Program-made: the position numbers and the translations under genes | Shown here: positions 1 through 64,000 of the stretch, one piece after another | Layout of the letters: the number at the start of each line of letters is the position of its first letter | Position numbering within the stretch: position 1 is the stretch's first letter | Sequence record: NC_022968.1 | DNA: 64,000 nt | Reading direction: 5' to 3' (one strand) | Origin: Escherichia phage 4MG | Notes under the pieces: generated by a model | Seen by the model: the letters and a program-made list of their open reading frames with translations, nothing else | Databases searched by the model: none | Told to the model about the DNA's origin: nothing

Positions 1-1998
1 ATGATAATCCAACGTGCCGAAGAAAAGGTCCAGGTATCTGGTAGCGTACAACGTTACCAGGCGGGGATCGCAATTAATGCTGAGACATTCAGCATTCTTA
101 TCGACGGTATTTATAACGATAAAGTTCTGGCGGCAGTGCGTGAACCCCTGTTCAACGCTGTAGACTCACACACAGAGGCTGGATGCCGTGAAAAGGCGAT
201 TATCATCCACTCTCCAACCGACCTGGAACCTTGGTACTCAGTCCGTGACAGTGGGTTGGGTATGGATTTCAACATGGTAACCCAGACATTTATGATGTTG
301 GGGTCTTCCACCAAACGTGAGTCCAACGAACTGATCGGTGCTAAGGGTATCGGATCTAAGGCTCCGTTTACTGTGACAGACATGTTTACGGTCACGTCTA
401 TTAAAGACGGCATTAAGACCGTGTACTCAGTCCATAAGAACGAGGGCATCCCAGAGGTTGTTCCTCTGCACGAGTCTAAAACTGAAGAGGAAAATGGCGT
501 TGAAATCAAATTCAACGTAGATCCTTCTGAGACTTCAAAGTACCGTCAAGCTATTGTCAAGTGCTTGCGTTATGCGAAGTTCCCGTATGAGATCAATGAT
601 CCGTTCGTGACTTCAGAAATTAACGACCGCACTTACCCGGTGCAGTACCGTTATGAAGATAAAGACACCGGATGGATGCTGGAGATGTACGGTTCTGTGT
701 CCAAGAACTCAGACAGTGTTGTGGTGATGGGGCAACAGCCTTATCTGTCAAACTTCCTGTCAAGCAATAAATCCTGGCCGATGATGATGGTTTCCATTCC
801 TATTGGCGACTGTGATGTTAACCCAGGTCGTGAGTGGACAATTGAAGGGAAGAATGACCGTGGTTTCCGTGACCGTCTGGAGAAATTCGTCACCGATGCT
901 ATTGAAAAGCGCGGTAGTGAAGTTGTTGAGGAGCTTAAGAAACTCCCGACGCTGAACGAAGTGCAGGAGTATATGAAACGTGTCGGTGGTTACTTCGCCA
1001 ACCGATACGGCTCAGGCTTCATTGCGGATAAGTTTAAAGATCATCTTGGGGCATTCAAAATTGAAAACTGCGTGTCCTATGGTGAAAAAGGCACTCGTCG
1101 CGAGACAAAACGAGAATATAGCTATTCAGATCTGATGAACGGCTCTCCGTTGGTTTATAACGATGACGATAAGTGCATTCGCACCAAATGTAACTGGCTC
1201 TCTGAGAAGCGTTTCAAACGCGTCTACGTCACAGAATGTCCTGAGGCCTTAGATATTCTCAACGATCCGTTCTTTGTTGGGATGGTATTCAAGCTTTCCG
1301 AGCTAGAAAAGCGGCCTGTTGTTAAGGGTGAGAAGAAGTATGGTGGCTACAGTCTGTATGAGCCTGGTCACGCTGTTTGGATTATCGAACAAGACGGTTC
1401 AGTCCAAAAAACAAGGATTTCTCGTGCAGATTTTGACGATATAGATGCCGCTATGATCTATAGTGGTGGTCAGGTTAAAGGCGAGTGTGCGCTTGGTAAT
1501 GTTGATGGGTTAACCCGTAGACGTACTCAGTCTGATACTTTCCTGAAAGAGCTTGGAATCACTGGAAAACTGTACATTGTACCATTGAATCGCTCAGGCT
1601 GGCTACCGGATGAGACCCGTATCATTGGTCGCGATGATTTGTATGAGCTTGCAAAAACAAACCTCATGGAATATCATCTGAACCAGTACACCAACTGCTC
1701 TTCAACATATCGCCAATTGGTGAAAGAGCTTGGAATCTTTGGTGTTAAGGTTGTAAGTGATCCAGAATACAAGCCAAAGGTTAATATGTCGTACTCCCTT
1801 TCTAACGTTGAAGGGTATTACGAGCTTGACCGGAAGGCGAAACGACTTGTCAATGCCCGTATGCGTATTGGCAGAAAACTTCTGGAGATTAAAAAATCTC
1901 GATATCCTTTACTCAAGTATGTTGACCTTAAACACTTCAACACACCAGAGATGATTGAGTATCGACAACTTATTGATAGCAAAGGAGAAACTAAATGA
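1..1998 (+). CDS. Bergerat-fold (GHKL) ATPase-domain protein
   Basis: 665 aa ORF; N-box ExxxNxxD (EPLFNAVD), G1 DxGxG (DSGLGM), G2 GxxGxG (GAKGIGSKA); DxDxxG-like motif (GDCDVNPG) further on; stop overlaps next start (ATGA). May be 5'-truncated at window edge. Confidence 0.5.
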   Translation: MIIQRAEEKVQVSGSVQRYQAGIAINAETFSILIDGIYNDKVLAAVREPLFNAVDSHTEAGCREKAIIIHSPTDLEPWYSVRDSGLGMDFNMVTQTFMMLGSSTKRESNELIGAKGIGSKAPFTVTDMFTVTSIKDGIKTVYSVHKNEGIPEVVPLHESKTEEENGVEIKFNVDPSETSKYRQAIVKCLRYAKFPYEINDPFVTSEINDRTYPVQYRYEDKDTGWMLEMYGSVSKNSDSVVVMGQQPYLSNFLSSNKSWPMMMVSIPIGDCDVNPGREWTIEGKNDRGFRDRLEKFVTDAIEKRGSEVVEELKKLPTLNEVQEYMKRVGGYFANRYGSGFIADKFKDHLGAFKIENCVSYGEKGTRRETKREYSYSDLMNGSPLVYNDDDKCIRTKCNWLSEKRFKRVYVTECPEALDILNDPFFVGMVFKLSELEKRPVVKGEKKYGGYSLYEPGHAVWIIEQDGSVQKTRISRADFDDIDAAMIYSGGQVKGECALGNVDGLTRRRTQSDTFLKELGITGKLYIVPLNRSGWLPDETRIIGRDDLYELAKTNLMEYHLNQYTNCSSTYRQLVKELGIFGVKVVSDPEYKPKVNMSYSLSNVEGYYELDRKAKRLVNARMRIGRKLLEIKKSRYPLLKYVDLKHFNTPEMIEYRQLIDSKGETK

Positions 1999-3275
1999 GC
2001 CAACTATTTGTATCGCGCAGCGCTGCCCGTAAGTTTGCAGCAGAAAATGGCATGAAGGTTGTGGATCGCGGGGTATCCCCGGCGGTACTGGCAACTGGTC
2101 GTTGGATGGTTGTTCCAAAAGACAGCCAAGGGGCTTCAAAGCCCCCTGAGGTTGACATGAGCTTCACCTCTGAAGCCGTTCCTGCTCAGTCTTCTATGTT
2201 CTTTGCGAGTCGTGGTGAAGCCCGTGACTTTGCAAGGGGCAAAAAGAATGCAAAGATTATCGATCATGCTCAGGGTCCTCGCGGGGTAAACTACGGTGCG
2301 GTTAAAGATCTTGGTAAGCAAGGTAAGCGTTGGGAAGTGACTTTTGAGGTTACCGACCTGCATATCGAAGCCACTGTCACACTGTTGCCTGAACCACGCA
2401 AGGTCCCTGTGACTGTGGTTGTTGAAGAGTCCGAACCAAAGACGTACTTCGACGAAGAGACTGTTGAGAAGAAAGATCCTGTGGTTATCATGACCCCCGG
2501 TAATGTCTGCATCTCTATGCCTGATGGTACTCAGCACACGATCAACCGTGACAACGAGATCTTCCCGGATGTCGGTCTCCTACTGATTGAGGGCGACATT
2601 GATGGTGCTATCGCCCTGATCGAGGCAGGTAAGGAAGCTAAAGCAGAGAAGGTTGTTGATCTCGGACCTGATCTGAAACTACTGGACGGAATTCTGTACT
2701 GGCACGGACAGAAGCAGGAGACAACTCTTGCAAAACGTATCCTGAATGATATCGAAAATGGCACTTTCGATGAGCGATACGTTAAGTTCATGCAAAAGCT
2801 GATGCACAACCCGTCCTACGCTTCTGTGCAGATGCTGTATGACTTTATTCAGCACAACGACCTTGAGATCCTTGAAAATGGTGACGTTAAGGCGTATAAG
2901 AAGATCACCAACACAGGTGATGGTCCTCGTGATACCCGAACCAAGAAGGTTCCAAACTACAAAGGCCAGATTATTTCTATGCCACGAAACATGGTTGAAG
3001 ATAATCCAAGTGTCTCTTGTAGCCAGGGCCTGCACATTGCCTCTTTGGAATATGCAGGTGGGTTTGGTGGTAATAGCCTGATCGAGGTTGCTGTTAACCC
3101 GGCAGACGTGGTTAGCGTCCCTTACGACTACAACCAGCAGAAGTGCCGTTGCTGTCGCTATGAAGTGCTTACGGGGGTTGACAAGCCAGTAGGCGCACCG
3201 GATATTCTGGTAATCGGTGCAGCAGGTGAAATCCTGGAGCAAATCTATCTGGAAGAAGAAACTAAGGAGGATTGA
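1995..3275 (+). CDS. hypothetical protein, translationally coupled between ATPase and helicase
   Basis: 426 aa ORF; ATGA overlaps at both ends; contains VVVEE ... DIDG motifs spaced like a Toprim core (inference only). Confidence 0.55.
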   Translation: MSQLFVSRSAARKFAAENGMKVVDRGVSPAVLATGRWMVVPKDSQGASKPPEVDMSFTSEAVPAQSSMFFASRGEARDFARGKKNAKIIDHAQGPRGVNYGAVKDLGKQGKRWEVTFEVTDLHIEATVTLLPEPRKVPVTVVVEESEPKTYFDEETVEKKDPVVIMTPGNVCISMPDGTQHTINRDNEIFPDVGLLLIEGDIDGAIALIEAGKEAKAEKVVDLGPDLKLLDGILYWHGQKQETTLAKRILNDIENGTFDERYVKFMQKLMHNPSYASVQMLYDFIQHNDLEILENGDVKAYKKITNTGDGPRDTRTKKVPNYKGQIISMPRNMVEDNPSVSCSQGLHIASLEYAGGFGGNSLIEVAVNPADVVSVPYDYNQQKCRCCRYEVLTGVDKPVGAPDILVIGAAGEILEQIYLEEETKED

Positions 3276-4582
3276 TGTCTGATTTTGGTGTGGGCGTTGA
3301 AGCAGCCCTTGGTGCTATCATGTCCGGTGACAACGTATTCGTTACGGGTCCCGGAGGTAGTGGCAAAAGCTACACCATTAAGACCATCCAATCTCTTTAC
3401 GCTGGTTCCGTTCTAACTGTAGCCCCCACGGGGGCTGCTGCCATTAACGTGGATGGGATGACGGCTCACCGTGCGTTTAGATTATCAATGGGTGTCGCTA
3501 CTCAGAAAGATGCTGAAGAACTCAAGCCAAAAGTAAAAAGACTGTTGAAAAGCAAAGCATTAAAGATCATCATCATTGATGAGATCAGTATGTTCCGTGC
3601 TGACAAGCTGTGGGAAATGGATATGAAGTGCCGTGCTGCACGTAGACAGCCAAACAAACCCTTCGGTGGTTTGCAGATCTGCATGTTTGGTGACTTCTTC
3701 CAGAACCCGCCTGTACTCACAGAGACAGAGAAAGAGATGTACTTCCAGTTCCACCCAACGGAATTGTGTTGTTTCTCTGATACCTGGCAAGAACTTAATC
3801 CTTACCCGGTGCTTCTTGAGAAGATTTATCGTCAGAACAGCCGTCGCTTTTCAGATATTCTGAACCTCCTTCGTCGTGGTCAGCGTATTCCGGAGATCGT
3901 AAGAGAACTGAACGGTGTCTGCTATCGTGGTGGTGAGGCAATACCCGATGCAATCACAATTACGTCTACGAATGCGGCAGCAGAAAAGGTCAACAGGAAG
4001 CGCTTTGAAGAAATTCCCGGCCTCCCGGTCCTTTACACTGCGAAAAAGAATGGTGACTTTACCCAAAAACCTGTACCTGAGGAGTTGTATCTCAAGGAAG
4101 GTGCTAAGGTGATGATCACTGTGAATGACCCGAAGGGGTTTGAAGAACCAGAGTATGTCAATGGTTCTCGCGGTGAGGTAATCGAACTTGGGAAAGAGGG
4201 AATCAAAGTCCGTCTTGAATGTGGTAAAGTTGTTGATGTTGAACCGCATGTATGGGAGAATGTTGAATACAACCCCATCAAGGTTCGTAATCCTGATGGG
4301 ACTGTCACTGAAGAGTTAGAGAAGATCACTATTGGTGAGTATCGTGCTCTTCCTATCCGTTTGGGATGGGCTGTGACAATTCATAAGGCTCAGGGCTTGA
4401 CATTGCCGCTACTTAATATAGACTTTGGGTATGGCGCTTTCGCACCCGGAATGGCATACGTTGCATTCAGTCGTGCGACAACAGCAAACGGTTTGAGGCT
4501 ATTGCGTAAGGTCAAAGAAAAAGATATCATTGTTGACCAACGTATTGTAGACTTCTACGAAAGAACTTTCCCTGGTAAATAG
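3272..4582 (+). CDS. Dda-like SF1B DNA helicase (RecD/Pif1 family)
   Basis: 436 aa; Walker A GPGGSGKS, Walker B IIIIDEIS, C-terminal TIHKAQGLT motif typical of RecD-like helicases. Confidence 0.8.
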   Translation: MMSDFGVGVEAALGAIMSGDNVFVTGPGGSGKSYTIKTIQSLYAGSVLTVAPTGAAAINVDGMTAHRAFRLSMGVATQKDAEELKPKVKRLLKSKALKIIIIDEISMFRADKLWEMDMKCRAARRQPNKPFGGLQICMFGDFFQNPPVLTETEKEMYFQFHPTELCCFSDTWQELNPYPVLLEKIYRQNSRRFSDILNLLRRGQRIPEIVRELNGVCYRGGEAIPDAITITSTNAAAEKVNRKRFEEIPGLPVLYTAKKNGDFTQKPVPEELYLKEGAKVMITVNDPKGFEEPEYVNGSRGEVIELGKEGIKVRLECGKVVDVEPHVWENVEYNPIKVRNPDGTVTEELEKITIGEYRALPIRLGWAVTIHKAQGLTLPLLNIDFGYGAFAPGMAYVAFSRATTANGLRLLRKVKEKDIIVDQRIVDFYERTFPGK

Positions 4583-4593
4583 GAGATAAAATC

Positions 4594-5103
4594 ATGGCAT
4601 CATTTTCTCGTTTAGAGTTAGCTAAAAAATTCCGTAAGGAAATCGACGACTGGAACTCAATGTCCGGTCTTCGGGCAGAAAAGGCAATGGACACCGTTCA
4701 TATCCAAATGGCCTCTCTTGACGAGATGATGTCTGCCTTTGGTTACGTTCCGCGCCGACTGCCTGAGTATCCAAACATCACTGATGGTCGCTTTGGTTAC
4801 GTCCGTGCATTCAACAACGATATCACCTCTCTCCCGGTGAACATCTCTCTGGAAGATGCAGTGCATATGCACAACGCTGGTGATTATCGTGGTAATCCAC
4901 TTCGTCGTATGAGCAATCGTATGGCGTTTGCCTTGACTAACCGCATTGTCCAGCAGGTTGCTATCCAGCGCGATAAGAAATGGGGCAACGATGGAAGCGG
5001 TATTAAATCCCAGAAGAAATGGGTAGAATTCTGCGATGACCTCAGCAATGAATACTTCGGTATTCCATTCGACGATGGTCTTGTAAACAAAGAAGGAGAA
5101 TAA
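4594..5103 (+). CDS. hypothetical protein
   Basis: 169 aa ORF with GGAGA SD upstream. Confidence 0.55.
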   Translation: MASFSRLELAKKFRKEIDDWNSMSGLRAEKAMDTVHIQMASLDEMMSAFGYVPRRLPEYPNITDGRFGYVRAFNNDITSLPVNISLEDAVHMHNAGDYRGNPLRRMSNRMAFALTNRIVQQVAIQRDKKWGNDGSGIKSQKKWVEFCDDLSNEYFGIPFDDGLVNKEGE

Positions 5104-5104
5104 A

Positions 5105-5284
5105 ATGCAGGTTGAAGACTTTACTGACCTGAGCAAGGTTTCCACAGAGAAACTACTAAAGCTGCGTGATGTGGCTCGTGACTATCACGACGAGATGCAG
5201 CAAGCAGAGCTTGAGGCATGGAATCGTTTGAATGATATCGAGAATGAATTGAAGGAGCGGAAGAATGCTGAAAAAGCTGTTTAA
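5105..5284 (+). CDS. small hypothetical protein (59 aa)
   Basis: ATG preceded by GAAGGAGA SD; not in ORF track because <60 aa; overlaps next gene start by 20 nt. Confidence 0.35.
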   Translation: MQVEDFTDLSKVSTEKLLKLRDVARDYHDEMQQAELEAWNRLNDIENELKERKNAEKAV

Positions 5285-5588
5285 TTGGCTATTTGCCAAA
5301 GAGGATGAATCCCCTCAGGGTGTTCGTGTATATGACTTCACCACCCGTGGTCCTGGTAATGACATCACCCTTCGTGTGATCGGGGATGGTGAGTATGCTG
5401 AGGCAGTTGTTTTCCTCGACATGGGGGCTGACGCGCCGGAAGTTGGTGACTTTATCGTTGTCGATCTGAGTGATTCTAAATCTACAGAAGACCTGACAGT
5501 TACCTTTGTGGTAGATACTACCGAGCCTGTTGCTCTTGGCATCACGCAGTTAACAATGTCCCGTTACGAGGGTGCTGAAAATGCATAA
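5265..5588 (+). CDS. hypothetical protein
   Basis: 107 aa ORF, AAGGAG SD. Confidence 0.5.
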   Translation: MLKKLFNWLFAKEDESPQGVRVYDFTTRGPGNDITLRVIGDGEYAEAVVFLDMGADAPEVGDFIVVDLSDSKSTEDLTVTFVVDTTEPVALGITQLTMSRYEGAENA

Positions 5589-6072
5589 AGAACGTTCAAT
5601 TGAGAAGCTCCGCGAAGACTTGGAGCGCCTCGCAAAGGATGCAACTCAGGGACAGTGGTGGATCGACTCTCACGGTCATTCTATGGTGGCGTTCTCCGAC
5701 GATAAAAACATGGAGACTGTCTTCATTACCGACCCGAACATGGGTCCAGCGGTACGCCATGCGAGCACAGGAAACCTGTCTCAGTGGAATAACGATGTTG
5801 ATGCAACATACATCGCCACAGCTTGTCCTGAGAACATTCTTCGCCTGCTGAAGGAGTTAGATTCTCGTGTCAGCCAAAGCAATGCGTGGAAGTCTGTTAG
5901 CTCTTATGTGAAAGATGGGCTTGATGGTTACGGTAAAGAGGTTAAAGACCGTGTAAGCGATGAGCTTAACCGTAATGGCTGCAACAGTGCAGCAACTCAC
6001 ATGATTTACTTCATCAAGGCATTGATCGAAGAGAATGAACAACTGAAGTCTGATCTGGAGATGGCAATATGA
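5581..6072 (+). CDS. hypothetical protein
   Basis: ORF track 5572..6072; ATG at 5581 overlaps upstream stop; start uncertain. Confidence 0.5.
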   Translation: MHKERSIEKLREDLERLAKDATQGQWWIDSHGHSMVAFSDDKNMETVFITDPNMGPAVRHASTGNLSQWNNDVDATYIATACPENILRLLKELDSRVSQSNAWKSVSSYVKDGLDGYGKEVKDRVSDELNRNGCNSAATHMIYFIKALIEENEQLKSDLEMAI

Positions 6073-6350
6073 TTAAACCGCAGAAGGTAGAGATTGAATT
6101 TGAATACGACCATCCTGATCAGGGCGCGGTGGTGGTTGAAGCACTTTATACTGTTCAGAAGCCAGACTTCTACAGTAAAGAGAGCGACTGGGACTATAAT
6201 GGTTTTCAGGAGTTAGAGTATTATGCTGTATTCAAAAGCAACTCCCAGATCTACGTTGACATTCCAAATAATGTCCTGTACCATCACCTACGTGAACATC
6301 TGCGTAATGCAGAAATTGAAGGTTGTTTCGAACGAGAGGAGAGCTTTTAA
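6069..6350 (+). CDS. hypothetical protein
   Basis: 93 aa ORF, ATGA overlap with upstream gene. Confidence 0.5.
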   Translation: MIKPQKVEIEFEYDHPDQGAVVVEALYTVQKPDFYSKESDWDYNGFQELEYYAVFKSNSQIYVDIPNNVLYHHLREHLRNAEIEGCFEREESF

Positions 6351-6631
6351 TGGCTGGAAAGAATACCGTCCGTCTTGTTGAATTCAAAATCAGCGAACGG
6401 GAGAAGGCAGATATCGAAGCTGAACTGGCTGATCTACTGGACGAGGGTTTCACCATTGCATCACAGCACGAAGCTGATGGGTATTTGAACTACACCCTGG
6501 TGCGAACCACGCACAATATCAACATGTTGATTGGTGGTGAAACGGATCATCAAACCCGATCACCTCAGCAGAAATACAAGCTTGAGAACGGCGCTGTTGT
6601 TCCTGTAAACAGCGGTAATGTTCTTCATTGA
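6350..6631 (+). CDS. hypothetical protein
   Basis: ATG at 6350 (MAGKNTV...) inside track ORF 6323..6631. Confidence 0.5.
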   Translation: MAGKNTVRLVEFKISEREKADIEAELADLLDEGFTIASQHEADGYLNYTLVRTTHNINMLIGGETDHQTRSPQQKYKLENGAVVPVNSGNVLH

Positions 6632-6641
6632 TGGAGGTTGA

Positions 6642-7334
6642 TTGACAAAGAAGATCATAATTCTTTATGATTACACCTCGGTAATGGCACAGCCCTGGTT
6701 AAGGGCTGGCTATGAAGTCTGGACTTTTGATGGTCAACATTCCCCCGGCATTCACCGAGAGGGTAACCTGGTTAAGGTTGGTATGTGGTTCTTCCACGAC
6801 AAAACCAACGAGCAGGCATCAGAGATCGCAGAGATGGTTGGTGAAGGTGTTCACCTCGTCTTTGGCTTCCCAGAGTGTACTCACCTAACCAATGCAGGTT
6901 CAAGACATTGGGCTAAAAAACGCGCCGCTAACCCAAACTTCCAGAAGGAAGCAATGGAGTTATGCCTGCTTGTAGAGAAATTGGGTAATGAATGCGGCGT
7001 TCCTTGGGCTTTTGAGAACCCAGTAGGTGTTCTTTCCTCGATGTATCGCAAACCAGATTACATGTTTGATCCAAAGGATTACGGCGGGTATCTTCCTCCC
7101 GATGACGTACACCCTTTATATCCGCATGTATACCCTCCACAGGACGCGTACAACAAGAAGACATGCATTTGGATGGGTAATGGTGCAAAACAGCCTACAA
7201 AGCTTCCTGTGAAGGAATTGCACAAAGATAATCCCGGATGGAGAAAGTGTGGTGGCAAGTCTATCCAGACTAAAAACATCCGTAGCTGTACGCCTCGTGG
7301 TTTCGCAGAGGCTTTCTATCAAGAAAATAAGTAG
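6642..7334 (+). CDS. DNA cytosine-5 methyltransferase-like protein lacking the glycine-rich AdoMet motif I
   Basis: 230 aa; TTG start after GGAGG; motif IV-like FGFPEC (PC Cys), motif VI-like FENPVG (ENV), C-terminal TPRGF (TPRE..GFP-like); no FxGxGG. Confidence 0.45.
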   Translation: MTKKIIILYDYTSVMAQPWLRAGYEVWTFDGQHSPGIHREGNLVKVGMWFFHDKTNEQASEIAEMVGEGVHLVFGFPECTHLTNAGSRHWAKKRAANPNFQKEAMELCLLVEKLGNECGVPWAFENPVGVLSSMYRKPDYMFDPKDYGGYLPPDDVHPLYPHVYPPQDAYNKKTCIWMGNGAKQPTKLPVKELHKDNPGWRKCGGKSIQTKNIRSCTPRGFAEAFYQENK

Positions 7335-7342
7335 GAGGGTAG

Positions 7343-7489
7343 TTGAAAAATGTACAAATCCTTCAGTGCCGTGACATCAAGGATCTTGAAGATCGGCTGA
7401 ATGCCTATTTTGAAAAGGGTTACCACATTAGTGGTGGGATCACCGTTGACGGTAATTGGTATGTTGCTGTTGTAGTTAAGCCATTCTAA
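7343..7489 (+). CDS. small hypothetical protein (48 aa)
   Basis: TTG start 4 nt after GGAGGG; fills gap between flanking genes; below ORF-track size cutoff. Confidence 0.3.
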   Translation: MKNVQILQCRDIKDLEDRLNAYFEKGYHISGGITVDGNWYVAVVVKPF

Positions 7490-7495
7490 GGAGAG

Positions 7496-9511
7496 ATGAT
7501 GGGAAATGGTCCGGATTGGGCTGCTTACCGACAAGGTGGACAGGAGAACCCGAAAGCACAGAATTTTGGAAGTAAAGGCAATCGTGGAGGAAGAGTGAGT
7601 TATCAGCAACGTGAAGAAGAGACCCTGGAATCTGTAGTCAATGGCACCCGCATTCTGCCAGTTCCTGAAATGAGTCTCTCTCTCGACGCAGCAAAATATT
7701 TTAAGATCCGTTCGTCTGTGTCCCCAAGCGACGGTGTAACGATCACCGCAACCTATTTGCCATATTATGACAAGTACGGTAAGCTCACGGGATACAAAAA
7801 ACGTGACTGGACTTTGCCAAAAGAGAAGAAAGGTCACTTCTCTGTGGTGGGAACGGTAAAAGCCGCCTCCCAGTTCTTTGGTCAACATGAAGCCGCTATG
7901 GGCGCAGGTCGTAAGCAGATCTTTGTCGTAGAGGGTGAAGGGGATGTTACCGCTGGCTGGCAGGCAGGTTTTGAGTTTGTAAAGGCTCTGCAAGCAAGCC
8001 CTAATGCACCGAAGGGTGTTAAGGATTGGGCTACAAGCGTTCTGAAAGGGATCACCTCTATCCAGAATGGTGAAGAAGTTGCAGGTGTTCCGACATTGCC
8101 GTTTGTCGGATTAAACTGTGGTACAGCTAACGCAGTGGATACATTTGCCAACAACGAGAAGTTCATCCGTGGATATGAAAAGGTTGTTCTCGGTTTCGAT
8201 AACGACGAAGCGACGGCTCTTGAGAAGGAACGTAAGGTCAAGAAAGGTAAGGAAGCAACAGATGATGTAGCGGCGTTTCTGCTGACAGACAACATCTTCG
8301 TAGCCCGTTACCCTAACGAGCGTAACGACCCCTCTGGTGTCAAAGATGTCCGTGACATGTATGATGCTGGGAAGGGACGTGAAATCTGGAACATGTTCTC
8401 CAAGGCAGAAGACCGCTATGTCCCTGACAAGCTGATCAGCCTGAGCAACATTACCATCGAAAATCTTCGTAAGAAGAAGAAAGATGGTGTTCCATTGCCG
8501 GGTATGCCTCGTCTTTACGAGCTAACCAAAGGTCCTCGTACCGGGGAGTTGTGGACTCTGACAGGTCCTTCTGGTGGTGGTAAGTCAACCATCTCCCGTA
8601 AGATCGAGTATGCTATCGTTAACTACCTTCGCGATATGAGCATTCCTCGTCTTGATGGTTGGACGGAGCATGAGAAGGTTGCGATCATTCGTCTGGAAGA
8701 GGATGAGGAAGAGTCTGTTAACAGCTTGTATGCTGAAGAGTTGAAGGTTGACCCGAAAGCATTCGTTGCAGACCCTGAGCAGTTCTTGACTGAAGAGCAG
8801 CACCTTGAGATTCACCAACGCTGGATCAAGGAAGATAAGATCAAGATCTTCGATCACTTCGGCTCCATCCCTACGGATCAATTGATCCAGAAGTTGAAGC
8901 AGATGGTATTCCTTGATGGTTGTAAGTGGATTATCCTCGACCACCTGAGCATGGTGATTTCTGGTCTTAAGTCAGATAACGAACGTCGAGATCTGGACAA
9001 CATCATGACCGAGCTTGCTGCATTCTGTAAGCAGTACGATGTGTTCATTCTCAGCATTAGTCACATGAAGCGTAAAGAACTTCAACTACCGAAGGACAAA
9101 GACGGCAACATGTTGCCTTTCTGGTATCCTGTACGTAAAGAAGATCTCCGTGGTTCTGCCGCACTGGAACAGCTATCCTGGATTGTATTGGGTGTTGAAC
9201 CAGAAGAACTTCCAGACCGCTCTCGTGGACGTGTGCGTGTGGTTGTAATGAAGAACCGCCCACACAAAAAACTTGGTGTCGCAGACACTATGATCATGGA
9301 CGAAAACGGACAATTCACTGATGCGTCTGGTTGGGTATGGGAAGATGGGATGTTTAAACTTGATGGTGCGGTTATGCTTCGCCCTGAGGGTATGATTCAA
9401 TCTCTGCAACTTGAGACCCCGGTAGGTAAGGTCAATGTACCAGCACCTGTCGCTGAGGCTCCTGTTCAACTTCCTAATCCACAGGACTTTGATAACGATA
9501 CCCCGTTCTAA
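7496..9511 (+). CDS. DNA primase-helicase (Toprim + DnaB-like helicase, T7 gp4-like organisation)
   Basis: 671 aa; Toprim-like GFDNDEA; Walker A GPSGGGKST; Walker B IILDHL; C-terminus DFDNDTPF resembles SSB acidic tail. Confidence 0.8.
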   Translation: MMGNGPDWAAYRQGGQENPKAQNFGSKGNRGGRVSYQQREEETLESVVNGTRILPVPEMSLSLDAAKYFKIRSSVSPSDGVTITATYLPYYDKYGKLTGYKKRDWTLPKEKKGHFSVVGTVKAASQFFGQHEAAMGAGRKQIFVVEGEGDVTAGWQAGFEFVKALQASPNAPKGVKDWATSVLKGITSIQNGEEVAGVPTLPFVGLNCGTANAVDTFANNEKFIRGYEKVVLGFDNDEATALEKERKVKKGKEATDDVAAFLLTDNIFVARYPNERNDPSGVKDVRDMYDAGKGREIWNMFSKAEDRYVPDKLISLSNITIENLRKKKKDGVPLPGMPRLYELTKGPRTGELWTLTGPSGGGKSTISRKIEYAIVNYLRDMSIPRLDGWTEHEKVAIIRLEEDEEESVNSLYAEELKVDPKAFVADPEQFLTEEQHLEIHQRWIKEDKIKIFDHFGSIPTDQLIQKLKQMVFLDGCKWIILDHLSMVISGLKSDNERRDLDNIMTELAAFCKQYDVFILSISHMKRKELQLPKDKDGNMLPFWYPVRKEDLRGSAALEQLSWIVLGVEPEELPDRSRGRVRVVVMKNRPHKKLGVADTMIMDENGQFTDASGWVWEDGMFKLDGAVMLRPEGMIQSLQLETPVGKVNVPAPVAEAPVQLPNPQDFDNDTPF

Positions 9512-9573
9512 TCCATTCGACCAACTGATAGGTGGGCGACGATACAGTCAAGCCCACCTTGCATAGGAGGAAC

Positions 9574-12288
9574 ATGAAAGGTTTGTTTATAACGGACAAC
9601 GAAGCCGATGGTCTGTTAGATGAAGTAACTAAGTACCACTGTACCCTTTTGAAGGAATACGGTGTTAACAACTGGAATCTGTTTTTAGATCCAGCACACC
9701 CAGAGTATGAGAGTGCAGTAACTTTCGCGAAGAGCAAGACGGAAGCCAATCTCAAGATCCGCTCATATGATGAGCTTGAGGCGTTCCTGAAAACTTGCCG
9801 TGGCATTGCGTGTCACAATCTGTTTGGTTACGACCTGCGCCTCTGGAAGAAGCTGTCTGGTATTGAATATGATATGTTCAAAGACCCTAAGTGTCTTGGT
9901 ACAATTGGGGATGCCCAGGTGAACCTATACGACACCTTATCAATGAGTCGTGTTCTTTATCCAGACCGTCCACTGCCTAATGGTTGCCCGGACTCTGTAC
10001 TTAACCCGGTCACTGGGAAAAGGGACCGAGTGGGTCCTCACGGCCTTATGGCATGGGGCTATCGTGTAGCCAACAAGAAGGTGCAGATTGACGATTGGCG
10101 TAACCAACCGCTCTGGGAATACGTTAACCGTGTGTGGGAAGACGTACTGATCAACGAACTAACGTGGAAAGCATTGATCGATGAATCCACTGGTGCTCGT
10201 TGGCCTGATGACAAGCAGTTCATGTATACAGACAAGCCAGAAGGTCTTCGTCAGATTAACTGGAAAAATGCTCTTCGTCGTCGTATGCTTACTGACTACC
10301 TGATGATTGAGCAAGAAATCCAGGGTGTACCGTTCAACAAGCATGGGGCTGAGAAACTTCGTGATCGCATTGATGTGATGATGAAGGAGATTGAGGAAGA
10401 GGTTGAGCCGCTGTTGCCACTGAAAGAGATGACGAAATCTCAACAGCCTAAGTTCCCGGCTAATCCGTTCGACGGGGCAGGGAATATTTCCCACCACGGG
10501 TGGAACTGGCTTCAGTACAAGCTTGGCTATCCGGTCAATCGTGAGGCACTGGAATTCAAGGGTCCACCAAAAACCGCATTTAAGGGTAATGGTGAGGTGA
10601 GTGCAGCAGGGGAACGATACTGCATTCAGAATGGTATTGAAGATCCGGCTATGTTTGGTGACTACATCCGGGAACAACGTCAGAAAGAAAACACCTTGGT
10701 TCCTCTGCCTCCAGACCTGATGGAGAAGGCCAAGGAGGATTTACGTAACGGAAAGATGCCTGACCTAATGGTTCCGATGAAGATTTCGAACCAGGACGAC
10801 ATCAAGAAATACCTGATCCGCGATGCTGACTGGAAGCCTACCTTGTGGCGTGTCAAGGATGTTACAAAAGACCAGTTCAAGAAGGCGCGTACTGACCCTG
10901 AGATCGATGATTTGGTCAGGAAGTACATTGAGGAATTGGGCGAGTCTGAGTATAAGTCTCTGATTATAGAGCACTTAAACAACTCGGATGAGAAGTTCAA
11001 TATCTCCGAAAGGAAGTTTGATCATCGACATGCCTCAGAGAAAGGGTATGCGGAGGTCTTTAAGAAGTTCAGACGCAAGGCGCGTATGCTCCCAACATCA
11101 CCGCAGTTGAAGGATAACTTCGGCAAGCTGTGTCCGAACCTCGAACGTATTGATGTTCACTTGGCTAAACAGATTGTTAAGTGGCTGTCATTGCGTAACC
11201 GTCGCTCTGTTCTCGACCCGATTGACGAGGATAAGAACGATACCGGGTTGTTGAACCACCCTCGCCTGGCGATTGATGGTAAACTTCCTGCACGATTCTC
11301 TGGTATCACCAACACCGGGCGATGCAAGCATACCATTTGTGCAAACATGCCTAAACCAGATCCGAAGGTGTTGTTGGGTAAAGAGATGCGTGGACTTTGG
11401 GGAGTAACAAAGGGTTATTACCAGGTTGGTATTGATGGTTCTAACCTCGAAGGGATGGTCGCCGCATGGGGTGCATATCAGTTTGACGGCGGCGAATATT
11501 TGCGTATAATGGAGAGCGGAGATGCTCACGCACGAAACGCAGAGGCATACACCAAAGCATCAGGAACGCTCGTTACTCGTAACGGTGGTAAGGGTGTTAC
11601 ATACGGGATCATGTATGGTGCTCAGGCAGCAAAGATTGCTGCTATGCTTAACATCTCCCTCGATAAAGCACAGGCGGTAATTGACGCTTTCTGGGATAGC
11701 AACTTTGGGTTGAAGGGTCGTAAGGAATGGCTTGAAAACTTCTGGGAAGCTACCGGGAAACGTTATATCCCTGGCTTAGATGGACGTAAGATCTGGACTC
11801 GCTCCAAGCACTCACTCCTGAATGCTTACCAGCAGAATGGTGGTGCTTCCCTGTTCGACTTGGTTGGTATCCTGCTTCACTGGGAACTAATCAAACGTGG
11901 TTGGTACGATGATGATGTTCGCCGCCTCATCTACTATCACGATGAATACCAGCTTCAGGTTCCAGAAAAGTACCTGAAGAAATGGAAGTTCGACACTCTT
12001 GAAGAGGCTACCGCCTTTGTCAAAGAGTGGGAAGCAAAAGGCCGTGTATTCGACGGTCACGAGTGGAGAAAAGCGGTCAAGGATGAGAATGGCGATAAAG
12101 TCAAAGATGCTGAGGGTAACACGGTTTACGAAGGTATCTTTGGTGAAGATGGTAAGATTCAGATCCAGTATTGCCCTGTTGGTGAGATGGTTGTGAAATG
12201 TGTCGAGAAAGCCGCTAAGATGATGGGTTCTCCGGTTCATATCACGGGCGCTTACCTGACTGGTAAGAACTGGGCTGAATGCCACTAA
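9574..12288 (+). CDS. DNA polymerase, family A, with 3'-5' exonuclease motif
   Basis: ATG at 9574 after AGGAGG; Exo I-like FITDNEADG; motif B RNGGKGVTYGIMYG; motif C YHDEYQ. Confidence 0.85.
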   Translation: MKGLFITDNEADGLLDEVTKYHCTLLKEYGVNNWNLFLDPAHPEYESAVTFAKSKTEANLKIRSYDELEAFLKTCRGIACHNLFGYDLRLWKKLSGIEYDMFKDPKCLGTIGDAQVNLYDTLSMSRVLYPDRPLPNGCPDSVLNPVTGKRDRVGPHGLMAWGYRVANKKVQIDDWRNQPLWEYVNRVWEDVLINELTWKALIDESTGARWPDDKQFMYTDKPEGLRQINWKNALRRRMLTDYLMIEQEIQGVPFNKHGAEKLRDRIDVMMKEIEEEVEPLLPLKEMTKSQQPKFPANPFDGAGNISHHGWNWLQYKLGYPVNREALEFKGPPKTAFKGNGEVSAAGERYCIQNGIEDPAMFGDYIREQRQKENTLVPLPPDLMEKAKEDLRNGKMPDLMVPMKISNQDDIKKYLIRDADWKPTLWRVKDVTKDQFKKARTDPEIDDLVRKYIEELGESEYKSLIIEHLNNSDEKFNISERKFDHRHASEKGYAEVFKKFRRKARMLPTSPQLKDNFGKLCPNLERIDVHLAKQIVKWLSLRNRRSVLDPIDEDKNDTGLLNHPRLAIDGKLPARFSGITNTGRCKHTICANMPKPDPKVLLGKEMRGLWGVTKGYYQVGIDGSNLEGMVAAWGAYQFDGGEYLRIMESGDAHARNAEAYTKASGTLVTRNGGKGVTYGIMYGAQAAKIAAMLNISLDKAQAVIDAFWDSNFGLKGRKEWLENFWEATGKRYIPGLDGRKIWTRSKHSLLNAYQQNGGASLFDLVGILLHWELIKRGWYDDDVRRLIYYHDEYQLQVPEKYLKKWKFDTLEEATAFVKEWEAKGRVFDGHEWRKAVKDENGDKVKDAEGNTVYEGIFGEDGKIQIQYCPVGEMVVKCVEKAAKMMGSPVHITGAYLTGKNWAECH

Positions 12289-12294
12289 TTCAAC

Positions 12295-12308
12295 GGGGCT
12301 TCGGCCCC
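12295..12308 (+). other. GGGGC-UUCG-GCCCC tetraloop hairpin after DNA polymerase stop
   Basis: Perfect 5-bp GC stem with UUCG loop; no U-tract. Confidence 0.4.
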
Positions 12309-12322
12309 TAGAGGAGAAAATT

Positions 12323-12526
12323 ATGTTAACTGATTGGATTTCATGCAAAGATGCCCTGCCTCAGGTAGGTAAATTGGTTTTAGTTGCCAGAGGTGAGGGT
12401 ATGTGGATTGCCTTCCTCTCGGAGGATGGACGCTGGGACGATGGTGATTATTTGGATAACATTGACGGCGTAACTCACTGGCAGGATCTTCCTGTTCCTC
12501 CAAGCCTGCTCGGAGATAAGGCATGA
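12323..12526 (+). CDS. hypothetical protein
   Basis: 67 aa ORF, AGAGGAG SD. Confidence 0.5.
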   Translation: MLTDWISCKDALPQVGKLVLVARGEGMWIAFLSEDGRWDDGDYLDNIDGVTHWQDLPVPPSLLGDKA

Positions 12527-12879
12527 AGGTAAAAGGCACTCAGACCACGGTGCAAACCGTGGATGTGGAACTGGGGGGTGATGCAATCAAGACTGTTGTG
12601 TATAGTCGGGAAATAGATTATCTGGCGAAAGCGCTTCAGGAAAAACTTTTGCACAAATTCTTACATAGTCTAGAACCGAAATTTACTGGTAGCCGTACAG
12701 TTCGTAAGGGATATGGACGATACGATGGTAAACTGGTTCTTGTCCATGTGGATGCCGACTGGAACTACCACAACAATGTTGGTGAGGATGAGGATATCCG
12801 TGCCTTGACAGATGAGGAAGAGGTCCTCTTTAAGATGATCTCTGGAGTTTCAGAGTATATCGAAAACCTCAAAAAATAA
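12523..12879 (+). CDS. hypothetical protein
   Basis: 118 aa ORF, ATGA overlap; followed by terminator. Confidence 0.5.
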   Translation: MKVKGTQTTVQTVDVELGGDAIKTVVYSREIDYLAKALQEKLLHKFLHSLEPKFTGSRTVRKGYGRYDGKLVLVHVDADWNYHNNVGEDEDIRALTDEEEVLFKMISGVSEYIENLKK

Positions 12880-12885
12880 TTGAAA

Positions 12886-12920
12886 AGCCCCTTGACTTCA
12901 CGGTTGAGGGGCTTTATTGT
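12886..12920 (+). terminator. rho-independent terminator
   Basis: 11-bp stem (with G-U) and 6-nt loop followed by TTTATTGTT directly after stop at 12879. Confidence 0.6.
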
Positions 12921-12948
12921 TATGGGAGTTAAATACTCCGGAGATGAT

Positions 12949-13143
12949 ATGAAGCTTTCACATTTTATTTATGCAGTGTTAGGCCTTATGGCCCTGACTA
13001 TGCTTACAACATTAGGTCTTGCCTACACAGCAGACTACCAACAACAAACTAACGATATCCTTGGTGGTGGTCTTGGCATGTTCATGCTTGAATTCTTCCT
13101 GCTTATTTTTGGCGGGATGATTGTTGATGCGTCTAACTGGTAA
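12949..13143 (+). CDS. small membrane protein (2 predicted TM helices)
   Basis: ATG at 12949 after GGAG; hydrophobic stretches; upstream part of track ORF lies in terminator hairpin. Confidence 0.4.
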   Translation: MKLSHFIYAVLGLMALTMLTTLGLAYTADYQQQTNDILGGGLGMFMLEFFLLIFGGMIVDASNW

Positions 13144-13153
13144 GGAGAAGAGA

Positions 13154-13360
13154 ATGCGTGGATTTATGCCTTGGATAAAACCTTTGGTGATTGTCGGGAT
13201 AATTGTGGTTGCAGTGTTTATTGTTGTTGACATCACAGATACCGTCACCCATAATTGTAAGCCTAACGGTGAACAACGCCTCGCAAACAGTGCAGACGGT
13301 GTTGTCGTTGAGAACAAACTGATCTGCGACGGTGGTCGCGTGAAGTGGTCTCGCTACTAA
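13154..13360 (+). CDS. small membrane protein
   Basis: ATG at 13154 after AAGGAG; N-terminal hydrophobic helix. Confidence 0.4.
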   Translation: MRGFMPWIKPLVIVGIIVVAVFIVVDITDTVTHNCKPNGEQRLANSADGVVVENKLICDGGRVKWSRY

Positions 13361-13393
13361 ACCTTGATTAAATAATCTCAAGAGGAGATTCAA

Positions 13394-13711
13394 ATGAAAA
13401 AATTAACGATTGCTCTACTGACTATGGCCTTTGTTGCGGGTGCTCATGCAGAAGATGATGATTTCCAAACTGAGCCGATGTGCAAGGTTGAGGTGTGCAA
13501 TAAAATCGAACGCTTCTCCCTCAGCATCTGGTCCCATATGAAGGACAGTATGGGTGAGACCTGCATCGACACAGTGATTCCAAAAAAGGATGCACAGGTG
13601 GGGAATATCCTGAGCGAGGAGTCTCGCTGGTATCAGGGGTCATCTATCAACCCAACCAAAAAGTCGGTGACCCGCGTATCGCAAGTCTACAAATGTCAGA
13701 AGGATCAATAA
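13394..13711 (+). CDS. secreted/periplasmic small protein
   Basis: 105 aa; N-terminal signal-peptide-like MKKLTIALLTMAFVAGAHA; 4 Cys. Confidence 0.5.
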   Translation: MKKLTIALLTMAFVAGAHAEDDDFQTEPMCKVEVCNKIERFSLSIWSHMKDSMGETCIDTVIPKKDAQVGNILSEESRWYQGSSINPTKKSVTRVSQVYKCQKDQ

Positions 13712-13712
13712 C

Positions 13713-14786
13713 ATGACCATTACTCGCGGCCTTATCTTCGGTAAGTTTGCACCACTGACCAACGGGCATATTGCCTTTATTCGTCAGGCAGCACAGCAGG
13801 TTAGTGCTCTGTATCTGTTCCTGTCCTATGACCAGAAATTCGTTGACGCACAACCAGAGTGGATTCGTCCAAAGCTGGGGCTTGCTGACCGTTATCGTGA
13901 CCTGCTGGATGTCATTGCCGATGAGGGACTTGACAACGTGAAGGTAGATTACGTTGATGAGTCGAACATCCCAGGTTATCCGGAAGGTGGCGCTGCCTAT
14001 GCAAAACTGATCCGCGAAAAACAACCGTTCGTCAAATACGACTTTGCTTTCTCTTCAGAGCCGGAGTATGAGTCTTACTTCAACGAGTTCTTCCCTGAAG
14101 CGAAGCACGTTGTGATCGACGCAGAGCGTAAAGAAGTGCCTATCTCTGCCACAATGATCCGTAACGATCCGTACAACAACTTCTACAACCTGGCGTGGCC
14201 TGCACGTAAACGCTTCATGAAAAAGGTTGCCATTGTCGGTGTTGAGAGCACGGGTAAAACCACCCTGACACAGCACTTGGCCCGTACCTTTAATGCTGGC
14301 TGGATTCCGGAGATCGGAAGGCTTATCTGTGAGCGGGAATACCACTCCAGCGAGTTCGCTATGTCTCGTGAAGACTACCTGCGTATCGCTATGGAGCACC
14401 GCCTGAAGGAGATGGAATTGGCTGGCTGGGGTGATCGTGGGGTTATGTTCTCTGACACCACAAACCTGATCACTCATTTCTCTGGTATTTGTGCCGACAA
14501 GATCGACTACTCAGATCTGTTGTTCCGTACACTGAGTCGTGAAGAGAGCTACAACTTCTATGACCTGTTCCTGTTCCTCACACCAGAGGTTCCGTGGGTT
14601 GCTGATCCTCTTCGCTTGCAGGATACACCAGAAAAGCGTAAAGAAACACATTCTTTGCTTGACACAATGATCAGGGCATCTTACGATACAAGCAGGGTGG
14701 TGGTTATCTCCGGCAGTGATTACAAAGAACGTACTCAGAAAGCCGAAGAATCTGTCCGTAAATTGCTGAATATCAATGGGGAATAA
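13713..14786 (+). CDS. nadR: NadR-like bifunctional NMN adenylyltransferase / ribosylnicotinamide kinase
   Basis: 357 aa; N-terminal nucleotidyltransferase motif GKFAPLTNGH (HxGH class); central P-loop GVESTGKTT; no HTH domain. Confidence 0.7.
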   Translation: MTITRGLIFGKFAPLTNGHIAFIRQAAQQVSALYLFLSYDQKFVDAQPEWIRPKLGLADRYRDLLDVIADEGLDNVKVDYVDESNIPGYPEGGAAYAKLIREKQPFVKYDFAFSSEPEYESYFNEFFPEAKHVVIDAERKEVPISATMIRNDPYNNFYNLAWPARKRFMKKVAIVGVESTGKTTLTQHLARTFNAGWIPEIGRLICEREYHSSEFAMSREDYLRIAMEHRLKEMELAGWGDRGVMFSDTTNLITHFSGICADKIDYSDLLFRTLSREESYNFYDLFLFLTPEVPWVADPLRLQDTPEKRKETHSLLDTMIRASYDTSRVVVISGSDYKERTQKAEESVRKLLNINGE

Positions 14787-14787
14787 G

Positions 14788-15153
14788 ATGAACGTGACAA
14801 ACTCAAGCATGAAGCAGGCTTTTGGTGTCTTGAAGGTCGTCCTGGAAAAAGCTCCAGATTTAGGCCAAGGTCTCCAGGCCTATGCGAACTGCCGTGAGCA
14901 GGGCTTCTCTATCATGAAGTTGGACTACTCAGGTGGACAAGATAATTGTCGCCAAGTGTCATTTTCGGAATGCCGTAACAGTGACCAGATCACCGTGTAC
15001 TATGGGTCAACACGCGACTTCAATTTCCAAACCAACATCCCCACGGATGATACCTATTTCAATCGTCGTAAATTCTTCGGCTATGAGAAGTACGAAGAGG
15101 CGGCTGACTGGATTGTGGCGTACCTGAAAGGTGATAAAGATGGAACAAACTAA
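14788..15153 (+). CDS. hypothetical protein
   Basis: Track ORF 14776..15153; ATG 14788 after upstream stop. Confidence 0.5.
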   Translation: MNVTNSSMKQAFGVLKVVLEKAPDLGQGLQAYANCREQGFSIMKLDYSGGQDNCRQVSFSECRNSDQITVYYGSTRDFNFQTNIPTDDTYFNRRKFFGYEKYEEAADWIVAYLKGDKDGTN

Positions 15154-15472
15154 GCCGACTCTGGTCTGGAAAACCCAGGAGGGTTTTGATATGCGAATTA
15201 GCCACATGTCTGATGAGCATATTGTTAACGCTATAAACTGGTTGCTGGTAGAACCTGGGACAGATGACCCCTCTGACCTGCTGGATACTTATCTGCAAGT
15301 CCCTATTGTTATCTGGATTCGCGAGTTGACTCAGGAGTTGTATCGTCGGCTACACCCCACAGGGATAAATCCGGTGCATATTGACCCTGAACTACCGCCA
15401 GGATTATACACGGTGGAGATAAAGACAAAGGGTGGTGCTGCGATTATTAATGGGGTGCAGAACAGTGGCTAA
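15140..15472 (+). CDS. hypothetical protein
   Basis: Track ORF 15131..15472; start uncertain. Confidence 0.45.
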   Translation: MEQTKPTLVWKTQEGFDMRISHMSDEHIVNAINWLLVEPGTDDPSDLLDTYLQVPIVIWIRELTQELYRRLHPTGINPVHIDPELPPGLYTVEIKTKGGAAIINGVQNSG

Positions 15473-15473
15473 G

Positions 15474-15794
15474 GTGCTCAACTTTTACCACATTGGTAAA
15501 GTGATCCCTGAAGGTGCGGTCTATGTGGGCCGTACCATGAAGAAGTACGGATTGGTGGGTCACAAGCTTGCTAATCCTTTCCCGTTGAACAAAGACGGGT
15601 CCAACCGTGATGAAGTGATCGAACAGTATCGCCAGTGGTTGTGGAAAAAACTTCATGAGAAGGGTGGTCACTTTAAAGAATTGATTGACCTGGACGGAAA
15701 AGATCTGGTATGCTTCTGTTCACCAAAGAGGTGTCACTGTGATGTGATACTTGCGGCAATCGAATGGGCTAAACAAAGGAGTCAAAATGTCTAA
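15474..15794 (+). CDS. hypothetical protein (Cys/His-containing C-terminus CFCSPKRCHCD)
   Basis: Track ORF 15432..15794; start uncertain (GTG 15474 or later ATG). Confidence 0.4.
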   Translation: MLNFYHIGKVIPEGAVYVGRTMKKYGLVGHKLANPFPLNKDGSNRDEVIEQYRQWLWKKLHEKGGHFKELIDLDGKDLVCFCSPKRCHCDVILAAIEWAKQRSQNV

Positions 15795-16047
15795 ACACAC
15801 ACCGGGTCCCTGGTCAAATGATGGAACAGAGGTCGGCACTGGTATCCTGCACGAAATAAAGATCGCAAAGTGTTGTCTTGTCGGGTACGAGGAGACTCGT
15901 GCCAACGCGAGGCTTATTGCAGCATCGCCGGAAATGTTGGAGCTTCTAGAGCTTTCTCTTCCGTACCTTAACGATGCAGCAAAAACAGATGGTCATGCAT
16001 TTGCAATCTATAATAAGGTTGCAAGAACTATCAAACGTTTCCAGTAG
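15787..16047 (+). CDS. hypothetical protein
   Basis: ATG 15787 after AAGGAG; within track ORF 15751..16047. Confidence 0.5.
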   Translation: MSKHTPGPWSNDGTEVGTGILHEIKIAKCCLVGYEETRANARLIAASPEMLELLELSLPYLNDAAKTDGHAFAIYNKVARTIKRFQ

Positions 16048-16055
16048 GGGATGAC

Positions 16056-16283
16056 ATGCATAAATACTACTTCACCTTCGGAATGAATCAGCAGACGAAG
16101 GATGGTATGTCCCTCGGCAACTTCTACGTCTGCATCGAAGCACCGGACATGAACACTGCACGGTTCGATATGTTCGATGCCCGCGGTAGTTCTTGGTCTT
16201 TTTCTTACACAGAAGAAGAATTTTCTGGACAACCAGAAAAATATGGGTTAACCTCTTTAACGTTAGAGCAAGTAACCTTATAA
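16056..16283 (+). CDS. hypothetical protein
   Basis: 75 aa ORF. Confidence 0.5.
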   Translation: MHKYYFTFGMNQQTKDGMSLGNFYVCIEAPDMNTARFDMFDARGSSWSFSYTEEEFSGQPEKYGLTSLTLEQVTL

Positions 16284-16302
16284 CTTAGGCACAGGAGACA
16301 TC

Positions 16303-16494
16303 ATGAGTCTTAAAAAAGATCACACCTACATCGAGGTGTATAAGAATATTGCTGGCGGCAATTCTCTTGTAATTGCTGATGATAATGGCGGTTATCGCTT
16401 AGTAGGCACAAAGATAACTGGTCAACCAATAGCGCGATTTGAAGTTTCTGTTGAAGAACTCATGGTCGCGGTAAACAATCACCAGGGAGAATAA
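16303..16494 (+). CDS. hypothetical protein
   Basis: 63 aa ORF, AGGAGA SD. Confidence 0.5.
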   Translation: MSLKKDHTYIEVYKNIAGGNSLVIADDNGGYRLVGTKITGQPIARFEVSVEELMVAVNNHQGE

Positions 16495-16495
16495 A

Positions 16496-17218
16496 ATGAA
16501 TACAAATCTGTACATTAAGACAGCGTGGACCGACTTCTATGGTTGGACAAATCTCGAATACCTCTGGCTTCTGATCTGTTCTGCATCTATTGCAACGGTC
16601 TCTATCGTCACAGGGGGTACGATGGTAGAGTTTATCTCCTCCGTCACAGGTATCGTCGGTGCGATTCTGGTTGCGAAAGGTAAACTTTCCAGCTACTATT
16701 GGGGCTTCATTGCCACAGTGCTGTATGCTTATGTGTCGTTCACGTACAAACTCTACGGTGAAACGATCATGTACACCGTCTTGTTTACCCCGATGCAGGT
16801 CATTGGTGGTATTATCTGGGCGCGTAAGCTGAATGTTTCTGCTGATGGTGAACGTGCAGACGTTATCAAGCGCTATCTGACGACGAAACAACGTTGGTTG
16901 GTGGGTCTTGCCACAGCAGCAGCCATTGTGTGTTACGCCCTGTTCATCAAAGAGCTTAAAGGTTCCTTACCTGGTCCTGATGCAGCAACGGCTATCCTGT
17001 CGGTTCTTGCAACGTGGATGATGGTTGTTCGATTGTCTGAACAGTGGTACGTGTGGATCATCGTGAACATCGTGGCTGTAGGTATGTGGGTTAACCTGAC
17101 ACTGCATCACCAGGGTGCTGGAGCAGCAAACCTTGCAATGTGGGTAACATTCCTGTTAAACTCTGTGTATGGCGCTTACAAATGGCGTAAAACAGAAAAG
17201 GAAACAGCATATGCGTGA
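16496..17218 (+). CDS. pnuC: PnuC-like nicotinamide riboside transporter
   Basis: 240 aa polytopic membrane protein; size and multi-TM layout of PnuC; WYVWIIVNIV and GGIIWARK segments resemble PnuC signature regions as recalled from memory; 1.7 kb downstream of the nadR-like gene. Confidence 0.6.
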   Translation: MNTNLYIKTAWTDFYGWTNLEYLWLLICSASIATVSIVTGGTMVEFISSVTGIVGAILVAKGKLSSYYWGFIATVLYAYVSFTYKLYGETIMYTVLFTPMQVIGGIIWARKLNVSADGERADVIKRYLTTKQRWLVGLATAAAIVCYALFIKELKGSLPGPDAATAILSVLATWMMVVRLSEQWYVWIIVNIVAVGMWVNLTLHHQGAGAANLAMWVTFLLNSVYGAYKWRKTEKETAYA

Positions 17219-17429
17219 CTTGATCGTCCCAGCAGCAATCAGTGCCTCGGTGTTCTTTATTGTTCTTGCAATATCCGTCGCACTTGGCTACTATGTTGGC
17301 ATCAGCGCGGGGGAAGTATTCGGAACACCCGGCTTTGGTGAGTACACACAGACATCCGTCGTAGTTGGTTGTACTCTGGGATTACCTCTTGGCATGGCCG
17401 CTTTTGGCATAAGTTCGGGTGTTGCATGA
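17211..17429 (+). CDS. small membrane protein
   Basis: ATG 17211 within track ORF; hydrophobic; overlaps pnuC-like stop. Confidence 0.4.
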   Translation: MRDLIVPAAISASVFFIVLAISVALGYYVGISAGEVFGTPGFGEYTQTSVVVGCTLGLPLGMAAFGISSGVA

Positions 17430-17608
17430 AAATTCGAATCATGATGTTTTTGGCAGTATTCTTTGGTTTGGTGATGTGCTCGGTAGCGGTGGCATTCTGC
17501 GGTGGGGCTAAGTTTGGAACCGACGCGTTTGGGTGGATACTGGCTACAGGGATGATGGTTGGTGTGGTTGGTGGGCTACTGGCAGCAGCGCTGCCTGACT
17601 ACAGATAG
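17426..17608 (+). CDS. small membrane protein
   Basis: ATG 17426 (ATGA overlap); hydrophobic. Confidence 0.4.
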   Translation: MKIRIMMFLAVFFGLVMCSVAVAFCGGAKFGTDAFGWILATGMMVGVVGGLLAAALPDYR

Positions 17609-17616
17609 GGTGAAAA

Positions 17617-18186
17617 GTGAAAAGAACAAAGCATATCAATAAAAATGCTTTCCGGAAGGTAGGGCGCTATGCCCTGCCATTCGCGGTGGCAATCACAGTT
17701 GCAGGTTGTGAGCAAGCAGACATTGACATGAAGATGTATAAGAATGTTGATGAGTGTATTGCGGATACGCACAAACCGGATCAGTGCCGTGCAGCAAGAC
17801 AAGAAGCAGAAAAGGTTGCAAATGAAACTGCGCCACGCTATGCTACTTACTCTGACTGCTACGCTGAGTTCGGTGACCAGTGCCGACACAACCCAAGCAG
17901 TTCAGATGGTGGTTCTTCGTGGATGCCGTTGATGATGGGATACATGATGGGTAACAGCATGAATTCCGGTTATCATTCAGCACCACTGTATCAGGATCGT
18001 TCGGGTCAGTATATGGATAATAAGTTCCGTAGCTACAATGCACGTCCTGGTCAAACGTTTAAGGTGACAAGCTCTGCGGCTAAACCGTCGATCCAGTCTC
18101 CTCGTACAACAGTTTCTCGTAGCACCACATCTTCTCGTGGTGGTTTTGGTAGCTCTGTGAGCAGCCGCTCATCTTTTGGAGGATAA
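17617..18186 (+). CDS. lipoprotein with Ser/Gly-rich C-terminus
   Basis: 189 aa; lipobox-like AITVAGC after hydrophobic N-terminus. Confidence 0.5.
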   Translation: MKRTKHINKNAFRKVGRYALPFAVAITVAGCEQADIDMKMYKNVDECIADTHKPDQCRAARQEAEKVANETAPRYATYSDCYAEFGDQCRHNPSSSDGGSSWMPLMMGYMMGNSMNSGYHSAPLYQDRSGQYMDNKFRSYNARPGQTFKVTSSAAKPSIQSPRTTVSRSTTSSRGGFGSSVSSRSSFGG

Positions 18187-18189
18187 GGA

Positions 18190-18561
18190 ATGATTGGATT
18201 TTGGGAATGGTACACAATGCACAATAACTGGGTGTCTAGTGTTATTCTGCTTGTTATCTTCGGCTTCTGGGGATGGTCATTAGGATCTGGATTCTCCACC
18301 TGGAAACACAAGACAGTTTCCTATCTGTTTGTGGGGGCTGTTGGGTTCCTTATGTTTTATCTGGGGACATATCAGGGTGGATACGGGATGTACAAACGTC
18401 ACTGGACAACTTGTTCTAAACCTGCTGCGGTAGAGGCGTTCTATGTGTTCGATGCACAGAAAGAGCGTTGCTTCAAGCCTGTGGTCGGCTTTGCCCCTGT
18501 TGATGACAATCAGGTTAAAACGCTGACTCCAAAACAAATGGAGACTGGCGAATGGTTATGA
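18190..18561 (+). CDS. membrane protein
   Basis: 123 aa; GGAGGA SD; two hydrophobic helices. Confidence 0.5.
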   Translation: MIGFWEWYTMHNNWVSSVILLVIFGFWGWSLGSGFSTWKHKTVSYLFVGAVGFLMFYLGTYQGGYGMYKRHWTTCSKPAAVEAFYVFDAQKERCFKPVVGFAPVDDNQVKTLTPKQMETGEWL

Positions 18562-18839
18562 AATCAGAACGGACTGGTGAGAACTTTGTACGAATGTACG
18601 AAAAAAGCCTAGAGTTGGGTGTGGAACTCCCCAACCTTGAGGAGAAACTGGTTCTGCAATACTTCCAGGACAATGTTGACAACTTACCAGTTGAATACGA
18701 TAGTCCTGCTGAGTTTCATCGGGCTTTCCGTCAGATAGATGTTTGTCGTAAGGGTTATCAGGACATGGTGATCTGGAGTTTGATGTCTGGCGGGGAATTG
18801 AATACAATCTGGAAAGTTCTGGAGGAATTTTATGCGTAG
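18552..18839 (+). CDS. hypothetical protein
   Basis: 95 aa ORF overlapping neighbours by a few nt. Confidence 0.45.
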   Translation: MVMKSERTGENFVRMYEKSLELGVELPNLEEKLVLQYFQDNVDNLPVEYDSPAEFHRAFRQIDVCRKGYQDMVIWSLMSGGELNTIWKVLEEFYA

Positions 18840-19131
18840 CAGTCATATCTTAGAAGCATGGACGAGAGCCTATGGAAGACCGCAGGAAGATCCGCACGGT
18901 GTCTTTGCAGATCTCCTTGGCGTTGATCGCAATGAGGCGAAGCGTGTTTGCTATGAGTTTATGTGGTCCGATGAAGGCAAGAAAATCTTTGCCGTTGACC
19001 AGTGGCATCACACAAGTCAAGAAGGGCTTTTTATCTATAAATTCTTTAAAGACTTACTGGCACAGGTAAATGTCCATGCAGTGCCTTCGATCACAGAAAT
19101 TCTTCAAATGAGGGAGCAGAATAATGCGTAA
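18832..19131 (+). CDS. hypothetical protein
   Basis: 99 aa ORF. Confidence 0.45.
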   Translation: MRSSHILEAWTRAYGRPQEDPHGVFADLLGVDRNEAKRVCYEFMWSDEGKKIFAVDQWHHTSQEGLFIYKFFKDLLAQVNVHAVPSITEILQMREQNNA

Positions 19132-19627
19132 GTTCTTCAAGTGGTTAGCCGGGTTGTTCTCGTCAAACACGGTGGTTACTGTCGGTAACGGCAACACAAC
19201 GTTTGTTTCACAAACAACCACAACGGTAACAAAGATCCCTCCCCTGACACAGGAAGAGATCTCTCAGATTGCGACAAAAGCTGTGGAAAATGTAGCAGCA
19301 CAGAAGATCGTTACCAATGCTATCGCTGCGGAACGAAAACCTGTGAAGACAGCGCCCAGTCCGAGCGCTAAACCATTAAAGGCTGAAGAGTTGAAAAGGG
19401 CGGTCACTGCATCACGAAACAGGGCGTCTGTTCGCCCAGAACCAGCACGAAGCCGTGCAGTGTCTGATGATGATAGTTATCGTCGCCGTAACGACGACAT
19501 TGCATTCATCAACACAACGACGATCAGCGACACGTATACTCATCATACGTCAAGCCACTCCTCAAGCAGCCATGACTCGTATTCTTCCTGCGATTCTAGC
19601 TCTTCTTTTAGCGGGAGTTGCGATTGA
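19124..19627 (+). CDS. hypothetical protein, Ser-rich C-terminus
   Basis: 167 aa ORF. Confidence 0.45.
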   Translation: MRKFFKWLAGLFSSNTVVTVGNGNTTFVSQTTTTVTKIPPLTQEEISQIATKAVENVAAQKIVTNAIAAERKPVKTAPSPSAKPLKAEELKRAVTASRNRASVRPEPARSRAVSDDDSYRRRNDDIAFINTTTISDTYTHHTSSHSSSSHDSYSSCDSSSSFSGSCD

Positions 19628-19695
19628 AAGTAGAGAAGGCTTTTGTCTGCGCATACTCACATGTGACCAGGGCCATTGTAGAAAAGGAGATTTCA

Positions 19696-19851
19696 ATGAT
19701 TACCTGTGATATGTGTGGGTTGTGTGCATATACGGAAGAGCGTTTGCCGGAGCCGTCCATTGGGGGAGTTGTCAACACTTCCAGTGCGAACACTTCTTGG
19801 ATTGGTCTTCCACCACTTGAACCATTAAATTTGAAAAAGGACAGATTATGA
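19696..19851 (+). CDS. small Cys-rich protein (51 aa)
   Basis: ATG 19696 after AAGGAG; CDMCGLC motif. Confidence 0.35.
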   Translation: MITCDMCGLCAYTEERLPEPSIGGVVNTSSANTSWIGLPPLEPLNLKKDRL

Positions 19852-20057
19852 AAATAGGTTTTATGGCGTTATTGGCGTTAGTATTTATCACACTAAAACT
19901 GTGCGGTGTGATCGCATGGTCATGGTGGTTAGTTCTGCTGCCACTTTACTTCGGTCTGGCGCTTGTCGTTGGTGTGATCGTACTCTTTATCCTTGGTGTG
20001 TTCGGGGTGGCTGGCGTTTCAAGCCTCCTTGAAAAGCTGAAGAAAAAGGGTAAATAA
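19848..20057 (+). CDS. small membrane protein
   Basis: 69 aa; almost entirely hydrophobic; ATGA overlap. Confidence 0.45.
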   Translation: MKIGFMALLALVFITLKLCGVIAWSWWLVLLPLYFGLALVVGVIVLFILGVFGVAGVSSLLEKLKKKGK

Positions 20058-20059
20058 GT

Positions 20060-20088
20060 ATTGACATACAGAGTGCAAACGGGTAAGA
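20060..20088 (+). promoter_or_regulatory. sigma70-like promoter TTGACA-17-TAAGAT with overlapping perfect palindrome
   Basis: TTGACA 20060..20065, TAAGAT 20083..20088; palindrome AACGGGTA-aga-TACCCGTT 20077..20095 spans the -10. Confidence 0.5.
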
Positions 20089-20117
20089 TACCCGTTCACT
20101 CACAAAATGGAGGATTG

Positions 20118-20465
20118 ATGACTGAAGCTGTAACCCCTATCGACAAACAACCCGAAGATCTGCACTTCCTTGACCTTGATGAGGCTCAATTCGGAACGGT
20201 GGTATTCCTTTCAAGCGCTGGCGCTCAAATGAGTCAATTCATTGGCTCAGAACGTATGCGTGAAGAAATGCTCAAAGTTATTAACAGCGGTCAATATGGT
20301 ACTGTTGAAGAGGCTTTGGCATGGGTCCGTGGTCACCGAAACAACCTGCTGCAACTGAATGGTGCGTCATCCTTCGCGATGAACCTGTTGAGCCAGGTTG
20401 AAGACCTGATTGTTGATAGACTTCTGGGTGTTGGTACTGAAACCCAGACTGAAGAAACCAAGTAA
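20118..20465 (+). CDS. hypothetical protein
   Basis: ATG 20118 after GGAGGA; within track ORF 20061..20465. Confidence 0.5.
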   Translation: MTEAVTPIDKQPEDLHFLDLDEAQFGTVVFLSSAGAQMSQFIGSERMREEMLKVINSGQYGTVEEALAWVRGHRNNLLQLNGASSFAMNLLSQVEDLIVDRLLGVGTETQTEETK

Positions 20466-20478
20466 TAAAGGAGAGAGA

Positions 20479-21618
20479 ATGAGCGTAATTACTGAAGTAG
20501 TGAACCCGGCTGATGATTCTGTTGCACTGAAAGCTAAAGGTGTGATCAAACGTATCTTTATCAAGCGTATCAACGCCGATGGTTCACCTAAGGTAACCAA
20601 CATCACCAAGGGTCCAAACAAAGGGAAATCTATTTCCGCGACCCACCGTTATTCCATTCTGCTGACAGCGGGGGGTGTTGATGAATTCGTATCTTTCGGT
20701 GAGGGTGAAGTTAAAAACCTGAAGTACGAAAACCAGTTCCAAGTTAAAACCGACGATGGCTATAAAGATTTGCTGCCCGGTGCAGAGATCTCCATCTACC
20801 CGGTTGAGAAACAGGAATATCAGAAAGATGGTGAAACCAAAGTTTCTTACCAAGGCAAGCGTAAGAACATCAAGATTCTGGTAGATGCACCTGCTGATGC
20901 GGCTCCACAGCAATCAAGTGCTCCGGCACAAACTGGCGGTGCAAAGGGTGCTAAGATCTACGGTGAGATCCTGTCTATCGACGGCAACGTTGCGGTTGTT
21001 AACGATGAGAAGCAGGGTGAGGGGCGTGTGGTTCTGACTGCCGATCAACTAGCAGAGGTTTCTGTGGGTGGTCGTCTGGCTGCTTTCGTAGATCTTTCTA
21101 CAGGCAACATCATCAACAGCTTCAAGGCCTATGGCCCTGTTGGTCAAGGTGGTGGTTCTGGTGGGAAAGGTAAGCGTACCCCTTACGATCCTGTGGGTGT
21201 ATCTGCTGGTCATGCCATGAACGCACTGGTCAACCTGAAGCTGTCAGGCTTTAAGGGTGACGTAGAGGCGGCAGGCAAGGTTGTTCATGATGTGACAACC
21301 AAGCTGATCAAGGAACTTTCCGAAACTGAAGGAAAAGATGTTGGTCAGACTGTAGGTAACGCTGTTAAGTTTGCTGTGACAAACATTGCTGTTAAAGGCA
21401 AGGTTATCGACGCAGATGAACTGGAGAAGGCAACACGCGAAGCGTATGCCCTTGCAGCGACGTTCTATGCATACGCCAGTGCAACTGCACAGGAAGAGGC
21501 TCAGAAGCCAGCACAGAGCGCCCCAGAGCCGCAGGTAGGCAATGGTACAGTATCTGCACCGCCTGTTGATTTCGATGACACCCCTCCTCTGGACTTCGAC
21601 GACGATATTCCGTTCTAA
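20479..21618 (+). CDS. single-stranded DNA-binding protein-like, with bacterial-SSB-type acidic tail
   Basis: ATG 20479 after AAGGAGAGAGA; C-terminus ...VDFDDTPPLDFDDDIPF, identical in its last 8 residues to the canonical E. coli SSB tip. Confidence 0.6.
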   Translation: MSVITEVVNPADDSVALKAKGVIKRIFIKRINADGSPKVTNITKGPNKGKSISATHRYSILLTAGGVDEFVSFGEGEVKNLKYENQFQVKTDDGYKDLLPGAEISIYPVEKQEYQKDGETKVSYQGKRKNIKILVDAPADAAPQQSSAPAQTGGAKGAKIYGEILSIDGNVAVVNDEKQGEGRVVLTADQLAEVSVGGRLAAFVDLSTGNIINSFKAYGPVGQGGGSGGKGKRTPYDPVGVSAGHAMNALVNLKLSGFKGDVEAAGKVVHDVTTKLIKELSETEGKDVGQTVGNAVKFAVTNIAVKGKVIDADELEKATREAYALAATFYAYASATAQEEAQKPAQSAPEPQVGNGTVSAPPVDFDDTPPLDFDDDIPF

Positions 21619-21626
21619 ATAAGAAA

Positions 21627-21649
21627 GGCTCCCGATTGGGAGCCTTTTT
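21627..21649. terminator. bidirectional rho-independent terminator between convergent genes
   Basis: GGCTCCC-GATT-GGGAGCC hairpin with T-runs on both strands. Confidence 0.65.
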
Positions 21650-21650
21650 G

Positions 21651-23354
21651 TTATGGAGCGTTTACCGACAGATAAGAACTATCATCTGCTGTCACAGTCT
21701 GTAGGGCTGCTGTAGCATGGATACGTGTTCCACCGTCAGCCACTGCCGTAATAAGTCCTGTGGAGCTTACTGTGGCGACAGTCGGGTCTTCACTTGAGAA
21801 GGTGATTGAGTAGCCGTCAAGGTTCTCTACACCCGCTGGTGTGACAGTGTATACCAATTGCTTGGTCTCACCAACAGTCATTGCAGAGAGACTATCTGTA
21901 GCCATTCCCATCGTAGAGGCATAACCACCAGAGGTATCTGTCAGAGTTGTTGCACTAGTCCCTGTCTTCGCCGTCATGGTGATATCAAATCCACCTTCCG
22001 CAACGAACGTCATTAATCCGTTAGCATCAACAGTTGCAAACTCTGGGTGACTTGAGCTAAACTGTAGGTCATAGATTTCAGCCCCAGGTGGGTCGATAGA
22101 CCACGTAAGCTGTTTCGTAGCACCAACAATCGCAACACCGATAGCGCCTGTCGTGATGGAATCTGCACGGATACCTTCGAAGGAATTCTCAGGAACGTTT
22201 GTGAAGTTACCAACCACAGTCGTTGATCCGAAAAATCCTTTAGGGTTACCAGTGTAGAACAGGTTACCATCGTAGACCATCCAATGCCCCAGTGTACCAC
22301 CCTGAGCCATGTTGTCTCCTTTTATCTCAGCAACAAAGGTCAGCTTACTCAGGTCCCAATCGGCCCCCGTAGGTACAGGGATGATGGTTGGCACAGTTAC
22401 AGCAGTGGTGGTGTTACCCAGTCCAAGGTTTCTCTGTGAATCACCGAGGGCATATAGAACACCATCAGCGATGAAGAATCTTGATTGTCCACCATCAAGA
22501 ACACGGAAAGTCGTAAAAGGACCGAACGTAGTAACTTTTGTATAGGCCCCGTTACTTGTTGTAATGCCACGGGTGTAAAGATAATGGTCGGTATCTGAAG
22601 CACCAGTAGAGGCGATTGCAATCGTGTTGTCTTCGTTGCACATCCACTCTTTTGCGTAGATGGTCCCGGTAGCCCCTGGGAATGTTACGCTGGCGAAGCT
22701 GGTGATTGGTGTAAATGACCCGTTAATACCGTAAGTAGAACCACATACACGAGGAACACCAACGTTGTTAAGATAGGTCACACAAGCATTCAGGCCAAAC
22801 GCACGGACACAGGAAGAACTAATTGTTCGCGGGATAGAGATCGGGTTTGAGTTTCCTGATCCCAGACATCCGTTTGCATTAGATCCGCTGCCATAAAGAG
22901 TTCCGTTGTTCATGACCCACAATGCGTTACCACCACCACCAACCACACTGACAAGGTTTGCCAGGTTAACAGTGCCAGTAATTGAAGATGGAAAACTGGT
23001 CCATGCCATCATGTTAGCCGTTGTACCTGTGAACTGACCTTGGTCACCCGCATATTGCCAGCCACCGCTATTATATTTTACAACAAAAGCCTTCCCAACA
23101 CCAAAAACATCTGCTACATTACTTGCAGCAAGCTTCCAGTGATCGTAAAATGGGCTGGTTGTTCCATCTGCACATTCACCCCAAGCGTTATCACCTTGGG
23201 TGTATAGTCTTCCGTCAGACAGCAGGATAGCCATAGATCTTTTAACACCTGTGGTCTGCTCTCTTGTGAAGGCAATCTTTTTTACCCCGCCTGGTGGCAG
23301 AGGTGTTGTCCCACCACCCGCCATTAGCAGGAAGAGACTTGGGATAGGAAACAT
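21651..23354 (-). CDS. fiber/virion protein with RCC1-like repeats and two Big_2-like Ig domains
   Basis: 567 aa; repeated LYxxGxNxxGxLG motifs; C-terminal Ig-like segments; AGGAGG SD. Confidence 0.55.
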   Translation of the reverse strand: MFPIPSLFLLMAGGGTTPLPPGGVKKIAFTREQTTGVKRSMAILLSDGRLYTQGDNAWGECADGTTSPFYDHWKLAASNVADVFGVGKAFVVKYNSGGWQYAGDQGQFTGTTANMMAWTSFPSSITGTVNLANLVSVVGGGGNALWVMNNGTLYGSGSNANGCLGSGNSNPISIPRTISSSCVRAFGLNACVTYLNNVGVPRVCGSTYGINGSFTPITSFASVTFPGATGTIYAKEWMCNEDNTIAIASTGASDTDHYLYTRGITTSNGAYTKVTTFGPFTTFRVLDGGQSRFFIADGVLYALGDSQRNLGLGNTTTAVTVPTIIPVPTGADWDLSKLTFVAEIKGDNMAQGGTLGHWMVYDGNLFYTGNPKGFFGSTTVVGNFTNVPENSFEGIRADSITTGAIGVAIVGATKQLTWSIDPPGAEIYDLQFSSSHPEFATVDANGLMTFVAEGGFDITMTAKTGTSATTLTDTSGGYASTMGMATDSLSAMTVGETKQLVYTVTPAGVENLDGYSITFSSEDPTVATVSSTGLITAVADGGTRIHATAALQTVTADDSSYLSVNAP

Positions 23355-23373
23355 TAAAACCTCCTAAAGAAAA

Positions 23374-23391
23374 GGCTGTCCGAAGACAGCC
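23374..23391 (-). terminator. intergenic UUCG hairpin + U-tract (terminator/attenuator)
   Basis: Minus-strand GGCTGTC-UUCG-GACAGCC followed by UUUUCUUU. Confidence 0.5.
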
Positions 23392-23398
23392 CTTGGTA

Positions 23399-25198
23399 TT
23401 ACGGACGACGAACAATAACGGTGTCGATCACACCATCTTCAACGCCATTATAGGTTAGCTGAAGGATGGTTACAGAACCCGCAGTCTGATTGATTGTCTC
23501 GCTGTTGAGAACCAGATAGTTAGGGTCCAGTGTGACAGTATGACCTCCGGTGGCATCCTGAGTCAGATAAATCATCGCAGAGAATGCGTTTGGTGGAGAA
23601 GGCCATGCACCGATTGTCAGGTTAGCATCAACCAGCACAGTGTAGATGTTGGATGTACCACTCGGTGTCCAGTTAGCCGTTGAGCTTTCTACATCTTCCG
23701 CAACAAGAGTCAGGAATCCAACACGAGCATTAGGAAGGTCTGCGGTATCTTGTACCGTCAGAGTAGCAGCCGTAACAGATCCTGTAGCTGTCAGAGAAGC
23801 AACGCTAACAGATTGTCCGGTAAGGTCAACTGTCAGTCCAGTTACAGTCCCTTGGATAACAAGGTTATTAACCGTAGTTGTTCCAGACCCGTTATTCAGG
23901 GTCACATCCCCGGTAGCAGACAGGTTACCAGTGATTGCTACATCGCCAGTTACGTTAAGGCCTGAAAGAAGCTCTGTTGAACCAGTTACAGACAGATTAC
24001 CACCGATTGCGCCATTAGCAGAACCTGTAGTGAAACCGCCGTTAAGGTTGCTCAGACCACCAACAGTGAAAGGTCCTGTGATTGTACCACTTGAGGCAGT
24101 GAAGTCAACAAGGGTTGTTGACCCATCTACCTTCAGGGTGTTAATCACCTCAAGACTTGAAAATGTGGTGTTGCCGAGAGTAGCAGAACCGTTAACAACC
24201 AGGTCAGAACCAACAGTTACACCTGCGGTAGTCGTAACAGAGTTAGGCAGAATGTCAAGGCCATTAACACTGAAGCTCAAACCAGTCACAGAACCTGTGA
24301 TATGGAGGTTCTCAACCTCTGTCATTCCTGATACTTTCAGACGCGGAGCGGAGATATCCTTCGCGTTATTACCACGGATATACACATAATCGAAGACGTT
24401 GTTACCAACACCTGTCAGAGACATTGTTGTGTCATCAGCAGCAACTGTGCCGTTGACAATAATGTCTGTTTGCAGGTTGTGGGTCTGGATCGCATAAGGA
24501 TCAAGACGGGTCTTGAAGAATGTTGGGTTTCCTGCATCTGTATAGACGAAAGTAAGGCTTGAAGCCTGCTTAGTCAAAATCAGGTTTTGGAAACGTCCGG
24601 TGGAGTTGTCTGCGTTGACCGGGCCGTTAAGAGTGGTTGTACCATTCACAGTCAAGTTGTTCAGTGTCGTTGCACCAGAAACAGTTACGTTCGCAAAGGT
24701 AACACTACCACCAGAGATACTGGACAAAGCATTTGCAATCGCAGTCGTAACGAAAGCGGTTGTTGCAATTGTCGTACTGTTGCTGTTTGCAGCAGGTGTT
24801 GGGGCCTGCGGGTTACCTGTCAGGATTGGGCTGTTGATTGGAGCATAGATGGATGCCATCGCCGCTGCATCATTGTACAGTCTCCAGTTGACGCTGGTAG
24901 ATGGGTTTGCTGGGAGAGTTACAGGAGCAGTTGCCGTTGCACCCGGAGCATACCACCACTGAACACCATTGGTGCCATTAAATGCGTAAAGCTGGTTAAA
25001 GACCGTCGCTTGAGACCCGGCTACCCAGGGAATAGGCGGTGTCTTGAAAAATAAGTTGTCCAGAAGTGCTTTACGAACTGTTGGGATGGTGCTACCATCT
25101 TCAGTAACAACAGTTTCAGAAGCAGTACCGTTGACAACTTTGTGCAGGCGTTCAGAGTCTTCGATGACCTGATCAACAGCCTGTTCAAATTGAGTCAT
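23399..25198 (-). CDS. tail fiber protein
   Basis: Thr/Ser/Gly/Asn-rich beta-type repeats (NLTVNGTTTLNG...); start ambiguous (ATG 25198 vs GTG 25243). Confidence 0.55.
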   Translation of the reverse strand: MTQFEQAVDQVIEDSERLHKVVNGTASETVVTEDGSTIPTVRKALLDNLFFKTPPIPWVAGSQATVFNQLYAFNGTNGVQWWYAPGATATAPVTLPANPSTSVNWRLYNDAAAMASIYAPINSPILTGNPQAPTPAANSNSTTIATTAFVTTAIANALSSISGGSVTFANVTVSGATTLNNLTVNGTTTLNGPVNADNSTGRFQNLILTKQASSLTFVYTDAGNPTFFKTRLDPYAIQTHNLQTDIIVNGTVAADDTTMSLTGVGNNVFDYVYIRGNNAKDISAPRLKVSGMTEVENLHITGSVTGLSFSVNGLDILPNSVTTTAGVTVGSDLVVNGSATLGNTTFSSLEVINTLKVDGSTTLVDFTASSGTITGPFTVGGLSNLNGGFTTGSANGAIGGNLSVTGSTELLSGLNVTGDVAITGNLSATGDVTLNNGSGTTTVNNLVIQGTVTGLTVDLTGQSVSVASLTATGSVTAATLTVQDTADLPNARVGFLTLVAEDVESSTANWTPSGTSNIYTVLVDANLTIGAWPSPPNAFSAMIYLTQDATGGHTVTLDPNYLVLNSETINQTAGSVTILQLTYNGVEDGVIDTVIVRRP

Positions 25199-25217
25199 AT
25201 CTGCCACAAGAGTCTCC

Positions 25218-25487
25218 TTATTGGTCTGACTTTTGCTCTTCACGTTGGGCTTCTGTTACGCCCCAACGAAGAGAGATGAGTTTACTGATAAGTTGCGGTG
25301 CAGCAACAGTGGGTGCATATACCCACATATACCACTCTGTCAACGTGCCTTTGAATCCCCAATAGAGGAATACTGCGGTCATAGATGCCAGGCCGATATT
25401 GCTCCAGAACTTTGTGTGTGAAGCCTTCTCAGGATCAACTGGTGATCTAACGAGGTCCTTCAAAAATTTCATTATTGATTTTAACAT
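25218..25487 (-). CDS. small membrane protein
   Basis: 89 aa, one hydrophobic helix; GAGG SD. Confidence 0.4.
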   Translation of the reverse strand: MLKSIMKFLKDLVRSPVDPEKASHTKFWSNIGLASMTAVFLYWGFKGTLTEWYMWVYAPTVAAPQLISKLISLRWGVTEAQREEQKSDQ

Positions 25488-25502
25488 ATTTCCTCAAGAT
25501 TC

Positions 25503-25976
25503 TCAATGAACTAACATGGGGAGGAACCTTGCAAGAACCACGAGGCTTACCACGGTTGCAGTCTTAATCCACTCTTTGACTGTGTTATCCTTGAAGGATG
25601 CACAAAGGATCAGAACCTCCATAAAGGTCTGGTATGACGAGTTGATGACAAAGTTCAATGCAAATGGTAAGAGGAATGGAAATTGCATGACTATTATCTG
25701 GCAGAAGAGTATTGGAACCGACACGGCAAGTGTCAACTTCTTCTTCCATCCCGACAATACACACGCTGTACAAAATAAAAGGGCGATGTCGAGTAACCAA
25801 CAGAACGTCATATACAACGACAGATCAAAATAAACACTGTGTGCAGAGAACCACCAGTACATAAAGTTCTCTAGAAGAATATGGATCATACCAAAGATAG
25901 ACATGATCCGTATTCCCTTGTCAGTATTAAGCAGCAGCACTGCAAAGCAAATGAAATACAGTGCTGAACTTATCAT
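25503..25976 (-). CDS. polytopic membrane protein
   Basis: 157 aa, about 4 hydrophobic helices. Confidence 0.4.
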   Translation of the reverse strand: MISSALYFICFAVLLLNTDKGIRIMSIFGMIHILLENFMYWWFSAHSVYFDLSLYMTFCWLLDIALLFCTACVLSGWKKKLTLAVSVPILFCQIIVMQFPFLLPFALNFVINSSYQTFMEVLILCASFKDNTVKEWIKTATVVSLVVLARFLPMLVH

Positions 25977-26287
25977 TTGAATTGACGCTCCATTAGCATT
26001 TGAAACTGCTTGCTAAGGTCGCTACGTAAGTCACCAACGTCATCCTTGATGTCTTTACGCAATTCTGAAACGTCATCACGAACCGTCTTGAGTTTCTTAT
26101 CGAGAATCTCATCCAGTTTTTCTTTTGTGACCATCTCTGCCTTAATCCTTATGATATCTTTATCAAGTTCATCAAGGCGTTCTTGCGTTTTTTTGTAGTC
26201 AGAGTATGTGATTCTCAGGACACCAATCAGCACAAACGTGATAACGCCCCATACGGCTTTAAGGATAGCAAATAGATCAATGGACAT
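25973..26287 (-). CDS. membrane-anchored coiled-coil protein
   Basis: 104 aa; N-terminal TM then charged heptad-like region. Confidence 0.4.
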   Translation of the reverse strand: MSIDLFAILKAVWGVITFVLIGVLRITYSDYKKTQERLDELDKDIIRIKAEMVTKEKLDEILDKKLKTVRDDVSELRKDIKDDVGDLRSDLSKQFQMLMERQFK

Positions 26288-26296
26288 GGTAGCTCC

Positions 26297-26812
26297 TTAT
26301 ACGCGAGGTTGCTTTGGTAGAGAACCTACGTCTTGAGCTTCACGAACCTTGACTCTATAGGCTTTCCAGTTCTTAAGAGCGGTTACCTCTCCGGCAGTTG
26401 CCGTTTCCAGATCCACTTTGTCCTGATACTGAGCGATCTTATCGTTCGCCAGTGCCAGAAGATTTTGTTTCTGGGTATCAAGATCTCTCGTCAAGAAATC
26501 AGGGTTGATCTTGAATTTGAGAGTCTTTGGGTCAAAGAGGTATTTGCGACCAAGCTCCAGATCAGCAGGCACCTTATCCAGAGGAACCTCAATCAGAGAG
26601 GCCCCCGGTGGATACAGGGAACTAGCATCAAGGGAGAACCCGGTGACAATCCCATCTACGTACAAGACCTTCATTGTGTCTTCTTTCATATCCTTAATGG
26701 CCTCGTAGAAATCCTGACCATCTTTGGATCTGAAGAACATTACGCCGTAAGCAGCAAGTTCTTCAGGAACTTTCTCAGGAGTATAGATCTCCACGTTCTT
26801 AAGGTGTACCAT
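26297..26812 (-). CDS. putative tail fiber assembly protein
   Basis: 171 aa directly downstream of a fiber gene (position-based inference). Confidence 0.35.
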   Translation of the reverse strand: MVHLKNVEIYTPEKVPEELAAYGVMFFRSKDGQDFYEAIKDMKEDTMKVLYVDGIVTGFSLDASSLYPPGASLIEVPLDKVPADLELGRKYLFDPKTLKFKINPDFLTRDLDTQKQNLLALANDKIAQYQDKVDLETATAGEVTALKNWKAYRVKVREAQDVGSLPKQPRV

Positions 26813-26823
26813 ACATCCTCCTG

Positions 26824-27936
26824 TTATAATTGCCCGATTGTGTACCAGCCGCCGTTGATATACTTCTGGATAGGACGGGAATACATATCACGGAATTCGT
26901 CGTTGTTACCTGATTTAGACCAGATGTTAAAACCTGTCACAACACATCCACCAGGCGCACGGTAAACAAAGGATTCGTTACCCAGAGAATAACGGTTTGT
27001 AGAAATTTCTGAGCCAAGACGCATATCCTGAACACCTTGTGGTGGCAGGGAAATTGTTACGTTACCATTACCGTCTGCGGTGTTACCGTTCACAGCACGG
27101 ACAACATGACGACCACCAACCGTTGCGCTGTTGTTCTGGACAACGAGGTTGGCAGTTGTAGTCGTTGAACTCACGTTAAGAGTTCCGGTTGAAACGTTGT
27201 TAGTAGCCACAACGTTGGTAGCACGGGTAGTTGTTGACTGGAGGGTGTTGACCGTCCAAGTGTTGCTCACTGTACCGTTTGTGAAAGTCGCAGAGGTTGC
27301 TGTCATTGAAGAACCCTGAATACTTCCGCTTGCAATGATGTTACCAGTTACACGACACAGAGCAGCCGTAGCGCTGATCGCGTTAAGCTCCATCATCGTA
27401 AAGATGCTACCACCAGAAGGTGTAAAGCGGAAACGCATTGTGTCTACACCGGAAGCCCCTGCGGTCCCTGGGTTATCGCCAAGAACAAAGTCAAAGTATG
27501 TCCAGTCAGATGCCGGGTTGGTTGTGGTGATGTAAGCAAAGTCAGAAGAAGATGCCTGCAAATCCAGACGAGGAACAGACAGGTTACCCGTCATGGTATC
27601 GCCAGAGATATTCACATAGCGAGTATCTGACTCACCCTTGCTCCAAACATCAAGATTTGTACGGGCTGTTGCCTTGTTAGGGACATCAGCAAGGTTTTGA
27701 GTTACACGCAGGAAACGACTGTCAAGACCGGGGATTTGCTCACCCGTGATGTACTTCGCCCATGCTGTCACCATGTTTAACACATAGTTGAACTCTTCAC
27801 AAGAGGGTTTCTCTCCCAGATCCCAACCTTTATTCCAAAGGTCATCAATAGGACGGGATTTGTTTAACTCGTGGGTGTTAGGGAGGACAATGTTCCCATA
27901 GGCCCAAATTTCAATAGGTACTGTTGGCGCTGCCAT
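26824..27936 (-). CDS. tail fiber protein
   Basis: 370 aa; Thr/Asn/Ser-rich repeats; in P2-like J-I-H-G gene order. Confidence 0.5.
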   Translation of the reverse strand: MAAPTVPIEIWAYGNIVLPNTHELNKSRPIDDLWNKGWDLGEKPSCEEFNYVLNMVTAWAKYITGEQIPGLDSRFLRVTQNLADVPNKATARTNLDVWSKGESDTRYVNISGDTMTGNLSVPRLDLQASSSDFAYITTTNPASDWTYFDFVLGDNPGTAGASGVDTMRFRFTPSGGSIFTMMELNAISATAALCRVTGNIIASGSIQGSSMTATSATFTNGTVSNTWTVNTLQSTTTRATNVVATNNVSTGTLNVSSTTTTANLVVQNNSATVGGRHVVRAVNGNTADGNGNVTISLPPQGVQDMRLGSEISTNRYSLGNESFVYRAPGGCVVTGFNIWSKSGNNDEFRDMYSRPIQKYINGGWYTIGQL

Positions 27937-27947
27937 TGTAATCTCCC

Positions 27948-28580
27948 TTAAATCAAGGTATTCTCTTCATCAGACGTGTATGTCAGGTGAGCAAGGCCAC
28001 CTTCACCTGTACGACCACCGGAGTGGATTGAGCCGAAGCCCAGTGCGTATTTATCGCCTGAGAATCCAAAAGCCGTACCGCTGGACTCAGTGAGTCTCAG
28101 GTGGGTAGGCATAGGCAACATGTCTTGGATCTCCTGGAGAGCAGTCTCCAGTTCAAAACATGTCTTGGAAATGTTGATGTCGAAACGGTAGTTGTCACCT
28201 TTGTATGTGGTGAAGTTACCAGTCCCAAATAATTGATCGAGCGTGTCAATAACCTCAGGTCTTGTACCGTGCTTCGCAGCACTCGCAAGAAGGATGATGA
28301 TGATCGCACGATAGTTCATATCGCTAAGACCATTACGTTCGATCCCGACCTGCTTACCAATCTCATCGAGGTTGACACCCGTCGCATTCTTCAGTAATCT
28401 ACCTTCAGACAGATTGACCCACATTTCGTCAACTGCCTTAAGTCTTTCAAGATACACTGTCAGAAATTTGACAAGGTTTTCTTTCTCTTTCAGAAAATCG
28501 CCAGGGAGGTAATCAATACCTCCTTGAACGAAATCTGGCAGAGTATGGATGTGGTTGACATCCTTTAGATAATCTGCCAT
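27948..28580 (-). CDS. baseplate protein (gpI-like by position)
   Basis: 210 aa between J-like and fiber genes. Confidence 0.4.
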   Translation of the reverse strand: MADYLKDVNHIHTLPDFVQGGIDYLPGDFLKEKENLVKFLTVYLERLKAVDEMWVNLSEGRLLKNATGVNLDEIGKQVGIERNGLSDMNYRAIIIILLASAAKHGTRPEVIDTLDQLFGTGNFTTYKGDNYRFDINISKTCFELETALQEIQDMLPMPTHLRLTESSGTAFGFSGDKYALGFGSIHSGGRTGEGGLAHLTYTSDEENTLI

Positions 28581-28590
28581 GCTTACCTCG

Positions 28591-30084
28591 TTAGATGATT
28601 TGCTGGAAGGTGATGTCGTCAGTATCCAGTGCGAACACTTCTGTCATTCCAGCAACAACATCGCTGTTGGTGTAGGAACTGTCAGGTTGACCAACGTTCT
28701 TCACATCGACGAACAATTGAGTGAATCGTCCAGGAGAAATTGAAGAACCAACAGCAGAAACCAACTGGATGTTGTACAGGGTGTCTGCAATATTGAGCGG
28801 ATCAACGACTGCCTTCAAAGCATCCTTAATAGTGTTCTGCTCTGTCACAGACAGAAGCTTACCCTTGTAACGAACTCGGATAGCAAGTTCACGGGCTTGT
28901 GCTTTGCTGTGGAAAATACGTTCTGTCTGGTCATCCTCGGTAGTGATGTCATAGAATACATTTCCGTAGGTTCCGTTTGACAGTGCGATTGTGTTGTAAA
29001 GTGCTTCACTGATGTCTTCCGTTGAACCACCATACACCACAGTTTCAAACTTGTAAGCTGGAACGCCATACTGGTCTGTTGACCCGGTGTTGTTTGAGAA
29101 CACACGTACTTTGCTCACACCCTCTACGTTGAGAACAGCAGAGATAACAGCAGGACGAGTTGCAGCAGCGCCAGCGGCGGTACTGTTAGCAGCACGGACT
29201 TTATAGTCAGTATCTGTTTCAACATCGGACCCATCGTTAAATGCGGTCATGTTGGTCATGCTGATAAAGCCACTTGGTGTTGGGCTAATATTGGTTACAG
29301 TGTTTGCTTCACGAGAGATCTCACCAGCTTCTGAGGCAATAACATCCATCGTGATTGTTCTCTGTCCGATCACCGGAGAGGAACGGAAGTCAACACGACT
29401 GTTAAGACCAATCATCTTTTTGTTGGCATCATAACCAATGTACAGAGCACCGTTCGCTGAGTCAATGAAGATTCTGTCTTCGTTCAACTGAGTGGTGTTC
29501 TGGATGATGAAGTCTTTGATGGAGGACATAAAGGCATTCATCTGAGCGCTGTTAGGCGTTTTATTACTCAGAGTCAGAGCCATTGTCTTTGTCGTACCAT
29601 CATTCTGGTTCATCATCTGGAAGGTGTAGTTACCGAGTACCCAGTCCGGGTTAAGGATCTGCTGTGCAAGAATGTTACCCGCCACAGGAGTATCCTGGTT
29701 AAGTACGAAGTTACCGCTGTCAATGCTGTATGTTCCAGCACTGTAAATCATGTTGTACGGAACGGTGTTGTTAATCACCATCTGTACTGTGCCGGAACCT
29801 CTTGTTTTCCCACGACGATAAATACCACGACGACCAAGCAGTTCATCCAGGTAAATACCTTCAGCACCTGCAAGTGTCTGTGCAGAATACACAGATGCAG
29901 CCAGAAGGATCAACTGGTACTCTCTTTCATTCAGAATTGTGGTAAGCTTATCAACGATAGTGTTTGACTGTGTGTTGAAGTTCTCACCGAAAGTTCGGAT
30001 TAGTGACTGCTTGGTATCTGCGATTAGATCATCAAGGGATGGGATCGCAAAGCCGTAGTCGTTTAATCCATATTGAGCAGCCAC
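28591..30084 (-). CDS. baseplate J-like protein
   Basis: 497 aa; GTG start; size and position consistent with baseplate wedge. Confidence 0.45.
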   Translation of the reverse strand: MAAQYGLNDYGFAIPSLDDLIADTKQSLIRTFGENFNTQSNTIVDKLTTILNEREYQLILLAASVYSAQTLAGAEGIYLDELLGRRGIYRRGKTRGSGTVQMVINNTVPYNMIYSAGTYSIDSGNFVLNQDTPVAGNILAQQILNPDWVLGNYTFQMMNQNDGTTKTMALTLSNKTPNSAQMNAFMSSIKDFIIQNTTQLNEDRIFIDSANGALYIGYDANKKMIGLNSRVDFRSSPVIGQRTITMDVIASEAGEISREANTVTNISPTPSGFISMTNMTAFNDGSDVETDTDYKVRAANSTAAGAAATRPAVISAVLNVEGVSKVRVFSNNTGSTDQYGVPAYKFETVVYGGSTEDISEALYNTIALSNGTYGNVFYDITTEDDQTERIFHSKAQARELAIRVRYKGKLLSVTEQNTIKDALKAVVDPLNIADTLYNIQLVSAVGSSISPGRFTQLFVDVKNVGQPDSSYTNSDVVAGMTEVFALDTDDITFQQII

Positions 30085-30163
30085 GAACGCCTCCTCTTGC
30101 TAGATTTTTGCTCTAAGATGTTGCTATTTTATCATATTGTGATTTAATTATAAAGGCTTATAA

Positions 30164-30185
30164 TGAGAAAAGGGGCCGAAGCCCC
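30164..30185 (-). terminator. rho-independent terminator after tailspike gene
   Basis: Minus-strand GGGGC-UUCG-GCCCC followed by UUUUCUC. Confidence 0.6.
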
Positions 30186-30192
30186 TTGTTAT

Positions 30193-32331
30193 TTAAGTCC
30201 TTTCGCTGTATACTACCGGGTTTGTGGAAACAAGCGCCGTGTTATCTGGTGTTGCTGTCTGGATAGGATCAGCAATATCGAGATAGAATGGTGTTGTCCA
30301 GGCACCGTTTTGGTACGGAGCGCGGATGACCGTTGTCTTCAGGTCAGCGCCTCCAGCACCTGCTCCTGGGATTGTCAGTTGGAGACCTGCGGATTTAAAC
30401 GCACGAGTCGCCCAAGGTTGACTTACTCCAGAATCGGCTGCACACTGAATCGTTTTTGAACCAACCGTGGTTGCACGGATAAAGTCATTAGGTTCAATGT
30501 AAGACCCACCAGTCTCGACCACAAATAGCCCACCAGTCTTTTTCAAGATGATGTCACCTTTAACAAACTCTTTACCTTGTGGGAAAAGATCGTTATCAGC
30601 GATGTAGATGTTCCCGGCGTTGAGAAGAGTTACACCACGGTTACCATTTGTCTTGGAGTGTTGAACCACATCAAAGTTACAACCGTAAGTCGTAACATGA
30701 TCAAACCCTACCTGTCCAAAACTACCGTTGGCAACACCGTTTGCATCGAGGCTGTTGATATTCAGAATCTCAGCAGAACACCAAGCCCAGCGTTTCATAG
30801 CCCCGCCTGCTTCACCCTGCCCCGCTTCGTAGTCACCGATACCGTCAAACTTGTTACAACGGATATCTGCAAGACGAAGACGGGAAACAAGGCCACGGTA
30901 TTTGAAGGTGTCGCATTCAACATCTTCAACCGTCACAGTGTTTGTCCAATCATCTCTGGCGCTTACAGGAATGTCCACCAGTCCAGTGTGAGTTCTGACG
31001 TTTCTCAACGTAAAGTCACGACATGGAGCAGCATATGCCCCTGCGTTCACACCCCAGCCGAAATAGATGAAACGAGTAGCCCCGTTGACCATTTCACCAC
31101 GAACACCATCAACGATATAGTCCTTACACCCGTAGCAAACAACACCACCAGATGCCAGAAGTGTGCCGTTAGAAACGGAAGCGTCAGGGTAGACCTCTAC
31201 GTTCTCTACCTTGAAATCTCGGCAAAGTTCGAAGTGGATACACTGACGTACACGTCGCGCCTTGACGTTACGAATGATGATCCCACTGACGTACTGGTCA
31301 TCGGAAGCGTTAGCACCGTATGGACCCTGACCCGCAACACCGATACCGATACCCCAGTTAGGAGAGTTGTCTGTGTTGTTGATGTTGTCAATGTTGATAT
31401 CTTCGATGGTCAAACCACCTGCTTTGTAGTGTCGGTTAACAACGTTACACTCAATCGCATCGCCTGTCAAATCATTGAAGTTCAGTCGAGCAAAACGAGC
31501 ACGGGTGATCAGAGCACCAGTACCTTGTTGCAGGATACCGTACTTACAACCACGGAAATCACTATCAAGGATGTCGATTGTACCATCAATAGGTAGAGCT
31601 TGGATCAGCATGGCTGCTGTATTGGTGTTATTTACCCACGCAGAATCAGTTATGATTAGCCGTCCACCGTAGTGTCGAGTACAAACCCCGGTAAAGGTAG
31701 TCCAACGGAATGTACTGTTTGACAGGTACATGTAGCGGTTGCCACCTGATTGGTTGAATGCACCACCATACCACTCTACGCCGTCGATGTAAACACTTGT
31801 TTCTAGAGTCAGTTCCCAGCCCCATGCCAGCACAGCTTTTTTATTCGCTTTTGCATAAGCCACCATCGCGGTCACTGCTTCGGTTGTTGTTGGGTATTTA
31901 CCAACAAACTGTGATGGTGTAATAAATCCATCGAGGGATTGTGCAACCGTCCCAGCAGGACCACCTACGTAAGTTGACCCATTAATCCCAGCAAGGTCTC
32001 CACGGAGAGAAGGGTCATTAACAGACCATCCCCCTGCACCAACACCCCCGGTGCTCTCCGGGGTTGAGTTGGCAGGAACCAGCTTAGGATAAGAACCCGT
32101 CCACTGGTACACCTTGTTAGTTGTGCGGTCAATTACCTGGTCCTTAGCGGAGGTCAGCGTACCACCATCCTGGAATGAGAACATACGCATGACACCGAAA
32201 CGAGAGAACAGGCTGGACCAAGTGGATTTGCGTGTAGCATCCGACTGGTCAACAACCAAGAAATCACCCTCGAAAGAATCCGTCGCGGTCGGAAGGTCCG
32301 AAATTTTGACGGTAGGTAATAGATCTGCCAT
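30193..32331 (-). CDS. tailspike protein (beta-helix type, putative depolymerase)
   Basis: 712 aa; N-terminus MADLLPTVKISDLPTA...DQSDATRK shared with gene 35130..35804; Gly/Asn/Val-rich repetitive body. Confidence 0.55.
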   Translation of the reverse strand: MADLLPTVKISDLPTATDSFEGDFLVVDQSDATRKSTWSSLFSRFGVMRMFSFQDGGTLTSAKDQVIDRTTNKVYQWTGSYPKLVPANSTPESTGGVGAGGWSVNDPSLRGDLAGINGSTYVGGPAGTVAQSLDGFITPSQFVGKYPTTTEAVTAMVAYAKANKKAVLAWGWELTLETSVYIDGVEWYGGAFNQSGGNRYMYLSNSTFRWTTFTGVCTRHYGGRLIITDSAWVNNTNTAAMLIQALPIDGTIDILDSDFRGCKYGILQQGTGALITRARFARLNFNDLTGDAIECNVVNRHYKAGGLTIEDINIDNINNTDNSPNWGIGIGVAGQGPYGANASDDQYVSGIIIRNVKARRVRQCIHFELCRDFKVENVEVYPDASVSNGTLLASGGVVCYGCKDYIVDGVRGEMVNGATRFIYFGWGVNAGAYAAPCRDFTLRNVRTHTGLVDIPVSARDDWTNTVTVEDVECDTFKYRGLVSRLRLADIRCNKFDGIGDYEAGQGEAGGAMKRWAWCSAEILNINSLDANGVANGSFGQVGFDHVTTYGCNFDVVQHSKTNGNRGVTLLNAGNIYIADNDLFPQGKEFVKGDIILKKTGGLFVVETGGSYIEPNDFIRATTVGSKTIQCAADSGVSQPWATRAFKSAGLQLTIPGAGAGGADLKTTVIRAPYQNGAWTTPFYLDIADPIQTATPDNTALVSTNPVVYSERT

Positions 32332-32340
32332 TAATTCCTC

Positions 32341-35130
32341 TTATCTTGTAAGGTTTCTGTACATAGCATACAGCCCAAATCCTCGTAACAGTTCTCCGGC
32401 GTGGAAGCCAAAGAACATCCCGTTATCAGTATCTGCACGAGGAGCAACAGACCAGCTACCGTTCATCGGATGATTGGCAGTCAGAATGATGTAGTTCTCC
32501 TGGATCAGACTGAAACAACGCTCTGCCACAATGTCGATGTTAGGAATACGAGTACGCATCCCAGCCATACCAAGGATGGAACAACCACCCATGAACAGCG
32601 CCGACATATGGCTTGTAAAGTCATCCTCTGGTGCCAGAACAGTACCATCCGGGTTAAAGATGGTTGGTGTACGGCCCTCGTTGTTATCCTGGAACCATTT
32701 CAGATAGTCAACCCAGTTCTTAGCCACTGTAAACAGCTTGCTAGGAATGGCTTCTCCACGTTGAGAGAGTTCATAGATACAACGACAAACACAGAAGAAC
32801 GCACGAGCCTCATATCCGTCCCAAGCCTTCTCGTTCCAGTGTTTCATGGTGAAGGTATTTGGTTCCCCGTACTTACGGGCATCCCAGCGATCCCAGACAA
32901 AGGCCTGAGCCATTGGTCCTGGCATAATAGGATGGAATGTGTTATAGAACCACATCTGGGAGTCATACAGGAAATCAATAGTGCTGTTCAATCTTGTCCA
33001 GTCAATGTTTTGACCTTTGAAGCAATACAGCGTAGGATATTGATACCCTGGGTATGGAAGACCACGCCAACCATCATAGAGCGCCGTGTTAGGGTCACTG
33101 ATGTTGGAGAACGGGATCAGTCCCGGAGTGTAGTACAGGCTGTTAAGTTTGTAGTCGATAATTGTACAATCACCAAGCTTCGCATTGTATGCATTATCAC
33201 CAGAAACCGTGATACGGAAGTACATGGTATAGTCGTCACCACCAGTGGAGGTGTACAACTCTGGGACAGCATTGATACAATACCAGTCGATCTTCGCACT
33301 AACACCGTCAACAGGGTCTGTGTCTGGTGCCAAGTTAATCTGTTTAAGATTATGGAGACTGATTTGGTTAGGCTTAGGATCTGTTTCTGGATGGTCTGGT
33401 TGGTAGCTGCTCAGAACGAAGTTGGAAGGACTCAACTGAAGTGTTGTCCATTCTCCGTTGGTTGCAGGAACCATAGCCCACCATCTCCACAGATTGTCAT
33501 CGGTGATTGTGATGTTAAAATTGTCAGCATAGGAACGGTATGTGAATGCTGAAAGGTCAGCAGTTTCAGTATCTGTCAGCCAGAAACCGATTGTGCAACC
33601 ACCATCCGCATCGGTCACAAGCGTACATGCTTGGTCATTGATTCGCCCAAGAATACCAGTCTGGTACTGGAAGTCAATAACTGTGTTTGATCCCCAATCT
33701 ACAACGATACGTGGATCAGCTACAATGTAGCTACCACCACCGGGAGGTGTTAATCTCACAAAGTTGGACAGAGGGATATCCATAGAAACGATGGAGTCTG
33801 TACCGCGTGGAAGGCCACAACGATAGGTCACCCTACCAGTTTCTGATTTGGTCTTGTTAAGGTCTAGTTCTGGTCTGAACAACAACCCATTCCCTGCTTC
33901 ATCCTTTCCTGAGAACTGGACACGCAGTTTTGAAGTGCCGTCAACACGGAACCAAATAGCCTGCTGTTCAAGAGTTGTCTGTGCTGCCACGTTCTGACGA
34001 ATACCAATATATCCTTCTGCGTCACGAGAATACTGTGGAACGGCTGTTGAAGGATAGGAGTAGTCATAGCTGATCCCATCAGTGAACGGGATTGTAGCGA
34101 ACGTAGATTTACGGAAGAACTTATCGAAACGGTCAATGTCTGAATAGTTATCACAAACAATTAATGAAGACTGCCAGCAAAGCCAGTATTTTCTTTCCCC
34201 GGTGATCTGATACATAACATAGTTCGCATCACACCACCATGTTTCTGCGTCAGAAGCATTGTCCTGGAAACCCATTTCAATCGGTACGTTAACAGGTCGG
34301 TTGTGCCACATGGTGTTTCTACCCATCAGGTATCCACCGTGTTCAACAGGATTACAGGTCGCATAGTTGAACTTGTAATTTCCTGTGATTGTGGTATTCT
34401 TTAACTGAACTGTACCCCATTCAGCCTCAGGGAACCCTTCAGCGAGGATATTACCATCCCAGTCAACCTTACGACCAAGACGATCAATGATCCAGTCAAC
34501 ATCCCACTGAGAGCCATACTCATCCCAGTTGGTGCTTCCGTCAGGGTTCTCTTTGTAGACTGTTGCGTTAACAGAGTTCCAACCAAGGTTTCCGTCGAAG
34601 GCAAACCAAGCCTTGTCCAGATATTCCCCCCAGTGAGGCGCTCCGTGCGGGATCAACGTTTTACCATTTGTCCACGTCATAACGCTACCCTTGAAACCAC
34701 CGTGGGTTGGGTATCCATCATCTGTCAATGGGTAGTGGGCGAGGCGTGGCTCTTTTCCGTTAATGATCCAGTTAGGACGATAAACAGCAGGAGGATCTGG
34801 GATTGGCTGACCAGCAAAGAACCAGTCAATATATGCCTGCCAGTATGCCTCTGCAAGTTCCAAGTATTTTGGATCGTTGGATGCCAGGTAAGCATAAGCG
34901 CACCCAAGGATCAGCACTGACTGACCCTCGGTAGTTGCGTCACCATTCGGTTGAGCTTCCTGTGCTGTCCAGTTGATGAAGTGGCGGTTGTTAGCCAAAA
35001 CATTTTGCAAGTTCAGAATGTAGTGCTGAACCGTAGGATCGATTGTCTCTCCGGTGTTTCTCTGAAGAAACTGAATGTGTCCGTCGATCAACTGAAACAC
35101 ATTATCAATGTTGTGGCTTAACTTTGCCAT
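32341..35130 (-). CDS. large tail-associated protein, possible glycoside hydrolase/lyase-like enzyme
   Basis: 929 aa; Trp/Tyr/Asp-rich, alpha-helical-looking N- and C-terminal regions; located between two receptor-binding protein genes. Confidence 0.45.
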   Translation of the reverse strand: MAKLSHNIDNVFQLIDGHIQFLQRNTGETIDPTVQHYILNLQNVLANNRHFINWTAQEAQPNGDATTEGQSVLILGCAYAYLASNDPKYLELAEAYWQAYIDWFFAGQPIPDPPAVYRPNWIINGKEPRLAHYPLTDDGYPTHGGFKGSVMTWTNGKTLIPHGAPHWGEYLDKAWFAFDGNLGWNSVNATVYKENPDGSTNWDEYGSQWDVDWIIDRLGRKVDWDGNILAEGFPEAEWGTVQLKNTTITGNYKFNYATCNPVEHGGYLMGRNTMWHNRPVNVPIEMGFQDNASDAETWWCDANYVMYQITGERKYWLCWQSSLIVCDNYSDIDRFDKFFRKSTFATIPFTDGISYDYSYPSTAVPQYSRDAEGYIGIRQNVAAQTTLEQQAIWFRVDGTSKLRVQFSGKDEAGNGLLFRPELDLNKTKSETGRVTYRCGLPRGTDSIVSMDIPLSNFVRLTPPGGGSYIVADPRIVVDWGSNTVIDFQYQTGILGRINDQACTLVTDADGGCTIGFWLTDTETADLSAFTYRSYADNFNITITDDNLWRWWAMVPATNGEWTTLQLSPSNFVLSSYQPDHPETDPKPNQISLHNLKQINLAPDTDPVDGVSAKIDWYCINAVPELYTSTGGDDYTMYFRITVSGDNAYNAKLGDCTIIDYKLNSLYYTPGLIPFSNISDPNTALYDGWRGLPYPGYQYPTLYCFKGQNIDWTRLNSTIDFLYDSQMWFYNTFHPIMPGPMAQAFVWDRWDARKYGEPNTFTMKHWNEKAWDGYEARAFFCVCRCIYELSQRGEAIPSKLFTVAKNWVDYLKWFQDNNEGRTPTIFNPDGTVLAPEDDFTSHMSALFMGGCSILGMAGMRTRIPNIDIVAERCFSLIQENYIILTANHPMNGSWSVAPRADTDNGMFFGFHAGELLRGFGLYAMYRNLTR

Positions 35131-35804
35131 TACTCAACTCCTGCCATAATGAGGGAGCCGAACCATGTGTTCCCTCCGTCATAAGTGACGAACTGGAAGA
35201 TGTCTCGTACCCCGGTTTTATATGAAAGAACTGGTTCTCGTCCATAGTTCCACTTGATGTTGCTAGGCCATGAAACAAGGTTGGCCCCTGTCCCCTGAGT
35301 TAAAGATAACTGGAAGGTTTGGGAAATTCCCTGAGCGGTAGATGGGTTGGTGATACCGACCACACACTGCCCTGATGTCAGGTTAGCAAGGAAGGTATCT
35401 CCAAGTGTCAGGTTGCAGGTTGCAGTCCCCTGGACGTTACCCAGATTAACAACCTTACCTGTAGAACTTCCACCACCGCTTGCACCAAACTCCTGCCAAG
35501 CGTTAGAACTGATACCCCCGGTTGTCGCCGGGGATGAAGACATTGGAATTGTCTTTGGATAAGTACCGTTCCATGTGTAATATTTACCATCAGTTGCGAA
35601 GAAGGCGAGATCCTTTTTGGATTCAAGATATCCTCCCTCAGCAAAGAAAACCACTCTTGTCAAGCTCATCTTGGAAACGATTGTGTCCAAAGAGGCCTTT
35701 CTGGTAGTATCTGACTGATCAGTAACAACAAAATCGCCACCTGCAACGGTGACGGCAGTTGGAAGGTCAGAGACCTTCACTGTTGGAAATGCAACATCTG
35801 CCAT
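35130..35804 (-). CDS. tail fiber/tailspike protein with shared N-terminal anchor domain
   Basis: 224 aa; N-terminus MADVAFPTVKVSDLPTA...DQSDTTRK paralogous to gene 30193..32331. Confidence 0.5.
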   Translation of the reverse strand: MADVAFPTVKVSDLPTAVTVAGGDFVVTDQSDTTRKASLDTIVSKMSLTRVVFFAEGGYLESKKDLAFFATDGKYYTWNGTYPKTIPMSSSPATTGGISSNAWQEFGASGGGSSTGKVVNLGNVQGTATCNLTLGDTFLANLTSGQCVVGITNPSTAQGISQTFQLSLTQGTGANLVSWPSNIKWNYGREPVLSYKTGVRDIFQFVTYDGGNTWFGSLIMAGVE

Positions 35805-35814
35805 TATTTACCCC

Positions 35815-36432
35815 TTAGTGGTTACGGTTGATGGACTTACCATCTTCGGTGGTGATGACATTACTCTTGTCATCCATCAGGCTACCGACAGGAATTGGGT
35901 TATCAATATCTGTACCAGCCCAGGTGTTCCACCATGTAGCATCGCCAGTGCGAGGCAGACGGAAGTTGATCAGATAGTAGAGCTTGTTAGCCCACGTAAT
36001 CCAACCATCATCGTCACAAAGAACCGTTGCACCTTCATCAGGGATTGGGTAATAATACTCATCCTGACCAACGAAAGCAAGTCGTACAACCTCTTGTTCT
36101 TTGGTGGTCACTTCGAAGAAGGCCTGATAACTACGTGTGGTCCGATCCATTGAAGAGTGGAACGAAGTGATCTCAAGCACATCAGGCTCAAGTCGGGTAA
36201 CTTCCTTGATCTTATTGTCAAGGACTGTTTTCATTACCTTCTTGCTCAGATATGTTCGGTATGGGAAACCAAAGGTTTCATCAAAATACCAGTTGCCAGC
36301 CCAGATATTAAAACGTAGCCACAATCTCTGACGGAGGCTTGTCTGGTTTGACTCAATGATCTGGAGACCCGTGGAGACATCAAGGTCTCCAGTAACAGGG
36401 TCCATAAGAAGGTCAGAATAAAGAGTAGCCAT
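35815..36432 (-). CDS. baseplate protein
   Basis: 205 aa, position-based. Confidence 0.4.
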   Translation of the reverse strand: MATLYSDLLMDPVTGDLDVSTGLQIIESNQTSLRQRLWLRFNIWAGNWYFDETFGFPYRTYLSKKVMKTVLDNKIKEVTRLEPDVLEITSFHSSMDRTTRSYQAFFEVTTKEQEVVRLAFVGQDEYYYPIPDEGATVLCDDDGWITWANKLYYLINFRLPRTGDATWWNTWAGTDIDNPIPVGSLMDDKSNVITTEDGKSINRNH

Positions 36433-36441
36433 TTATTCCCC

Positions 36442-37143
36442 TTATGCGTTTGGTGCGGCGGTGTTGCTCTGACCTGAGCCGTCCGTCCAAGTGTAGTGGT
36501 GGGTGTGGCGCATGAAGTAATCATAAAAGTCATTCATGTTGACACCACGGGCGGTGATCAGGTTTCCATCAGGTGTGATCTTTGCCCCGTTCATTTCAAT
36601 ATTCCCGTCAGTTTTCGCTGTCAAGGTTGCTGCTCCGTTAGTGAACTGCATCTGACCAGACTTATCCACCTTGAAAGTACCAACAGGCCCTGTTAAAGTA
36701 AAAGTCCCATCCGGGGTCATCGAGAAGTGAACCGTGTCATTCCACAACTCGACGTTATCAGGGTCGATTGTCATGGCGTTCCCATCACTATGCACACCAA
36801 TGATTGACCAACCAGGAAATAGTCCATGAGTTGTCGTATCGTTAGCATCACCCTCATTACGTTCGGAGAATGAAAGTCCAACCACGTCACCAGGCTTCAC
36901 AGGAAGCGTCAGGCGAGCTTTTCCACCGTTAGCTGAAGGCATGGAAAGGGGGACATCAAAAACCGCAGGATAAGCGTCTACGGTGCCATCATCGAAGTTT
37001 GTAGATGCAAGGGGTTGTACGGTTGCAGAAGGGATGCTGTAATCAACATCAACAACCCTTGCTCTTAGCCCGGTGTGGATATCACGAGCTTGACGGGCGA
37101 ACCACTGGTTCAAGGCAGCATCCATACGTTGAATTGATGCCAT
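36442..37143 (-). CDS. baseplate central spike-like protein
   Basis: 233 aa; C-terminal His cluster RHTHHY; position after hub-like gene. Confidence 0.4.
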   Translation of the reverse strand: MASIQRMDAALNQWFARQARDIHTGLRARVVDVDYSIPSATVQPLASTNFDDGTVDAYPAVFDVPLSMPSANGGKARLTLPVKPGDVVGLSFSERNEGDANDTTTHGLFPGWSIIGVHSDGNAMTIDPDNVELWNDTVHFSMTPDGTFTLTGPVGTFKVDKSGQMQFTNGAATLTAKTDGNIEMNGAKITPDGNLITARGVNMNDFYDYFMRHTHHYTWTDGSGQSNTAAPNA

Positions 37144-38132
37144 TATTCCTCCACAATGCCACCACGGGTTTCTGCAAGTCCGATCTCAGACACCCAATCG
37201 CCACCTTCAAGTTGGCCTTTGTGAGTAAGATAAACTACCTTGTAGAAGCCTGTGTATTTCTGGCTTTTTAGATAAATTGTGCTTTCTGGGATGATCGCAC
37301 CGTTAAGTTCTGTAACAACAACAAGACCTGCGTCCTCTTTGATTTCAGCACGACTTGGACCTTTATTGGTCTTCGGCTTACTTTTAGACTTCTTCTTTTT
37401 CTCAAGGCGGCGTTTTGCAGGCTCTGGGTTTTGCGGGGTTGGTGAATCATGCATCCCAGATTCAGCACTGATCTCAAACACCGCATTGCGGAATCTCTTG
37501 CCCTGTGTAGTCCAGTACACAGCACCGTCCTGAACACTAAAGGTTGATCCGGTGTTTTTGGCAAGGCGTTCGAGATTGTTTGCAGCGTTACCAGTAAATG
37601 CCATAGACTGCTGAAGGGTCTGGTTACCGAACTTAACCACCTTACCAATAGGTAGTTTAAGGTCTGAAACAAGGTCATTAAGAACCGTATCCAGCGGTGT
37701 CCCCTTCTTGTAAGAACGGGCAGTCTTTGCTGTCATGATGTTGGTTGTTGCATCACCCAAGATCATTTTTGTTTGACGAGTATGACCATCCCACTTATCC
37801 TGAACAAACTCTACAGTCCCGGAGAAGATTGTCTGGTTTTCACCATCGAACCCTGCCTCCAGAACAATAGCAATCGACTCACGCTGGTTAGCATCAAGAT
37901 AGCTTACCGTTTCATCAGACAGGTTGTAAAGGGTGACATACCCTTTGTTAGGGTCTTTTGAGTTATCTTTCTTCACCTCGAACTCGATATTTGCTGCCCC
38001 TGTTTCGTTACTGACAACATAGGCATCCTTCGTGTTCTGGTTGGTGTAGTCAGAAATGTTGGTTGGCTTTTGCCCGATGTATACGGGCTTGCCAATAGTA
38101 AGTCTGAATGTTCGTGTTCTGTAAGAAGGCAT
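37143..38132 (-). CDS. baseplate hub-like protein
   Basis: 329 aa; Lys-rich linker KRRLEKKKKSKSKPK; position-based. Confidence 0.4.
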   Translation of the reverse strand: MPSYRTRTFRLTIGKPVYIGQKPTNISDYTNQNTKDAYVVSNETGAANIEFEVKKDNSKDPNKGYVTLYNLSDETVSYLDANQRESIAIVLEAGFDGENQTIFSGTVEFVQDKWDGHTRQTKMILGDATTNIMTAKTARSYKKGTPLDTVLNDLVSDLKLPIGKVVKFGNQTLQQSMAFTGNAANNLERLAKNTGSTFSVQDGAVYWTTQGKRFRNAVFEISAESGMHDSPTPQNPEPAKRRLEKKKKSKSKPKTNKGPSRAEIKEDAGLVVVTELNGAIIPESTIYLKSQKYTGFYKVVYLTHKGQLEGGDWVSEIGLAETRGGIVEE

Positions 38133-38134
38133 GA

Positions 38135-38485
38135 TTACTCCTCGTCAGTTAACTCTTCGTCAGGAGATGAATAAAGGAGTTGCAAGTCAGACAAGAATCC
38201 GATATTGTATCTACCAACACGTTTGGTTGACTGTGTAAAAGAAAAGACACGCAGTTGTCCGGATGGGATGTTTTCCAAGTATTTAAACGGAGCAAAGATG
38301 TCAAAAATGGTTGTAAGTTTAAAAGAGATTGTTGGTGTTTGACCAACATCACCAAAGGAAACGAGCCAAGACTCATCTCGCTCGTTCCATTGGAAACGCA
38401 TTTCATAGGTTTGACTGTCCAGAACCACACGCATGGTCTGGTCAGCGAAGCCGTCAATGTCCCATGAGAAAGTAATAGCTGACAT
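38135..38485 (-). CDS. tail protein
   Basis: 116 aa ORF. Confidence 0.4.
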   Translation of the reverse strand: MSAITFSWDIDGFADQTMRVVLDSQTYEMRFQWNERDESWLVSFGDVGQTPTISFKLTTIFDIFAPFKYLENIPSGQLRVFSFTQSTKRVGRYNIGFLSDLQLLYSSPDEELTDEE

Positions 38486-39367
38486 TAGTTCCCCACTGCT
38501 TTTTTATAGTCCATGATTGAGCCGTCAGTACCACGAATTTTACCATCTGGGGTAATAGTACCAATGACCTGATCTTGTTTTGTGAAGTTACCTGAATCCA
38601 TAGCCTCAGCAATTTTTTGCCACCCATCTTTATTTGGGCCAGCAAACTTGGTGCGTCGGGCAGTTACTTCAACTTCATTATCTGTTGCGGAAGATTGTTG
38701 AGAACCTTTCTGCTTGGTCTTCCCACCAGACTTTTTAGGATCTGAGTAGACTGTCGCGAGGGCTGTTTTACCAAGGGTGAATGTACGGAATTCCGTAAAC
38801 TCAAGCTGGAATACCAGCGCCGCACCGTCAGAGTTGCTACGTGCAGCCTCCATTGAGGTGAGGATATAGTTCTCAATAATTTTGTCTTCGGTAACCAAAG
38901 TCACAATTTGACGATCAGTAATCAGACGTTCCAAGATCTCCAGAGCTTTTTCTGGACGACGAGAAGCAACCGGGTTCTGGTCATCAGTATCTTTGTCAAG
39001 GTAGTTGTTTTCGATAAGGTAAACAGGAGATGAGTTCACTCTGGCACTGAAGGAGAATTTACCATCTTCAATAACACCGTGGTCACTAAATTTTACCTTT
39101 TCTTCAACAGCATATGATGTCTTGTCAACTGTGCGTGTGTAAGAATGTTGTTCAACAACGTCGAAAATGATCGCGAGGTCGTTGGTGTAGTTTTTGTCCT
39201 TGAGTTCTACGTTTCTACCGCCGTAGTTAAGACCGCTGGCGAAGAGCGTATATTGCACCTCACCGCTGGCTTCCTGGGCTGTGTTGACCTTTTTCTCGAC
39301 GTTAGCCGTGGCCTTGCCCTGTTGCGGTTTGGACTGGTTGTTGGATACAAATGCCATGAGTCCTCCC
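38485..39367 (-). CDS. tail protein downstream of tape measure
   Basis: ATG 39367 after GGGAGG; track ORF extends to 39411. Confidence 0.4.
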
Positions 39368-39410
39368 ATTATACATGTTACGATTTTATCATAAATCTTG
39401 AGATAAAACA

Positions 39411-39432
39411 ATAAAAAAGGGGCCGAAGCCCC
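39411..39432 (-). terminator. UUCG hairpin + U-tract after tape measure gene
   Basis: Minus-strand GGGGC-UUCG-GCCCC followed by UUUUUUAUUGUUUU. Confidence 0.5.
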
Positions 39433-39438
39433 TTTAAA

Positions 39439-41832
39439 TTATTGAGGAACACCAAGGATTAGGTTGATGTTACCCATGTTCGCAGCTTCAATCTGCTGGT
39501 CGATCATGTTCTTCATTTCGCCTGCGTCGATTTTGATCGTGATCTCACCGCTCACAGGTTCAGTTGGAATCACCATCGGAGGTGTTGCAGCCCCGGCTGG
39601 TCCAGGAACCATTCCATTCTGGTTCAGATAATCAAGTCTGCGCTGGTCAGTCATTGATCTCTGGCCTGTAATGAAGTCCCAAGCCTGTCCCATCCAAGAG
39701 TTTTTCTTCAGGTTACCACCTGCCGTGGTTTCAGTTCCATAAGTCTTATCGCTGTATTCCTGAGCAGAGTCGAAGACGTAATCTCCCAACAGCATACTCT
39801 CACCAGCGATCAGTGCAAACAAACCACCCTTACGTGCAAGCTTATTGCCAAGGCTTAATCCCTTGCCTTTACCCTTCTTCTTGCCCGGACCATCCTCTTC
39901 ACCACCGCCACCATTTCCAACACCAAAGATATCAGAGATAACCTTCAGTGCAGTGGAGAGACCAGCGATCTTAGTCAGGATGTTAAAGACACGAATAAGT
40001 GCAGAAGCGAAGAACAGAGCACCTACGCCCCAGCCTACCCATTTCCATGCAGAGGAAAGCTCTTCACCGTTCTTACGGAAGATCGGGATATAACGCTCCA
40101 TGATGCCTTGGATCAGGACAAAGGTGTTGTAGACAGTATAGACCATCTCCATAAACCCGGCTGTGAATCCAGCAAAGAATTGACCAAGATTTTGCGCAAG
40201 GGGACCGTTGGAGTCAAGAATTTTTGCGAGTTCGTTAAACGCGCTAGTTAATTCTTCACCAAAGCCACTCTGGAATACCTTGTTCTGGAAGTCCATCCAT
40301 GTTAATGTCAGACGCTGCATTGCAACACGGTTACCTTGCAGGGCTTTCTGAAGCGCACCACCCTTGTTTGCTGCCTCTGAGTAATACTTGGCAACGAATG
40401 GCAAGATTTTCGCAGCCTTCAGTTCACCCTTCTGCATCATGTCCATCATCTTGGTTACATCAATGGTGGAATCACCAAAAGCTTCCTGCGTTGCTTTGAG
40501 GAATACCTGTAGAGAACCAGGAATACCTTCCGCAAGCTGTTGCTTAAGTTCTTCAGCCATGATCTGACCTTTACCCATCATCTGTTGGATCGCAGTAATA
40601 CCACGTTGGTATTTAACTGGGTCAACCTGGAGGGCTGTTGAATATTCAGAGAAGGACTTGAATAGCTCATCGTTTTGTGATTTACTAAGAACACCGTTAG
40701 CGGCAATAGCCATTTGGGTGTAACCCTGTGCAGCAACTTTCAGGTCAAGACCTAAACGGTAGGACTGATCACGAACAAATTTCAGACGCTTACCTGCCTC
40801 TGCGGAGTCATCAGAAACCATCAGCATGGTTGCTTCCATACCCTGGAAGAACTGACCTGTTCTTACCACGCTTGCAGCAGCGTTGAATGCACCGTATGCA
40901 GCAGTTACACTCACCAACGTGCTACGCAGGTTCTTCAGCCCATCAGTCAAGGACAGGGTGTTCATGTTTGCTTTACGAAGTCCGGTCTCCATTGCAGCAA
41001 GTTCAGCACGGAAGTTTGAAGACTTCATGGTGTTGCTGTCAAGGAATCTTTCTTTCAGGGAGTCGAAACCCTTAAGTTTGGTTGCGTAGTTGTCACCATA
41101 TTTTGCACGAAGACGTACAGAGGCGTTGGCTACAGTTGATTCTTTACCTGCAAGATAACGAGAGTAACGAAGGTCTTCTGCCTCTTGTTTCTTACGGGCT
41201 TGTTCACGAGCACGAAGTTGCTCTCTGGATGCTTTCTGCTGTTGGCGTTGAACCTGCTGTTGCATTGCACGGTTTTGACGTGCAATCAGTGCCGGATCAG
41301 ATGCAGTACCACTACCAACCATGCCTGAAGCATTCCCTGATTTAGAACGGCGAGCCAGTTCCTCTTGCAGAGCAGCTTGACGTGCAGCAGAGATAGCGGG
41401 GTTTGTACCATAACCACCACCCGTTTTTTCCATTTGACGTAGACGTGCTTTCAGTCCATTATAGTCAGCTTGGGATTCAGGTGAACGTTTGGATGTCAGT
41501 TGAGCAACAGCTTGTTTTCTACGTGCTCTCTGGATCTTGTCAATTGCTTCACGAGCACGAGCCTCTTTCTTCGCCATAGCAATGTTATGGGCTGTGGTCT
41601 TTGCTTGTTCAGCACGTTCAGTTTGTTGCAGTCTTTTGTTGACAAGGCGAGCCTGCATTGCAGAACGCTTCAATGCTGCCGCTGGGTCTGACTTGCTGGC
41701 AGAGAATGCCTTACCAGCTTTTTCCCACTCAGTTTTCAAAGACTTCACAGCTTTCATGGCACGACCGAAGGAGGTCTTGTCCACGTCCCATGTGACTTTG
41801 TTGACTGTCTGGGTTACAATAATGTTCGCCAT
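39439..41832 (-). CDS. tail tape measure protein
   Basis: 797 aa; long Ala/Gln/Arg/Lys-rich helical region; hydrophobic Gly-rich segment; between chaperone and baseplate genes. Confidence 0.65.
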   Translation of the reverse strand: MANIIVTQTVNKVTWDVDKTSFGRAMKAVKSLKTEWEKAGKAFSASKSDPAAALKRSAMQARLVNKRLQQTERAEQAKTTAHNIAMAKKEARAREAIDKIQRARRKQAVAQLTSKRSPESQADYNGLKARLRQMEKTGGGYGTNPAISAARQAALQEELARRSKSGNASGMVGSGTASDPALIARQNRAMQQQVQRQQQKASREQLRAREQARKKQEAEDLRYSRYLAGKESTVANASVRLRAKYGDNYATKLKGFDSLKERFLDSNTMKSSNFRAELAAMETGLRKANMNTLSLTDGLKNLRSTLVSVTAAYGAFNAAASVVRTGQFFQGMEATMLMVSDDSAEAGKRLKFVRDQSYRLGLDLKVAAQGYTQMAIAANGVLSKSQNDELFKSFSEYSTALQVDPVKYQRGITAIQQMMGKGQIMAEELKQQLAEGIPGSLQVFLKATQEAFGDSTIDVTKMMDMMQKGELKAAKILPFVAKYYSEAANKGGALQKALQGNRVAMQRLTLTWMDFQNKVFQSGFGEELTSAFNELAKILDSNGPLAQNLGQFFAGFTAGFMEMVYTVYNTFVLIQGIMERYIPIFRKNGEELSSAWKWVGWGVGALFFASALIRVFNILTKIAGLSTALKVISDIFGVGNGGGGEEDGPGKKKGKGKGLSLGNKLARKGGLFALIAGESMLLGDYVFDSAQEYSDKTYGTETTAGGNLKKNSWMGQAWDFITGQRSMTDQRRLDYLNQNGMVPGPAGAATPPMVIPTEPVSGEITIKIDAGEMKNMIDQQIEAANMGNINLILGVPQ

Positions 41833-41885
41833 TGATTTCCTCTCAATAAAAAAGCCAGGTTCCCGAAAAGGAACCCGGCTTGAGA

Positions 41886-42128
41886 TTAACCTCTTCTACC
41901 ACGGCGCGGCTTGCTAGCGGCTTGAGCAGCTTTTGCTTTACTTTCTTCCTCTCTCTCGTGGACATCGTTGACAAACTCTTCCACATCGAGAAACTCATTC
42001 AGCCTGAGCAGATAGGCCATATCCGCATGTTCAAGGGACATATAAGATTCCCCTTTGAAACTTTTCAGAGCACGACACCACAAGTAATCGAACCAAGTCA
42101 GTGAGCTATTTTTCTTTGCATACTCCAT
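41886..42128 (-). CDS. hypothetical protein, possible second tail-chaperone ORF
   Basis: 80 aa ORF between chaperone and tape measure; basic C-terminus. Confidence 0.3.
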   Translation of the reverse strand: MEYAKKNSSLTWFDYLWCRALKSFKGESYMSLEHADMAYLLRLNEFLDVEEFVNDVHEREEESKAKAAQAASKPRRGRRG

Positions 42129-42163
42129 AGCCCTCAGGACGACTTTCGAAATTTTGGACGGTG

Positions 42164-42637
42164 TTACTCCGCTGCCACTTCCGTCGCCTGATCCACCGTA
42201 TTCACTTGATGGGTCTGTCCCAGGCGTCCCAGAAGTCCCTGAAGGTCTGCGAAACCGTCTTTCGTGAAAAAACAGCCGTAGTTGATCTCCAGAACTTTAG
42301 CAACAAGCTTAATGAGGTCTAACATTTTATCTTGGAACAGAGCGTCAATATCTACTTTACCCGCCATACCATCAACGGATACATCCTCAAGAATCAATGC
42401 GAAAAGTTTTTCGATATCATCTTGCTCCATCTGTTCAAAGAGGTATAGAATAGCAGTTGGGAGAGCGTCAGAAAGGTTCTGGCCTCCAGTCATCATGGAA
42501 CCAGAGATGGTTGCCATAGGGACTGCTACATAACGACCGATCTTCGGAAGGTTTTTCATAACCTTGGAAGGAGACCAGTGTGTGATAACAAAGTTGTGAC
42601 CTGCGAGGTCGATGTCAGTTGTTGGTCTGATATTCAT
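42164..42637 (-). CDS. putative tail assembly chaperone
   Basis: 157 aa between tube and tape measure genes (position-based). Confidence 0.4.
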   Translation of the reverse strand: MNIRPTTDIDLAGHNFVITHWSPSKVMKNLPKIGRYVAVPMATISGSMMTGGQNLSDALPTAILYLFEQMEQDDIEKLFALILEDVSVDGMAGKVDIDALFQDKMLDLIKLVAKVLEINYGCFFTKDGFADLQGLLGRLGQTHQVNTVDQATEVAAE

Positions 42638-42712
42638 GTACGCTCCTGCGTCTTTGAGATTGAGAGATCCTTACGTGTTTGAAAGGCCACGTCCATGTGG
42701 CACACGAAACAC

Positions 42713-43186
42713 TTATACGATACCTGCAAGACCAGCAAGACCGAAGCCTGCGGAAGACAGAGTATCTGGGCTTAACCAAGCGTCGAGGATACCGATTTCC
42801 CAGTCCATCTGGCCCACTTCTGTACCGTAGGTCAGGTCTGGTTGTTTCTGAATCCAACCGATAGTGCTGAGACCCATACCCTGAGAACCTTCAAGAAGGA
42901 CAGGGAAGAAGATCAGCCCGGTGATAGAAGCTTGTTTCTGCCAGTTTGCGAAGTTTCCGTTCCAAGAAGCGGTGTTCTGGAGGGAAACCGTCATAACACC
43001 AGATTGGTTACGGGATAGTGCGGCAGACAGTTCACCATCAACCCCCATGTGGGGGATGATGTTATCTTCGTTACGAGCAACGACGATCTTGGTATCTGCG
43101 GCAAATCCGGTAACACGCTGAGTCATCAGGTATAGCTTGACTTTTTTAGGGTCGTAAGCATACGGTGTTAGGATAGCTGTATTCAT
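42713..43186 (-). CDS. tail tube protein
   Basis: 157 aa immediately downstream of sheath gene. Confidence 0.55.
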   Translation of the reverse strand: MNTAILTPYAYDPKKVKLYLMTQRVTGFAADTKIVVARNEDNIIPHMGVDGELSAALSRNQSGVMTVSLQNTASWNGNFANWQKQASITGLIFFPVLLEGSQGMGLSTIGWIQKQPDLTYGTEVGQMDWEIGILDAWLSPDTLSSAGFGLAGLAGIV

Positions 43187-43189
43187 TTA

Positions 43190-44602
43190 TTACACTCCTG
43201 CTGTTACAGTCTGACCGTTTCCGGAACTAGACCCTGTTTTATCTAACAGAACGGTCATGCGGATCTTAACGAAGTGCAGTGGTGTGTTGTACACAAGTTC
43301 CACTTTCACGTTGTTCAGAGTACGAGCAGCCAGATCGTTAGTCGGGATGTTTGCACGAAGCGGGATAGTGATCACCGGATCGTAGAACACTTTGTTAACG
43401 TCATCGTATCCGGTCAGGATAGAACCGTTAGCGATACCTACGTTGATAGGGTTGTTCAGCATCACAGACTTCAGGTTTGGCAGATCGTCATCACTCATCT
43501 TCATGGACAGGCCCTGATTAGAACGACGAGACATGTAGCCGAACACGCTTTCTTCTGTGCGGAATTTCAGCCAGTGACCGAAACGAACAACGTCAACATA
43601 GTTGCCGGAAGCACATTTGCCTTCGTAGAAGGAACCAACACCGTTAATCATACGGTAGAAGTTCAGGTTCTGACCCCAAATGGTCATACGGTCTGTTGCG
43701 CTCAGAACTGGAGCGATAACACCTTCCATAGTCTTCAGGTGAATAGAGTCACCATAAGAAGGATCGTTGGAAGCCATTGCACCGATGATACCACCTTCGG
43801 AGAACGCGCTATCCGCAAGCGGATCGTACATACCGATAGAGGTGTCGTACTGAAGAGCTTTCAGTTGGTTTGCAATAGAGTTGCTACCCGCTGTTTTAAC
43901 CAGTTCGTCAGCAGTTGCATAGACGTGCAGCTTGTAGTTAGCAGCAGCGAATGATGCAGCAGCCAGAATGGATGCGTTAGTGTGAGATTCGGTGCTCAGG
44001 AAGTACCAGTTCTCAGTTGCAGTCAGGATCTGAGGAAGAACAGAGGATACAGTTTCACTTGAAGTGTTGCTGATCACCATGTTTCCGCTGTCGCGCCCGA
44101 CGCTGAATGCACCACCGTTCTTAGGAACGATTGTTACCACACCTGCGCTTGCAGTTGCAGTCAAAACAGTGGTCAGGGTTGCATCACCGTTCAGAGATGC
44201 TGCCAGAGCGGTAGCAATACTGGTTGGTGTAGATGCACCAGTTACCGCCACGATAACGCTGGTCTGATATGCACCAGAAACTACGTTCAGGGCTACAGGA
44301 GCGTCAGGGTCGGTATTGACCTGTCCGGTGAAGTCCACGATGGTGTTAGTAAAGCCTTGACGACCAACCATCAGGTACTGAGGACGGAATGTTCCAGCGA
44401 ATGCTTTTGTTGCGAAGACATAAGCTGGGGAACCTGGAGCGAATCCATCATCTACTAGCTGATCGAGTTCGGTATAAGCGCGAAAACGTTCAGGGAAGAC
44501 GTTGTGGATAGCCAGGAACAGCGGGGTTTCAAACCCTTTGGTGTCGATTGGTTGAGTACCAAGCGCGACTGTTACGTCAACCACCTTATCATTATAAGCC
44601 AT
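43190..44602 (-). CDS. contractile tail sheath protein
   Basis: 470 aa; size and position ahead of tube gene; AAGAGGAAA SD. Confidence 0.6.
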   Translation of the reverse strand: MAYNDKVVDVTVALGTQPIDTKGFETPLFLAIHNVFPERFRAYTELDQLVDDGFAPGSPAYVFATKAFAGTFRPQYLMVGRQGFTNTIVDFTGQVNTDPDAPVALNVVSGAYQTSVIVAVTGASTPTSIATALAASLNGDATLTTVLTATASAGVVTIVPKNGGAFSVGRDSGNMVISNTSSETVSSVLPQILTATENWYFLSTESHTNASILAAASFAAANYKLHVYATADELVKTAGSNSIANQLKALQYDTSIGMYDPLADSAFSEGGIIGAMASNDPSYGDSIHLKTMEGVIAPVLSATDRMTIWGQNLNFYRMINGVGSFYEGKCASGNYVDVVRFGHWLKFRTEESVFGYMSRRSNQGLSMKMSDDDLPNLKSVMLNNPINVGIANGSILTGYDDVNKVFYDPVITIPLRANIPTNDLAARTLNNVKVELVYNTPLHFVKIRMTVLLDKTGSSSGNGQTVTAGV

Positions 44603-44666
44603 CGGTTTCCTCTTCTTTATTTCTGTACATACAGTTATTGACCAGCACCTCGTTGTGCTGTATTAT

Positions 44667-44682
44667 GAGGGCCGAAGCCCTC
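44667..44682 (-). other. UUCG tetraloop hairpin upstream of sheath gene
   Basis: Minus-strand GAGGGC-UUCG-GCCCTC; second inverted repeat CAGCAC..GTGCTG at 44643..44660. Confidence 0.4.
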
Positions 44683-44732
44683 TTATACGATCACTAATAA
44701 GCGAGAGCTTATCAATAACCGAGTGGTTTTCT

Positions 44733-45263
44733 TTAATCTTGAGCCGGGAAGTGATAAACGATTTGAGCGTTGATCTTCTCCAGGTCCTCGAAAGATCCGG
44801 TATCTGTTTCGATGAAGCATACGTTGAACGTAATCAGCACCACAGCACGGTTTTCGAACTTCTGCACGTTCAATGGGACTCTCAAACGAGAAATCGTCGA
44901 AGAGGATGAGTATGCAAAAGGAGAGTTGGTTGGGAAATACTTATCGTAAATGAACGGTAAGTTCATCGCCTGTAGCACCCTGCTTAAAGCATTGGGGGCC
45001 TTGCCACGGTAAGCTGTCAGAGTATACACAACCTCATAGTTGTGAACTGTCGTAGCGTTTCCGTTTACATCAAGCCCCTCGTCAGATTGCCAGTCAAGCT
45101 GGTCAACTGCTGTTAGGTCTACAAGAATGAATTCACCATCAATTTTGGGGATCTCATCCTCTCCTGCCAGAACCACCTTTCGGCCTGTGGTTTCTTTACA
45201 AAAAGAACCAACCGTTTTGGTAAGAGCATCAAAGATCTCATCGGAATTGGTGAATCCTGCCAT
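44733..45263 (-). CDS. tail completion/neck-region protein (by position)
   Basis: 176 aa ORF. Confidence 0.35.
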   Translation of the reverse strand: MAGFTNSDEIFDALTKTVGSFCKETTGRKVVLAGEDEIPKIDGEFILVDLTAVDQLDWQSDEGLDVNGNATTVHNYEVVYTLTAYRGKAPNALSRVLQAMNLPFIYDKYFPTNSPFAYSSSSTISRLRVPLNVQKFENRAVVLITFNVCFIETDTGSFEDLEKINAQIVYHFPAQD

Positions 45264-45700
45264 TAAATTCCTCCGTTTGTTCCTTCAGGAACAGACACCA
45301 CGTAAGCGCGGAAACGTGCAACACCTGTGGTCTGATATGCATCAGACTTGATCACGGTGAACCACACCATTTCCCCACGGGAATTCATCAGCTTAATTTG
45401 GTCAGCAAGTTCATTAGAACCTTCCACCGGACCGCGTAGCATCACTGAAGAGTACACGGTGAAGGAGTCATATTGTCTCCCACCTTCCTGCATCAGTTGA
45501 GATGTGTAATCTCGTGCGGCCTTACCAGTAAGCGGCTGAACAACGCATTCCAGGACATCAAACTCTTCATAGTCGATTTGGATGCCTTGGTTTTCAAATG
45601 GGTTGTCCATATCCACTTTGGCGTATTCTCTGTGTCGTCCAACAAATGTTGGTCGCGGGATCAGTTTGTTTCTACCAATAAGTCTGTAACCTTGAGCCAT
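45263..45700 (-). CDS. head-tail joining region protein (by position)
   Basis: 145 aa ORF. Confidence 0.35.
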   Translation of the reverse strand: MAQGYRLIGRNKLIPRPTFVGRHREYAKVDMDNPFENQGIQIDYEEFDVLECVVQPLTGKAARDYTSQLMQEGGRQYDSFTVYSSVMLRGPVEGSNELADQIKLMNSRGEMVWFTVIKSDAYQTTGVARFRAYVVSVPEGTNGGI

Positions 45701-46182
45701 TATACCCCCGAATCCTTACCTTTTGAAATTCTGAATGTTGTGGACTCTTTGAGGTCTCCATAATGGAACATCGCCTCTTTGAATCCCTTGACATCAGCCC
45801 AGGCATCAGATACTGTGTTGTGAGGGAAAAGTCCGGTGTCGATCACGAATTGGATTTTTCTCGCCCCGGCTTTACCAATCCTGTTGAGGATCGGGGTCAG
45901 GTTCTGACCACCCATTGCGAGATATGCAAACAGATCTTTTTGTAGTTTGTTCAGTTCCTTGTTAAAGGCAACTGCGGCACTGGTCATGAATGTACGAGCA
46001 GGTAGCCCGTTCCAGCCCTCTTGGTGAATCGCTGCGAGAGTCGCAGTATTAAGACCTGAGTAGTGAGGGTCATCGTAGTAACCGTATGATACTTGACGAT
46101 AATCAAGCACTTTGGTTGCCTTATAAAAGTTCTCTAACTGACTCAGATCTTGCTTACTTGTGAATTTTGGTCTCATAGCCAC
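45700..46182 (-). CDS. head-tail joining region protein (by position)
   Basis: 160 aa ORF. Confidence 0.35.
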   Translation of the reverse strand: MAMRPKFTSKQDLSQLENFYKATKVLDYRQVSYGYYDDPHYSGLNTATLAAIHQEGWNGLPARTFMTSAAVAFNKELNKLQKDLFAYLAMGGQNLTPILNRIGKAGARKIQFVIDTGLFPHNTVSDAWADVKGFKEAMFHYGDLKESTTFRISKGKDSGV

Positions 46183-46241
46183 ATCCGTTTAGGTATTTTA
46201 CCACATTATCTTAGCAAAATCAACGATCAAGCGAAGGATAA

Positions 46242-46760
46242 TTAACGAGGCCAGCGGTGAGGGTATCTACGGGGGATTCCCGGTACACCAGTCTGGGGTA
46301 CAATGCCTGCAACATCGAAAGGACCTCTTGAGTTTGGATTCCTTTTAACGCGAAGATATTCATCTTGACGAACACCGCCAACAATGACTAAACTTGATAC
46401 CGCGCTGAGGCAATCATTCACATAATCCGGGTTAGCTTGCAGCCAGTCTAGGAAGTCTTTCCAGTTCTGGTATGTAGATCCACCCTTGACCTGGATAGTC
46501 TCGTCACCGATCTTTTCCAGACGTTCTGTGATAGATGCTTCACCAGAGTTAACTTCTTGCAGGATTAACCAACGAACGACATCCACCATCGTGTTATAGA
46601 TAACACGCCACATGTCGCAAGGGGTTGCATCAGGATTAGGCCACCCGGCCTTTACCTTTTCAATTGCAAGGAATGCCAGAATTGTTTCATCAGGCAAGAC
46701 CTCTGGAGGAATTGACCCAAGGAGCAGTCGAATGTAATCAATAATTTCTTGGTCTGTCAT
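46242..46760 (-). CDS. hypothetical virion-module protein
   Basis: 172 aa ORF. Confidence 0.4.
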   Translation of the reverse strand: MTDQEIIDYIRLLLGSIPPEVLPDETILAFLAIEKVKAGWPNPDATPCDMWRVIYNTMVDVVRWLILQEVNSGEASITERLEKIGDETIQVKGGSTYQNWKDFLDWLQANPDYVNDCLSAVSSLVIVGGVRQDEYLRVKRNPNSRGPFDVAGIVPQTGVPGIPRRYPHRWPR

Positions 46761-46834
46761 TTTCGCTCCTGTTGGATTGCTCTTCTATTAATCAATATCT
46801 TATCATAAAAGATTCTATTTGTCATTAAAAAGAC

Positions 46835-46862
46835 TTGACAAGGCGTTATCACATGGTATATT
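46835..46862 (+). promoter_or_regulatory. sigma70-like promoter TTGACA-16-TATATT for the plus-strand moron
   Basis: TTGACA 46835..46840, TATATT 46857..46862, about 30 nt upstream of TAGGAGA SD. Confidence 0.55.
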
Positions 46863-46894
46863 AACCTTAATTAACGAACATAGGAGAACATTTT

Positions 46895-47299
46895 ATGAAG
46901 AATACTAAGGGAATTGTTTCACTGGCTGTCGGTGCTGTTGTTGCGGCTTTGGTGACGACCACCTACATCATGAAGCATCCAAATCTGGACAACATGCAAG
47001 CCATCGAATCAAGCTGGCTGTCGAAGGAAGAGAAAACAGCAAGTATCCATCGACTTGTGCGTTTGTCTTGCGACCAATCATTTCGTAAGGCATTTAAGCC
47101 TGGGGTGTCTGTAGTGCAGACAGGGGAGATGGATGAGATCACAGAGCAAGCAGAAGGCTATCAATATCTCAACGATGTGGCAATCCTCTATGGAACGAAA
47201 GGTTACAAAGGGGCATACATCTGCACATACTATAAAGATGGTAAAGAGCCTATGGTTAATGTGAATATGGAAGCGGGTGTTAAACCACTCCTAAAATAA
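46895..47299 (+). CDS. membrane-anchored/secreted moron protein
   Basis: 134 aa; N-terminal hydrophobic anchor; sole plus-strand gene inside minus-strand structural block; own promoter and terminator. Confidence 0.55.
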   Translation: MKNTKGIVSLAVGAVVAALVTTTYIMKHPNLDNMQAIESSWLSKEEKTASIHRLVRLSCDQSFRKAFKPGVSVVQTGEMDEITEQAEGYQYLNDVAILYGTKGYKGAYICTYYKDGKEPMVNVNMEAGVKPLLK

Positions 47300-47301
47300 A
47301 A

Positions 47302-47315
47302 GGCCCCGAAGGGCC
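47302..47315. terminator. bidirectional terminator hairpin
   Basis: GGCCC-CGAA-GGGCC with T-runs on both strands, between convergent genes. Confidence 0.6.
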
Positions 47316-47321
47316 TTATGA

Positions 47322-47621
47322 TTACGCCATAATACCAGCGGCTTTTAGTTTTGCCAGCAGAGCGTTAAAGTCAGTAACCAGACCAGCAGCATCAGTTGCT
47401 GTACTGTTTGCCTGAGTTGCAGCCATTTTAACGCCACCAACTACGCTTGTAGTCGCAGCCACAGGTGCGAAAGTGGTTGGTTTGCCTGTGATATCAGCCC
47501 AAGCTACAGAACCACCGCCACCAGATCCTGAGATAATATCAGCAACGCTGATTGATTGTCCAGTACCAAGGTCGATGAGTTTAGTTGCGTAAAGCAGACC
47601 AGCTACACCAGAAGTTGCCAT
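47322..47621 (-). CDS. small fiber-associated protein
   Basis: 99 aa; Gly-rich; ADITGKPTTFAP motif of the kind seen in tail fiber proteins (recalled, not verified). Confidence 0.4.
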   Translation of the reverse strand: MATSGVAGLLYATKLIDLGTGQSISVADIISGSGGGGSVAWADITGKPTTFAPVAATTSVVGGVKMAATQANSTATDAAGLVTDFNALLAKLKAAGIMA

Positions 47622-47634
47622 ATTTTATTTCTCC

Positions 47635-48279
47635 TTATAGGAATGAGTCGGGTAATGCAGGGATTGTTGCGATTGTGGAAGCTTGTTCCACTTGGTCAAG
47701 GTAAGACCAATAAGACTTCATCATTTCATACTGAGCACGAGAAACCTGTGTTACAAGGTCTTTCATTTCTGCATGGGTGAAGTCAGATTTGTATCCATCA
47801 AGGAATCGGAATGGGTAGACTTCTGAGGACTGATCCCCGTCTGCTTCCAGAACCGACTTAATGGAGAGAAGAGTCGCAAGGTCGAAGCTTTTAACTCTAA
47901 CTTTGTACTCAACATTGTCAACCGGATAAGGAATCCCGATATCAAGATCGCGAGATAGAATATTTTGAGCCGCAGCCTTGTAACTCTGCTTGGCAGATTC
48001 AAGGTTTGCTGCAATTTCTTCTGGCGTAAAATCTCTTGAGTTCCACGTCTGTTCCCATTGCTGAGTTTGGTCGTTGAAATGTGGAGCACCCTCAGTTACC
48101 ACATCACCAGTCGGAGGTGTGACAGGGATTACCGGAAAGTAGCCAAACTCAACAAGGTTCTCAGAATAAATCCAAGTACCGATGCTCACGTTAGGATTGT
48201 CTGCTCTGAAGTCAGCCAAGTAAACCGGATATCTCCCATCAGAAGACCTGATCATGGGTGTGTATGAATATACTACCAT
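47635..48279 (-). CDS. hypothetical protein downstream of collagen-like fiber
   Basis: 214 aa ORF. Confidence 0.4.
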   Translation of the reverse strand: MVVYSYTPMIRSSDGRYPVYLADFRADNPNVSIGTWIYSENLVEFGYFPVIPVTPPTGDVVTEGAPHFNDQTQQWEQTWNSRDFTPEEIAANLESAKQSYKAAAQNILSRDLDIGIPYPVDNVEYKVRVKSFDLATLLSIKSVLEADGDQSSEVYPFRFLDGYKSDFTHAEMKDLVTQVSRAQYEMMKSYWSYLDQVEQASTIATIPALPDSFL

Positions 48280-48295
48280 TTACTCTCCTTGAGAA

Positions 48296-48309
48296 GGGGC
48301 CGAAGCCCC
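48296..48309 (-). other. intercistronic UUCG tetraloop hairpin
   Basis: Minus-strand GGGGC-UUCG-GCCCC between fiber stop and next SD. Confidence 0.4.
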
Positions 48310-48313
48310 TTTA

Positions 48314-50941
48314 TTAGTTGACAGTAAGAGAGGTTGTACCTGTCAGGTTTGTACCATCCCAAAGGATCGTAACAACTGTGCGGGTAGTTCCCAAAGTAAC
48401 CGCCGTACCGTTTGACCATGCTAAGTTTCCAGGCCACGTCAGTGACGCACCAGAACCTGTGAACACGATAACGATTGTCATTGCCCTGTTTGCAGGCAAA
48501 TTAGTAAAGCTCATGGTTTTGTTCGCTGTACCATCAACCTTGAAGACCTGAGACACGCTAACATCCATAGCTCCAGTTGAAGAAGTTACCAGAAGGTCGT
48601 AACGATCCAGTTTCTTCCATGCACTGTTTACACGAACGTAATAGCCGCTGTCAGCAGGGGCTTCAAGAACTGGCACATCTACCCAACCAGAACTTGTACG
48701 CGCCTGTGGCGTTGTTGAGGAGGTATCGTAGACGTTACCACCACCCATGTATCCCAGAGAAGCCCATACCGTAGCAGAAGTCTTCTGGAAATACTCAAGG
48801 GTGCTTTTGTTGATGAAGTAGTCACCAACACGTCCATCAGCAGGCCCTGGGTTACGTGGGAAGTTCAACCAAAGCGTACCTTGGTCACCTTTCACACCCT
48901 GGATACCCTGAGTACCTTGTGGACCCTGAGGTCCAGTTGGTCCAGCAGGCCCCGTAGGTCCTACGAATCCACCAACGTTGATCCAGTCATTGTCTGTTAC
49001 ACTCCAAACCCACAGGTCTGTTCCGATGATCCAGCCGTCACCTTCAGTACCTGTTGCTGGTAGATCAGCTTCAGATGCTTTGGTTCCTAGAGGTTTAATA
49101 CCAGCGCCCTGGTCTCCTTTAGGTCCTTGTGGGCCTGTTGGTCCGGTAGGACCTGCATCACCCTTCGGACCCTGTGGTCCATCAACACCTTGGAGTCCTT
49201 GGATACCCTGGTCTCCCTGAGGTCCTCGCATTACACCCAAGTTGGCCCAGTCAGAACCTGTAAAGGCAAAGCCCTCCCCGGTATCTACTGTGGTGTAATA
49301 ATCCCCATGAGATGCCCCAACCGGAAGGTCTGCTTCTGTTGGTACTGTTCCAAGAGGGTTAAGCGGAACACCCATTGGACCCTCAGGCCCTTGAGCACCA
49401 TCAGCACCAGCAGGCCCTGTATCTCCGGTGTCACCTTTAGGACCCTGAGGTCCATCAACACCTTGTGGACCCTGTGGGCCTGTAGGCCCGGTATCACCAG
49501 TGTCACCTTTATCGCCCTTCGGACCTACATATGGACCAACGTTGATCCACTGTGCATCAGATTGACTCCAGACATACAGGTTTGGTACAATGATCCAAGC
49601 ATCACCAGATGTTCCTGTCGCAGGAAGTTCAGATGTGGCACCTTTCGTACCGAGAACGCGAGCACTGTAACCTGTTTCACCACGGTCGCCCTTCGGACCT
49701 ACTGGTCCTTGAGGTCCAACTGGTCCGGTAAGGCCCGTGTCGCCCTTATCTCCTTTCGGACCTACGGGTCCCTGGATACCCTGTGCGCCGTCATTTCCCT
49801 GAGGACCCTGAGGTCCTGTTGGTCCGGTTGGACCTTGATCGCCTTTCTGTCCCTGTGGACCCTGAGGACCAACGTCACCATCGTCGCCTTTTGGCCCCTG
49901 AACAGGACCGATATCTTCCCATGCACCGTCAGAAGTCCACACCCAAACATGATTATCTGTTTGAACAACCCAAGCATCAGCAACGGCGTTGCCGAAAGCA
50001 GGAAGATCTGCGGTGGTGGCTTTTGTACCTTTCAGTTTAACAATGGCGGCATCGTTACCTTTATCGCCCTTCGGACCCTGAGGTCCTTGTGCGCCAGTAA
50101 GCCCTTGGATACCTTGAACACCCTGATCGCCTTTCTCACCACGATCACCTTTGTCACCTTTAGGTCCTTGTGGCCCTGTGGCACCAGTCGCACCCTGAGG
50201 CCCTGTTGGACCTACCTGACCAACTGGTTGCCAACCGTCAGCAGCGCCAGTCCATACCCACATCTGTTCTTGGACGATATAAGTATCACCCTCAGTGTTT
50301 CCTTCTGTAGGCAGGAATGCTGTGTCTGTGAAAGAGCCTTTGATTACAAGACCGATACCGTCCTGCCCTTGTGGACCTGCGAAGTCTCCAAGGTCAACCC
50401 ATTGCTGGTTTACAACAGTCCAGTAGTGTGTTCCAATAACGTATGTGTCGCCTTCCTGCATGGTTGATGCAGGTGGGAGTTGGGAAGGGTCTCCCAGAAT
50501 ACCTTGGATGTAAATACCAACACCCGGTTCACCTTGCGGCCCCTGGTCACCCTTATCCCCCTTTTCACCAGGTGGGACATACAGCCCCTCTTCACCTGGA
50601 TCAGTAACCTCAACAAGGGTGTTTCCATCCTTACTTGAGATCGGAATAACGATTTGAGGAGGAGCAACATACAGCTTTCCACCCGCCAATACAAGCAGGT
50701 TGTCACTGATTGTGCTGACACCAACGGAAAGACCGTCAGCACCAGCCACAAGAGCATTTCCGGAAGCAGGATCTACAATAACAGTTGCCTTCAGTGGGGT
50801 AGTGGATGTACCATTACCGAGAAGTGTGACGGTGGTCGTATCTTCCGTATGGAATTGACCATCATCAACAAAGGTCTCACCTGCACCGCCCTCAGGAAGG
50901 ATCAGTTCAGCGTTGACGACCTTATCATTGTAATCTGCCAT
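48314..50941 (-). CDS. collagen-like (Gly-X-Y repeat) fiber protein
   Basis: 875 aa; multiple uninterrupted GXY blocks (e.g. [28 protein letters not shown]); AAGGGG SD. Confidence 0.65.
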
Positions 50942-50950
50942 TTTTACCCC

Positions 50951-51484
50951 TTATTTTGCAGGCTCTAGTTCTTCAAGAGCAGCCTTGAAGTCAGCCATCA
51001 TGTTTTCGAAAGATTTGTTTTTCGCAAGGGTGATACCTTTGGTTGCAGCAAGATCAGCAAGTTTATCTTTGCTTCCTTTCTTATCAGCTTCATCATTAAG
51101 GGCTTCTGCCTGAGCCAGAATAGCTTCATAGCTTGCAGATTTAACCTCAACAACCTCAGTCTTGACATCTTCAACCTTAGGCGCTACAGTCGCTTCTACT
51201 GCCTTACCGCGACGGTTAGGGTTTGGAAGAGCACTGTTGAAAAATACGATGTATGTACCCATACGCAGTGTGGAATGTTCAGCATCAACATCCAGTCCGG
51301 AGATCTCTGCAAGAGCTTTGAAGAAGTCAACGGAGTTGCGGAAAGCTTTGTGCTCTTTTCCAACACAGAATCCATTCAGAGGAAGACGTGCTGATACCCC
51401 AACATTCAGGTCAGGAGCATAAGTGCCGAAGAATTTGAACAGTTCTACTTTGTTCGGGAAAATACGATAGTTTTGATTAGCCAT
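50951..51484 (-). CDS. hypothetical head-module protein
   Basis: ATG 51484 after GGAG; track ORF extends to GTG 51517. Confidence 0.4.
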   Translation of the reverse strand: MANQNYRIFPNKVELFKFFGTYAPDLNVGVSARLPLNGFCVGKEHKAFRNSVDFFKALAEISGLDVDAEHSTLRMGTYIVFFNSALPNPNRRGKAVEATVAPKVEDVKTEVVEVKSASYEAILAQAEALNDEADKKGSKDKLADLAATKGITLAKNKSFENMMADFKAALEELEPAK

Positions 51485-51617
51485 AAAATCTCCATTGGTT
51501 ACCTTAGTAAAAACCACTTGACACCAGTCATGAAGTGGCTATTATTAAGGTGACGAAAATAAAAAAGGGAGAGGTGAATAATCACCTCCCCCTCTTAGAG
51601 GTAGCAGTTACGCTATC

Positions 51618-52631
51618 TTATGCGAAAGTACCAGTAGAGCGAACAACCAGTTCCGGACGGGTGTTAACAGTCAGGAAGGAAGTTTCGGACTCAACCTTTT
51701 CTTCGCGCAGGTATGCAGAAGATTTGTACCACAGGTACAGTTCTTGTGCAGGAGTGTTCGCGTCACGAACGTCATCTGCTGGTGCATAGTGAATCTGGAA
51801 CATGTCGTCGATTCCTTGCGGCAGAATGTAAGCTTCACCATCAGGGATGTAGTTGGAGATATCCTCGATGTAAGTTACGTTCTTGTGAACAAACATACGG
51901 TTGTTGGCGTTTTCCTGCCCTTGACCCAGACGACGACGAAGCGGCTCTTGAGTAGAAGAGTAGTATTGGTAAGCGTTCATTACCAGCGGATGAGCGATCA
52001 GCGCTGAGAACCACTTACGAGAAGCCAGAACTACGATGTTGTAGTTGTTACCGTTGTCACCAGCATTGTCGATGATGTACGCACGAGCGTCAGCTTCGAT
52101 GATGTCGGTTGGGTCGGTTGCTACATCGGTGAAGTCGATGTTAGCTGTGTGCTGAGTAACACCCCACTCGGTGAAGTAGTTGTACTGAGCAGTTGGGTCC
52201 TGTGGTGCCCAGGATTTACCCATGATCGCCTGAAGCATTGCTTTTTCTTTCAGTTGTTCATGAGAGATGCGGATACGACGAACCACACGAGCAACAACAT
52301 CTTCTACAGTCTTCGGAGCGTCAGCAGTAAAATACTTACGGAAGTTCTGTACGTCTGCCGCTGTGATCTGACGATCCAGTGGGAAGAACGGAATGTTGAA
52401 GTTTCTCAGTTGGGCCTTTTCAGTACCAACGTAGTTACGTTCACCCTGACGACGACGAGCCGGGAAGTCAGTTACAACTTCATCAACACGTTCGATCTGA
52501 GCGATAGTCGTTACACCGTGGTACGCTGTGAACAGGTCCATATTGGTGATCAGACGGTACTGACGTGGTACGATTTCCAGAGTCGCGCCGAGATCGACGA
52601 TCTGGAAGTCATTAGTGCGTACTACTGCCAT
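51618..52631 (-). CDS. major capsid protein (lambda gpE-like by size and gene order)
   Basis: 337 aa; follows a small decoration-like gene and a scaffold-like gene in portal-protease-scaffold-D-E order. Confidence 0.55.
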   Translation of the reverse strand: MAVVRTNDFQIVDLGATLEIVPRQYRLITNMDLFTAYHGVTTIAQIERVDEVVTDFPARRRQGERNYVGTEKAQLRNFNIPFFPLDRQITAADVQNFRKYFTADAPKTVEDVVARVVRRIRISHEQLKEKAMLQAIMGKSWAPQDPTAQYNYFTEWGVTQHTANIDFTDVATDPTDIIEADARAYIIDNAGDNGNNYNIVVLASRKWFSALIAHPLVMNAYQYYSSTQEPLRRRLGQGQENANNRMFVHKNVTYIEDISNYIPDGEAYILPQGIDDMFQIHYAPADDVRDANTPAQELYLWYKSSAYLREEKVESETSFLTVNTRPELVVRSTGTFA

Positions 52632-52652
52632 TGTTATTCTCCTTGGTGTAGA

Positions 52653-53072
52653 TTAGATAGACGTTACTGGGATCTCAACGGAACCGTCGTAATATTTATC
52701 AGTGATCTTCAGACCTTTGGCCTCAAGAGCAGCGATAGCGGCAGCGTTGATTGCAGTAGTACCGTCAGCGAAAAACAGTTTGGATTTGTTCAGGGTCAGA
52801 CCACGAACAGCCACGACGAAGTTGTACTTCTGTCCTACCACGAAAGGACGTGGAGCAGAGTATGCAGGAACCAGGTCACGGTCAGTGATCACACCAAAAG
52901 CGCTTGCAGCGTCAGCAGTTGCGGCAAGAGTACCGTCTGCCTTAACGATCATACCAGCCTTCAGGCCTGCGGCGTAGGTGATTTCCATTTCTAGGAAGCT
53001 GTAGCCCTGGTCAGAAGAGTCAACTTTACCCAGAACGATGTCAGAGTAGTACCCTTGGATTGGATTAGCCAT
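52653..53072 (-). CDS. head decoration-like protein
   Basis: 139 aa directly upstream of capsid gene. Confidence 0.45.
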   Translation of the reverse strand: MANPIQGYYSDIVLGKVDSSDQGYSFLEMEITYAAGLKAGMIVKADGTLAATADAASAFGVITDRDLVPAYSAPRPFVVGQKYNFVVAVRGLTLNKSKLFFADGTTAINAAAIAALEAKGLKITDKYYDGSVEIPVTSI

Positions 53073-53092
53073 TTATTTAAATCTCCTCGATA

Positions 53093-54094
53093 TTAGGCGT
53101 TTTGTGCAGCTTCACGAGCGCGAGCTTTCGCTTTCTCGATGTTAGCTTTCAGAATGTCTTCAGCAGACTTGTTGATGTCATCAACAGGCGCTTCAGCACC
53201 AGAGCCGTGTTCAGCAGTGCTGAATTCTTTCTTCACGGTTTCAACTTCTGTTTCCAGTTCGCTAATACGAGCCTGAGCTTTTTCCAGAAGAGCTACTACC
53301 GGAGCGTTAGCTTTTTCGATGATGAAGTCAGCCAGAGCGGAATGGTCTGCATCAGTAGCAAAGGTGAAACCTTTAGCTTTGGTCAGAGCAGCATTCTTTT
53401 CTACTTCCACAGCAGCTTTGATGATTTCATCAGCTTGTGCGGCTTTAGCTTTGGCATCTTCCAGTTGCTTAACCAGGTCAAGATATTCTTGAGACTTGGT
53501 TACATCAGTAACATTATCGGACACTGAGGTCTCCTTATTTTCTTTGGATGTATCAATTACAGGGTCAGTACCTGCTTCTTTGACGACCCCAGTTACCTGG
53601 AGATCTTTGGACTCACCTTCTGTGAAGGTCAGACCTAATTCGCTTACACCTTTTTCAAACAGTTGCTGAAGTTTCAGCAGTTCGTACTGTTTAACAAGGT
53701 CAATTTCTTCACCACTGTTTGCAGCCTTGGCGATGGAGATGGACTCCATACGTTCTTCAAGCCATTCCTGATGTTGTGCATTCCACGCTTGGACCCATTC
53801 ATCGTCAGGATTTTCAGCAGCTTCGTTTTCAAGTTCTGTTTCAAAGCCCAGTAGCTTAGTAAGCAGTTCCGCGTCATCACTCCACATATAGAAGAATCTA
53901 CGCAGGAATTCTTCAAAGCTCATAGAGACAGTAACTTGCTGCAATGCCTTGATAACGTCTTCAGTAATCTGTTCTGGTTTCAGGTCAGACTTCATCAGAA
54001 GTGACACTGGTCTCAGGTTTGCAGAAAAACCTTGACTCTCGTGGCAGAGTGCGATACCCTTCTCTTTAATGGCTTTGGCTTTAGCAATTGTCAT
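53093..54094 (-). CDS. scaffolding-like protein
   Basis: 333 aa; acidic, Ala/Glu/Lys-rich helical regions; ATGA overlap with upstream gene. Confidence 0.45.
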   Translation of the reverse strand: MTIAKAKAIKEKGIALCHESQGFSANLRPVSLLMKSDLKPEQITEDVIKALQQVTVSMSFEEFLRRFFYMWSDDAELLTKLLGFETELENEAAENPDDEWVQAWNAQHQEWLEERMESISIAKAANSGEEIDLVKQYELLKLQQLFEKGVSELGLTFTEGESKDLQVTGVVKEAGTDPVIDTSKENKETSVSDNVTDVTKSQEYLDLVKQLEDAKAKAAQADEIIKAAVEVEKNAALTKAKGFTFATDADHSALADFIIEKANAPVVALLEKAQARISELETEVETVKKEFSTAEHGSGAEAPVDDINKSAEDILKANIEKAKARAREAAQNA

Positions 54095-54720
54095 TCGCCA
54101 TCTTCCTCAACATATTCGACACCGAAATCAACGTTGGTGATCTCACCTGTTTCTTTGTCGATAGAACCGGAGCACTGAATGCTTAGGCCACCAACAACAT
54201 TGGACTTTTTGAGGTCCCAGAGAACAGGGTCGTTATATTTAACTTTAGCTACCCAGGTGCCAGCTTTAATTACTTGCTCGGTCCCGATAACCACCACATC
54301 AAATTCTTCCTGAATCCAAGTCTTCTCGATTGTGAAAGAGTCAGTCTCAATCATGTGGAAGAGGTTCTCTTTAACAATGCCAGCTTCGTGTGCCTTATCA
54401 AAAGACTGCTTCGCTTTGGCGATTGTATCAGCAGACATCCATTCGCCGTGAGCATCTTTGGCATCTGGTTCATAAATGACCTCGTAAGAAATCATTTGTT
54501 CTCCAGCATCCTTTTGGACACTTACAACAGATGTTGACTTGTTGATTTCAGTTTTAACGTTCACGTTTAGAACGTCTTTGGAAGCCTTCTCGATAGCGGC
54601 TTCAGGAGATTGGCCTGAAGCAATCAGGCCATTTGCAATATTCAGTACCTTGCTCTTCTGAACGAGAGACAGATCAGATACTGATGCAGGAAGGTCAGCA
54701 ATACTTGTGTATTTCATCAT
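54091..54720 (-). CDS. putative prohead protease or head morphogenesis protein
   Basis: 209 aa between portal and scaffold (position only). Confidence 0.3.
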   Translation of the reverse strand: MMKYTSIADLPASVSDLSLVQKSKVLNIANGLIASGQSPEAAIEKASKDVLNVNVKTEINKSTSVVSVQKDAGEQMISYEVIYEPDAKDAHGEWMSADTIAKAKQSFDKAHEAGIVKENLFHMIETDSFTIEKTWIQEEFDVVVIGTEQVIKAGTWVAKVKYNDPVLWDLKKSNVVGGLSIQCSGSIDKETGEITNVDFGVEYVEEDGE

Positions 54721-54786
54721 TTTCCCCGTTGATAGTTATTTTAACACCGTTCATTTTCTTTTGCAAGCTATTTCAGTAAGTTGAAA

Positions 54787-56337
54787 TTAATTATCCATAT
54801 TGGATACGGAATTGTCTCTTGTTGAGGAGATTTTTCCAGTTCCATTACCGCTAGAGCCTGCTGCCATACCATCACCGGAGCGACTGACATCCTGACCAAG
54901 GAGTTTCAGAAGTTCGTCGGTAGACATGTCCTCAGGAATCTCCTCATCAAAGCCACCAACTTCAAGGATCTTGTTGATAACAGTAGGAGTTTTAGGTAAG
55001 TACCCAACAGCACCAATACGCTGAACAAACTTGGAGAACCCTTCCATATCCACTTCTTGAATCAGTCCCGGCTTCAGTTTAGGCATGTCTTCGTCGGAAA
55101 GACGAATGTCATTTAGTGCCAGAAGCTGCGGGATCAGGTTCTTGTTGAACGCTTCAACAATGATGTCGATATCGCGTTGAACGAAGTGTCCGTGAATAGA
55201 TTGCTTGGATTCTGACAGGTTGTAGGAACCCTGACCATCGTTACCAAGGTTGATGAAACCAGCACCAAAACGGTCAAGGATCGCCTTTTTACGTGAGTTC
55301 ACCAGTTCTTGTGTGCTATACTGCTTACCAGCACCGTCAATGCCCTTCAGAGCCATCTTGTACTGTTCACCACCCTGAGCGTTCATATCTGAAGGTAGGA
55401 TGAAGTAAGCTTGCTCACCTGCGTGTGCGTTTGCAGCGTCAGCCATTAATCCTTGAACCATATCGGCTTCTGGGGATTTAGGGTCCATTGCTGCTTTGTT
55501 CAGAATCTGAGAAGGGATCTTAAGTTCAATGATACCACCAAGGTCTTTAGATGCCCCGATAGTCTCAAGGTTTTCAATCAAGATCTTCTCACGGAAGGCA
55601 CGATAACATCCAACCAAAGGAGATACACCCGCCGGGTTGGATTCTGTACCACCCAGACTCATCACCATCAATTTGTTGATAGGGATAAATACTTCATCAG
55701 CAGAGGATGTCAGGTTGGTAACCAGAGACATTGCAGAAGAAATCTGGGTCAATCCGTTCTGGAAGTTAGCAAAAGCCAGTTGGCTTTGGTAAATCCCTTT
55801 CAGTGTACGACCATCATCGTCGAAAACCCAAGGCTTAGAACGAGACAGGCTTGACTGAGGACGGAAAGCAATCTTATCAATAGTGATGTACCCTGCATAC
55901 TTTGACGGAGCAGATTCAGTACGGTATACTTTCTCAAAGATGGAAAAACCATATTCGTTGAAAGTTGCTGCACTACGAGCAACGTCACGAAGGGTTTGCT
56001 GGTTGGCAAGGTTCTTCAGGGCGTACTCTACAAACTCTGCGGCATCTTTGGAAGCTTGGCTATCACGATTGAACAGGATTTTAAAATCGTTGAATGCTTT
56101 AGTTACGAATACGTATTTCGTATCAAGCGCCGTGGAGACAGTATGATCCTGTTTCATCGCCTCTACGGTAGCCAGGAAGCAAGGCCAGCGTAGCTCTTCT
56201 ACCTTCATCACTTCGGACTCTGCACGAAGCTGGGAGAGAGCACCAGAGCCTAATTCCCCGGTACGGAGGCGGCTAACCGCAAGGTTTTCATTCCCTGCTT
56301 TTACAACCGCCCCTGGTTGTGCAAATCTTGTTGACAC
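54787..56337 (-). CDS. portal protein
   Basis: 516 aa immediately downstream of large terminase. Confidence 0.6.
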   Translation of the reverse strand: MSTRFAQPGAVVKAGNENLAVSRLRTGELGSGALSQLRAESEVMKVEELRWPCFLATVEAMKQDHTVSTALDTKYVFVTKAFNDFKILFNRDSQASKDAAEFVEYALKNLANQQTLRDVARSAATFNEYGFSIFEKVYRTESAPSKYAGYITIDKIAFRPQSSLSRSKPWVFDDDGRTLKGIYQSQLAFANFQNGLTQISSAMSLVTNLTSSADEVFIPINKLMVMSLGGTESNPAGVSPLVGCYRAFREKILIENLETIGASKDLGGIIELKIPSQILNKAAMDPKSPEADMVQGLMADAANAHAGEQAYFILPSDMNAQGGEQYKMALKGIDGAGKQYSTQELVNSRKKAILDRFGAGFINLGNDGQGSYNLSESKQSIHGHFVQRDIDIIVEAFNKNLIPQLLALNDIRLSDEDMPKLKPGLIQEVDMEGFSKFVQRIGAVGYLPKTPTVINKILEVGGFDEEIPEDMSTDELLKLLGQDVSRSGDGMAAGSSGNGTGKISSTRDNSVSNMDN

Positions 56338-56352
56338 GAGTTATCCCCTCTG

Positions 56353-57909
56353 TTAAAGTCTTTTATACAAGGTCGGAGCAACAATTTTCGGGATTACGAC
56401 AGGTCTGATGACTTCGTTCTTCTCAAGGTAGTTAATACCGGAAGCTACGCAGTCGGCCCAGTCATCCTTACGGGTTGTTGTGCTTCGCTCACCATTGAAC
56501 TTTTCAAGTTCGGTCATAAGGGCTTCGTAAGTTTTAGCATCAAAGCTGTCTCTTACGACACGTACCATTCCGGACTGTGCAAGTTTTGCAAATGGGGTGA
56601 AGCGGGTAAGTTTTGATTTGTTACCCGGCGTTGGATCTCGCTCAACGATAAATCCTTCAGCCAGAAGCTCACGAGAACTTGTTGTGAATTCACTAATACC
56701 AGCCTGACCAGGGTCAACGTTGAAAATGATAACAACGTCATCACCATCGTAATGGGCTTGCTTTTTAATGATCACATCACGTTCGCCAGCTTTTTTACAG
56801 AAACGACCTTGTGTTTGTGTTGAGTACATTCCGTCATCAACGAACTCAGGGCAATAGTCACCGGACAGGTAGTAGAACCCGTCACTATCCTTACTGATCT
56901 TGACAGACGCTGTAAAGTCGGGATATCTGTTGCCAGAGGTTCTCTCTGTACCCGCCTTATCGTAAGGACGGACAGATGTCACACCCAAAGGAAGGCAAGG
57001 AACTTCTTTCAAATAAGATCGTTGGAAATAGTTTGCACCTTCAGGGCGAACTTTCCAGTTACCGTGAAGTAGCTGTGCCTTTTCGATTTCAGGTAGACCT
57101 TCAAGGAACGCAAGGTAATCAGGGTTGTTGTCAAGCATCGGTGGGTTATCAAAGATAGTCGCACTGATGAATGAGAATGATAGTGGTTTTGGTTTCTTAC
57201 GAACGTCAAGACCATCCCAATACTGCTCGATCAGTTCCTCTGCACTCTCTCCCCAAATGAATTCACCATCACGACGAATGAACCAGCGAATAACACCGTC
57301 ACGTTCAGGGATAGGGAAACCATCATCATCAAGATACCATTCGATAAGCTCTTTGATCTTGTGATCTGGGTCCGGGTTACAAGAGATAACCATGCGGCTT
57401 GGGTATTTGGATTCAGAACGAAGACGAGACATAAGGTATTCGATCTGAGACCATTCAAACTGTGTTCCTTCGTCAAAACCGACAAAGGTATATTGCAGAC
57501 CCTGGTGAGAATACTTATCTTTCTCATATTCCATGTGGGACCACTTAACTTTAGCACCGGAAGGGAAAATTGCCTCTAGGTCTTTCTCCCTGAAGCGTGG
57601 CTTCCATTCAGGAGCAAGCTGTGTGTAAATGCCTCGTGCAGTATCATACAGACCACCACCACCTTTCAACTGAGGTGTGTTTCTACGGAACATAATACAG
57701 TTCGTTCTTGGGTCGTCGATAATGTTGAGGGGCATTAATTGAAGCAGGTAAGATTTACCTGACCCCGCCGCACCCCCAATGATCAGGATTTGTGCGTTGT
57801 TTTCCAGGATCATTTTCTGCTTGGGGCTGGCAGGTCCGAATGTTTTACTCAAAAGACCTCCATATTGTGCCTTAAATTGGCCTATAGGAGGTAGTTTACC
57901 ATGAAACAT
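56353..57909 (-). CDS. terminase large subunit
   Basis: Walker A IIGGAAGSGKS near N-terminus; about 518 aa from ATG 57909; track ORF's N-terminal extension would run through hairpin. Confidence 0.8.
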   Translation of the reverse strand: MFHGKLPPIGQFKAQYGGLLSKTFGPASPKQKMILENNAQILIIGGAAGSGKSYLLQLMPLNIIDDPRTNCIMFRRNTPQLKGGGGLYDTARGIYTQLAPEWKPRFREKDLEAIFPSGAKVKWSHMEYEKDKYSHQGLQYTFVGFDEGTQFEWSQIEYLMSRLRSESKYPSRMVISCNPDPDHKIKELIEWYLDDDGFPIPERDGVIRWFIRRDGEFIWGESAEELIEQYWDGLDVRKKPKPLSFSFISATIFDNPPMLDNNPDYLAFLEGLPEIEKAQLLHGNWKVRPEGANYFQRSYLKEVPCLPLGVTSVRPYDKAGTERTSGNRYPDFTASVKISKDSDGFYYLSGDYCPEFVDDGMYSTQTQGRFCKKAGERDVIIKKQAHYDGDDVVIIFNVDPGQAGISEFTTSSRELLAEGFIVERDPTPGNKSKLTRFTPFAKLAQSGMVRVVRDSFDAKTYEALMTELEKFNGERSTTTRKDDWADCVASGINYLEKNEVIRPVVIPKIVAPTLYKRL

Positions 57910-57911
57910 GA

Positions 57912-57943
57912 TAAAAATAAAGCCCTTATCACAAAATAAGGGC
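57912..57943 (-). terminator. hairpin + U-tract between lysis genes and terminase
   Basis: 8-bp stem GCCCTTAT/ATAAGGGC with 6-nt loop, then UAUUUUUAU on minus strand. Confidence 0.5.
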
Positions 57944-57951
57944 CTTGTCAA

Positions 57952-58242
57952 TCACTTTTTAGGATCAAATATGTTGCGAATATACTGCTGAAGGATGCGA
58001 AGTTTGCTACGATCATTTGCTCCGTCGAGGTTGTTCTTCTTCATGATCGCACTGTTAACCGAGTTGTCAGCACCATAAGGAAGAGGTGTAGGCTCAACAG
58101 GGTCAACCATAGCCGCAGCAGGAGGCTTTGCAAGGACTTCTGCTGGGTCAAACTTCTGCACCACTGGAACAACCTCAGGTGCATTTCTGCACCCGCTTAT
58201 AAGCGCTGTAGCAACCAGCACTGCGATTATCGTCTTTCTCAT
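57952..58242 (-). CDS. o-spanin (outer-membrane lipoprotein component)
   Basis: 96 aa; signal + lipobox LISGC; Pro-rich mature part; 4-nt overlap with i-spanin. Confidence 0.6.
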   Translation of the reverse strand: MRKTIIAVLVATALISGCRNAPEVVPVVQKFDPAEVLAKPPAAAMVDPVEPTPLPYGADNSVNSAIMKKNNLDGANDRSKLRILQQYIRNIFDPKK

Positions 58243-58643
58243 TTCAACCCCAGGCTCTCGTTATAAATATCCACAAAGTCATTATCCAGACCCTTCTTCT
58301 TTCCGTTATCAGAGTTTCGATAAGCGTCTTGCTTCTTGTCAAGCTCTGATTGCAGTTTTGCATTCTTTGCTTTCTCTTCCTCAAGTTGCTTACTTAACTC
58401 ATCAGAAGACTTCTGCTGGTTGTCTTTGTAGTCATGATTGGCATTCTTGTTTTCCTGTTGTTTGGCAGTCCACTTATCATCAGTATCTTTCACACCACGA
58501 TTGTAAGAAGCTGTGATTTGGTCATTGTACCAGTGCTTAGTATAAACCGCCCCGGAGAACAGGGCGATTGCTAAGATTGCTGCGATGACTAATTTAGTGT
58601 TGTTCCTGATAAAGGCAACCACCATTCTAACTACATCTATCAT
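58239..58643 (-). CDS. i-spanin (inner-membrane component)
   Basis: 134 aa; N-terminal TM; charged coiled-coil periplasmic domain; ATGA overlap with upstream gene. Confidence 0.6.
   Translation of the reverse strand: MIDVVRMVVAFIRNNTKLVIAAILAIALFSGAVYTKHWYNDQITASYNRGVKDTDDKWTAKQQENKNANHDYKDNQQKSSDELSKQLEEEKAKNAKLQSELDKKQDAYRNSDNGKKKGLDNDFVDIYNESLGLK

Positions 58644-64000: not shown

Follow-up and report, generated by a model that had tools for sequence, protein, structure and literature searches.

The protein encoded at positions 21651–23354 is, in the reading that we favor (probability of about 0.6), an accessory tail-fiber protein, a probably monomeric module that would bind the host surface and be docked on the upstream fiber through a short N-terminal peptide. 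The gene is real. It encodes a phage tail accessory protein that joins an RCC1-like β-propeller of seven blades to a pair of Ig-like domains. In rV5/PVP-SE1-like phages from at least five genera, the last slot of the tail-fiber cluster is swappable and is taken by members of the family to which the protein belongs.

The listing of open reading frames for the window, by which we mean the whole stretch of 64,000 nucleotides that was analyzed, contains a minus-strand frame that spans 21651–23354 exactly. It codes for 567 residues (58.8 kDa, pI 4.7), arranged as an N-terminal peptide, the RCC1-like propeller, and two Big_2 domains, and the phage that carries it is a Seunavirus-like myophage of the PVP-SE1/GAP31 type. 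Full-length orthologues are gp232 of Cronobacter phage GAP31, annotated as a tail protein (93% amino acid identity), and gp40 of Salmonella phage PVP-SE1, annotated as hypothetical with an Ig-like domain (57% amino acid identity). Both also follow a fiber of PHROG 4549, have the same peptide-propeller-Ig-Ig order, and differ from the 567-residue protein by sequence divergence only; in the PVP-SE1 clade, the second Ig domain is replaced and is 26–33% identical to the one described here. A full-length match was obtained to the profile of PHROG 11922 (E = 0, 1047.8 bits), the "tail protein" family of the terminal slot of the lateral-fiber module in Vequintavirinae and Stephanstirmvirinae. Residues 1–566 align to profile positions 1–564 of 870, and the last ~300 positions at the C-terminal end of the profile have no counterpart in the 567-residue protein. 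A search of NCBIfam with the protein gave no match. The protein is an addition to an already catalogued family, and a fairly ordinary one.

The propeller covers residues 24–392 (22179–23285, minus strand). A preliminary description of this DNA had noted at least three copies of an LYxxGxNxxGxLG-type motif, which is correct for relaxed forms of the motif. These number four to five (residues 50, 153, 259, 300, and 365), against a mean of 0.5–1.0 in 2000 shuffled sequences, 0.2% of which reached the observed count; the literal motif is present once, at residue 153. Seven repeat units of ~50 residues can be aligned by eye, near residues 50, 101, 153, 204, 259, 300, and 365, and the structure model folds them into a seven-bladed propeller. 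Pfam RCC1 (PF00415) matches residues 150–180 with 36.9 bits (gathering cut-off 21.7), and the whole-domain model PF25390 (RCC1-like domain) stays at 36 bits, well short of its cut-off of 150. The protein is a divergent RCC1-like member, recognizable by its repeats and fold and not by the full-domain profile. The two Big_2 Ig-like domains follow at residues 396–478 (21921–22169, minus strand) and 479–567 (21654–21920, minus strand). Each is seen both as a Pfam match and as a β-sandwich in the structure model, and the Big_2 profile (PF02368) scores 81.4 bits in two stretches (cut-off 22.8). The combination of an RCC1-like propeller with two Big_2 segments, which had been proposed from the letters alone, is borne out by these matches and by the predicted propeller fold. 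No paralogue of the propeller or the Ig pair was found by tblastn in the 64-kb window, where the sole extra match was that of the two Ig domains to each other.

The lateral tail-fiber module ends with this gene, which directly follows a fiber gene of the PHROG 4549 type with a conserved C-terminal domain (23399–25243, minus strand; the start is uncertain, and the GAP31 start lies 12 codons later). Upstream of this fiber gene lie baseplate genes, the gene for a colanidase-type spike, and those for a short fiber and its chaperone. Evidence for the earlier assignment to the virion is good: the gene closes the fiber module, and orthologues are annotated as tail proteins. Indirectly, the assignment also agrees with data on relatives: PVP-SE1 gp040 appears in a list of structural proteins, and two divergent slot members were detected by mass spectrometry in purified virions, W70_106 with 115 spectra and CB7_37 with 4 peptides. 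A 2026 cryo-EM study of phi92 neither places nor mentions the slot protein.

The cargo carried behind the peptide in this slot varies among relatives. It can be a propeller alone, a propeller with Ig domains, Ig domains with an esterase-like region, or a chain of up to 1,878 residues. The Certrevirus protein CR9_033 (388 residues) consists of peptide and propeller only, and FFH2 ORF26 reaches 1,875 residues. L010 is a close relative, with 73% identity in the C-terminal domain of the fiber; there, Ig domains and a weak match to SASA esterase replace the propeller. ESCO13 gp245 (Phapecoctavirus, phAPEC8 type, 891 residues) has the same slot, peptide, propeller, and Ig pair, with 45% identity over residues 1–566, but it has an additional C-terminal domain of ~300 residues that the 567-residue protein lacks; some Phapecoctavirus slot members contain DUF285 repeats in place of this domain. 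PaulScherrer bas60_0037 (phi92-like, Justusliebigvirus), annotated as [quoted passage not shown] occupies the same slot with the peptide MYPIPLF and an N-terminal Ig pair ~55% identical to that of the 567-residue protein. It has no propeller, and a region of ~445 residues annotated as glycosidase/esterase is found instead; its C-terminal domain is common to ESCO13 (63% identity). In W70_106, CB7_37, and CR9_033, the same type of peptide in the same slot is followed by RCC1-like blades without Ig domains. W70_106 aligns to residues 1–124 (30% identity, hhalign probability 95.8%), and its homology to the 567-residue protein is recognizable over the peptide and blades 1–2 only. For W70_106 and CB7_37 together, the hhalign probability of 95.8% refers to residues 1–122.

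The N-terminal peptide comprises residues 1–23 (23286–23354, minus strand), with the core MFPIPSLFLL as the proposed docking plug. Met-1, Pro-3, and Pro-5 are invariant among 28 homologues, and the slot gene starts with M-[FYLI]-P-[IVF]-P in five genera as well as in 11 of 11 metagenomic loci. A PLPPGxVKK section is present only in the propeller-bearing versions. In PaulScherrer, the peptide is joined straight to the Ig pair, without a propeller. The peptide does not depend on the propeller: it persists where the propeller is missing, and residues 1–18 are disordered in the monomer model (pLDDT < 50). A six-frame search of the window revealed no second protein that bears it. Two other explanations of the peptide were considered and rejected. 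A signal peptide or lipoprotein signal was dismissed by inspection, as there is no basic n-region and no cysteine, and a "velcro" strand of the propeller does not agree with its retention in PaulScherrer.

The proposed socket is a domain of ~105 residues at the C terminus of the upstream fiber (fiber residues 508–613; 23405–23722, minus strand). This is the only part of the fiber conserved across genera: it shows 48–56% identity to ESCO13 gp246 and PaulScherrer 0036, over that stretch alone, and it is also kept in CR9, FFH2, and W70. The peptide and the fiber domain co-occur in all 11 metagenomic loci and in six phages (GAP31, ESCO13, PaulScherrer, CR9, FFH2, and W70). From this co-conservation and the synteny, within one related phage group, we infer that the peptide may dock on the fiber domain; shared ancestry could also yield both observations.

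The ribosome-binding site of the slot gene, AGGAGG (23360–23365, minus strand), lies 5 nucleotides 5' of the ATG. Between the fiber stop codon and AGGAGG, a terminator-like hairpin followed by a T-tract can be read from the sequence, AAGGGCTGTC-TTCG-GACAGCCTTT (23371–23394, minus strand; ΔG −16.6 kcal/mol, z −3.2). Counterpart hairpins with differing stem sequences are present at the junction of fiber and slot gene in eight lineages; they were folded lineage by lineage, RNAalifold on a MAFFT alignment having put the stems out of register. Directly after the stop codon of the slot gene, an intrinsic terminator hairpin, AAAGGCTCCC-AATC-GGGAGCCTTT (21624–21647, minus strand), is common to the convergent gene and closes the tail transcription unit. 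The hairpin before the slot gene probably holds its expression below that of the fiber.

In the mechanism that we propose, the peptide of ~10 residues (M-F/Y/L/I-P-I/V/F-P plus hydrophobic residues) would dock the protein on the C-terminal domain of the fiber just upstream. As a probable monomer, the protein could be present in up to three copies per trimeric fiber. The Ig pair would act as a spacer and weak glycan binder, and the propeller would be a swappable head that touches a polysaccharide or protein on the host surface. Such a contact would help the initial reversible adsorption on some hosts, and virion assembly would not need the protein. That the propeller may bind a carbohydrate or protein on the host surface, as suggested in the preliminary description, is plausible because relatives use the same slot for a carbohydrate-esterase-like region or for other modules. 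Against it, RCC1-like domains are best known as platforms for protein-protein interaction, not as lectins. On K-12, Vequintavirus can do without the tail-fiber genes located at this end of the module, and on clinical isolates these genes are conditionally essential; their correspondence to the slot is putative.

Selection on the gene was estimated by comparison with GAP31. The dN/dS ratio is 0.032 for the whole coding sequence and ~0.03 in each domain (0.025–0.035), which indicates strong and uniform purifying selection; dN is 0 in the N-terminal peptide. The same comparison was used to look for positive selection on the propeller, and none was found. Receptor-binding tips often show diversifying selection, and the low, uniform dN/dS counts against a tip of this kind. 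The purifying selection would suit a structural adaptor or branch point, in which the propeller holds another fiber or spike, or stabilizes the fiber bundle, and makes no host contact. Such a role would also be in keeping with the closest structural relatives, UVR8, RPGR, HERC2, RCC1, and BLIP-II, all of which bind proteins via the propeller, and with the several co-expressed fiber sets of these phages. We nevertheless consider an adaptor unlikely. Within the family, the propeller, and blades 4–7 especially, is the most variable domain and diverges faster than the Ig pair. Relatives drop the propeller or swap in esterase-like or Ig-only cargo while keeping the slot, which is hard to square with a load-bearing role. 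Moreover, the slot gene is terminal with none encoded beyond it, and propeller-only versions are known.

The Ig pair brings in a further possibility, a Hoc-like decoration of the capsid or sheath whose Ig domains adhere weakly to mucus or environmental glycans without a role in host recognition. The pair does match the Hoc-like protein 7x30_P (E = 4e-4), as well as PHROG 215 ("structural protein with Ig domain") and Ig modules carried by major tail proteins, and Ig-like domains on phages are classically accessory (Fraser et al., 2006). The surroundings of the Ig domains make a decoration protein improbable, however: no capsid-binding domain is recognizable, the gene closes the fiber module and not the head module, the peptide always accompanies the C-terminal domain of the adjoining fiber, and slot proteins of relatives are annotated as enzymatic lateral-fiber proteins.

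The names "lateral tail fiber protein" and "tail protein" given to relatives would also fit a tail fiber or tailspike of the classical kind, a homotrimer formed by the propeller-Ig chain and bound directly to the baseplate. The structure model shows globular β domains only, namely the propeller and the two Ig sandwiches, and contains no coiled coil, β-helix, or triple-helical shaft. Neither Pfam nor PHROG profiles match a baseplate-attachment domain in the 567-residue protein, and monomers are the norm for seven-bladed propellers and for Big_2 domains. With both the trimerizing shaft and the attachment domain missing from model and profile matches, this arrangement is quite improbable. Phage RCC1-like proteins often bear the name "DNA condensation" protein, but such an internal role is very improbable here. 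The name was carried over from eukaryotic RCC1, the idea has been raised as speculation for phAPEC6 and W70, and PHROG 4219 is classed under DNA metabolism. However, the fold as such does not confer the chromatin binding of RCC1, and the protein is acidic, as is the propeller alone (pI 6.3); neither guanine-nucleotide exchange nor chromatin binding is to be expected of it. Its extracellular-type Ig domains, its place in the fiber module, and a slot common to proteins annotated as enzymatic fibers all speak against it.

A more general form of the docked-head reading is put forward tentatively, and we regard it as possible but rather doubtful. The peptide and the ~105-residue fiber domain would be a universal plug and socket across Vequintavirinae and Stephanstirmvirinae, with unrelated monomeric cargo (RCC1-like propellers, Ig stalks, esterase-like regions, and giant chains of 1,800 residues) recombined between two conserved terminator hairpins. 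Phage proteins named "regulator of chromosome condensation" or "DNA condensation" would then generally be misnamed monomeric receptor-binding heads.

The very broad host range for which phages of the rV5, PVP-SE1, and phi92 groups are prized is credited to a multi-fiber "Swiss army knife." If recognized, a constant peptide with interchangeable cargo in one slot would be a handle for assigning unresolved fiber density and for engineering host range through cargo swaps, and the annotation of phage RCC1-like proteins as DNA condensation proteins, which is misleading, would be put right. The gain from the gene at 21651–23354 alone is modest, as it is a close orthologue of proteins already deposited and annotated.

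RCC1-like propellers had been called rare in phage structural proteins at the outset, and here the data disagree. PHROGs 4219, 7220, and 16766 are such families, BFVD contains dozens of phage proteins with the fold, including podovirus tail fibers, the jumbo phage phAPEC6 encodes eleven, and the W70 virion holds three more. Literature searches revealed no experimentally characterized phage RCC1-like receptor-binding protein. The other phage proteins (PHROGs 4219, 7220, and 16766; those of phAPEC6, PBECO4, and GAP32; the tail fibers of the Pseudomonas phages Littlefix and PollyC; and W70_237–239) share the fold with the 567-residue protein, and several are virion-associated or fused to tail-fiber N-terminal domains. 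They differ in that they lie at other loci, lack the Big_2 pair, and have other attachment sequences, such as MLEM[ML]NLG in W70_237–239. Eukaryotic UVR8, RPGR, HERC1/2, and RCC1 and bacterial BLIP-II differ from the phage protein in other ways: PF25390 is far below its cut-off in the phage protein, there is no sign of an exchange factor (GEF), photoreceptor, or inhibitor role, and the setting is a phage virion. In Salmonella and Escherichia phages of ~52 kb, the major tail proteins contain Ig modules that have the same Big_2 fold and are 42–46% identical to the Ig pair, which points to module exchange. In those major tail proteins and in T4 Hoc-type proteins, however, the Ig domains are located on the tube or the capsid, whereas the pair described here comes after a propeller, in a protein of the fiber locus.

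The slot gene, which closes the lateral tail-fiber module, is a single open reading frame at 21651-23354 on the minus strand, and an AGGAGG stands 5 nt 5' of its ATG. It encodes a protein of 567 residues, here called the window protein. The preliminary description credited this protein with repeated LYxxGxNxxGxLG-type motifs, and repeats are indeed present: the literal motif occurs once, at residue 153, and relaxed copies bring the total to 4-5, compared with 0.5-1.0 expected from shuffled sequences. Seven units that fit the pattern h-h-x-x-x-G-x-h-[YFWC]-x-x-G-x(3-6)-G align at approximately residues 50, 101, 153, 204, 259, 300, and 365. The RCC1 and Big_2 domains claimed at the same time were both recovered with Pfam, RCC1 at 36.9 bits (cut-off 21.7) and two Big_2 domains at 81.4 bits (cut-off 22.8). 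The whole-domain RLD model of Pfam scores far under its cut-off (36 versus 150 bits). The propeller is of the RCC1-like type, divergent but bona fide, and both Ig domains belong to the standard Big_2 kind.

Cronobacter phage GAP31 (Vequintavirinae, Seunavirus) has a counterpart in gp232, named "tail protein" in RefSeq, with 82.6% DNA and 93.3% protein identity. Identity to PVP-SE1 gp40 is 57%. PHROG 11922, also "tail protein," matches the window protein end to end (E = 0), with the match spanning profile positions 1-564 only, out of 870. Directly upstream lies the PHROG 4549 tail fiber (23399-25243, minus strand). Further up the same strand are three small membrane-protein ORFs, a tail-fiber assembly protein, and a short fiber, followed by baseplate proteins, a colanic-acid-degrading spike homologue, and a large tail protein. 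These upstream tail-module genes are 94-99.5% identical to those of GAP31, and the next gene past the slot gene is convergent, on the opposite strand. This order places the slot gene at the end of the late tail-fiber module.

Several features of the module were observed alongside. The longest-ORF start of the PHROG 4549 fiber is a GTG at 25243, giving a 26-nt overlap with the preceding ORF; the GAP31 fiber start is annotated 12 codons further in, which leaves the actual start uncertain. The three small ORFs (89, 157, and 104 aa; 25218-26287, minus strand), situated between the tail-fiber assembly and fiber genes, have PVP-SE1 counterparts annotated as membrane proteins and are kept in GAP31 as gp228-230; their dN/dS values (0.075-0.116) are the highest in the module. 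The spike homologue (30193-32331, minus strand; PHROG 6117, E 9e-295) is 98% identical to GAP31 gp223, and the phage thus has at least one enzymatic spike beside the propeller protein.

Evidence from virions comes from related phages. In W70 the slot is filled by W70_106, which begins MIPFPIINFGGGVPLPVG and is homologous to residues 1-122 of the window protein (30% identity; hhalign probability 95.8%). Mass spectrometry of purified W70 virions gave 115 spectra for W70_106, and its orthologue CB7_37 was detected in CB7 virions with 4 peptides (19% coverage). PVP-SE1 gp040 is paired with rV5 gp28 in a published structural-protein table. Virion membership of W70_106 and CB7_37, together with the position at the end of the tail-fiber module, supports the earlier proposal of a virion protein, and assignment as a tail-associated accessory subunit is well supported. 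The W70 virion holds three further RCC1-type proteins (PHROG 4219). These MS-verified proteins, W70_237-239 (15543-19041 of the W70 locus, L007), have 25-28% mutual identity and a common N-terminal peptide, MLEM[ML]NLG, which suggests a second, independent attachment design of a short N-terminal peptide plus propeller in the same subfamily.

The databases contain 48 homologues of the window protein, almost all of them from contigs 140-155 kb long. Among annotated relatives, the slot after the fiber is filled by very different proteins. CR9_033 of CR9 (Certrevirus; 388 aa) consists of an N-terminal peptide and the propeller only, and the Seunavirus proteins (the window protein, GAP31 gp232, and PVP-SE1 gp40; 564-609 aa) add two Ig domains. 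ESCO13 gp245 (Phapecoctavirus; 891 aa) carries a further C-terminal domain of ~300 aa, and some members of this type have DUF285 repeats there. In bas60_0037 of PaulScherrer (phi92-like Justusliebigvirus; 939 aa) the propeller is absent, and the peptide is followed by an Ig pair 55% identical to that of the window protein, a region annotated as glycosidase/esterase, and the ESCO13-type C-terminal domain. FFH2 ORF26 (Vequintavirus; 1,875 aa) has the peptide MLPIPLL, a propeller-like N terminus, and ~1,400 more residues. At its start, the 390-nt "intergenic" stretch between the fiber gene and this giant gene (6485-6868 of the FFH2 locus, L005) repeats the junction, with a hairpin, a ribosome-binding site, and ATG CTT CCA ATC CCT..., which encodes MLPIPLLKLG. 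Either a tandem duplication or an additional, truncated copy of the slot gene 5' end is suggested by this arrangement. A truncated version of 289 aa is found in another locus, L016.

The only part common to all five builds is the extreme N terminus, M-[FYLI]-P-[IVF]-P with hydrophobic residues after it, in which M1, P3, and P5 are invariant in an alignment of 28 homologues. In the upstream fibers, cross-genus conservation is confined to the last ~105 residues (33-56% identity). A search of viral contigs with an alignment of this C-terminal domain gave 13 loci, 11 of which extend downstream. In all 11 the next gene begins with the same type of peptide, with cargo of 388 to 1,878 aa. In one of the compared loci, L010, the C-terminal domain of the fiber is 73% identical to that of the window, and the slot protein has Ig domains and a weak SASA-type esterase match where the window protein has its propeller. 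The peptide might have been a closure strand of the propeller, a role rejected because it is retained in slot proteins that lack a propeller. In the monomer model residues 1-18 are disordered (pLDDT <50).

Co-conservation of peptide and fiber domain, and the independence of the peptide from its cargo, lead us to propose that the peptide would plug into the C-terminal domain of the upstream fiber. The Ig pair would serve as a spacer, and the propeller as an interchangeable head that binds a ligand on the host surface. The latter role is suggested by the esterase-like or other cargo that replaces the propeller in relatives and by its faster divergence: in the wider family the propeller, blades 4-7 above all, diverges faster than the Ig pair (65% versus 86% in one example). 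In the PVP-SE1 clade the second Ig domain has been exchanged. In a Vequintavirus profiled by HIDEN-SEQ, tail-fiber genes near this module end are not required on K-12 and are conditionally essential on clinical isolates, a pattern that by analogy would fit an accessory host-range role.

It is possible that the propeller is instead a purely structural adaptor, as RCC1-like domains usually bind proteins, but this fits poorly with a propeller that is dispensable and exchangeable in relatives. The Ig matches hint at a Hoc-like decoration, but the position of the gene and its connection with the fiber speak against one. In the monomer model neither a shaft nor a trimerisation element is predicted, so the window protein is probably monomeric; a classical trimeric fiber receives no support from this model. 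The idea of a "DNA condensation" protein, taken from the phage literature, conflicts with the acidic character of the protein (pI 4.7), with its Ig domains, and with the locus.

Compared with GAP31, the slot gene has a dN/dS of 0.032 as a whole and 0.025-0.035 per domain, and in its N-terminal peptide dN = 0. Its dS of 1.2 exceeds the 0.22-0.94 of its neighbours, which suggests mosaic history rather than adaptive change. Over 21651-35130 dS against GAP31 spans five-fold (0.22-1.2), with all genes under purifying selection; this spread indicates that the tail locus has a mosaic, recombinant history.

A GC-rich tetraloop hairpin, with TTTTCTTT after it, separates the fiber stop codon from the ribosome-binding site (23394-23366, minus strand; ΔG -16.6 kcal/mol, z -3.2), and a strong hairpin terminator lies directly 3' of the slot gene (21647-21624, minus strand), so that the gene is bracketed by two terminator-like elements. 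A hairpin with a T-tract occurs at the same junction in GAP31, a PVP-SE1-type locus, L010, ESCO13, PaulScherrer, CR9, FFH2, and W70. In eight lineages (loci L001, L002, L003, L004, L005, L009, L010, and L021) these hairpins have at least six different stem sequences, with z from -2.3 to -3.7, and are conserved as structure. We infer that the slot gene is expressed by read-through, below the level of the fiber; the junction hairpin probably sets the ratio between the two by acting as a leaky terminator.

The convergent neighbour (20410-21618, plus strand; PHROG 4477, unknown function) has no Pfam or PDB sequence match. It ends ...PPVDFDDTPPLDFDDDIPF, which corresponds to the acidic tip at the C terminus of E. 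coli SSB (DFDDDIPF). The neighbour may be an SSB of the phage, or else a mimic recruiting SSB-binding host proteins. Its true start is probably after the TTG at 20410, since the PHROG match begins at residue 24.

The literature searched gives no tested function or virion placement for the window protein, and in the 2026 phi92 structure the fibers are unassigned and the slot protein goes unmentioned. RCC1-like propellers had been called rare in phage structural proteins, an argument that fails because they are common in phages: PHROGs contains several such families (4219, 7220, and 16766), BFVD holds many phage entries, podovirus tail fibers among them, and phAPEC6 has eleven copies. The slot gene product is a real, ordinary tail accessory protein of a family already catalogued as PHROG 11922 and annotated in RefSeq, to which the proposed plug-and-socket pattern with swappable cargo and the conserved junction hairpin add modest new observations.

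Follow-up and report, generated by a model that had tools for sequence, protein, structure and literature searches.

Two probable glycan-directed side appendages, one built on an adaptor-like protein and one a colanic-acid-type tailspike, in the lateral fibre locus of a Seunavirus myophage

In the Vequintavirinae and the phi92-like phages, the assignment of genes to the individual lateral fibres is described as still unclear (PMC8594841). The closest described loci are gp49-gp51 of PVP-SE1 and gp221-gp223 of GAP31, and no functional study of these three fibre proteins was found in the papers searched. The PVP-SE1 record labels gp49 as a fusion between the N-terminus of rV5 gp43 and a colanic-acid-degrading C-terminus. 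In phi92 (gp140-gp141) and rV5 (gp43-gp42), an orthologous pair to the first two of these genes lies directly after the sheath-initiator gene, and in phi92 this pair is followed by the gp142 deacetylase and the gp143 endosialidase. The list of Schwarzer et al. 2012 gives phi92 gp141 as a 'glycosidase', according to an account given in PMC5380687. A 2026 cryo-EM study of phi92 could not assign fibre II, and its text makes no mention of gp141; for phi92 gp150 it reports hydrolysis of colanic acid, with reference to Xu et al. 2025 (PMC13450770). The logic proposed here, in which a virion-attached protein bears a separately encoded enzyme and short N-terminal modules are swapped between tailspikes, is that of the gp37 adaptor of K1-5/SP6, TSP1-4 of CBA120 and gp66/gp63.1 of G7C.

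In our study, the corresponding genes were analysed in a stretch of 64,000 nucleotides of Escherichia phage 4MG (NC_022968.1), which is called the window throughout. By its homology the window is assigned to Seunavirus (Vequintavirinae) as PVP-SE1/GAP31-like DNA, with a nucleotide identity of ~88% to Cronobacter phage GAP31. The ORF list of the window places the three genes on the minus strand, followed by a terminator-like element:

35130..35804, minus strand: gene of the 224-aa protein, the proposed adaptor (ORF; phrog_7760 'tail fiber protein' with an E of 3e-112; orthologues annotated for GAP31 and PVP-SE1)
32341..35130, minus strand: gene of the 929-aa conserved glycoside-hydrolase-like fibre protein (orthologue of PVP-SE1 gp50, rV5 gp42 and phi92 gp141)
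30193..32331, minus strand: gene of the 712-aa putative colanic-acid-degrading tailspike (ORF; phrog_6117; PDB 6E0V homology; orthologue of PVP-SE1 gp49 'fusion protein')
30170..30187, minus strand: intrinsic-terminator-like hairpin closing the three-gene unit, AAGGGGCTTCGGCCCCTT then TTCTCATTAT, 5 nt past the stop codon of the 712-aa gene

The stop codon of the 224-aa gene overlaps the start codon of the 929-aa gene (TAATG), and 9 nt lie between the stop codon of the latter and the start codon of the 712-aa gene. The 5.6-kb locus showed 100% coverage and 80-88% nucleotide identity to GAP31, EC152, PVP-SE1 and SSE121. The flanking genes, a sheath-initiator-like gene on one side and a Baseplate_J wedge gene on the other, are syntenic with those of GAP31 and PVP-SE1, and both homology and gene order identify a lateral tail-fibre locus of the Vequintavirinae (Seunavirus). 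PVP-SE1 and GAP31 likewise carry three genes, in identical order, with identical overlaps and in full synteny with the window; their loci differ only by about species-level sequence divergence, and the GAP31 counterpart of the 929-aa protein is 98% identical. The fibre locus itself is ordinary, being composed of known genes in an arrangement already annotated in PVP-SE1 and GAP31. Counterparts of phi92 gp142 and gp143 are absent from it.

The first-pass annotation had described near-identical N-termini on the 224-aa and 712-aa proteins followed by complete divergence, subject to the significance of the similarity. BLASTP bore this out, as residues 1-103 of the former and 1-102 of the latter share 48/103 identities (47%, E 4e-28), and no further significant similarity between the two proteins was found beyond the first ~103 residues. 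The shared region comprises an anchor peptide and a Tail_spike_N domain (PF18668):

35661..35804, minus strand: anchor peptide of the adaptor, aa 1-48 (common to the 712-aa tailspike; BLASTP E 4e-28; disordered in the monomer model)
35484..35654, minus strand: Tail_spike_N of the adaptor, aa ~51-107 (Pfam PF18668, 44.7 bits, cut-off 25)
32023..32331, minus strand: anchor (aa 1-48) and Tail_spike_N (aa 51-103) of the tailspike (a paralogue of the adaptor N-terminus; BLASTP, Pfam and anchor HMM)

Tail_spike_N was recognized at about residues 51-107 in both proteins, with 57.8 bits in the 712-aa protein against the same gathering threshold of 25. The domain is common to the window proteins, CBA120 TSP1/3/4 and G7C gp63.1; that of the adaptor resembles the N-domains of these tailspikes by Foldseek and phmmer, and the Foldseek matches to 4qnl, 4oj5 and 5w6h span this segment of the 224-aa model. 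The anchor-type N-terminus is confined to these two genes, no third carrier being found by tblastn of the whole window or by an HMM search of all its ORFs. The anchor HMM also matches gp045 and gp043 of the rV5-like phage V18, where the same pairing is present. Hence the shared N-terminus is real and modular, one anchor being joined to different C-termini within one genome. The view of the anchor as an exchangeable module is further in line with the phi92-like phages, in which the colanidase domain sits on another N-terminus, one that matches a 614-aa protein of the window.

Common N-termini with unrelated C-termini would also agree with a different reading, in which a common adaptor bears the 224-aa and 712-aa proteins as independent, exchangeable receptor-binding proteins and the 929-aa protein is a third, separate depolymerase, giving up to three specificities. 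The 'tail fiber protein' label of the 224-aa family in PHROG and the hydrolase-like fold of the 929-aa protein point in the same direction. As far as the 712-aa protein is concerned, a depolymerase-type tailspike finds support. Its residues 113-708 align with residues 30-620 of 6e0v_A (phi92 gp150) with an E of 2.2e-111 in phmmer, and phrog_6117, 'colanic acid degradation', matches it with an E of 9e-295:

30208..31995, minus strand: gp150-type catalytic region, aa 113-708 (phmmer to 6e0v_A; 37% identity to bas61_0033)

The catalytic region is thus homologous over ~600 residues to that of phi92 gp150 (PDB 6E0V/6E0W) and 37% identical to residues 208-798 of the phi92-like orthologue bas61_0033. 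On this homology, which covers the full length of the catalytic region, the protein is classed as a phi92 gp150-type colanic-acid tailspike, and it would be expected to hydrolyse colanic acid, an activity on record only for phi92 gp150. The gp150 proteins of phi92-like phages carry an N-terminus of ~200 aa akin to the 614-aa protein, whereas in the window tailspike this place is taken by the adaptor-type anchor and Tail_spike_N. A WcaM-like stretch is limited to residues 260-448. Assignment as a WcaM equivalog (TIGR04004) was rejected, as the score was 93.9 bits against a curated cut-off of 794.6, and a related domain is present instead.

The 224-aa protein, orthologous to PVP-SE1 gp51, rV5 gp43 and phi92 gp140, behaves differently. 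Its phi92 orthologue (157 aa) is without Tail_spike_N, unlike the protein in the window, and the rest of the latter is formed by a small C-terminal domain:

35133..35453, minus strand: C-terminal β-sandwich 'partner' domain, aa ~118-224 (motif QGTGANxVxWPxNIKW..GRxPVLSY; conserved directly 5' of the 929-family gene in 11 lineages)

No homologue of this C-domain with a solved structure was found, and in Foldseek the 224-aa model matched the PDB at Tail_spike_N alone. The gene carrying the C-domain lies directly upstream of a 929-family gene in all 11 of the loci examined. These come from distinct lineages, among them phi92-like and rV5-like phages, Rosemountvirus, Kolesnikvirus, jumbo phages, two podoviruses of the T7 type and prophages of Pseudomonas and Spongiibacter. 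The two families also occur in nearly equal numbers of phage records (526 for the C-domain and 532 for the 929 family); their counts per genus are almost the same and their coordinates adjoin. The N-terminal partner of the C-domain changes with the virion type, and podoviral versions bear Pfam Phage_T7_tail. Because of this adjacency and co-occurrence, together with the N-terminus varying with the virion type, the 224-aa protein looks like an adaptor that would carry the 929-aa protein, and binding between the two is predicted. It is probably not an independent receptor binder. Therefore, of the two receptor-binding proteins proposed in the first-pass annotation, the 712-aa protein stands as a depolymerase-type tailspike (6E0V homologue), whereas the 224-aa protein is better read as an adaptor by the pairing of its C-domain and its variable N-terminus. 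The reading with three specificities is quite improbable on these grounds: the C-domain is small, its gene precedes a 929-family gene in 11 loci whatever the host, the record counts of the two families nearly agree, and the stop and start codons of the two genes overlap. Moreover, E. coli phages and Vibrio, Pseudomonas and marine prophages all share its strongest-conserved motif without change, which is unlike the behaviour of host-specific receptor-binding tips. In place of the two or three independent specificities suggested earlier, we count two appendages with two enzyme-like glycan activities.

The pairing is not strictly one-to-one, as Microcystis phage Mel-JY34 encodes a C-domain protein followed by a glycine-rich 288-aa protein that is not a member of the 929 family. 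Fusion of the adaptor C-domain to a 929-family protein was found in 0/120 homologues. In favour of the adaptor role, in a P2-like prophage a 929-family protein is fused straight to a gpI baseplate domain and the small gene is absent. A C-domain-only protein of 107 aa without the anchor occurs at one locus (L015), a point which the adaptor role does not explain. This short version would fit a role of the C-domain in assembling or capping the 929-aa protein, which would then attach to the virion by other means, and chaperone-client pairs, too, are typically encoded by tightly coupled genes. We give this possibility very little credence, since the modules fused to the C-domain are proven to attach to virions (the N-domain of T7 tail fibres, and the anchor with Tail_spike_N also present in a bona fide tailspike) and mass spectrometry detected the S144 homologue gp16 in virions (PMC7432712). 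The other S144 homologue, gp17, was likewise detected there, in line with the adaptor role.

An adaptor fibre of the K1-5/SP6 gp37 type is thus a candidate arrangement, in which the small protein would carry the enzyme; gene coupling and co-occurrence are seen and, in podoviruses, the T7 attachment domain is fused to the C-domain. Unlike in the K1-5/SP6, CBA120 and G7C systems, the proposed docking element in the window is a β-sandwich of ~105 aa without a solved homologue, and the cargo would be an α/α barrel and not a β-helix. A T4 gp10-like branching domain, of the CBA120 TSP2/4 and KP32 type, was not found in the three proteins by Pfam and PHROG scans.

The 929-aa protein had been described as rich in Trp, Tyr and Asp with helical regions and as possibly enzymatic. 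Its composition (3.9% Trp, 5.6% Tyr and 7.6% Asp) and the helices predicted at both ends confirm the first part. The predicted model (pLDDT 89.4) does have a glycoside-hydrolase-like (α/α)6-barrel with CBM-like inserts, in agreement with an enzyme-like fold. Its segments are as follows:

34768..35130, minus strand: barrel segment 1, aa 1-121 (helices 7-24, 67-84 and 87-104; D64 and E68 invariant; motif 'GDATTEGQS')
34270..34767, minus strand: β-sandwich insertion 1, aa 122-287 (DSSP strands at 122-276)
34123..34269, minus strand: barrel segment 2, aa 288-336 (helices 293-310 and 313-330; D294 and E296 invariant; motif 'NASDAE')
33064..34122, minus strand: β-sandwich insertions 2, CBM-like jelly rolls, aa 337-689 (Foldseek CBM matches)
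32344..33063, minus strand: barrel segment 3, aa 690-929 (helices 711-732, 772-790, 797-815, 840-855, 865-878 and 909-926)

Insertion 1 is the best-conserved part of the protein, with a mean identity of 52% across lineages. Insertions 2 match CBM11 (1v0a, probability 1.0, TMt 0.57), tandem CBM22 and an agarase CBM in Foldseek; within them, residues 451-623 share homology with the C-terminal portion of phiEa21-4 gp70, and phrog_23426 aligns with residues 478-624.

The fold is that of the inverting glycosidases of GH8 and clan GH-M (BcsZ, CelA) and of CPF_2247 (3REN). The predicted model has the (α/α)6 barrel of GH8 (PF01270), and a significant sequence or profile match to this family was not obtained. 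Neither phmmer nor profile searches gave any sequence match in Pfam, NCBIfam or the PDB, even at an E of 10 or with the barrel alone. The 929 family was compared by hhalign with BcsZ and 19 BcsZ orthologues. Three inputs were used, the family alignment of 45 sequences, one of the barrel alone and a more diverse one of 28 sequences, and the probability was <=2% throughout (0.1-1.9% against the orthologues). In a lenient and non-significant hhalign alignment, TTE68GQS was placed on TSE55GQS and ASD294AE296 on ASD116GD of BcsZ, where Glu55 is the GH8 catalytic acid. The 'TSEGQS' and 'ASDGD' motifs of BcsZ are collinear with 'TTEGQS' and 'ASDAE' of the 929-aa protein and lie at the starts of barrel helices, and this motif correspondence is suggestive only. 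A conserved residue equivalent to the GH8 catalytic base was not found in the 929 family, as D750 is not invariant and position 774 is mostly Gln. Unlike in GH8 enzymes, β-sandwich inserts of ~520 residues interrupt the barrel, and the sequence kinship is not statistically significant. Exhaustive search of 1.84 billion representative proteins gave 185 matches, 71 of them at E ≤ 1e-30, and no stand-alone cellular enzyme could be recognized among the 185.

Within the family, both the 45-sequence alignment and the comparison of 12 lineages show E68 as invariant. R748, R776 and E913 of barrel segment 3 are also invariant, and E68 and D294 are missing from the most divergent relatives. Some homologues carry C-terminal extensions of 500-700 aa, so that the 929-aa protein may be a platform and not the distal tip. 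It could also be a non-catalytic structural arm or platform within the lateral fibre complex, with the α/α toroid and β-sandwiches serving as scaffold or lectin and other fibres attaching to it. This alternative we hold to be unlikely, as the acidic residues at the GH8-motif positions (E68, D294 and E296) do not vary at an overall identity of 35-46%, nor do many aromatic residues, the best fold matches of the model are all active glycosidases or epimerases, and in the two T7-like podovirus loci inspected the only tail-fibre position seen is taken by the adaptor and 929-family pair. The 929-aa protein is preferred as a putative glycanase, probably with a GH8-like acid pair (E68; D294/E296), whose catalytic activity and substrate are predicted. 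It is not a typical variable depolymerase, being far too conserved across hosts.

Taken together, the locus would probably encode two glycan-directed side appendages, an adaptor of 224 aa with a distal unit of 929 aa and a colanic-acid tailspike of 712 aa, although some room is left for other arrangements. Homologies, folds, gene coupling and co-occurrence are the observations made here. In the proposed scheme, the three genes would be the last of a baseplate and fibre transcription unit of the Seunavirus myophage. The first ~48 residues of the adaptor and its Tail_spike_N would fix it to the baseplate periphery, and its C-terminal β-sandwich would hold the product of the next, translationally coupled gene. 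The 929-aa distal unit, with its split (α/α)6 barrel interrupted by CBM-like β-sandwiches, would probably act as a glycanase. The 712-aa protein would form a trimeric β-helix tailspike and, as it carries the paralogous anchor and Tail_spike_N, would dock on the same kind of site as the adaptor; the docking site of the anchor and the oligomeric states are what we infer. By depolymerizing colanic acid, its gp150-type domain may allow the phage to reach the surface of mucoid hosts.

Members of the 929 family are 35-58% identical across hosts, and this conservation suggests a broadly conserved envelope or matrix glycan as the target and not a variable capsule or O-antigen. We tentatively propose, as a possibility with slightly less than even chances, that the adaptor C-domain and the 929-aa glycoside-hydrolase-like protein form a portable two-gene fibre cassette directed at such a glycan. 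The range proposed for this cassette covers myoviruses, T7-like podoviruses and prophages of Enterobacteria, Vibrio, Aeromonas, Pseudomonas and marine Gammaproteobacteria. In phi92, the cassette could be the unassigned proximal arm or the fibre II density.

For the window itself little is new, since it holds an annotated PVP-SE1/GAP31 orthologue and a tailspike of a family with solved structure and reported activity. The pairing of the adaptor with the 929 family seems not to have been described, and neither this pairing nor the substrate of the 929 family was found in the papers searched. The Vequintavirinae and phi92-like phages are candidates for therapy, and the conserved pair of an adaptor and a glycoside-hydrolase-like protein offers a concrete and testable assignment for a lateral fibre. 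Further, the anchor and adaptor modules could be used as handles for fibre engineering, and the 929 family points to a widespread candidate virion glycanase.

The ORF listing placed the three fibre genes consecutively on the minus strand, at the coordinates given in the first-pass annotation:

35130..35804, minus strand, gene of the 224-aa protein
32341..35130, minus strand, gene of the 929-aa protein
30193..32331, minus strand, gene of the 712-aa protein

The stop codon of the 224-aa gene and the start codon of the 929-aa gene overlap in TAATG, and 9 nt separate the 929-aa stop from the 712-aa start. A GC-rich hairpin with a T-run (30187-30170), resembling an intrinsic terminator, lies 3' of the 712-aa stop and is followed by a promoter-like site on the minus strand (30154-30126; TTTATA-17-TAAAAT with an upstream TG), located 5' of the Baseplate_J wedge gene. 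The three genes therefore form the end of a transcription unit, at whose upstream start the tape measure, hub, spike and a sheath-initiator-like baseplate gene are found. Because of the two elements at 30126-30187, fibre and wedge genes may belong to separate transcription units within the structural module.

At 100% coverage, the 5.6-kb region showed 88% identity to Enterobacter phage EC152, Cronobacter phage GAP31 and Escherichia phage LNA4, and 80-82% to PVP-SE1-like Salmonella phages; these relatives are Seunavirus of the subfamily Vequintavirinae. With its counterparts GAP31 gp221-223 and PVP-SE1 gp51, gp50 and gp49, the locus is orthologous to the known Seunavirus fibre locus and in this respect ordinary. 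In the PVP-SE1 record, gp49 is labelled a "putative fusion protein", with an N-terminus similar to rV5 gp43 and a C-terminus similar to a colanic-acid-degrading protein; thus, the signature of a common N-terminus on divergent proteins was already on record.

This kinship of the 224-aa and 712-aa N-termini was found to be significant (48/103 identities, E 4e-28), the remainder of both proteins being unrelated. Within the window it is confined to these two genes (whole-window tblastn and an HMM of the anchor, residues 1-48), and in both, Pfam Tail_spike_N follows at about residues 51-107, well over threshold. For the 712-aa protein, assignment as a depolymerase tailspike was right, as it aligns over residues 113-708 with residues 30-620 of phi92 gp150 (PDB 6E0V; E 2.2e-111). 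Its PHROG family is "colanic acid degradation" (E 9e-295), and residues 260-448 are WcaM-like, far under the equivalog cut-off. For gp150, cleavage of the β-1,4 bond between glucose and fucose in colanic acid is reported (PMC13450770, citing Xu et al. 2025; also PMC11126041).

In the phi92-like gp150 orthologue of EmilieFrey, bas61_0033, similarity to the window tailspike is limited to residue 208 onward; the first ~114 residues correspond to the N-terminus of the 614-aa fibre protein of the window, not to that of the 712-aa tailspike. The tailspike attachment module differs between genera. In the rV5-like phage V18, the fibre gene gp043, located 3' of the 929-family gene, has the same anchor as gp045. 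Module swapping on anchors is therefore real and recurrent, and the earlier reading of modular anchors was right.

The 614-aa fibre protein (window 23399-25243, minus strand) shares 50% identity at residues 17-123 with the N-terminal end of the phi92-like gp150 orthologue (L003:23246-25660), and its residues 510-613 match the C-terminal end of the phi92 gp151-like collagen fibre. Its N-terminus is a second anchor type, with further module shuffling between genera. The first ~160 residues of phiEa21-4 gp70 (L009:5101-6609) and gp71 (L009:6619-7353) are common (31% identity), a shared-anchor arrangement as in the window, but in another subfamily. A 567-aa tail protein (window 21651-23354, minus strand) contains RCC1-like β-propeller repeats and two Big_2 Ig-like domains; over its last 170 aa, it shares 55% identity with the N-terminal part of a 942-aa phi92-like lateral fibre protein.

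The 929-aa sequence gave zero matches in Pfam, NCBIfam and PDB. Its AlphaFold2 model, built on a 45-sequence alignment, is confident (pLDDT 89.4, pTM 0.84) and has a barrel formed by helices 7-24, 67-104, 293-330 and 699-926, broken up by two large β regions (122-290 and 337-680). The closest fold matches were CPF_2247 (3ren; 326/332 residues aligned, score 31.2), GH76, GH105, GH88, GH8 and cellobiose 2-epimerases (22-27), and the non-enzyme SSV19 tail protein VP4 (20); the β parts match CBM11, CBM22 and agarase CBMs (Foldseek). The earlier suggestion of an enzyme-like α/α-barrel is thus upheld by the barrel and these glycoside-hydrolase matches. The motifs 'GDATTE68GQS' and 'NASD294AE296', each beginning a barrel helix, do not vary within the family; similar motifs, 'TSE55GQS' and 'SASD116GD', occur in the GH8 enzyme BcsZ, in which Glu55 is the catalytic acid. 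Lenient hhalign superposed these motifs with the 45-sequence and a more diverse 28-sequence alignment, not significantly (probability <=2%), and a conserved catalytic base was not found in the BcsZ comparison and family alignment. The protein is glycoside-hydrolase-like by fold, GH8 membership not being established, and its mechanism is possibly GH8-like.

Full-length identity is 43-58% among homologues including prophage proteins of Enterobacter, Pseudomonas and marine Gammaproteobacteria, and 32-46% in rV5-like phages, Rosemountvirus, Kolesnikvirus, jumbo phages, large Vibrio phages and T7-like podoviruses. The family has just 185 representatives (50% clustering) among 1.84 billion proteins. 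It is strikingly conserved across hosts and shows no hypervariable region, unlike host-specific depolymerases. Residues 301-464 of phiEa21-4 gp70 are homologous to 929-aa residues 451-623 (E 2e-18), so that this β-sandwich is a mobile module. Variants (L014:6001-9294, L015:6001-10863, proteins P0056 and P0060) include an N-terminal fusion of the P2 gpI baseplate domain (1097 aa), 500-700 aa C-terminal extensions including a glycine-rich domain (1425-1620 aa) and, in Stenotrophomonas phage Philippe, an internal duplication of residues ~462-609 (1083 aa).

The 224-aa model consists of disordered residues 1-48, Tail_spike_N and a β-sandwich (118-224, the C-domain), for which Foldseek of the model against PDB gave no solved homologue. 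At 33-50% identity, the C-domain (motif QGTGANxVxWPxNIKW…GRxPVLSY) is found again in a small gene directly upstream of, and frequently overlapping, the 929-family gene in phi92-like EmilieFrey, rV5-like V18, Rosemountvirus BP63, Kolesnikvirus phiEa21-4, jumbo phage Asesino, Vibrio and Aeromonas Autographiviridae, a Pseudomonas P2/HP1-like prophage and a Spongiibacter prophage. Database-wide, 526 phage records have the C-domain and 532 a 929-aa match, with adjacent coordinates and near-identical counts per genus (first word of the organism name): Escherichia 238 and 241, Salmonella 100 and 103, Vibrio 60 and 62, Erwinia 33 and 33. The N-terminal part differs by virion: podoviruses have a Pfam Phage_T7_tail domain (the pair there sits at the gp17 tail-fibre position), BP63 has a coiled coil, phi92-like phages have a short anchor, and the window protein has the anchor plus Tail_spike_N. 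In one P2-like prophage the gpI baseplate domain is fused straight to the 929-family protein and the small gene is absent. The homologues gp16 and gp17 of phage S144 are both virion proteins by mass spectrometry (PMC7432712). The 224-aa protein had been proposed as a separate receptor binder, a reading disfavoured by its position, the near-equal counts and the virion-dependent N-terminus; the best reading of these comparisons is that it serves as a tether between the baseplate and the 929-aa protein, and the 712-aa tailspike would have acquired a copy of this tether. Two exceptions were found: a 107-aa C-domain-only version at one locus (L015), and Microcystis phage Mel-JY34 (L016:4512-6148), where a 267-aa 'tail fiber' with a terminal C-domain (HMM E 2e-24) precedes a 288-aa glycine-rich protein, not a 929-family member. 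The latter recalls the glycine-rich extension of the long 929-family forms.

An 875-aa collagen-repeat protein (window 48314-50941, minus strand; Pfam Collagen, E 9e-41) weakly matches the C-domain HMM at residues 787-851 (E 3e-4); its C-terminal stretch is 39% identical to V18 gp045 over 59 aa, and the GAP31 orthologue behaves likewise. The cassette also occurs in 23 'Campylobacter phage' records (e.g. A150, C15; 135-146 kb) at the identity of E. coli phi92-like/rV5-like phages, and 'Acinetobacter phage' ABPW7 is a Phapecoctavirus; these host labels look doubtful.

The C-domain and 929-family pairing was not found described in the literature searched. According to the BASEL paper, it is unclear which genes make which Vequintavirinae lateral fibre, and a large part of the locus shows conservation and probably targets glycans that are themselves conserved (PMC8594841). 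For this group, the receptor assigned so far, through the gp142 deacetylase fibre, is the NGR glycan (bioRxiv 10.64898/2026.04.02.716166); that fibre is not in the window locus. In the 2026 phi92 cryo-EM paper, fibre III is gp147, fibre I is inferred from gp143, fibre II is unassigned and "gp141" is absent (PMC13450770); Schwarzer et al. 2012, as quoted elsewhere (via PMC5380687), listed gp141 as "glycosidase". Within this locus, follow-up is merited only for the proposed adaptor cassette and for the substrate of its cargo, which is highly conserved.

Follow-up and report, generated by a model that had tools for sequence, protein, structure and literature searches.

Morons, a concept due to Hendrix and Juhala, are autonomous promoter-gene-terminator units of lambdoid temperate phages. 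Small envelope proteins are also made by phages that are strictly virulent. Phage T5 makes Llp, a 'lytic conversion' protein, early in infection and the llp gene adjoins the gene for receptor binding (PMC9586334; Decker et al. 1994, cited there). Similarly, virulent phage T4 expresses the envelope protein Spackle early (PMC7677548).

We focused on a gene whose closest described relatives are PVP-SE1 gp66 (ADP02461.1), GAP31_206 (AFC21387.1), Av05_0081 and KB57_068. All are members of PHROG 11434 ('membrane protein'). Gene 66 of PVP-SE1 is labelled 'hypothetical membrane protein, 1 transmembrane domain', the single domain being noted in the record from TMHMM and Octopus. The label for GAP31_206 is 'putative membrane protein'. 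The PVP-SE1 genes 60 and 61, near gp66, are labelled 'structural protein' and gp66 does not carry that label. This is a weak hint that gp66 is a non-virion protein. In the literature searched, we found no proposed function for the gp66 family, no experiment or transcriptome concerning it and no transcriptome for any Seunavirus or Mydovirus. The Mydo genome announcement makes no mention of lysis or membrane proteins.

The gene was analysed in a 64,000-nucleotide stretch of phage DNA, referred to below as the window. The encoded protein matches the PHROG 11434 profile from residue 1 to 134 of the 134-position profile (E 2.6e-72). Identity to the window protein is 90% for GAP31 and EC152, 73% for PVP-SE1, 46% for Av-05 and 40% for KB57 and Mydo. 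The window gene and its four named orthologues have the same length, position, strand, promoter and terminator; nothing essential differs. Hence, public records have shown the gene, including its unusual orientation, since about 2011 and the window copy is a new allele. The present analysis contributes a footprint of the promoter, a distribution limited to one clade, a predicted fold and a hypothesis that can be tested. Briefly, the cassette is a clade-fixed accessory expression unit of PVP-SE1-like Vequintavirinae, encompassing Seunavirus, Avunavirus and Mydovirus.

The region surrounding the gene has 81–92% DNA identity to Enterobacter phage EC152, Cronobacter phage GAP31, E. coli phage LNA4 and Salmonella phages PVP-SE1 and SSE121. 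For these phages, every recorded genus is Seunavirus, within the subfamily Vequintavirinae. The window genome is a Seunavirus-like member of this subfamily; it is rV5-like (PVP-SE1-type) and virulent. The initial annotation had remarked that such a gene was out of keeping with an apparently virulent genome. The genome is indeed of a lytic lineage, the Vequintavirinae (PMC3606486), but the pairing is not anomalous; T5 Llp and T4 Spackle are precedents.

The promoter, gene and terminator

The window contains an ATG-start open reading frame (ORF) of 134 codons at positions 46895–47299 of the plus strand, according to the ORF listing. We counted ORFs of at least 90 amino acids, leaving out those nested within a longer ORF. 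Between positions 21651 and 60064 every other such ORF is on the minus strand. The gene is the lone exception and the only plus-strand gene of a minus-strand virion module of ~38 kb, as the initial annotation had noticed. Products of this module include baseplate, tail-fibre, tail-spike, tape-measure, sheath, tail terminator and head-completion proteins. Also encoded are Neck1, adaptor, head-fibre, collagen-like fibre and major capsid proteins. A minus-strand gene (47322–47621) converges on the ORF and ends at a hairpin common to both. The GC content of the gene is 0.447, compared to 0.471 +/- 0.027 for the window. This is the 15th percentile and, hence, base composition is ordinary. An Rfam scan of positions 46000–52000 gave no meaningful match. 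The features of the locus are as follows.

46797–46825, minus strand: divergent promoter-like element of the adaptor/neck/tail operon, ATGACA-N14-TGATAAGAT; context, outside the cassette
46827–46831, plus strand: UP-element-like A-tract of the promoter, AAAAA just 5' of the -35 hexamer
46835–46840, plus strand: -35 hexamer TTGACA, perfect consensus and invariant in 14 of 14 sequences
46854–46862, plus strand: extended -10 element TG-G-TATATT (TG at 46854–46855, TATATT at 46857–46862)
46882–46886, plus strand: Shine-Dalgarno sequence AGGAG, 8 nt 5' of the ATG, read from the sequence
46895–47299, plus strand: coding sequence, 134 amino acids, orthologue of PVP-SE1 gp66 and GAP31_206, member of PHROG 11434
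46910–46969, plus strand: codons of the N-terminal transmembrane signal-anchor, residues ~6–25 (hydrophobicity, AlphaFold helix, PVP-SE1 record)
46976–47296, plus strand: codons of the predicted periplasmic cystatin-like alpha-beta(4) domain, residues 28–134
47069–47071 and 47222–47224, plus strand: codons of the invariant cysteines C59 and C110, respectively
47300–47317, both strands: GC-rich hairpin, bidirectional terminator (folding, conservation, PVP-SE1 annotation)

A strong sigma70-like promoter specific to the gene had been proposed, with TTGACA and TATATT separated by 16 bp. This was borne out by a promoter scanner, which scored the site at 46835–46862 as 11/12 plus TG. When both strands of the whole 64 kb were scanned, the site ranked first among sigma70-like sequences. 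The Shine-Dalgarno sequence in the same annotation is also present, and its GGAG is kept across relatives. We then compared 14 distinct upstream sequences of relatives. The TTGACA hexamer was unchanged, and its spacing from the -10 element was constant at 16 bp, in all 14. In the extended -10 element TG was present in 13/14 sequences, as was TAnnnT (13/14). An A-tract was found at equal distance from the -35 hexamer in every case (14/14). Conversely, 13 bases of the spacer were essentially randomised. Hence, the pattern is that expected from selection on RNA-polymerase contacts alone. The same pattern is present in L017, the source of P0019, which is the most divergent family member found. The upstream motif AAAA(A/C)NNCTTGACA is enriched in the window (4 matches, 0.68 expected). 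This footprint is a natural example of selection on an UP element, -35 hexamer and extended -10 element with the spacer left free.

The -35 hexamers of the cassette promoter and the divergent minus-strand element are back to back, at 46835–46840 and 46820–46825, respectively, and are separated by 9 bp. The minus-strand element (46825–46797) is nearly invariant across genera and resembles the rV5 late motif TggTAaAAtA (PMC3606486). The invariant CTTGACA of the cassette promoter is partly palindromic (TTGTCAAG), with CTTGACAA being nearly palindromic, and adjoins this conserved minus-strand promoter. Hence, part of its conservation could serve the minus-strand promoter. Sigma70-like promoters occur genome-wide in rV5-type phages (PMC3606486) and so a consensus promoter is no proof of early-only expression. 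A second conserved plus-strand promoter, having the same upstream motif and lacking an ORF, is located at position 51518 of the same module.

The hairpin (AAGGCCCCGAAGGGCCTT, positions 47300–47317) lies directly 3' of the stop codon. The predicted folding energy is -12.2 kcal/mol for the plus strand (z -3.0 compared to shuffled sequences) and -14.1 kcal/mol for the minus strand (z -3.4). For the minus strand, the hairpin is followed by a canonical U-tract (UUUUAUUUU). The plus-strand U-tract of the window is weaker (UUAUGAUU) and a terminator scanner called the minus-strand site only. The corresponding plus-strand tail in relatives is TTTATATT. The PVP-SE1 record lists rho-independent terminators for each of the two strands. 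The hairpin is kept in all relatives, and in Av-05 a G-C pair is replaced by A-T in a compensatory change. Hence, of the bidirectional terminator initially proposed, the hairpin on both strands stands, while the plus-strand U-tract of the window is weaker than such a description implies. Together, these sequence comparisons suggest that the cassette promoter and terminator are functional. The pair, comprising an apparently early promoter and a bidirectional terminator, could be used to engineer PVP-SE1-like, KB57-like and Av-05-like phages.

Distribution and selection

A tblastn search of 50,697 phage records identified 64 that carry the protein. Those carriers whose taxonomy was checked are all Seunavirus, Avunavirus (Av-05) or Mydovirus (KB57, Mydo, Ro1). 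An adaptor protein at least 80% identical to that of the window was found in 63 records. Hence, the gene is retained essentially clade-wide. Carrier phages infect Salmonella, Cronobacter, Enterobacter, E. coli, Klebsiella, Raoultella and Proteus. Synteny is constant in every Seunavirus, Avunavirus and Mydovirus examined: a PhiTE-type adaptor gene (PF26075), the gene on the opposite strand and then a head-fibre-like gene. This extends to the most divergent members, P0019, P0018 and P0016, which are metagenome-derived. The layout of promoter, gene and terminator recurs in every relative found and, therefore, is not due to chance.

We examined the equivalent junction in rV5, CR3, Hena1, A73, ABPH49 and Aeromonas phage 2L372X. 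In these phages, the opposite-strand gene upstream of the adaptor is absent. For rV5, CR3 and Hena1, where the junction was aligned, a terminator and promoter-like sequence alone separate the fibre and adaptor genes. We also considered that the junction might be a hot spot for different morons. This was rejected because these six phages, from other rV5-related lineages, have nothing inserted there.

Larger databases gave the same result. A search of 5.8 billion proteins returned 17 clusters, and a profile search of 1.84 billion representatives returned 4 true ones (at 50% identity). All are from the same phage clade. Weaker matches in these searches were long repetitive proteins and were judged spurious. 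Relatives of gp66 were not found outside the phage clade in IMG/VR, in a plasmid search or, as true relatives, in 185,579 bacterial and archaeal genomes (one per species). The sole match in the prokaryotic genomes was a chance 'SSWLSQEEKD' motif in an MFS transporter of Acidobacteria. Since relatives are absent from bacteria, prophages and plasmids, the gene lies outside the prophage conversion gene pool. By these sequence searches, the gp66 family is specific to one clade of virulent phages. The initial annotation had described the gene as a moron, of the lysogenic-conversion or superinfection-exclusion type. Its own promoter and terminator, and its insertion at an operon boundary, fit the first part of this description. 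Recent or sporadic acquisition does not, given three genera and ordinary GC content, and the lack of relatives among prophages, bacterial genomes and plasmids contradicts a lysogenic-conversion origin. A function in superinfection exclusion is plausible.

Pairwise dN/dS values range from 0.04 (window and GAP31) to about 0.35. However, dN for the gene exceeds that of the adjacent adaptor and Neck1 genes by a factor of 3–4. Thus, judged from substitution rates, purifying selection acts on the protein, yet its rate of evolution is 3–4 times that of its neighbours. Such a rate is expected of genes involved in interactions with a host or competitor. Between the window and GAP31, dS is 0.97 for the gene compared to 0.22–0.23 for the flanking genes; a fourfold increase. 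In a sliding profile, nucleotide identity to GAP31 falls from 95–100% to 72–87% exactly at the -35 hexamer and stays low through the fibre genes. Hence, the gene groups with the fibre side of the boundary, which is mosaic and evolves rapidly.

Dispensability for plaque growth is typical of accessory and exclusion genes. In eight related Klebsiella phage records (K54_rec1-6, K54lambda1.1.1), the match to the protein ends at residue about 115. Alignment of one, K54_rec4, identified a 1-nt deletion that shifts the reading frame at ~codon 115, with loss of the last strand and helix. If the frameshift is genuine, viability of the K54 lineage suggests that the gene is dispensable for plaque growth. 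Alternatively, the frameshift could be a sequencing error common to the related records.

Predicted topology and fold

Residues ~6–25 of the window protein are hydrophobic, with a Kyte-Doolittle mean of 2.1 over 19 residues. All 18 family members compared have a 19–20-residue segment with a mean of at least 2.0. Each of the 18 also has one or two Lys or Arg residues N-terminal to this segment and none has a lipobox. Basic residues, strong hydrophobicity and no lipobox make a stable signal-anchor, oriented N-in and C-out, most likely. The window protein has two cysteines, C59 and C110, and both are invariant in the family. Hence, the N-terminal anchor and cysteine-containing domain of the 134-residue protein, as initially annotated, were recovered. 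Other invariant residues are S40-W41-(L42-S43), E46, R53, D60, F63, R64, F67 and P69, together with E84, Q90, G106-x-Y108-I109-C110 and K114.

We modelled the protein using AlphaFold2 and an alignment of 18 sequences (pLDDT 89.7, pTM 0.75). The model has helices at residues 2–27, 34–38 (short) and 44–64 (long), plus a C-terminal helix. Four antiparallel strands span residues 72–84, 88–99, 102–113 and 120–125. The predicted fold is a cystatin-like alpha-beta(4) module that follows an N-terminal transmembrane helix. C59 and C110 probably form a disulfide, within a domain expected to be periplasmic. The invariant residues S40-W41-L42-S43, E46, E84-Q85, Q90, K114, G116 and P119 would be at the membrane-anchor end of this domain. 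The opposite turn, residues 100–105, is variable in the family alignment. From the modelled strand order, the functional surface would be turned towards the inner membrane.

Searches of Pfam, NCBIfam, PADLOC and PDB sequences gave no family match. With Pfam E-values up to 10, only XRCC1_N and DUF5831 were listed and both are below threshold. Foldseek searches of the PDB and BFVD found nothing significant outside the gp66 family.

Candidate functions and known counterparts

Our preferred interpretation, which is tentative, is that the cassette encodes an early lytic-conversion protein. This would remodel the envelope of the infected cell, most likely for superinfection exclusion at the inner membrane. 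Briefly, unmodified host sigma70 RNA polymerase would recognise the near-consensus promoter once phage DNA enters the cell, independent of the virion operons. A monocistronic mRNA of about 450 nt would result, stopping at the hairpin common to the converging fibre operon. The 134-residue product would become a type II (N-in, C-out) signal-anchor protein of the inner membrane. The ~105-residue periplasmic domain would adopt the cystatin-like alpha-beta(4) fold, probably held by a C59-C110 disulfide, with the conserved loops placed at the membrane-proximal end. The protein would then bind a component at the inner-membrane surface and block genome delivery by later phages.

Slightly more doubtful is a broader proposal, that the protein founds an unrecognised class of lytic-conversion proteins. 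Members would be inner-membrane-anchored, disulfide-stapled and cystatin-like, and would be expressed from a host-sigma70 early promoter antisense in a late virion module. They would block translocation of the superinfecting genome at the inner membrane or neutralise a host defence located in the envelope. Such a class would have a de novo origin in one clade of virulent Vequintavirinae, with no prophage or bacterial counterpart. There are many proposals to use PVP-SE1-like, KB57-like and Av-05-like phages for biocontrol or therapy, targeting Salmonella, Cronobacter, Klebsiella and E. coli. Hence, if an early envelope protein does exclude other phages or change the cell surface, this bears on cocktail design and phage competition. 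In that case, the few exclusion proteins of virulent phages would also gain a new structural type, cystatin-like and inner-membrane-anchored.

Other roles were considered. T4 RI has an N-terminal membrane or signal-anchor-release (SAR) segment and a small periplasmic domain. T-type (class III) holins have one transmembrane helix and a disulfide-containing periplasmic domain. The gp66 topology, with an N-terminal transmembrane helix, predicted periplasmic globular domain and cysteine pair, would suit a lysis-timing component of either type; an RI-like antiholin or holin partner, or a T-type holin. The Gly/Ala/Ser/Thr fraction of the transmembrane segment (0.32–0.53) is SAR-like, a conserved membrane-proximal end would be apt for binding another bitopic membrane protein and the holin of rV5-type phages is not firmly identified (PMC3606486). 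However, Kyte-Doolittle means of at least 2.0 argue for a stable anchor and are too high to support a releasable SAR domain. Furthermore, the gene is far from any recognised lysis gene, its promoter is of an early-type sigma70 consensus unlike the neighbouring late-type motif and the six phages without the gene at the junction still lyse. A role in lysis timing is therefore improbable. Somewhat less so, though still unlikely, is a periplasmic inhibitor or host-takeover factor. Here, a cystatin- or latexin-like domain would bind, and inhibit, a periplasmic host protease, peptidoglycan hydrolase, or sensor of envelope defence or abortive infection, so protecting the infection rather than excluding other phages. 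From strand order, the E84-Q85 hairpin and K114-x-G116-x-x-P119 would correspond in position to wedge loops L1 and L2 of cystatins, and the broad list of carrier hosts fits a target conserved across Enterobacterales. Conversely, the cystatin signature motifs QxVxG and PW are absent, the fold match is generic (identity of about 10% or less) and no candidate target was identified. In addition, the inner-membrane anchor and short linker would limit the reach of the domain to the membrane surface.

It is also conceivable, though highly improbable, that the transcription unit matters and not the protein. In this case, the antisense promoter and common terminator would be an insulator or switch between the head-fibre and adaptor/neck/tail operons, acting by occlusion of the back-to-back minus-strand promoter or by collision with read-through transcription. 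In keeping with this, the promoter and terminator are more tightly conserved than the coding sequence, being essentially identical in L017, which encodes P0019. The proximity of the two -35 hexamers, and the conserved ORF-less promoter at 51518 with the same upstream motif, are also compatible. However, the ORF is intact in nearly all members, dN/dS is well below 1, the cysteines are invariant and the fold is confidently predicted. Hence, the protein itself is under selection. Moreover, a terminator and promoter suffice at this operon boundary in relatives lacking the gene. Our preferred, tentative interpretation is superinfection exclusion, or protection of the envelope, at the inner membrane, since the nearest precedents in function are T5 Llp and T4 Spackle and Imm.

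Sequence and motif comparisons place the protein outside the Llp/Cor, Imm, Sp, RI and cystatin groups and, as judged from sequence, outside VirB8. The similarity to cystatins is that of the modelled alpha-beta(4) fold, in which a helix lies on a curved sheet. Identity to cystatin and latexin is 4–11% and Foldseek E-values are not significant, so this is a fold-level resemblance only. The cystatin inhibitory motifs (N-terminal Gly, QxVxG and PW hairpins) are lacking and the equivalent loops are E-Q-x-E and K-D-G-x-x-P. VirB8, TraE and DotI have a domain of ~140 residues that forms a full NTF2 cone, whereas the window protein has a predicted domain of about 95 residues with one long helix and four strands. 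There is also no sequence similarity to these proteins and no secretion-system context.

Like a moron, the cassette is an autonomous unit located between two operons that abut in related phages. It differs in belonging to a virulent phage, in being fixed in three genera, in its ordinary composition and in having no prophage relatives. T5 Llp is comparable as a small envelope protein of a virulent phage, with its gene among late structural and fibre genes. Llp is expressed early (PMC9586334); early expression of the window gene is suggested by the promoter. However, Llp is an outer-membrane lipoprotein that binds FhuA (PMC9586334), while the window protein has a predicted inner-membrane anchor and an unrelated fold and sequence. 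A lipoprotein of the Llp/Cor type was rejected because [LVI][ASTVI][GAS]C is absent from the window protein, and cysteines in the hydrophobic segment of some members do not fit a lipobox. T4 Spackle and Imm, from a virulent myovirus, are made early, are located in the periplasm or inner membrane and prevent later phages from entering (PMC7677548). For a Spackle-like target, we looked for a lysozyme domain in the tail and baseplate proteins of the window and none was found. Membership of the T4 Imm, Sp or RI families was also rejected, since no Pfam or NCBIfam model matched. Hence, on the interpretation that we favour, the window protein would share the logic of these T4 and T5 systems while being unrelated as a protein.

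Mosaic boundary and frameshift at the membrane gene

We compared the region around the plus-strand membrane-protein gene with related phages. Against Cronobacter phage GAP31, a sharp mosaic boundary was evident in the stretch from approximately 46835 to approximately 48300. The -35 hexamer of the membrane gene's sigma70-like promoter (the 46835 promoter) divides two levels of nucleotide identity: 95-100% on its left, and 72-87% on its right, across the membrane gene and the fibre-associated genes. The membrane gene has a synonymous divergence from GAP31 of 0.97, four times the value for the adjacent neck genes (0.22). Distances between proteins disagree with one another too, in that PVP-SE1 is the closer phage for the membrane protein and FENT2 for the neighbouring proteins.

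Compared with KB57, Klebsiella phage vB_Kpn_K54_rec4 has lost 1 nt (AAAGATGGT to AAAGA-GGT, locus position ~880), and its membrane-protein gene goes out of frame at about codon 115. The same truncated match to the membrane protein recurs in the related K54_rec and K54lambda records. The carriers are viable recombinant phages of common ancestry. Either the membrane gene is dispensable or a sequencing error is common to the records.

The family's invariant motif, SSWLSxEEK, also occurs in an MFS transporter of an Acidobacteria MAG (L025, 4449-5810), where an LPDSPLE segment precedes it. We rejected this transporter as a relative; it is an unrelated protein and the match was judged to be chance. 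Hence, SSWLSxEEK by itself is not a sufficient criterion for recognising relatives of the membrane protein.

Fibre and spike proteins

Two further minus-strand genes encode fibre- or spike-like proteins.

47322-47621, minus strand: head-fibre-like protein, C-terminal match to PF11133
30193-32331, minus strand: tail-spike-like protein of 711 aa, PHROG 6117 ("colanic acid degradation", E 1.7e-294)

The head-fibre-like protein has a Gly-rich central segment (47440-47500, minus strand). No alignment with GAP31, PVP-SE1 or FENT2 was obtained here, and identity drops to 0-0.25. This mismatch marks the segment as an indel-prone linker. The N-terminal ~110 residues of the 711-aa spike are common to the family of the adjacent 223-aa fibre protein (PHROG 7760). 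The spike thus resembles a modular depolymerase whose anchor domain can be exchanged.

Promoter-like elements in and at the edge of the structural module

Besides the 46835 promoter, three regions carry promoters or promoter-like sequence.

63062-63124, minus strand: two tandem sigma70-like promoters, TTGATA-17-TAAAAT and TTGACA-17-TAACAT, with extended -10 elements
51518-51545, plus strand: sigma70-like promoter, AAAACCACTTGACA-N16-TATTAT, with a hairpin at 51567-51593
46797-46825, minus strand: divergent promoter-like element, ATGACA-N14-TGATAAGAT, nearly invariant, upstream of the adaptor/neck/tail operon

Lying at the structural-module edge, the tandem pair probably provides strong early promoter activity. 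A small minus-strand gene starts downstream of them, near 63055.

The 51518-51545 promoter has an upstream motif in common with the 46835 promoter and is kept in GAP31, PVP-SE1, KB57 and one metagenomic relative. It is intergenic, lying just downstream of the major-capsid gene and before the next minus-strand gene. No ORF was found downstream on the plus strand. The promoter is directed toward the minus-strand terminator and 3' end of the capsid gene. Its product may thus be an antisense or small RNA.

The -35 hexamers of the 46797-46825 element and the 46835 promoter are 9 bp apart. Such a back-to-back layout could link early transcription to late. The late motif described in phage rV5 is TggTAaAAtA (PMC3606486), and the minus-strand element is similar to it.

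Follow-up and report, generated by a model that had tools for sequence, protein, structure and literature searches.

The fibre gene of Escherichia phage 4MG was analysed within the window, a 64,000-nucleotide stretch of record NC_022968.1. The gene has the major capsid gene (51618-52631) on one side and the neck and sheath genes (43190-46760) on the other, in agreement with the initial annotation, which had placed it between head and tail genes. It is part of a four-gene cassette, bounded by terminators, that lies between the capsid and neck genes in a conserved order: capsid gene, terminator, small gene, fibre, 214-aa gene, small fibre gene, terminator, neck genes. The features of the region, by descending coordinate, are as follows.

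51563-51596, minus strand: intrinsic-terminator-like hairpin directly after the capsid gene, a 15-bp stem and then a T-run; upstream cassette boundary.
50951-51517, minus strand: first cassette gene, 188 aa from a GTG; PHROG 3259.
48314-50941, minus strand: fibre gene, 875 aa from an ATG start (ORF listing, exact-sequence look-up, PHROG 3904, Pfam Collagen).
50894-50941, minus strand: residues 1-16 of the fibre, an N-terminal strand that carries a conserved motif and resembles sheath strand S4, then a Gly-rich linker.
50570-50941, minus strand: residues 1-124, N-terminal anchor and shaft domain, confined to this Vequintavirinae locus.
48872-50569, minus strand: residues 125-690, Gly-X-Y blocks (residues 125-142, 189-197, 241-297, 349-426, 473-526, 573-614, 658-690) and six beta modules of about 45 aa (residues 143-188, 198-240, 298-348, 427-472, 527-572, 615-657).
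48590-48871, minus strand: residues 691-784, a seventh, degenerate module (691-733), then two hairpins predicted by AF2, the second of which (760-781) is foldon-like, as judged from Fibritin_C matches in homologs and a foldon alignment.
48317-48589, minus strand: residues 785-875, C-terminal beta-sandwich knob.
47635-48279, minus strand: 214-aa partner protein (4MG gp066), directly downstream of the fibre.
47322-47621, minus strand: 99-aa 'head fiber protein' YP_008857281.1; Pfam Phage_head_fibr (PF11133), E = 9.5e-13.
47300-47317, minus strand: intrinsic-terminator-like hairpin directly after the 99-aa gene; downstream cassette boundary.
43190-44602, minus strand: tail sheath gene, PHROG 205; its N-terminal strand MAYNDKVVDVTVALG is the one that the fibre N-terminus resembles.

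In phiTE, a terminator is annotated at the equivalent post-capsid site, and both PVP-SE1 and phiTE have terminators annotated at the equivalent of the downstream boundary. Homologs of the first cassette gene begin at the equivalent of an ATG at 51484, corresponding to 177 aa; the one in L009 carries the Pfam domain Phage_Inh_N, and another, CB7_9, was not detected in CB7 virions by MS/MS. The 99-aa protein at the other end of the cassette resembles phi29 gp8.5 at its C-terminus, and its N-terminal anchor is of a second type. Its same-locus counterpart, phiTE pTE217 (CB7_12 in CB7), resembles it in the N-terminal part only, and weakly; pTE217 has been assigned to the 'Pagoda' capsid density at hexamer centres. 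The anchor of the 99-aa protein also heads larger fibres, namely 19-1-2 peg83 and P0009. The gene for the 875-aa fibre is found outside the baseplate and tail-fibre cluster, and in phiTE over 10 kb separate it from the baseplate and fibre genes further downstream.

An exact-sequence match identifies the product as YP_008857283.1, 'tail fiber protein' of 4MG (Seunavirus). Its family is PHROG 3904 (E = 6.4e-291), which also holds PVP-SE1 gene 69, phiTE gp215 and CB7_10. The collagen-like Gly-X-Y repeat reported in the initial annotation is matched by Pfam Collagen (PF01391) over six stretches, with E = 9.4e-41 and 137.8 bits against a cut-off of 27.2. Read directly from the sequence, the repeat consists of seven uninterrupted (G-X-Y)n blocks of 6, 3, 19, 26, 18, 14 and 11 triplets, in all 97 triplets, which make up 291 aa and 33% of the protein. 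The longest run, of 26 triplets, compares with a mean of 3.75 and a maximum of at most 10 in 20,000 shuffles of the same protein. In the DNA, the only arrays reported by Tandem Repeats Finder are four short ones of 9 bp (scores 33-35), so the repeat is kept at the level of the protein. Recent tandem duplication of DNA was considered as the origin of the repeat and is ruled out by the same result. Such fibres had been called uncommon in phages, and this view has to be given up, given that 55 PHROG families gave a match, those with a function being mostly annotated as tail fibres, as did 238 phage records by tblastn. As a class, the object is therefore ordinary, and this fibre is already in GenBank as a tail fibre.

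The blocks do alternate with non-collagen segments ahead of a C-terminal domain, as first described. The segments are 43-51 aa long and repeat a single module, whose consensus is ..G.......LP..G..GD.Y....G....W.GT.W.N.G, and the non-collagen C-terminus comprises 185 aa. In the AF2 monomer model, the pLDDT of the collagen segment is 29-46; every structure model used here is monomeric. For the second C-terminal hairpin, Pfam Fibritin_C exceeds its cut-off of 21 bits at the aligned positions of homologs P0007 and P0009 (30.7 and 29.2 bits), and segments of the 4MG fibre gave no Fibritin_C match at E <= 10. When the T4 foldon is aligned directly to the 4MG hairpin, the score is 44, compared with 28 +/- 3.8 for the null (p about 0.0015).

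Hydroxyproline-free, charged Gly-X-Y helices joined to non-collagen trimerisation or head domains are also seen in Scl1/Scl2, Lcl, BclA and the collagen-like tail-fibre proteins of E. coli prophages. The likeness of the 4MG fibre to these proteins is limited to the collagen repeats, while the flanking domains differ, and the NCBIfam models Lcl, SclA and SclB match the collagen part with E values of 1e-37 to 1e-44, at scores far below the family cut-offs. Six or seven small beta modules interspersed at regular intervals are not known as a feature of the bacterial and prophage proteins. The trimerization domain of collagen XV/XVIII (multiplexin) and the engineered (GPP)10-foldon offer an analogy of role, with weak scores, no sequence similarity and a comparison based on the monomer model. 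Since its predicted collagen helices, beta modules and foldon-like hairpin would form a natural counterpart of engineered collagen-foldon designs, the fibre may interest protein engineers.

Among the relatives of the fibre there is a wide range of variability. Full-length homology by tblastn is at 79-89% to Seunavirus members, and CB7_10 aligns over its full length at 44% identity (E = 0). PVP-SE1 gene 69, phiTE gp215 and CB7_10 share with the 4MG fibre the locus, the four-gene cassette and the N-terminal motif, and differ in their repeats: 97 triplets in 7 blocks in 4MG, 94 in 8 in PVP-SE1 and 103 in 10 in CB7. The comparison of repeat number proposed at the outset gives 83 to 135 triplets among the relatives, with protein lengths from 324 to 1266 aa. 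P0002 and P0004 are natural short forms of 321-324 aa, in which the C-terminal part follows the anchor without anything between; in Avunavirus, the same N-terminal domain is fused to a distal part that is not collagen. As far as can be judged from these sequences, the exchange of distal parts on one anchor is modular and is typical of receptor-binding fibres.

Presence in the virion is directly established for a homolog. CB7_10 was found in purified CB7 virions by ESI-MS/MS with 39 unique peptides and 46% coverage, and CB7_11 was likewise confirmed in virions by MS/MS. Purified virions had been named as the place to look, and refutation by absence from them fails, for a homolog. This type of fibre, a 95-135 kDa protein confirmed in virions by MS, occurs in several Vequintavirinae genera, rV5- and phi92-like phages excepted, and has no place in the phiTE atlas, the only relevant one at high resolution. 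Several Vequintavirinae have been proposed or tested as biocontrol agents. Neither collagen nor the fibre protein is mentioned in the phiTE cryo-EM atlas or in the phi92, RBPseg and Goslar papers.

The C-terminal knob ends annotated tail-fibre genes in phi92, phiKZ, EL, and Erwinia and Ralstonia phages, and it also resembles a capsid spike; its sequence had no match in the PDB at E <= 1. The protein phi92 gp151 was not located in the phi92 maps. Among phages of E. coli, Enterobacter, Salmonella and Cronobacter, the knob is conserved like core virion proteins, which is unusual for a receptor-binding tip. Directly downstream of fibres with this knob there is always the gene for the 214-aa protein, wherever coordinates are comparable. 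This protein is found in virions and varies more than the knob, and it is a candidate for a tip-bound chaperone or adhesin.

At the other end of the fibre, residues 1-124 were found by tblastn in 67 phage records, all of Vequintavirinae type, and wherever the context of a record was checked the domain was at the post-capsid locus; a protein search with the same 124-aa domain returned fragments only. Residues 3-76 align with residues 91-168, in the proximal region, of gp015, the long tail fibre of phage 7-7-1 (PDB 9RKV), at E = 1.9e-4, in an alignment that includes NFNDKLYTARTDLPPG. Phage 7-7-1 gp015 is anchored at the baseplate. Unlike the 4MG fibre, it has 90 extra N-terminal residues that form most of its anchor, and the rest of the protein is a beta-helix and jelly-roll with no collagen. 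The baseplate models of phiTE and phi92 contain neither the fibre protein nor its N-terminal domain.

The resemblance of the fibre N-terminus to that of the sheath, first noticed from the sequence alone, is borne out by alignment. The 4MG sheath begins with MAYNDKVVDVTV, and the fibre N-terminus aligns to it with a score of 37, where the null gives 11.7 +/- 3.1 (p = 1.5e-5 per comparison). The runner-up among 601 candidate N-termini in the window reaches 23, and a six-frame scan finds no N-terminal copies of the motif other than those of fibre and sheath. Six Vequintavirinae lineages (Seunavirus, Certrevirus, Avunavirus, W70-like, ABPH49 and ChuuTotoro) have the motif Y-x-DKVV-x-[AV]-x-[VLIP]-x-[VLA]-P in their fibres, with Y.DKVV invariant throughout. 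It is the longest invariant block of an N-terminal domain in which these lineages share only 31-55% identity.

In the solved phiTE sheath (9cb9), to which the 4MG sheath aligns with E = 1.3e-158, residues E3-L15 form strand S4 of the hinge or handshake sheet between subunits. The S4 sequence is matched by the fibre in both phages, with MAQYEDKVVEVLVTV in the fibre and MAEYQDKVVDVEVSL in the sheath of phiTE, and with the first 15 residues of the fibre and MAYNDKVVDVTVAL of the sheath in 4MG. This similarity stops exactly at the end of S4. Among the codons shared by the two genes, 4 of 7 differ synonymously and the upstream DNA, with the ribosome-binding regions, is unrelated; the constraint therefore acts on the protein. 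Taken together, the N-terminal sequences suggest that the fibre is anchored by beta-strand mimicry of sheath S4. A more specific proposal, which is possible but should be regarded as tentative, is that the first 15 residues mimic the N-terminal arm of the sheath, and that by beta-strand augmentation the fibre would thereby insert itself in the lattice of the contractile sheath, or in the site at which displaced sheath N-arms are held.

Alternatively, the likeness may have nothing to do with docking, and may instead be a relic of an old capture of a 5' end, or a shared signal for translation initiation, N-terminal processing or a chaperone. Here, the acceptors matter, and no vacant one is known. 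In the sheath lattices of phiTE and phi92 the S4 slots are all taken, with the tail terminator occupying them at the neck and arms of the sheath itself doing so at the sheath initiator. An extra acceptor was sought by phmmer with the C-terminal 100 aa of the sheath against ORFs of at least 60 aa in the window, and the sheath alone was matched. In addition, the N-termini of fibre and sheath were compared for covariation and showed none, both being simply conserved, and ABPH49 and ChuuTotoro have DKPV in the sheath and DKVV in the fibre. Against an explanation without docking stand the invariance of the motif in otherwise divergent lineages, the exact end of the similarity at S4, the synonymous codon differences with unrelated ribosome-binding regions, and the exclusiveness of the match within the window, and such an explanation is considered unlikely. 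If S4 mimicry is real, it would be an undescribed mode of attaching a fibre to a myovirus and could couple the fibre mechanically to sheath contraction, and the fibre strand may then match density that is unassigned, or assigned to the sheath, in existing phiTE maps. The conserved copy of the sheath strand also provides a concrete and cheaply testable hypothesis for fibre attachment.

From the architecture, the family and its conserved synteny, we infer an accessory adhesion fibre that is borne on the virion, presumably trimeric, segmented, and most likely attached to the tail, a reading to which a probability of about 0.55 is given. The 15-residue N-terminal beta-strand and the flexible Gly-rich linker would connect the particle to a short beta-structured shaft (residues 1-124). 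Beyond this shaft, seven collagen triple-helix segments, rich in Pro at X, in Gln, Lys and Thr at Y, and in KGD motifs, would span about 83 nm in total. The modules of about 45 aa would most likely act as nodes of trimerisation and registration and as hinges, and the foldon-like hairpin would precede the conserved beta-sandwich knob. The more variable 214-aa protein probably sits on the knob or folds it, and host specificity may reside more in this partner than in the knob. Such a fibre would widen the capture radius of the virion and mediate a reversible first contact with the cell. Its attachment would most likely be to the sheath or the baseplate periphery, with the N-terminal strand mimicking S4. 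An unmodelled third fibre is found near the baseplate of phiTE.

Some observations run against tail anchoring. The fibre is in one terminator-bounded unit with a capsid-decoration gene and next to the capsid genes; in one relative, P0009, the same shaft, foldon and knob are fused behind a capsid-type anchor; the knob is like a capsid spike; and the S4 slots are all occupied. These are in part the grounds on which the fibre could be placed on the capsid, as a trimer at a site not used by the Dec trimers or 'Pagoda', most plausibly the 11 pentons. Three flexible N-terminal tails would then hold it, as adenovirus fibres are held on the penton base, and it would serve first contact in the manner proposed for the 7-7-1 capsid fibres and the Pa223 capsid spike. 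The gene directly follows the capsid gene and is co-transcribed with the phi29-head-fibre-like 99-aa gene, whose phiTE counterpart was assigned to capsid hexamers; a short conserved N-terminal peptide with a Gly-rich linker fits a symmetry-mismatched site; and the fibre is absent from the modelled neck and baseplate proteins of phiTE. The icosahedral capsid map of phiTE, on the other hand, consists of capsid protein, Dec and Pagoda only, the N-terminal strand copies a strand of the tail sheath and no capsid element, the N-terminal region is like that of a baseplate fibre, and the pair of knob and 214-aa gene recurs in annotated tail-fibre genes of other phages, jumbo phages and phi92 among them.

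A capsid position is rated as rather improbable. The 875-aa fibre has no match to the phi29 gp8.5-type head-fibre profile (Pfam PF11133). Known capsid appendages also differ from it: Pa223 gp52 is a spike of 295 aa with a triple beta-helix, attached at capsid 3-fold axes through its own N-terminal domain, and SPP1 gp12, compared by description only, is a short collagen-like trimer bound reversibly at hexamer centres, very different from an 875-aa fibre. The initial annotation had offered placement as a head fibre or whisker, for which support is wanting, since the public annotation is tail fibre and residues 3-76 are like the 7-7-1 tail fibre; the capsid-decoration gene in the same unit points the other way.

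The whisker form of that placement would fix the fibre to the connector or to the end of the sheath nearest the head, from where it would run down the tail like fibritin; its role would be to sense the environment, to help tail fibres assemble or to make first contact. The gene is immediately upstream of the adaptor, head-completion and terminator genes, just as T4 wac is upstream of genes 13-15. T4 fibritin, the product of wac, is a trimeric accessory fibre encoded, as here, just ahead of the neck genes, and the 4MG fibre has a putative foldon-like hairpin near the C-terminus. The two otherwise differ, in that fibritin has an alpha-helical coiled-coil shaft and an unrelated N-terminal domain and ends with its foldon, whereas the 4MG shaft is of collagen and beta modules and its foldon-like element is followed by a knob. 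The lack of a Fibritin_C match in the 4MG sequence likewise speaks against a whisker, as does the phiTE connector, which was resolved at about 3.3 A with no reported collar, whisker or unassigned strand. Overall, a neck whisker is judged quite improbable. At the phiTE neck, the sheath lattice is irregular, with displaced first-ring N-arms that are 'pinned' elsewhere; a binding site for an S4-type strand therefore exists there. The estimated length of the fibre, at least 83 nm, is comparable to that of the tail, which in CB7 measures 123 nm.

The sequence of the 875-aa fibre agrees at every residue with database entry YP_008857283.1 ('tail fiber protein [Escherichia phage 4MG]'), and the 99-aa, 214-aa and sheath proteins of the window are likewise exact matches to 4MG proteins, which identifies the DNA as 4MG or a near-identical Seunavirus (Vequintavirinae). 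Both the gene and its annotation are already on record, and its product is a member of an annotated phage fibre family (PHROG 3904, E 6.4e-291). Full-length homologs are found in PVP-SE1 (gene 69), SSE121, GAP31 and EC152, in the Certrevirus phages phiTE and CB7, in W70-like coliphages, and in Acinetobacter phage ABPH49 and Serratia phage ChuuTotoro. The CB7 homolog, CB7_10 (112 kDa, with a collagen domain), shares 44% identity with the 4MG protein from end to end (E = 0) and was detected by ESI-MS/MS in purified virions of this Pectobacterium phage with 39 unique peptides and 46% coverage. The initial annotation had proposed a virion fibre of an uncommon type; the first part is borne out by a homolog that is present in virions, for which the refuting condition named there, absence from purified particles, does not hold, and the supposed rarity is contradicted by the 55 PHROG families and 238 phage records (tblastn) with collagen-like matches. 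Among these 55 families, most of those with an annotated function are tail fibres. Two established fibre types were rejected: the protein is not a fibritin, as it has no coiled coil, nor a phi29-type head fibre, as it does not match that profile. Its assignment to the baseplate fibres is tentative at most.

The gene and the parts of its product are as follows.

48314..50941, minus strand: fibre ORF, 875 aa
Residues 1-124: N-terminal domain, restricted to the post-capsid locus of Vequintavirinae
Residues 125-690: collagen blocks alternating with six copies of a module of about 45 aa
Residues 691-733: seventh, degenerate copy of the module
Residues about 735-781: two beta-hairpins, the second resembling the T4 foldon
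Residues 785-875: beta-sandwich knob

The long unbroken Gly-X-Y blocks described in the initial annotation were recovered as seven blocks of 6, 3, 19, 26, 18, 14 and 11 triplets (Pfam Collagen, E 9.4e-41), a total of 97 triplets or 33% of the protein; the longest run, 26 triplets, compares with no more than 10 in 20,000 shuffles of the same protein. Proline occupies 43% of X positions and 2% of Y positions, the latter being chiefly Gln, Lys or Thr, and there are 17 KGD and two RGE motifs. Such a composition is usual in prokaryotic collagens, which lack hydroxyproline. With a rise of 0.286 nm per residue, the collagen blocks by themselves would extend for about 83 nm. Tandem Repeats Finder detected just four short 9-bp arrays, indicating that the collagen repeat is old and kept at the protein level. 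Opposite the collagen region, the plus strand has a 446-aa ORF (49127-50467), with several shorter ORFs in further frames; rather than a gene, it is most likely a by-product of periodic Gly-X-Y coding, through which stop codons are kept out of the complementary frame.

AlphaFold2 modelling of residues 615-875 as a monomer gave a module of four strands and a short helix (pLDDT 82-89) and a knob at pLDDT 81-92, the collagen being unmodelled, as expected of one chain. The second hairpin aligns with the T4 foldon at a score of 44 against 28 +/- 3.8 for shuffles (p about 0.0015). The window segment itself does not match Fibritin_C, although two homologs, P0007 and P0009, score above the Pfam threshold at the aligned positions. 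Judging from these weak similarities and the behaviour of collagen-foldon fusions, the modules and the foldon-like hairpin may act in trimerisation and registration, as nodes from which the neighbouring triple helices start to form, and also as hinges. This reading of the modules as built-in trimerisation nodes is possibly new.

Among relatives, collagen-bearing homologs range from 953 to 1266 aa, with 83-135 triplets in 7-11 blocks. Two short fibres of 321-324 aa, from Salmonella phage GEC_vB_MG and an ENA contig (P0002 and P0004), have just a short Gly-X-Y stretch between the N-terminal domain and the seventh module, which is followed by the foldon and the knob; as six modules and most of the collagen are absent, the long stalk is dispensable in at least some relatives. 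In Avunavirus (phages 19-1-2 and Av-05), the N-terminal domain is joined to a non-collagen distal part of 470 aa. In the 90% identity cluster of the 4MG fibre, nine of 11 members have 875 aa, the others being one of 873 aa and a 211-aa fragment from an 834-bp contig. Divergence is greatest in the central region (84% identity to EC152, 78% to PVP-SE1), compared with 98% and 88% for the N-terminal domain and 98% and 96% for the knob. In its conservation the knob is comparable to the capsid protein (98.5% and 95.8%) and the sheath (97.4% and 92.8%), although the phages infect E. coli, Enterobacter, Salmonella and Cronobacter. At the nucleotide level, the best phage-collection match to positions 40000-56000 is about 90% identical over 16 kb and 80-84% within the fibre gene, which is clearly more diverged than its flanks.

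The resemblance between the N-termini of fibre and sheath, pointed out in the initial annotation, was confirmed with a score of 37 against a null of 11.7 +/- 3.1 (p = 1.5e-5), the runner-up among 601 candidate N-termini in the window scoring 23. A six-frame scan of the window placed the motif at no N-terminus other than these two. The pairing recurs across lineages.

4MG: sheath MAYNDKVVDVTVALG
phiTE and CB7: fibre MAQYEDKVVEVLVTVP; sheath MAEYQDKVVDVEVSLG
W70: fibre MAEYNDKVVEAFVTAP; sheath MAYEDKVVDVEVTLG
ABPH49: fibre MLNEYEDKVVEVIVDVP; sheath MAYNDKPVDVVVQLG
19-1-2: fibre MDYKDKVVNAEVILP; sheath MAYNDKVVDVTVTLG

Within the N-terminal domain, whose identity between lineages is only 31-55%, no invariant block is longer than Y-x-DKVV, and a Gly/Ser-rich linker follows it in every lineage. 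Of the seven codons shared by fibre and sheath, four carry synonymous differences, and the DNA ahead of the two genes is not related, pointing to constraint on the protein. In the phiTE cryo-EM paper, sheath residues E3-L15 form strand S4 of a four-stranded 'hinge sheet' that joins three sheath subunits and rotates during contraction; the paper on phi92 reports this N-arm/C-arm handshake as well. The likeness of fibre to sheath starts and stops with S4. A conserved strand, carried on a flexible linker by a presumably trimeric shaft, would permit docking by beta-augmentation on a symmetry-mismatched site; the fibre N-terminus as a mimic of the sheath arm is possibly a new reading.

This proposed mimicry of S4 points to the tail, to which the fibre is tentatively assigned (probability about 0.4). 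In addition, residues 3-76 match residues 91-168 of gp015 (PDB 9RKV, E 1.9e-4), the baseplate-anchored long tail fibre of phage 7-7-1, and near the phiTE baseplate there is an unmodelled third fibre, thought to be touched by the long fibre as it bends towards the capsid. Neither 'collagen' nor gp215, the phiTE homolog, occurs in the text of the phiTE paper. Simple insertion into the tail lattice is opposed by the occupancy of every S4 slot in phiTE and phi92, the terminator taking those at the upper end and sheath arms those at the sheath initiator, and a search by sequence for a further S4 acceptor in the window found none.

Assignment to the tail is also favoured by the recurrence of the knob and the partner gene as a pair in tail-fibre genes of other phages. 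Homologs of the 214-aa partner occur in 112 phage records, and its gene lies directly downstream of a knob-ending gene wherever both sets of coordinates were compared: in Vequintavirinae, Erwinia jumbo phages (Special G, MadMel, Rebecca, Deimos-Minion), PhiEaH1 and Ralstonia phage RSL2. For EL, the adjacency is taken from PVP-SE1 annotation notes; other homologs are found in Burkholderia phages, Psa21, Noxifer and PCH45. The partner is the most variable protein of the cassette (86% identity to EC152, 72% to PVP-SE1, 36% to CB7), with invariant positions mostly in its N-terminal half and 23% identity to CB7 in its C-terminal half. Its homolog CB7_11 (35% identity) was detected in CB7 virions, as was CB7_12. 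Together, adjacency to the knob, variability and presence in the virion suggest a tip-associated partner, comparable to proteins of the gp38 or Tfa type and acting either as a retained chaperone or as an adhesin. Matches to its AlphaFold2 model (mean pLDDT 79) were all of a generic helical-hairpin kind, such as Cas4/Cas1 and prefoldin subunits.

The surroundings of the gene bear on a different placement. The cassette is ordered as first gene, fibre, 214-aa gene and 99-aa gene.

51596-51563, minus strand: strong terminator-like hairpin after the capsid gene
50951-51517, minus strand: first cassette gene, 188 aa from GTG or 177 aa from ATG at 51484
47322-47621, minus strand: 99-aa 'head fiber' gene (relatives in related phage loci: L002, 6916-7305; L001, 7050-7304; L004, 7182-8432 and 10796-11053)
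47317-47300, minus strand: terminator-like hairpin after the 99-aa gene

Terminators are annotated at corresponding sites in the phiTE and PVP-SE1 records, and none of the four cassette genes is marked with an rV5 homolog in the PVP-SE1 notes; residues 1-124 of the fibre were found in 67 phage records, none among the many rV5- or phi92-like genomes. Homologs of the first cassette protein all begin MANQNYRIF, corresponding to the ATG at 51484. Its N-terminus matches a PHROG 'major head protein' and its C-terminus a 'minor head protein inhibitor of protease', the homolog at locus L009 has Pfam Phage_Inh_N, and the CB7 homolog, CB7_9, was not detected by ESI-MS/MS of purified virions.

The 99-aa protein shows similarity to the C-terminal end of the phi29 head fibre (PF11133, E 9.5e-13), and its length varies from 84 aa in PVP-SE1 to 129 aa in EC152. 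Its N-terminus MATSGVAGLLYATKLIDLGTGQSI is common to the larger fibres 19-1-2 peg83 and P0009 and weakly resembles CB7_12/pTE217 (BLASTP E 0.026 over 25 residues). The pTE217 gene has the same cassette position, and the phiTE authors assigned the hexamer-centre 'Pagoda' density of the capsid to its product, citing very high MS abundance. About 32 N-terminal residues of the 99-aa protein also head a 416-aa Avunavirus fibre with its own Tfa gene and P0009, a 278-aa mosaic with the shaft, foldon and knob of the big fibre, suggesting from sequence a second exchangeable anchor, whose target is probably the capsid hexamers. Attachment of the fibre to the head, which is rather doubtful, would agree with this joining of a capsid-type anchor to its distal parts, with the gene position and co-transcription with a Pagoda-type gene, and with the likeness between the knob and the capsid spike of Pa223. 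A neck location is unlikely; it is consistent with the gene lying immediately before the adaptor, head-completion and terminator genes, with the foldon-like element, and with the irregular phiTE sheath lattice there, where first-ring N-arms are displaced. Any other site is quite improbable.

Two further genes were observed nearby. A 160-aa gene (45700-46182, minus strand) lies between the adaptor and head-completion genes, and its positional counterpart CB7_14 was confirmed by MS/MS; the connector lists of the phiTE and phi92 atlases include no protein from this position (phiTE_219, phi92 gp127), so the product appears to be another virion protein without an assigned location. On the opposite strand, inside the late structural block, a 134-aa ORF with an N-terminal membrane anchor (46895-47299, plus strand) runs convergently towards the terminator at 47300-47317. 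Ahead of this ORF is a promoter-like site (46835-46862, plus strand; TTGACA-16-TATATT with an upstream TG, 11/12 sigma-70 matches). Conserved counterparts are present in PVP-SE1 (gene 66, 'membrane protein'), in EC152 and in Avunavirus, the last carrying the annotation adenosine deaminase; an exclusion gene or a moron is a possible reading.
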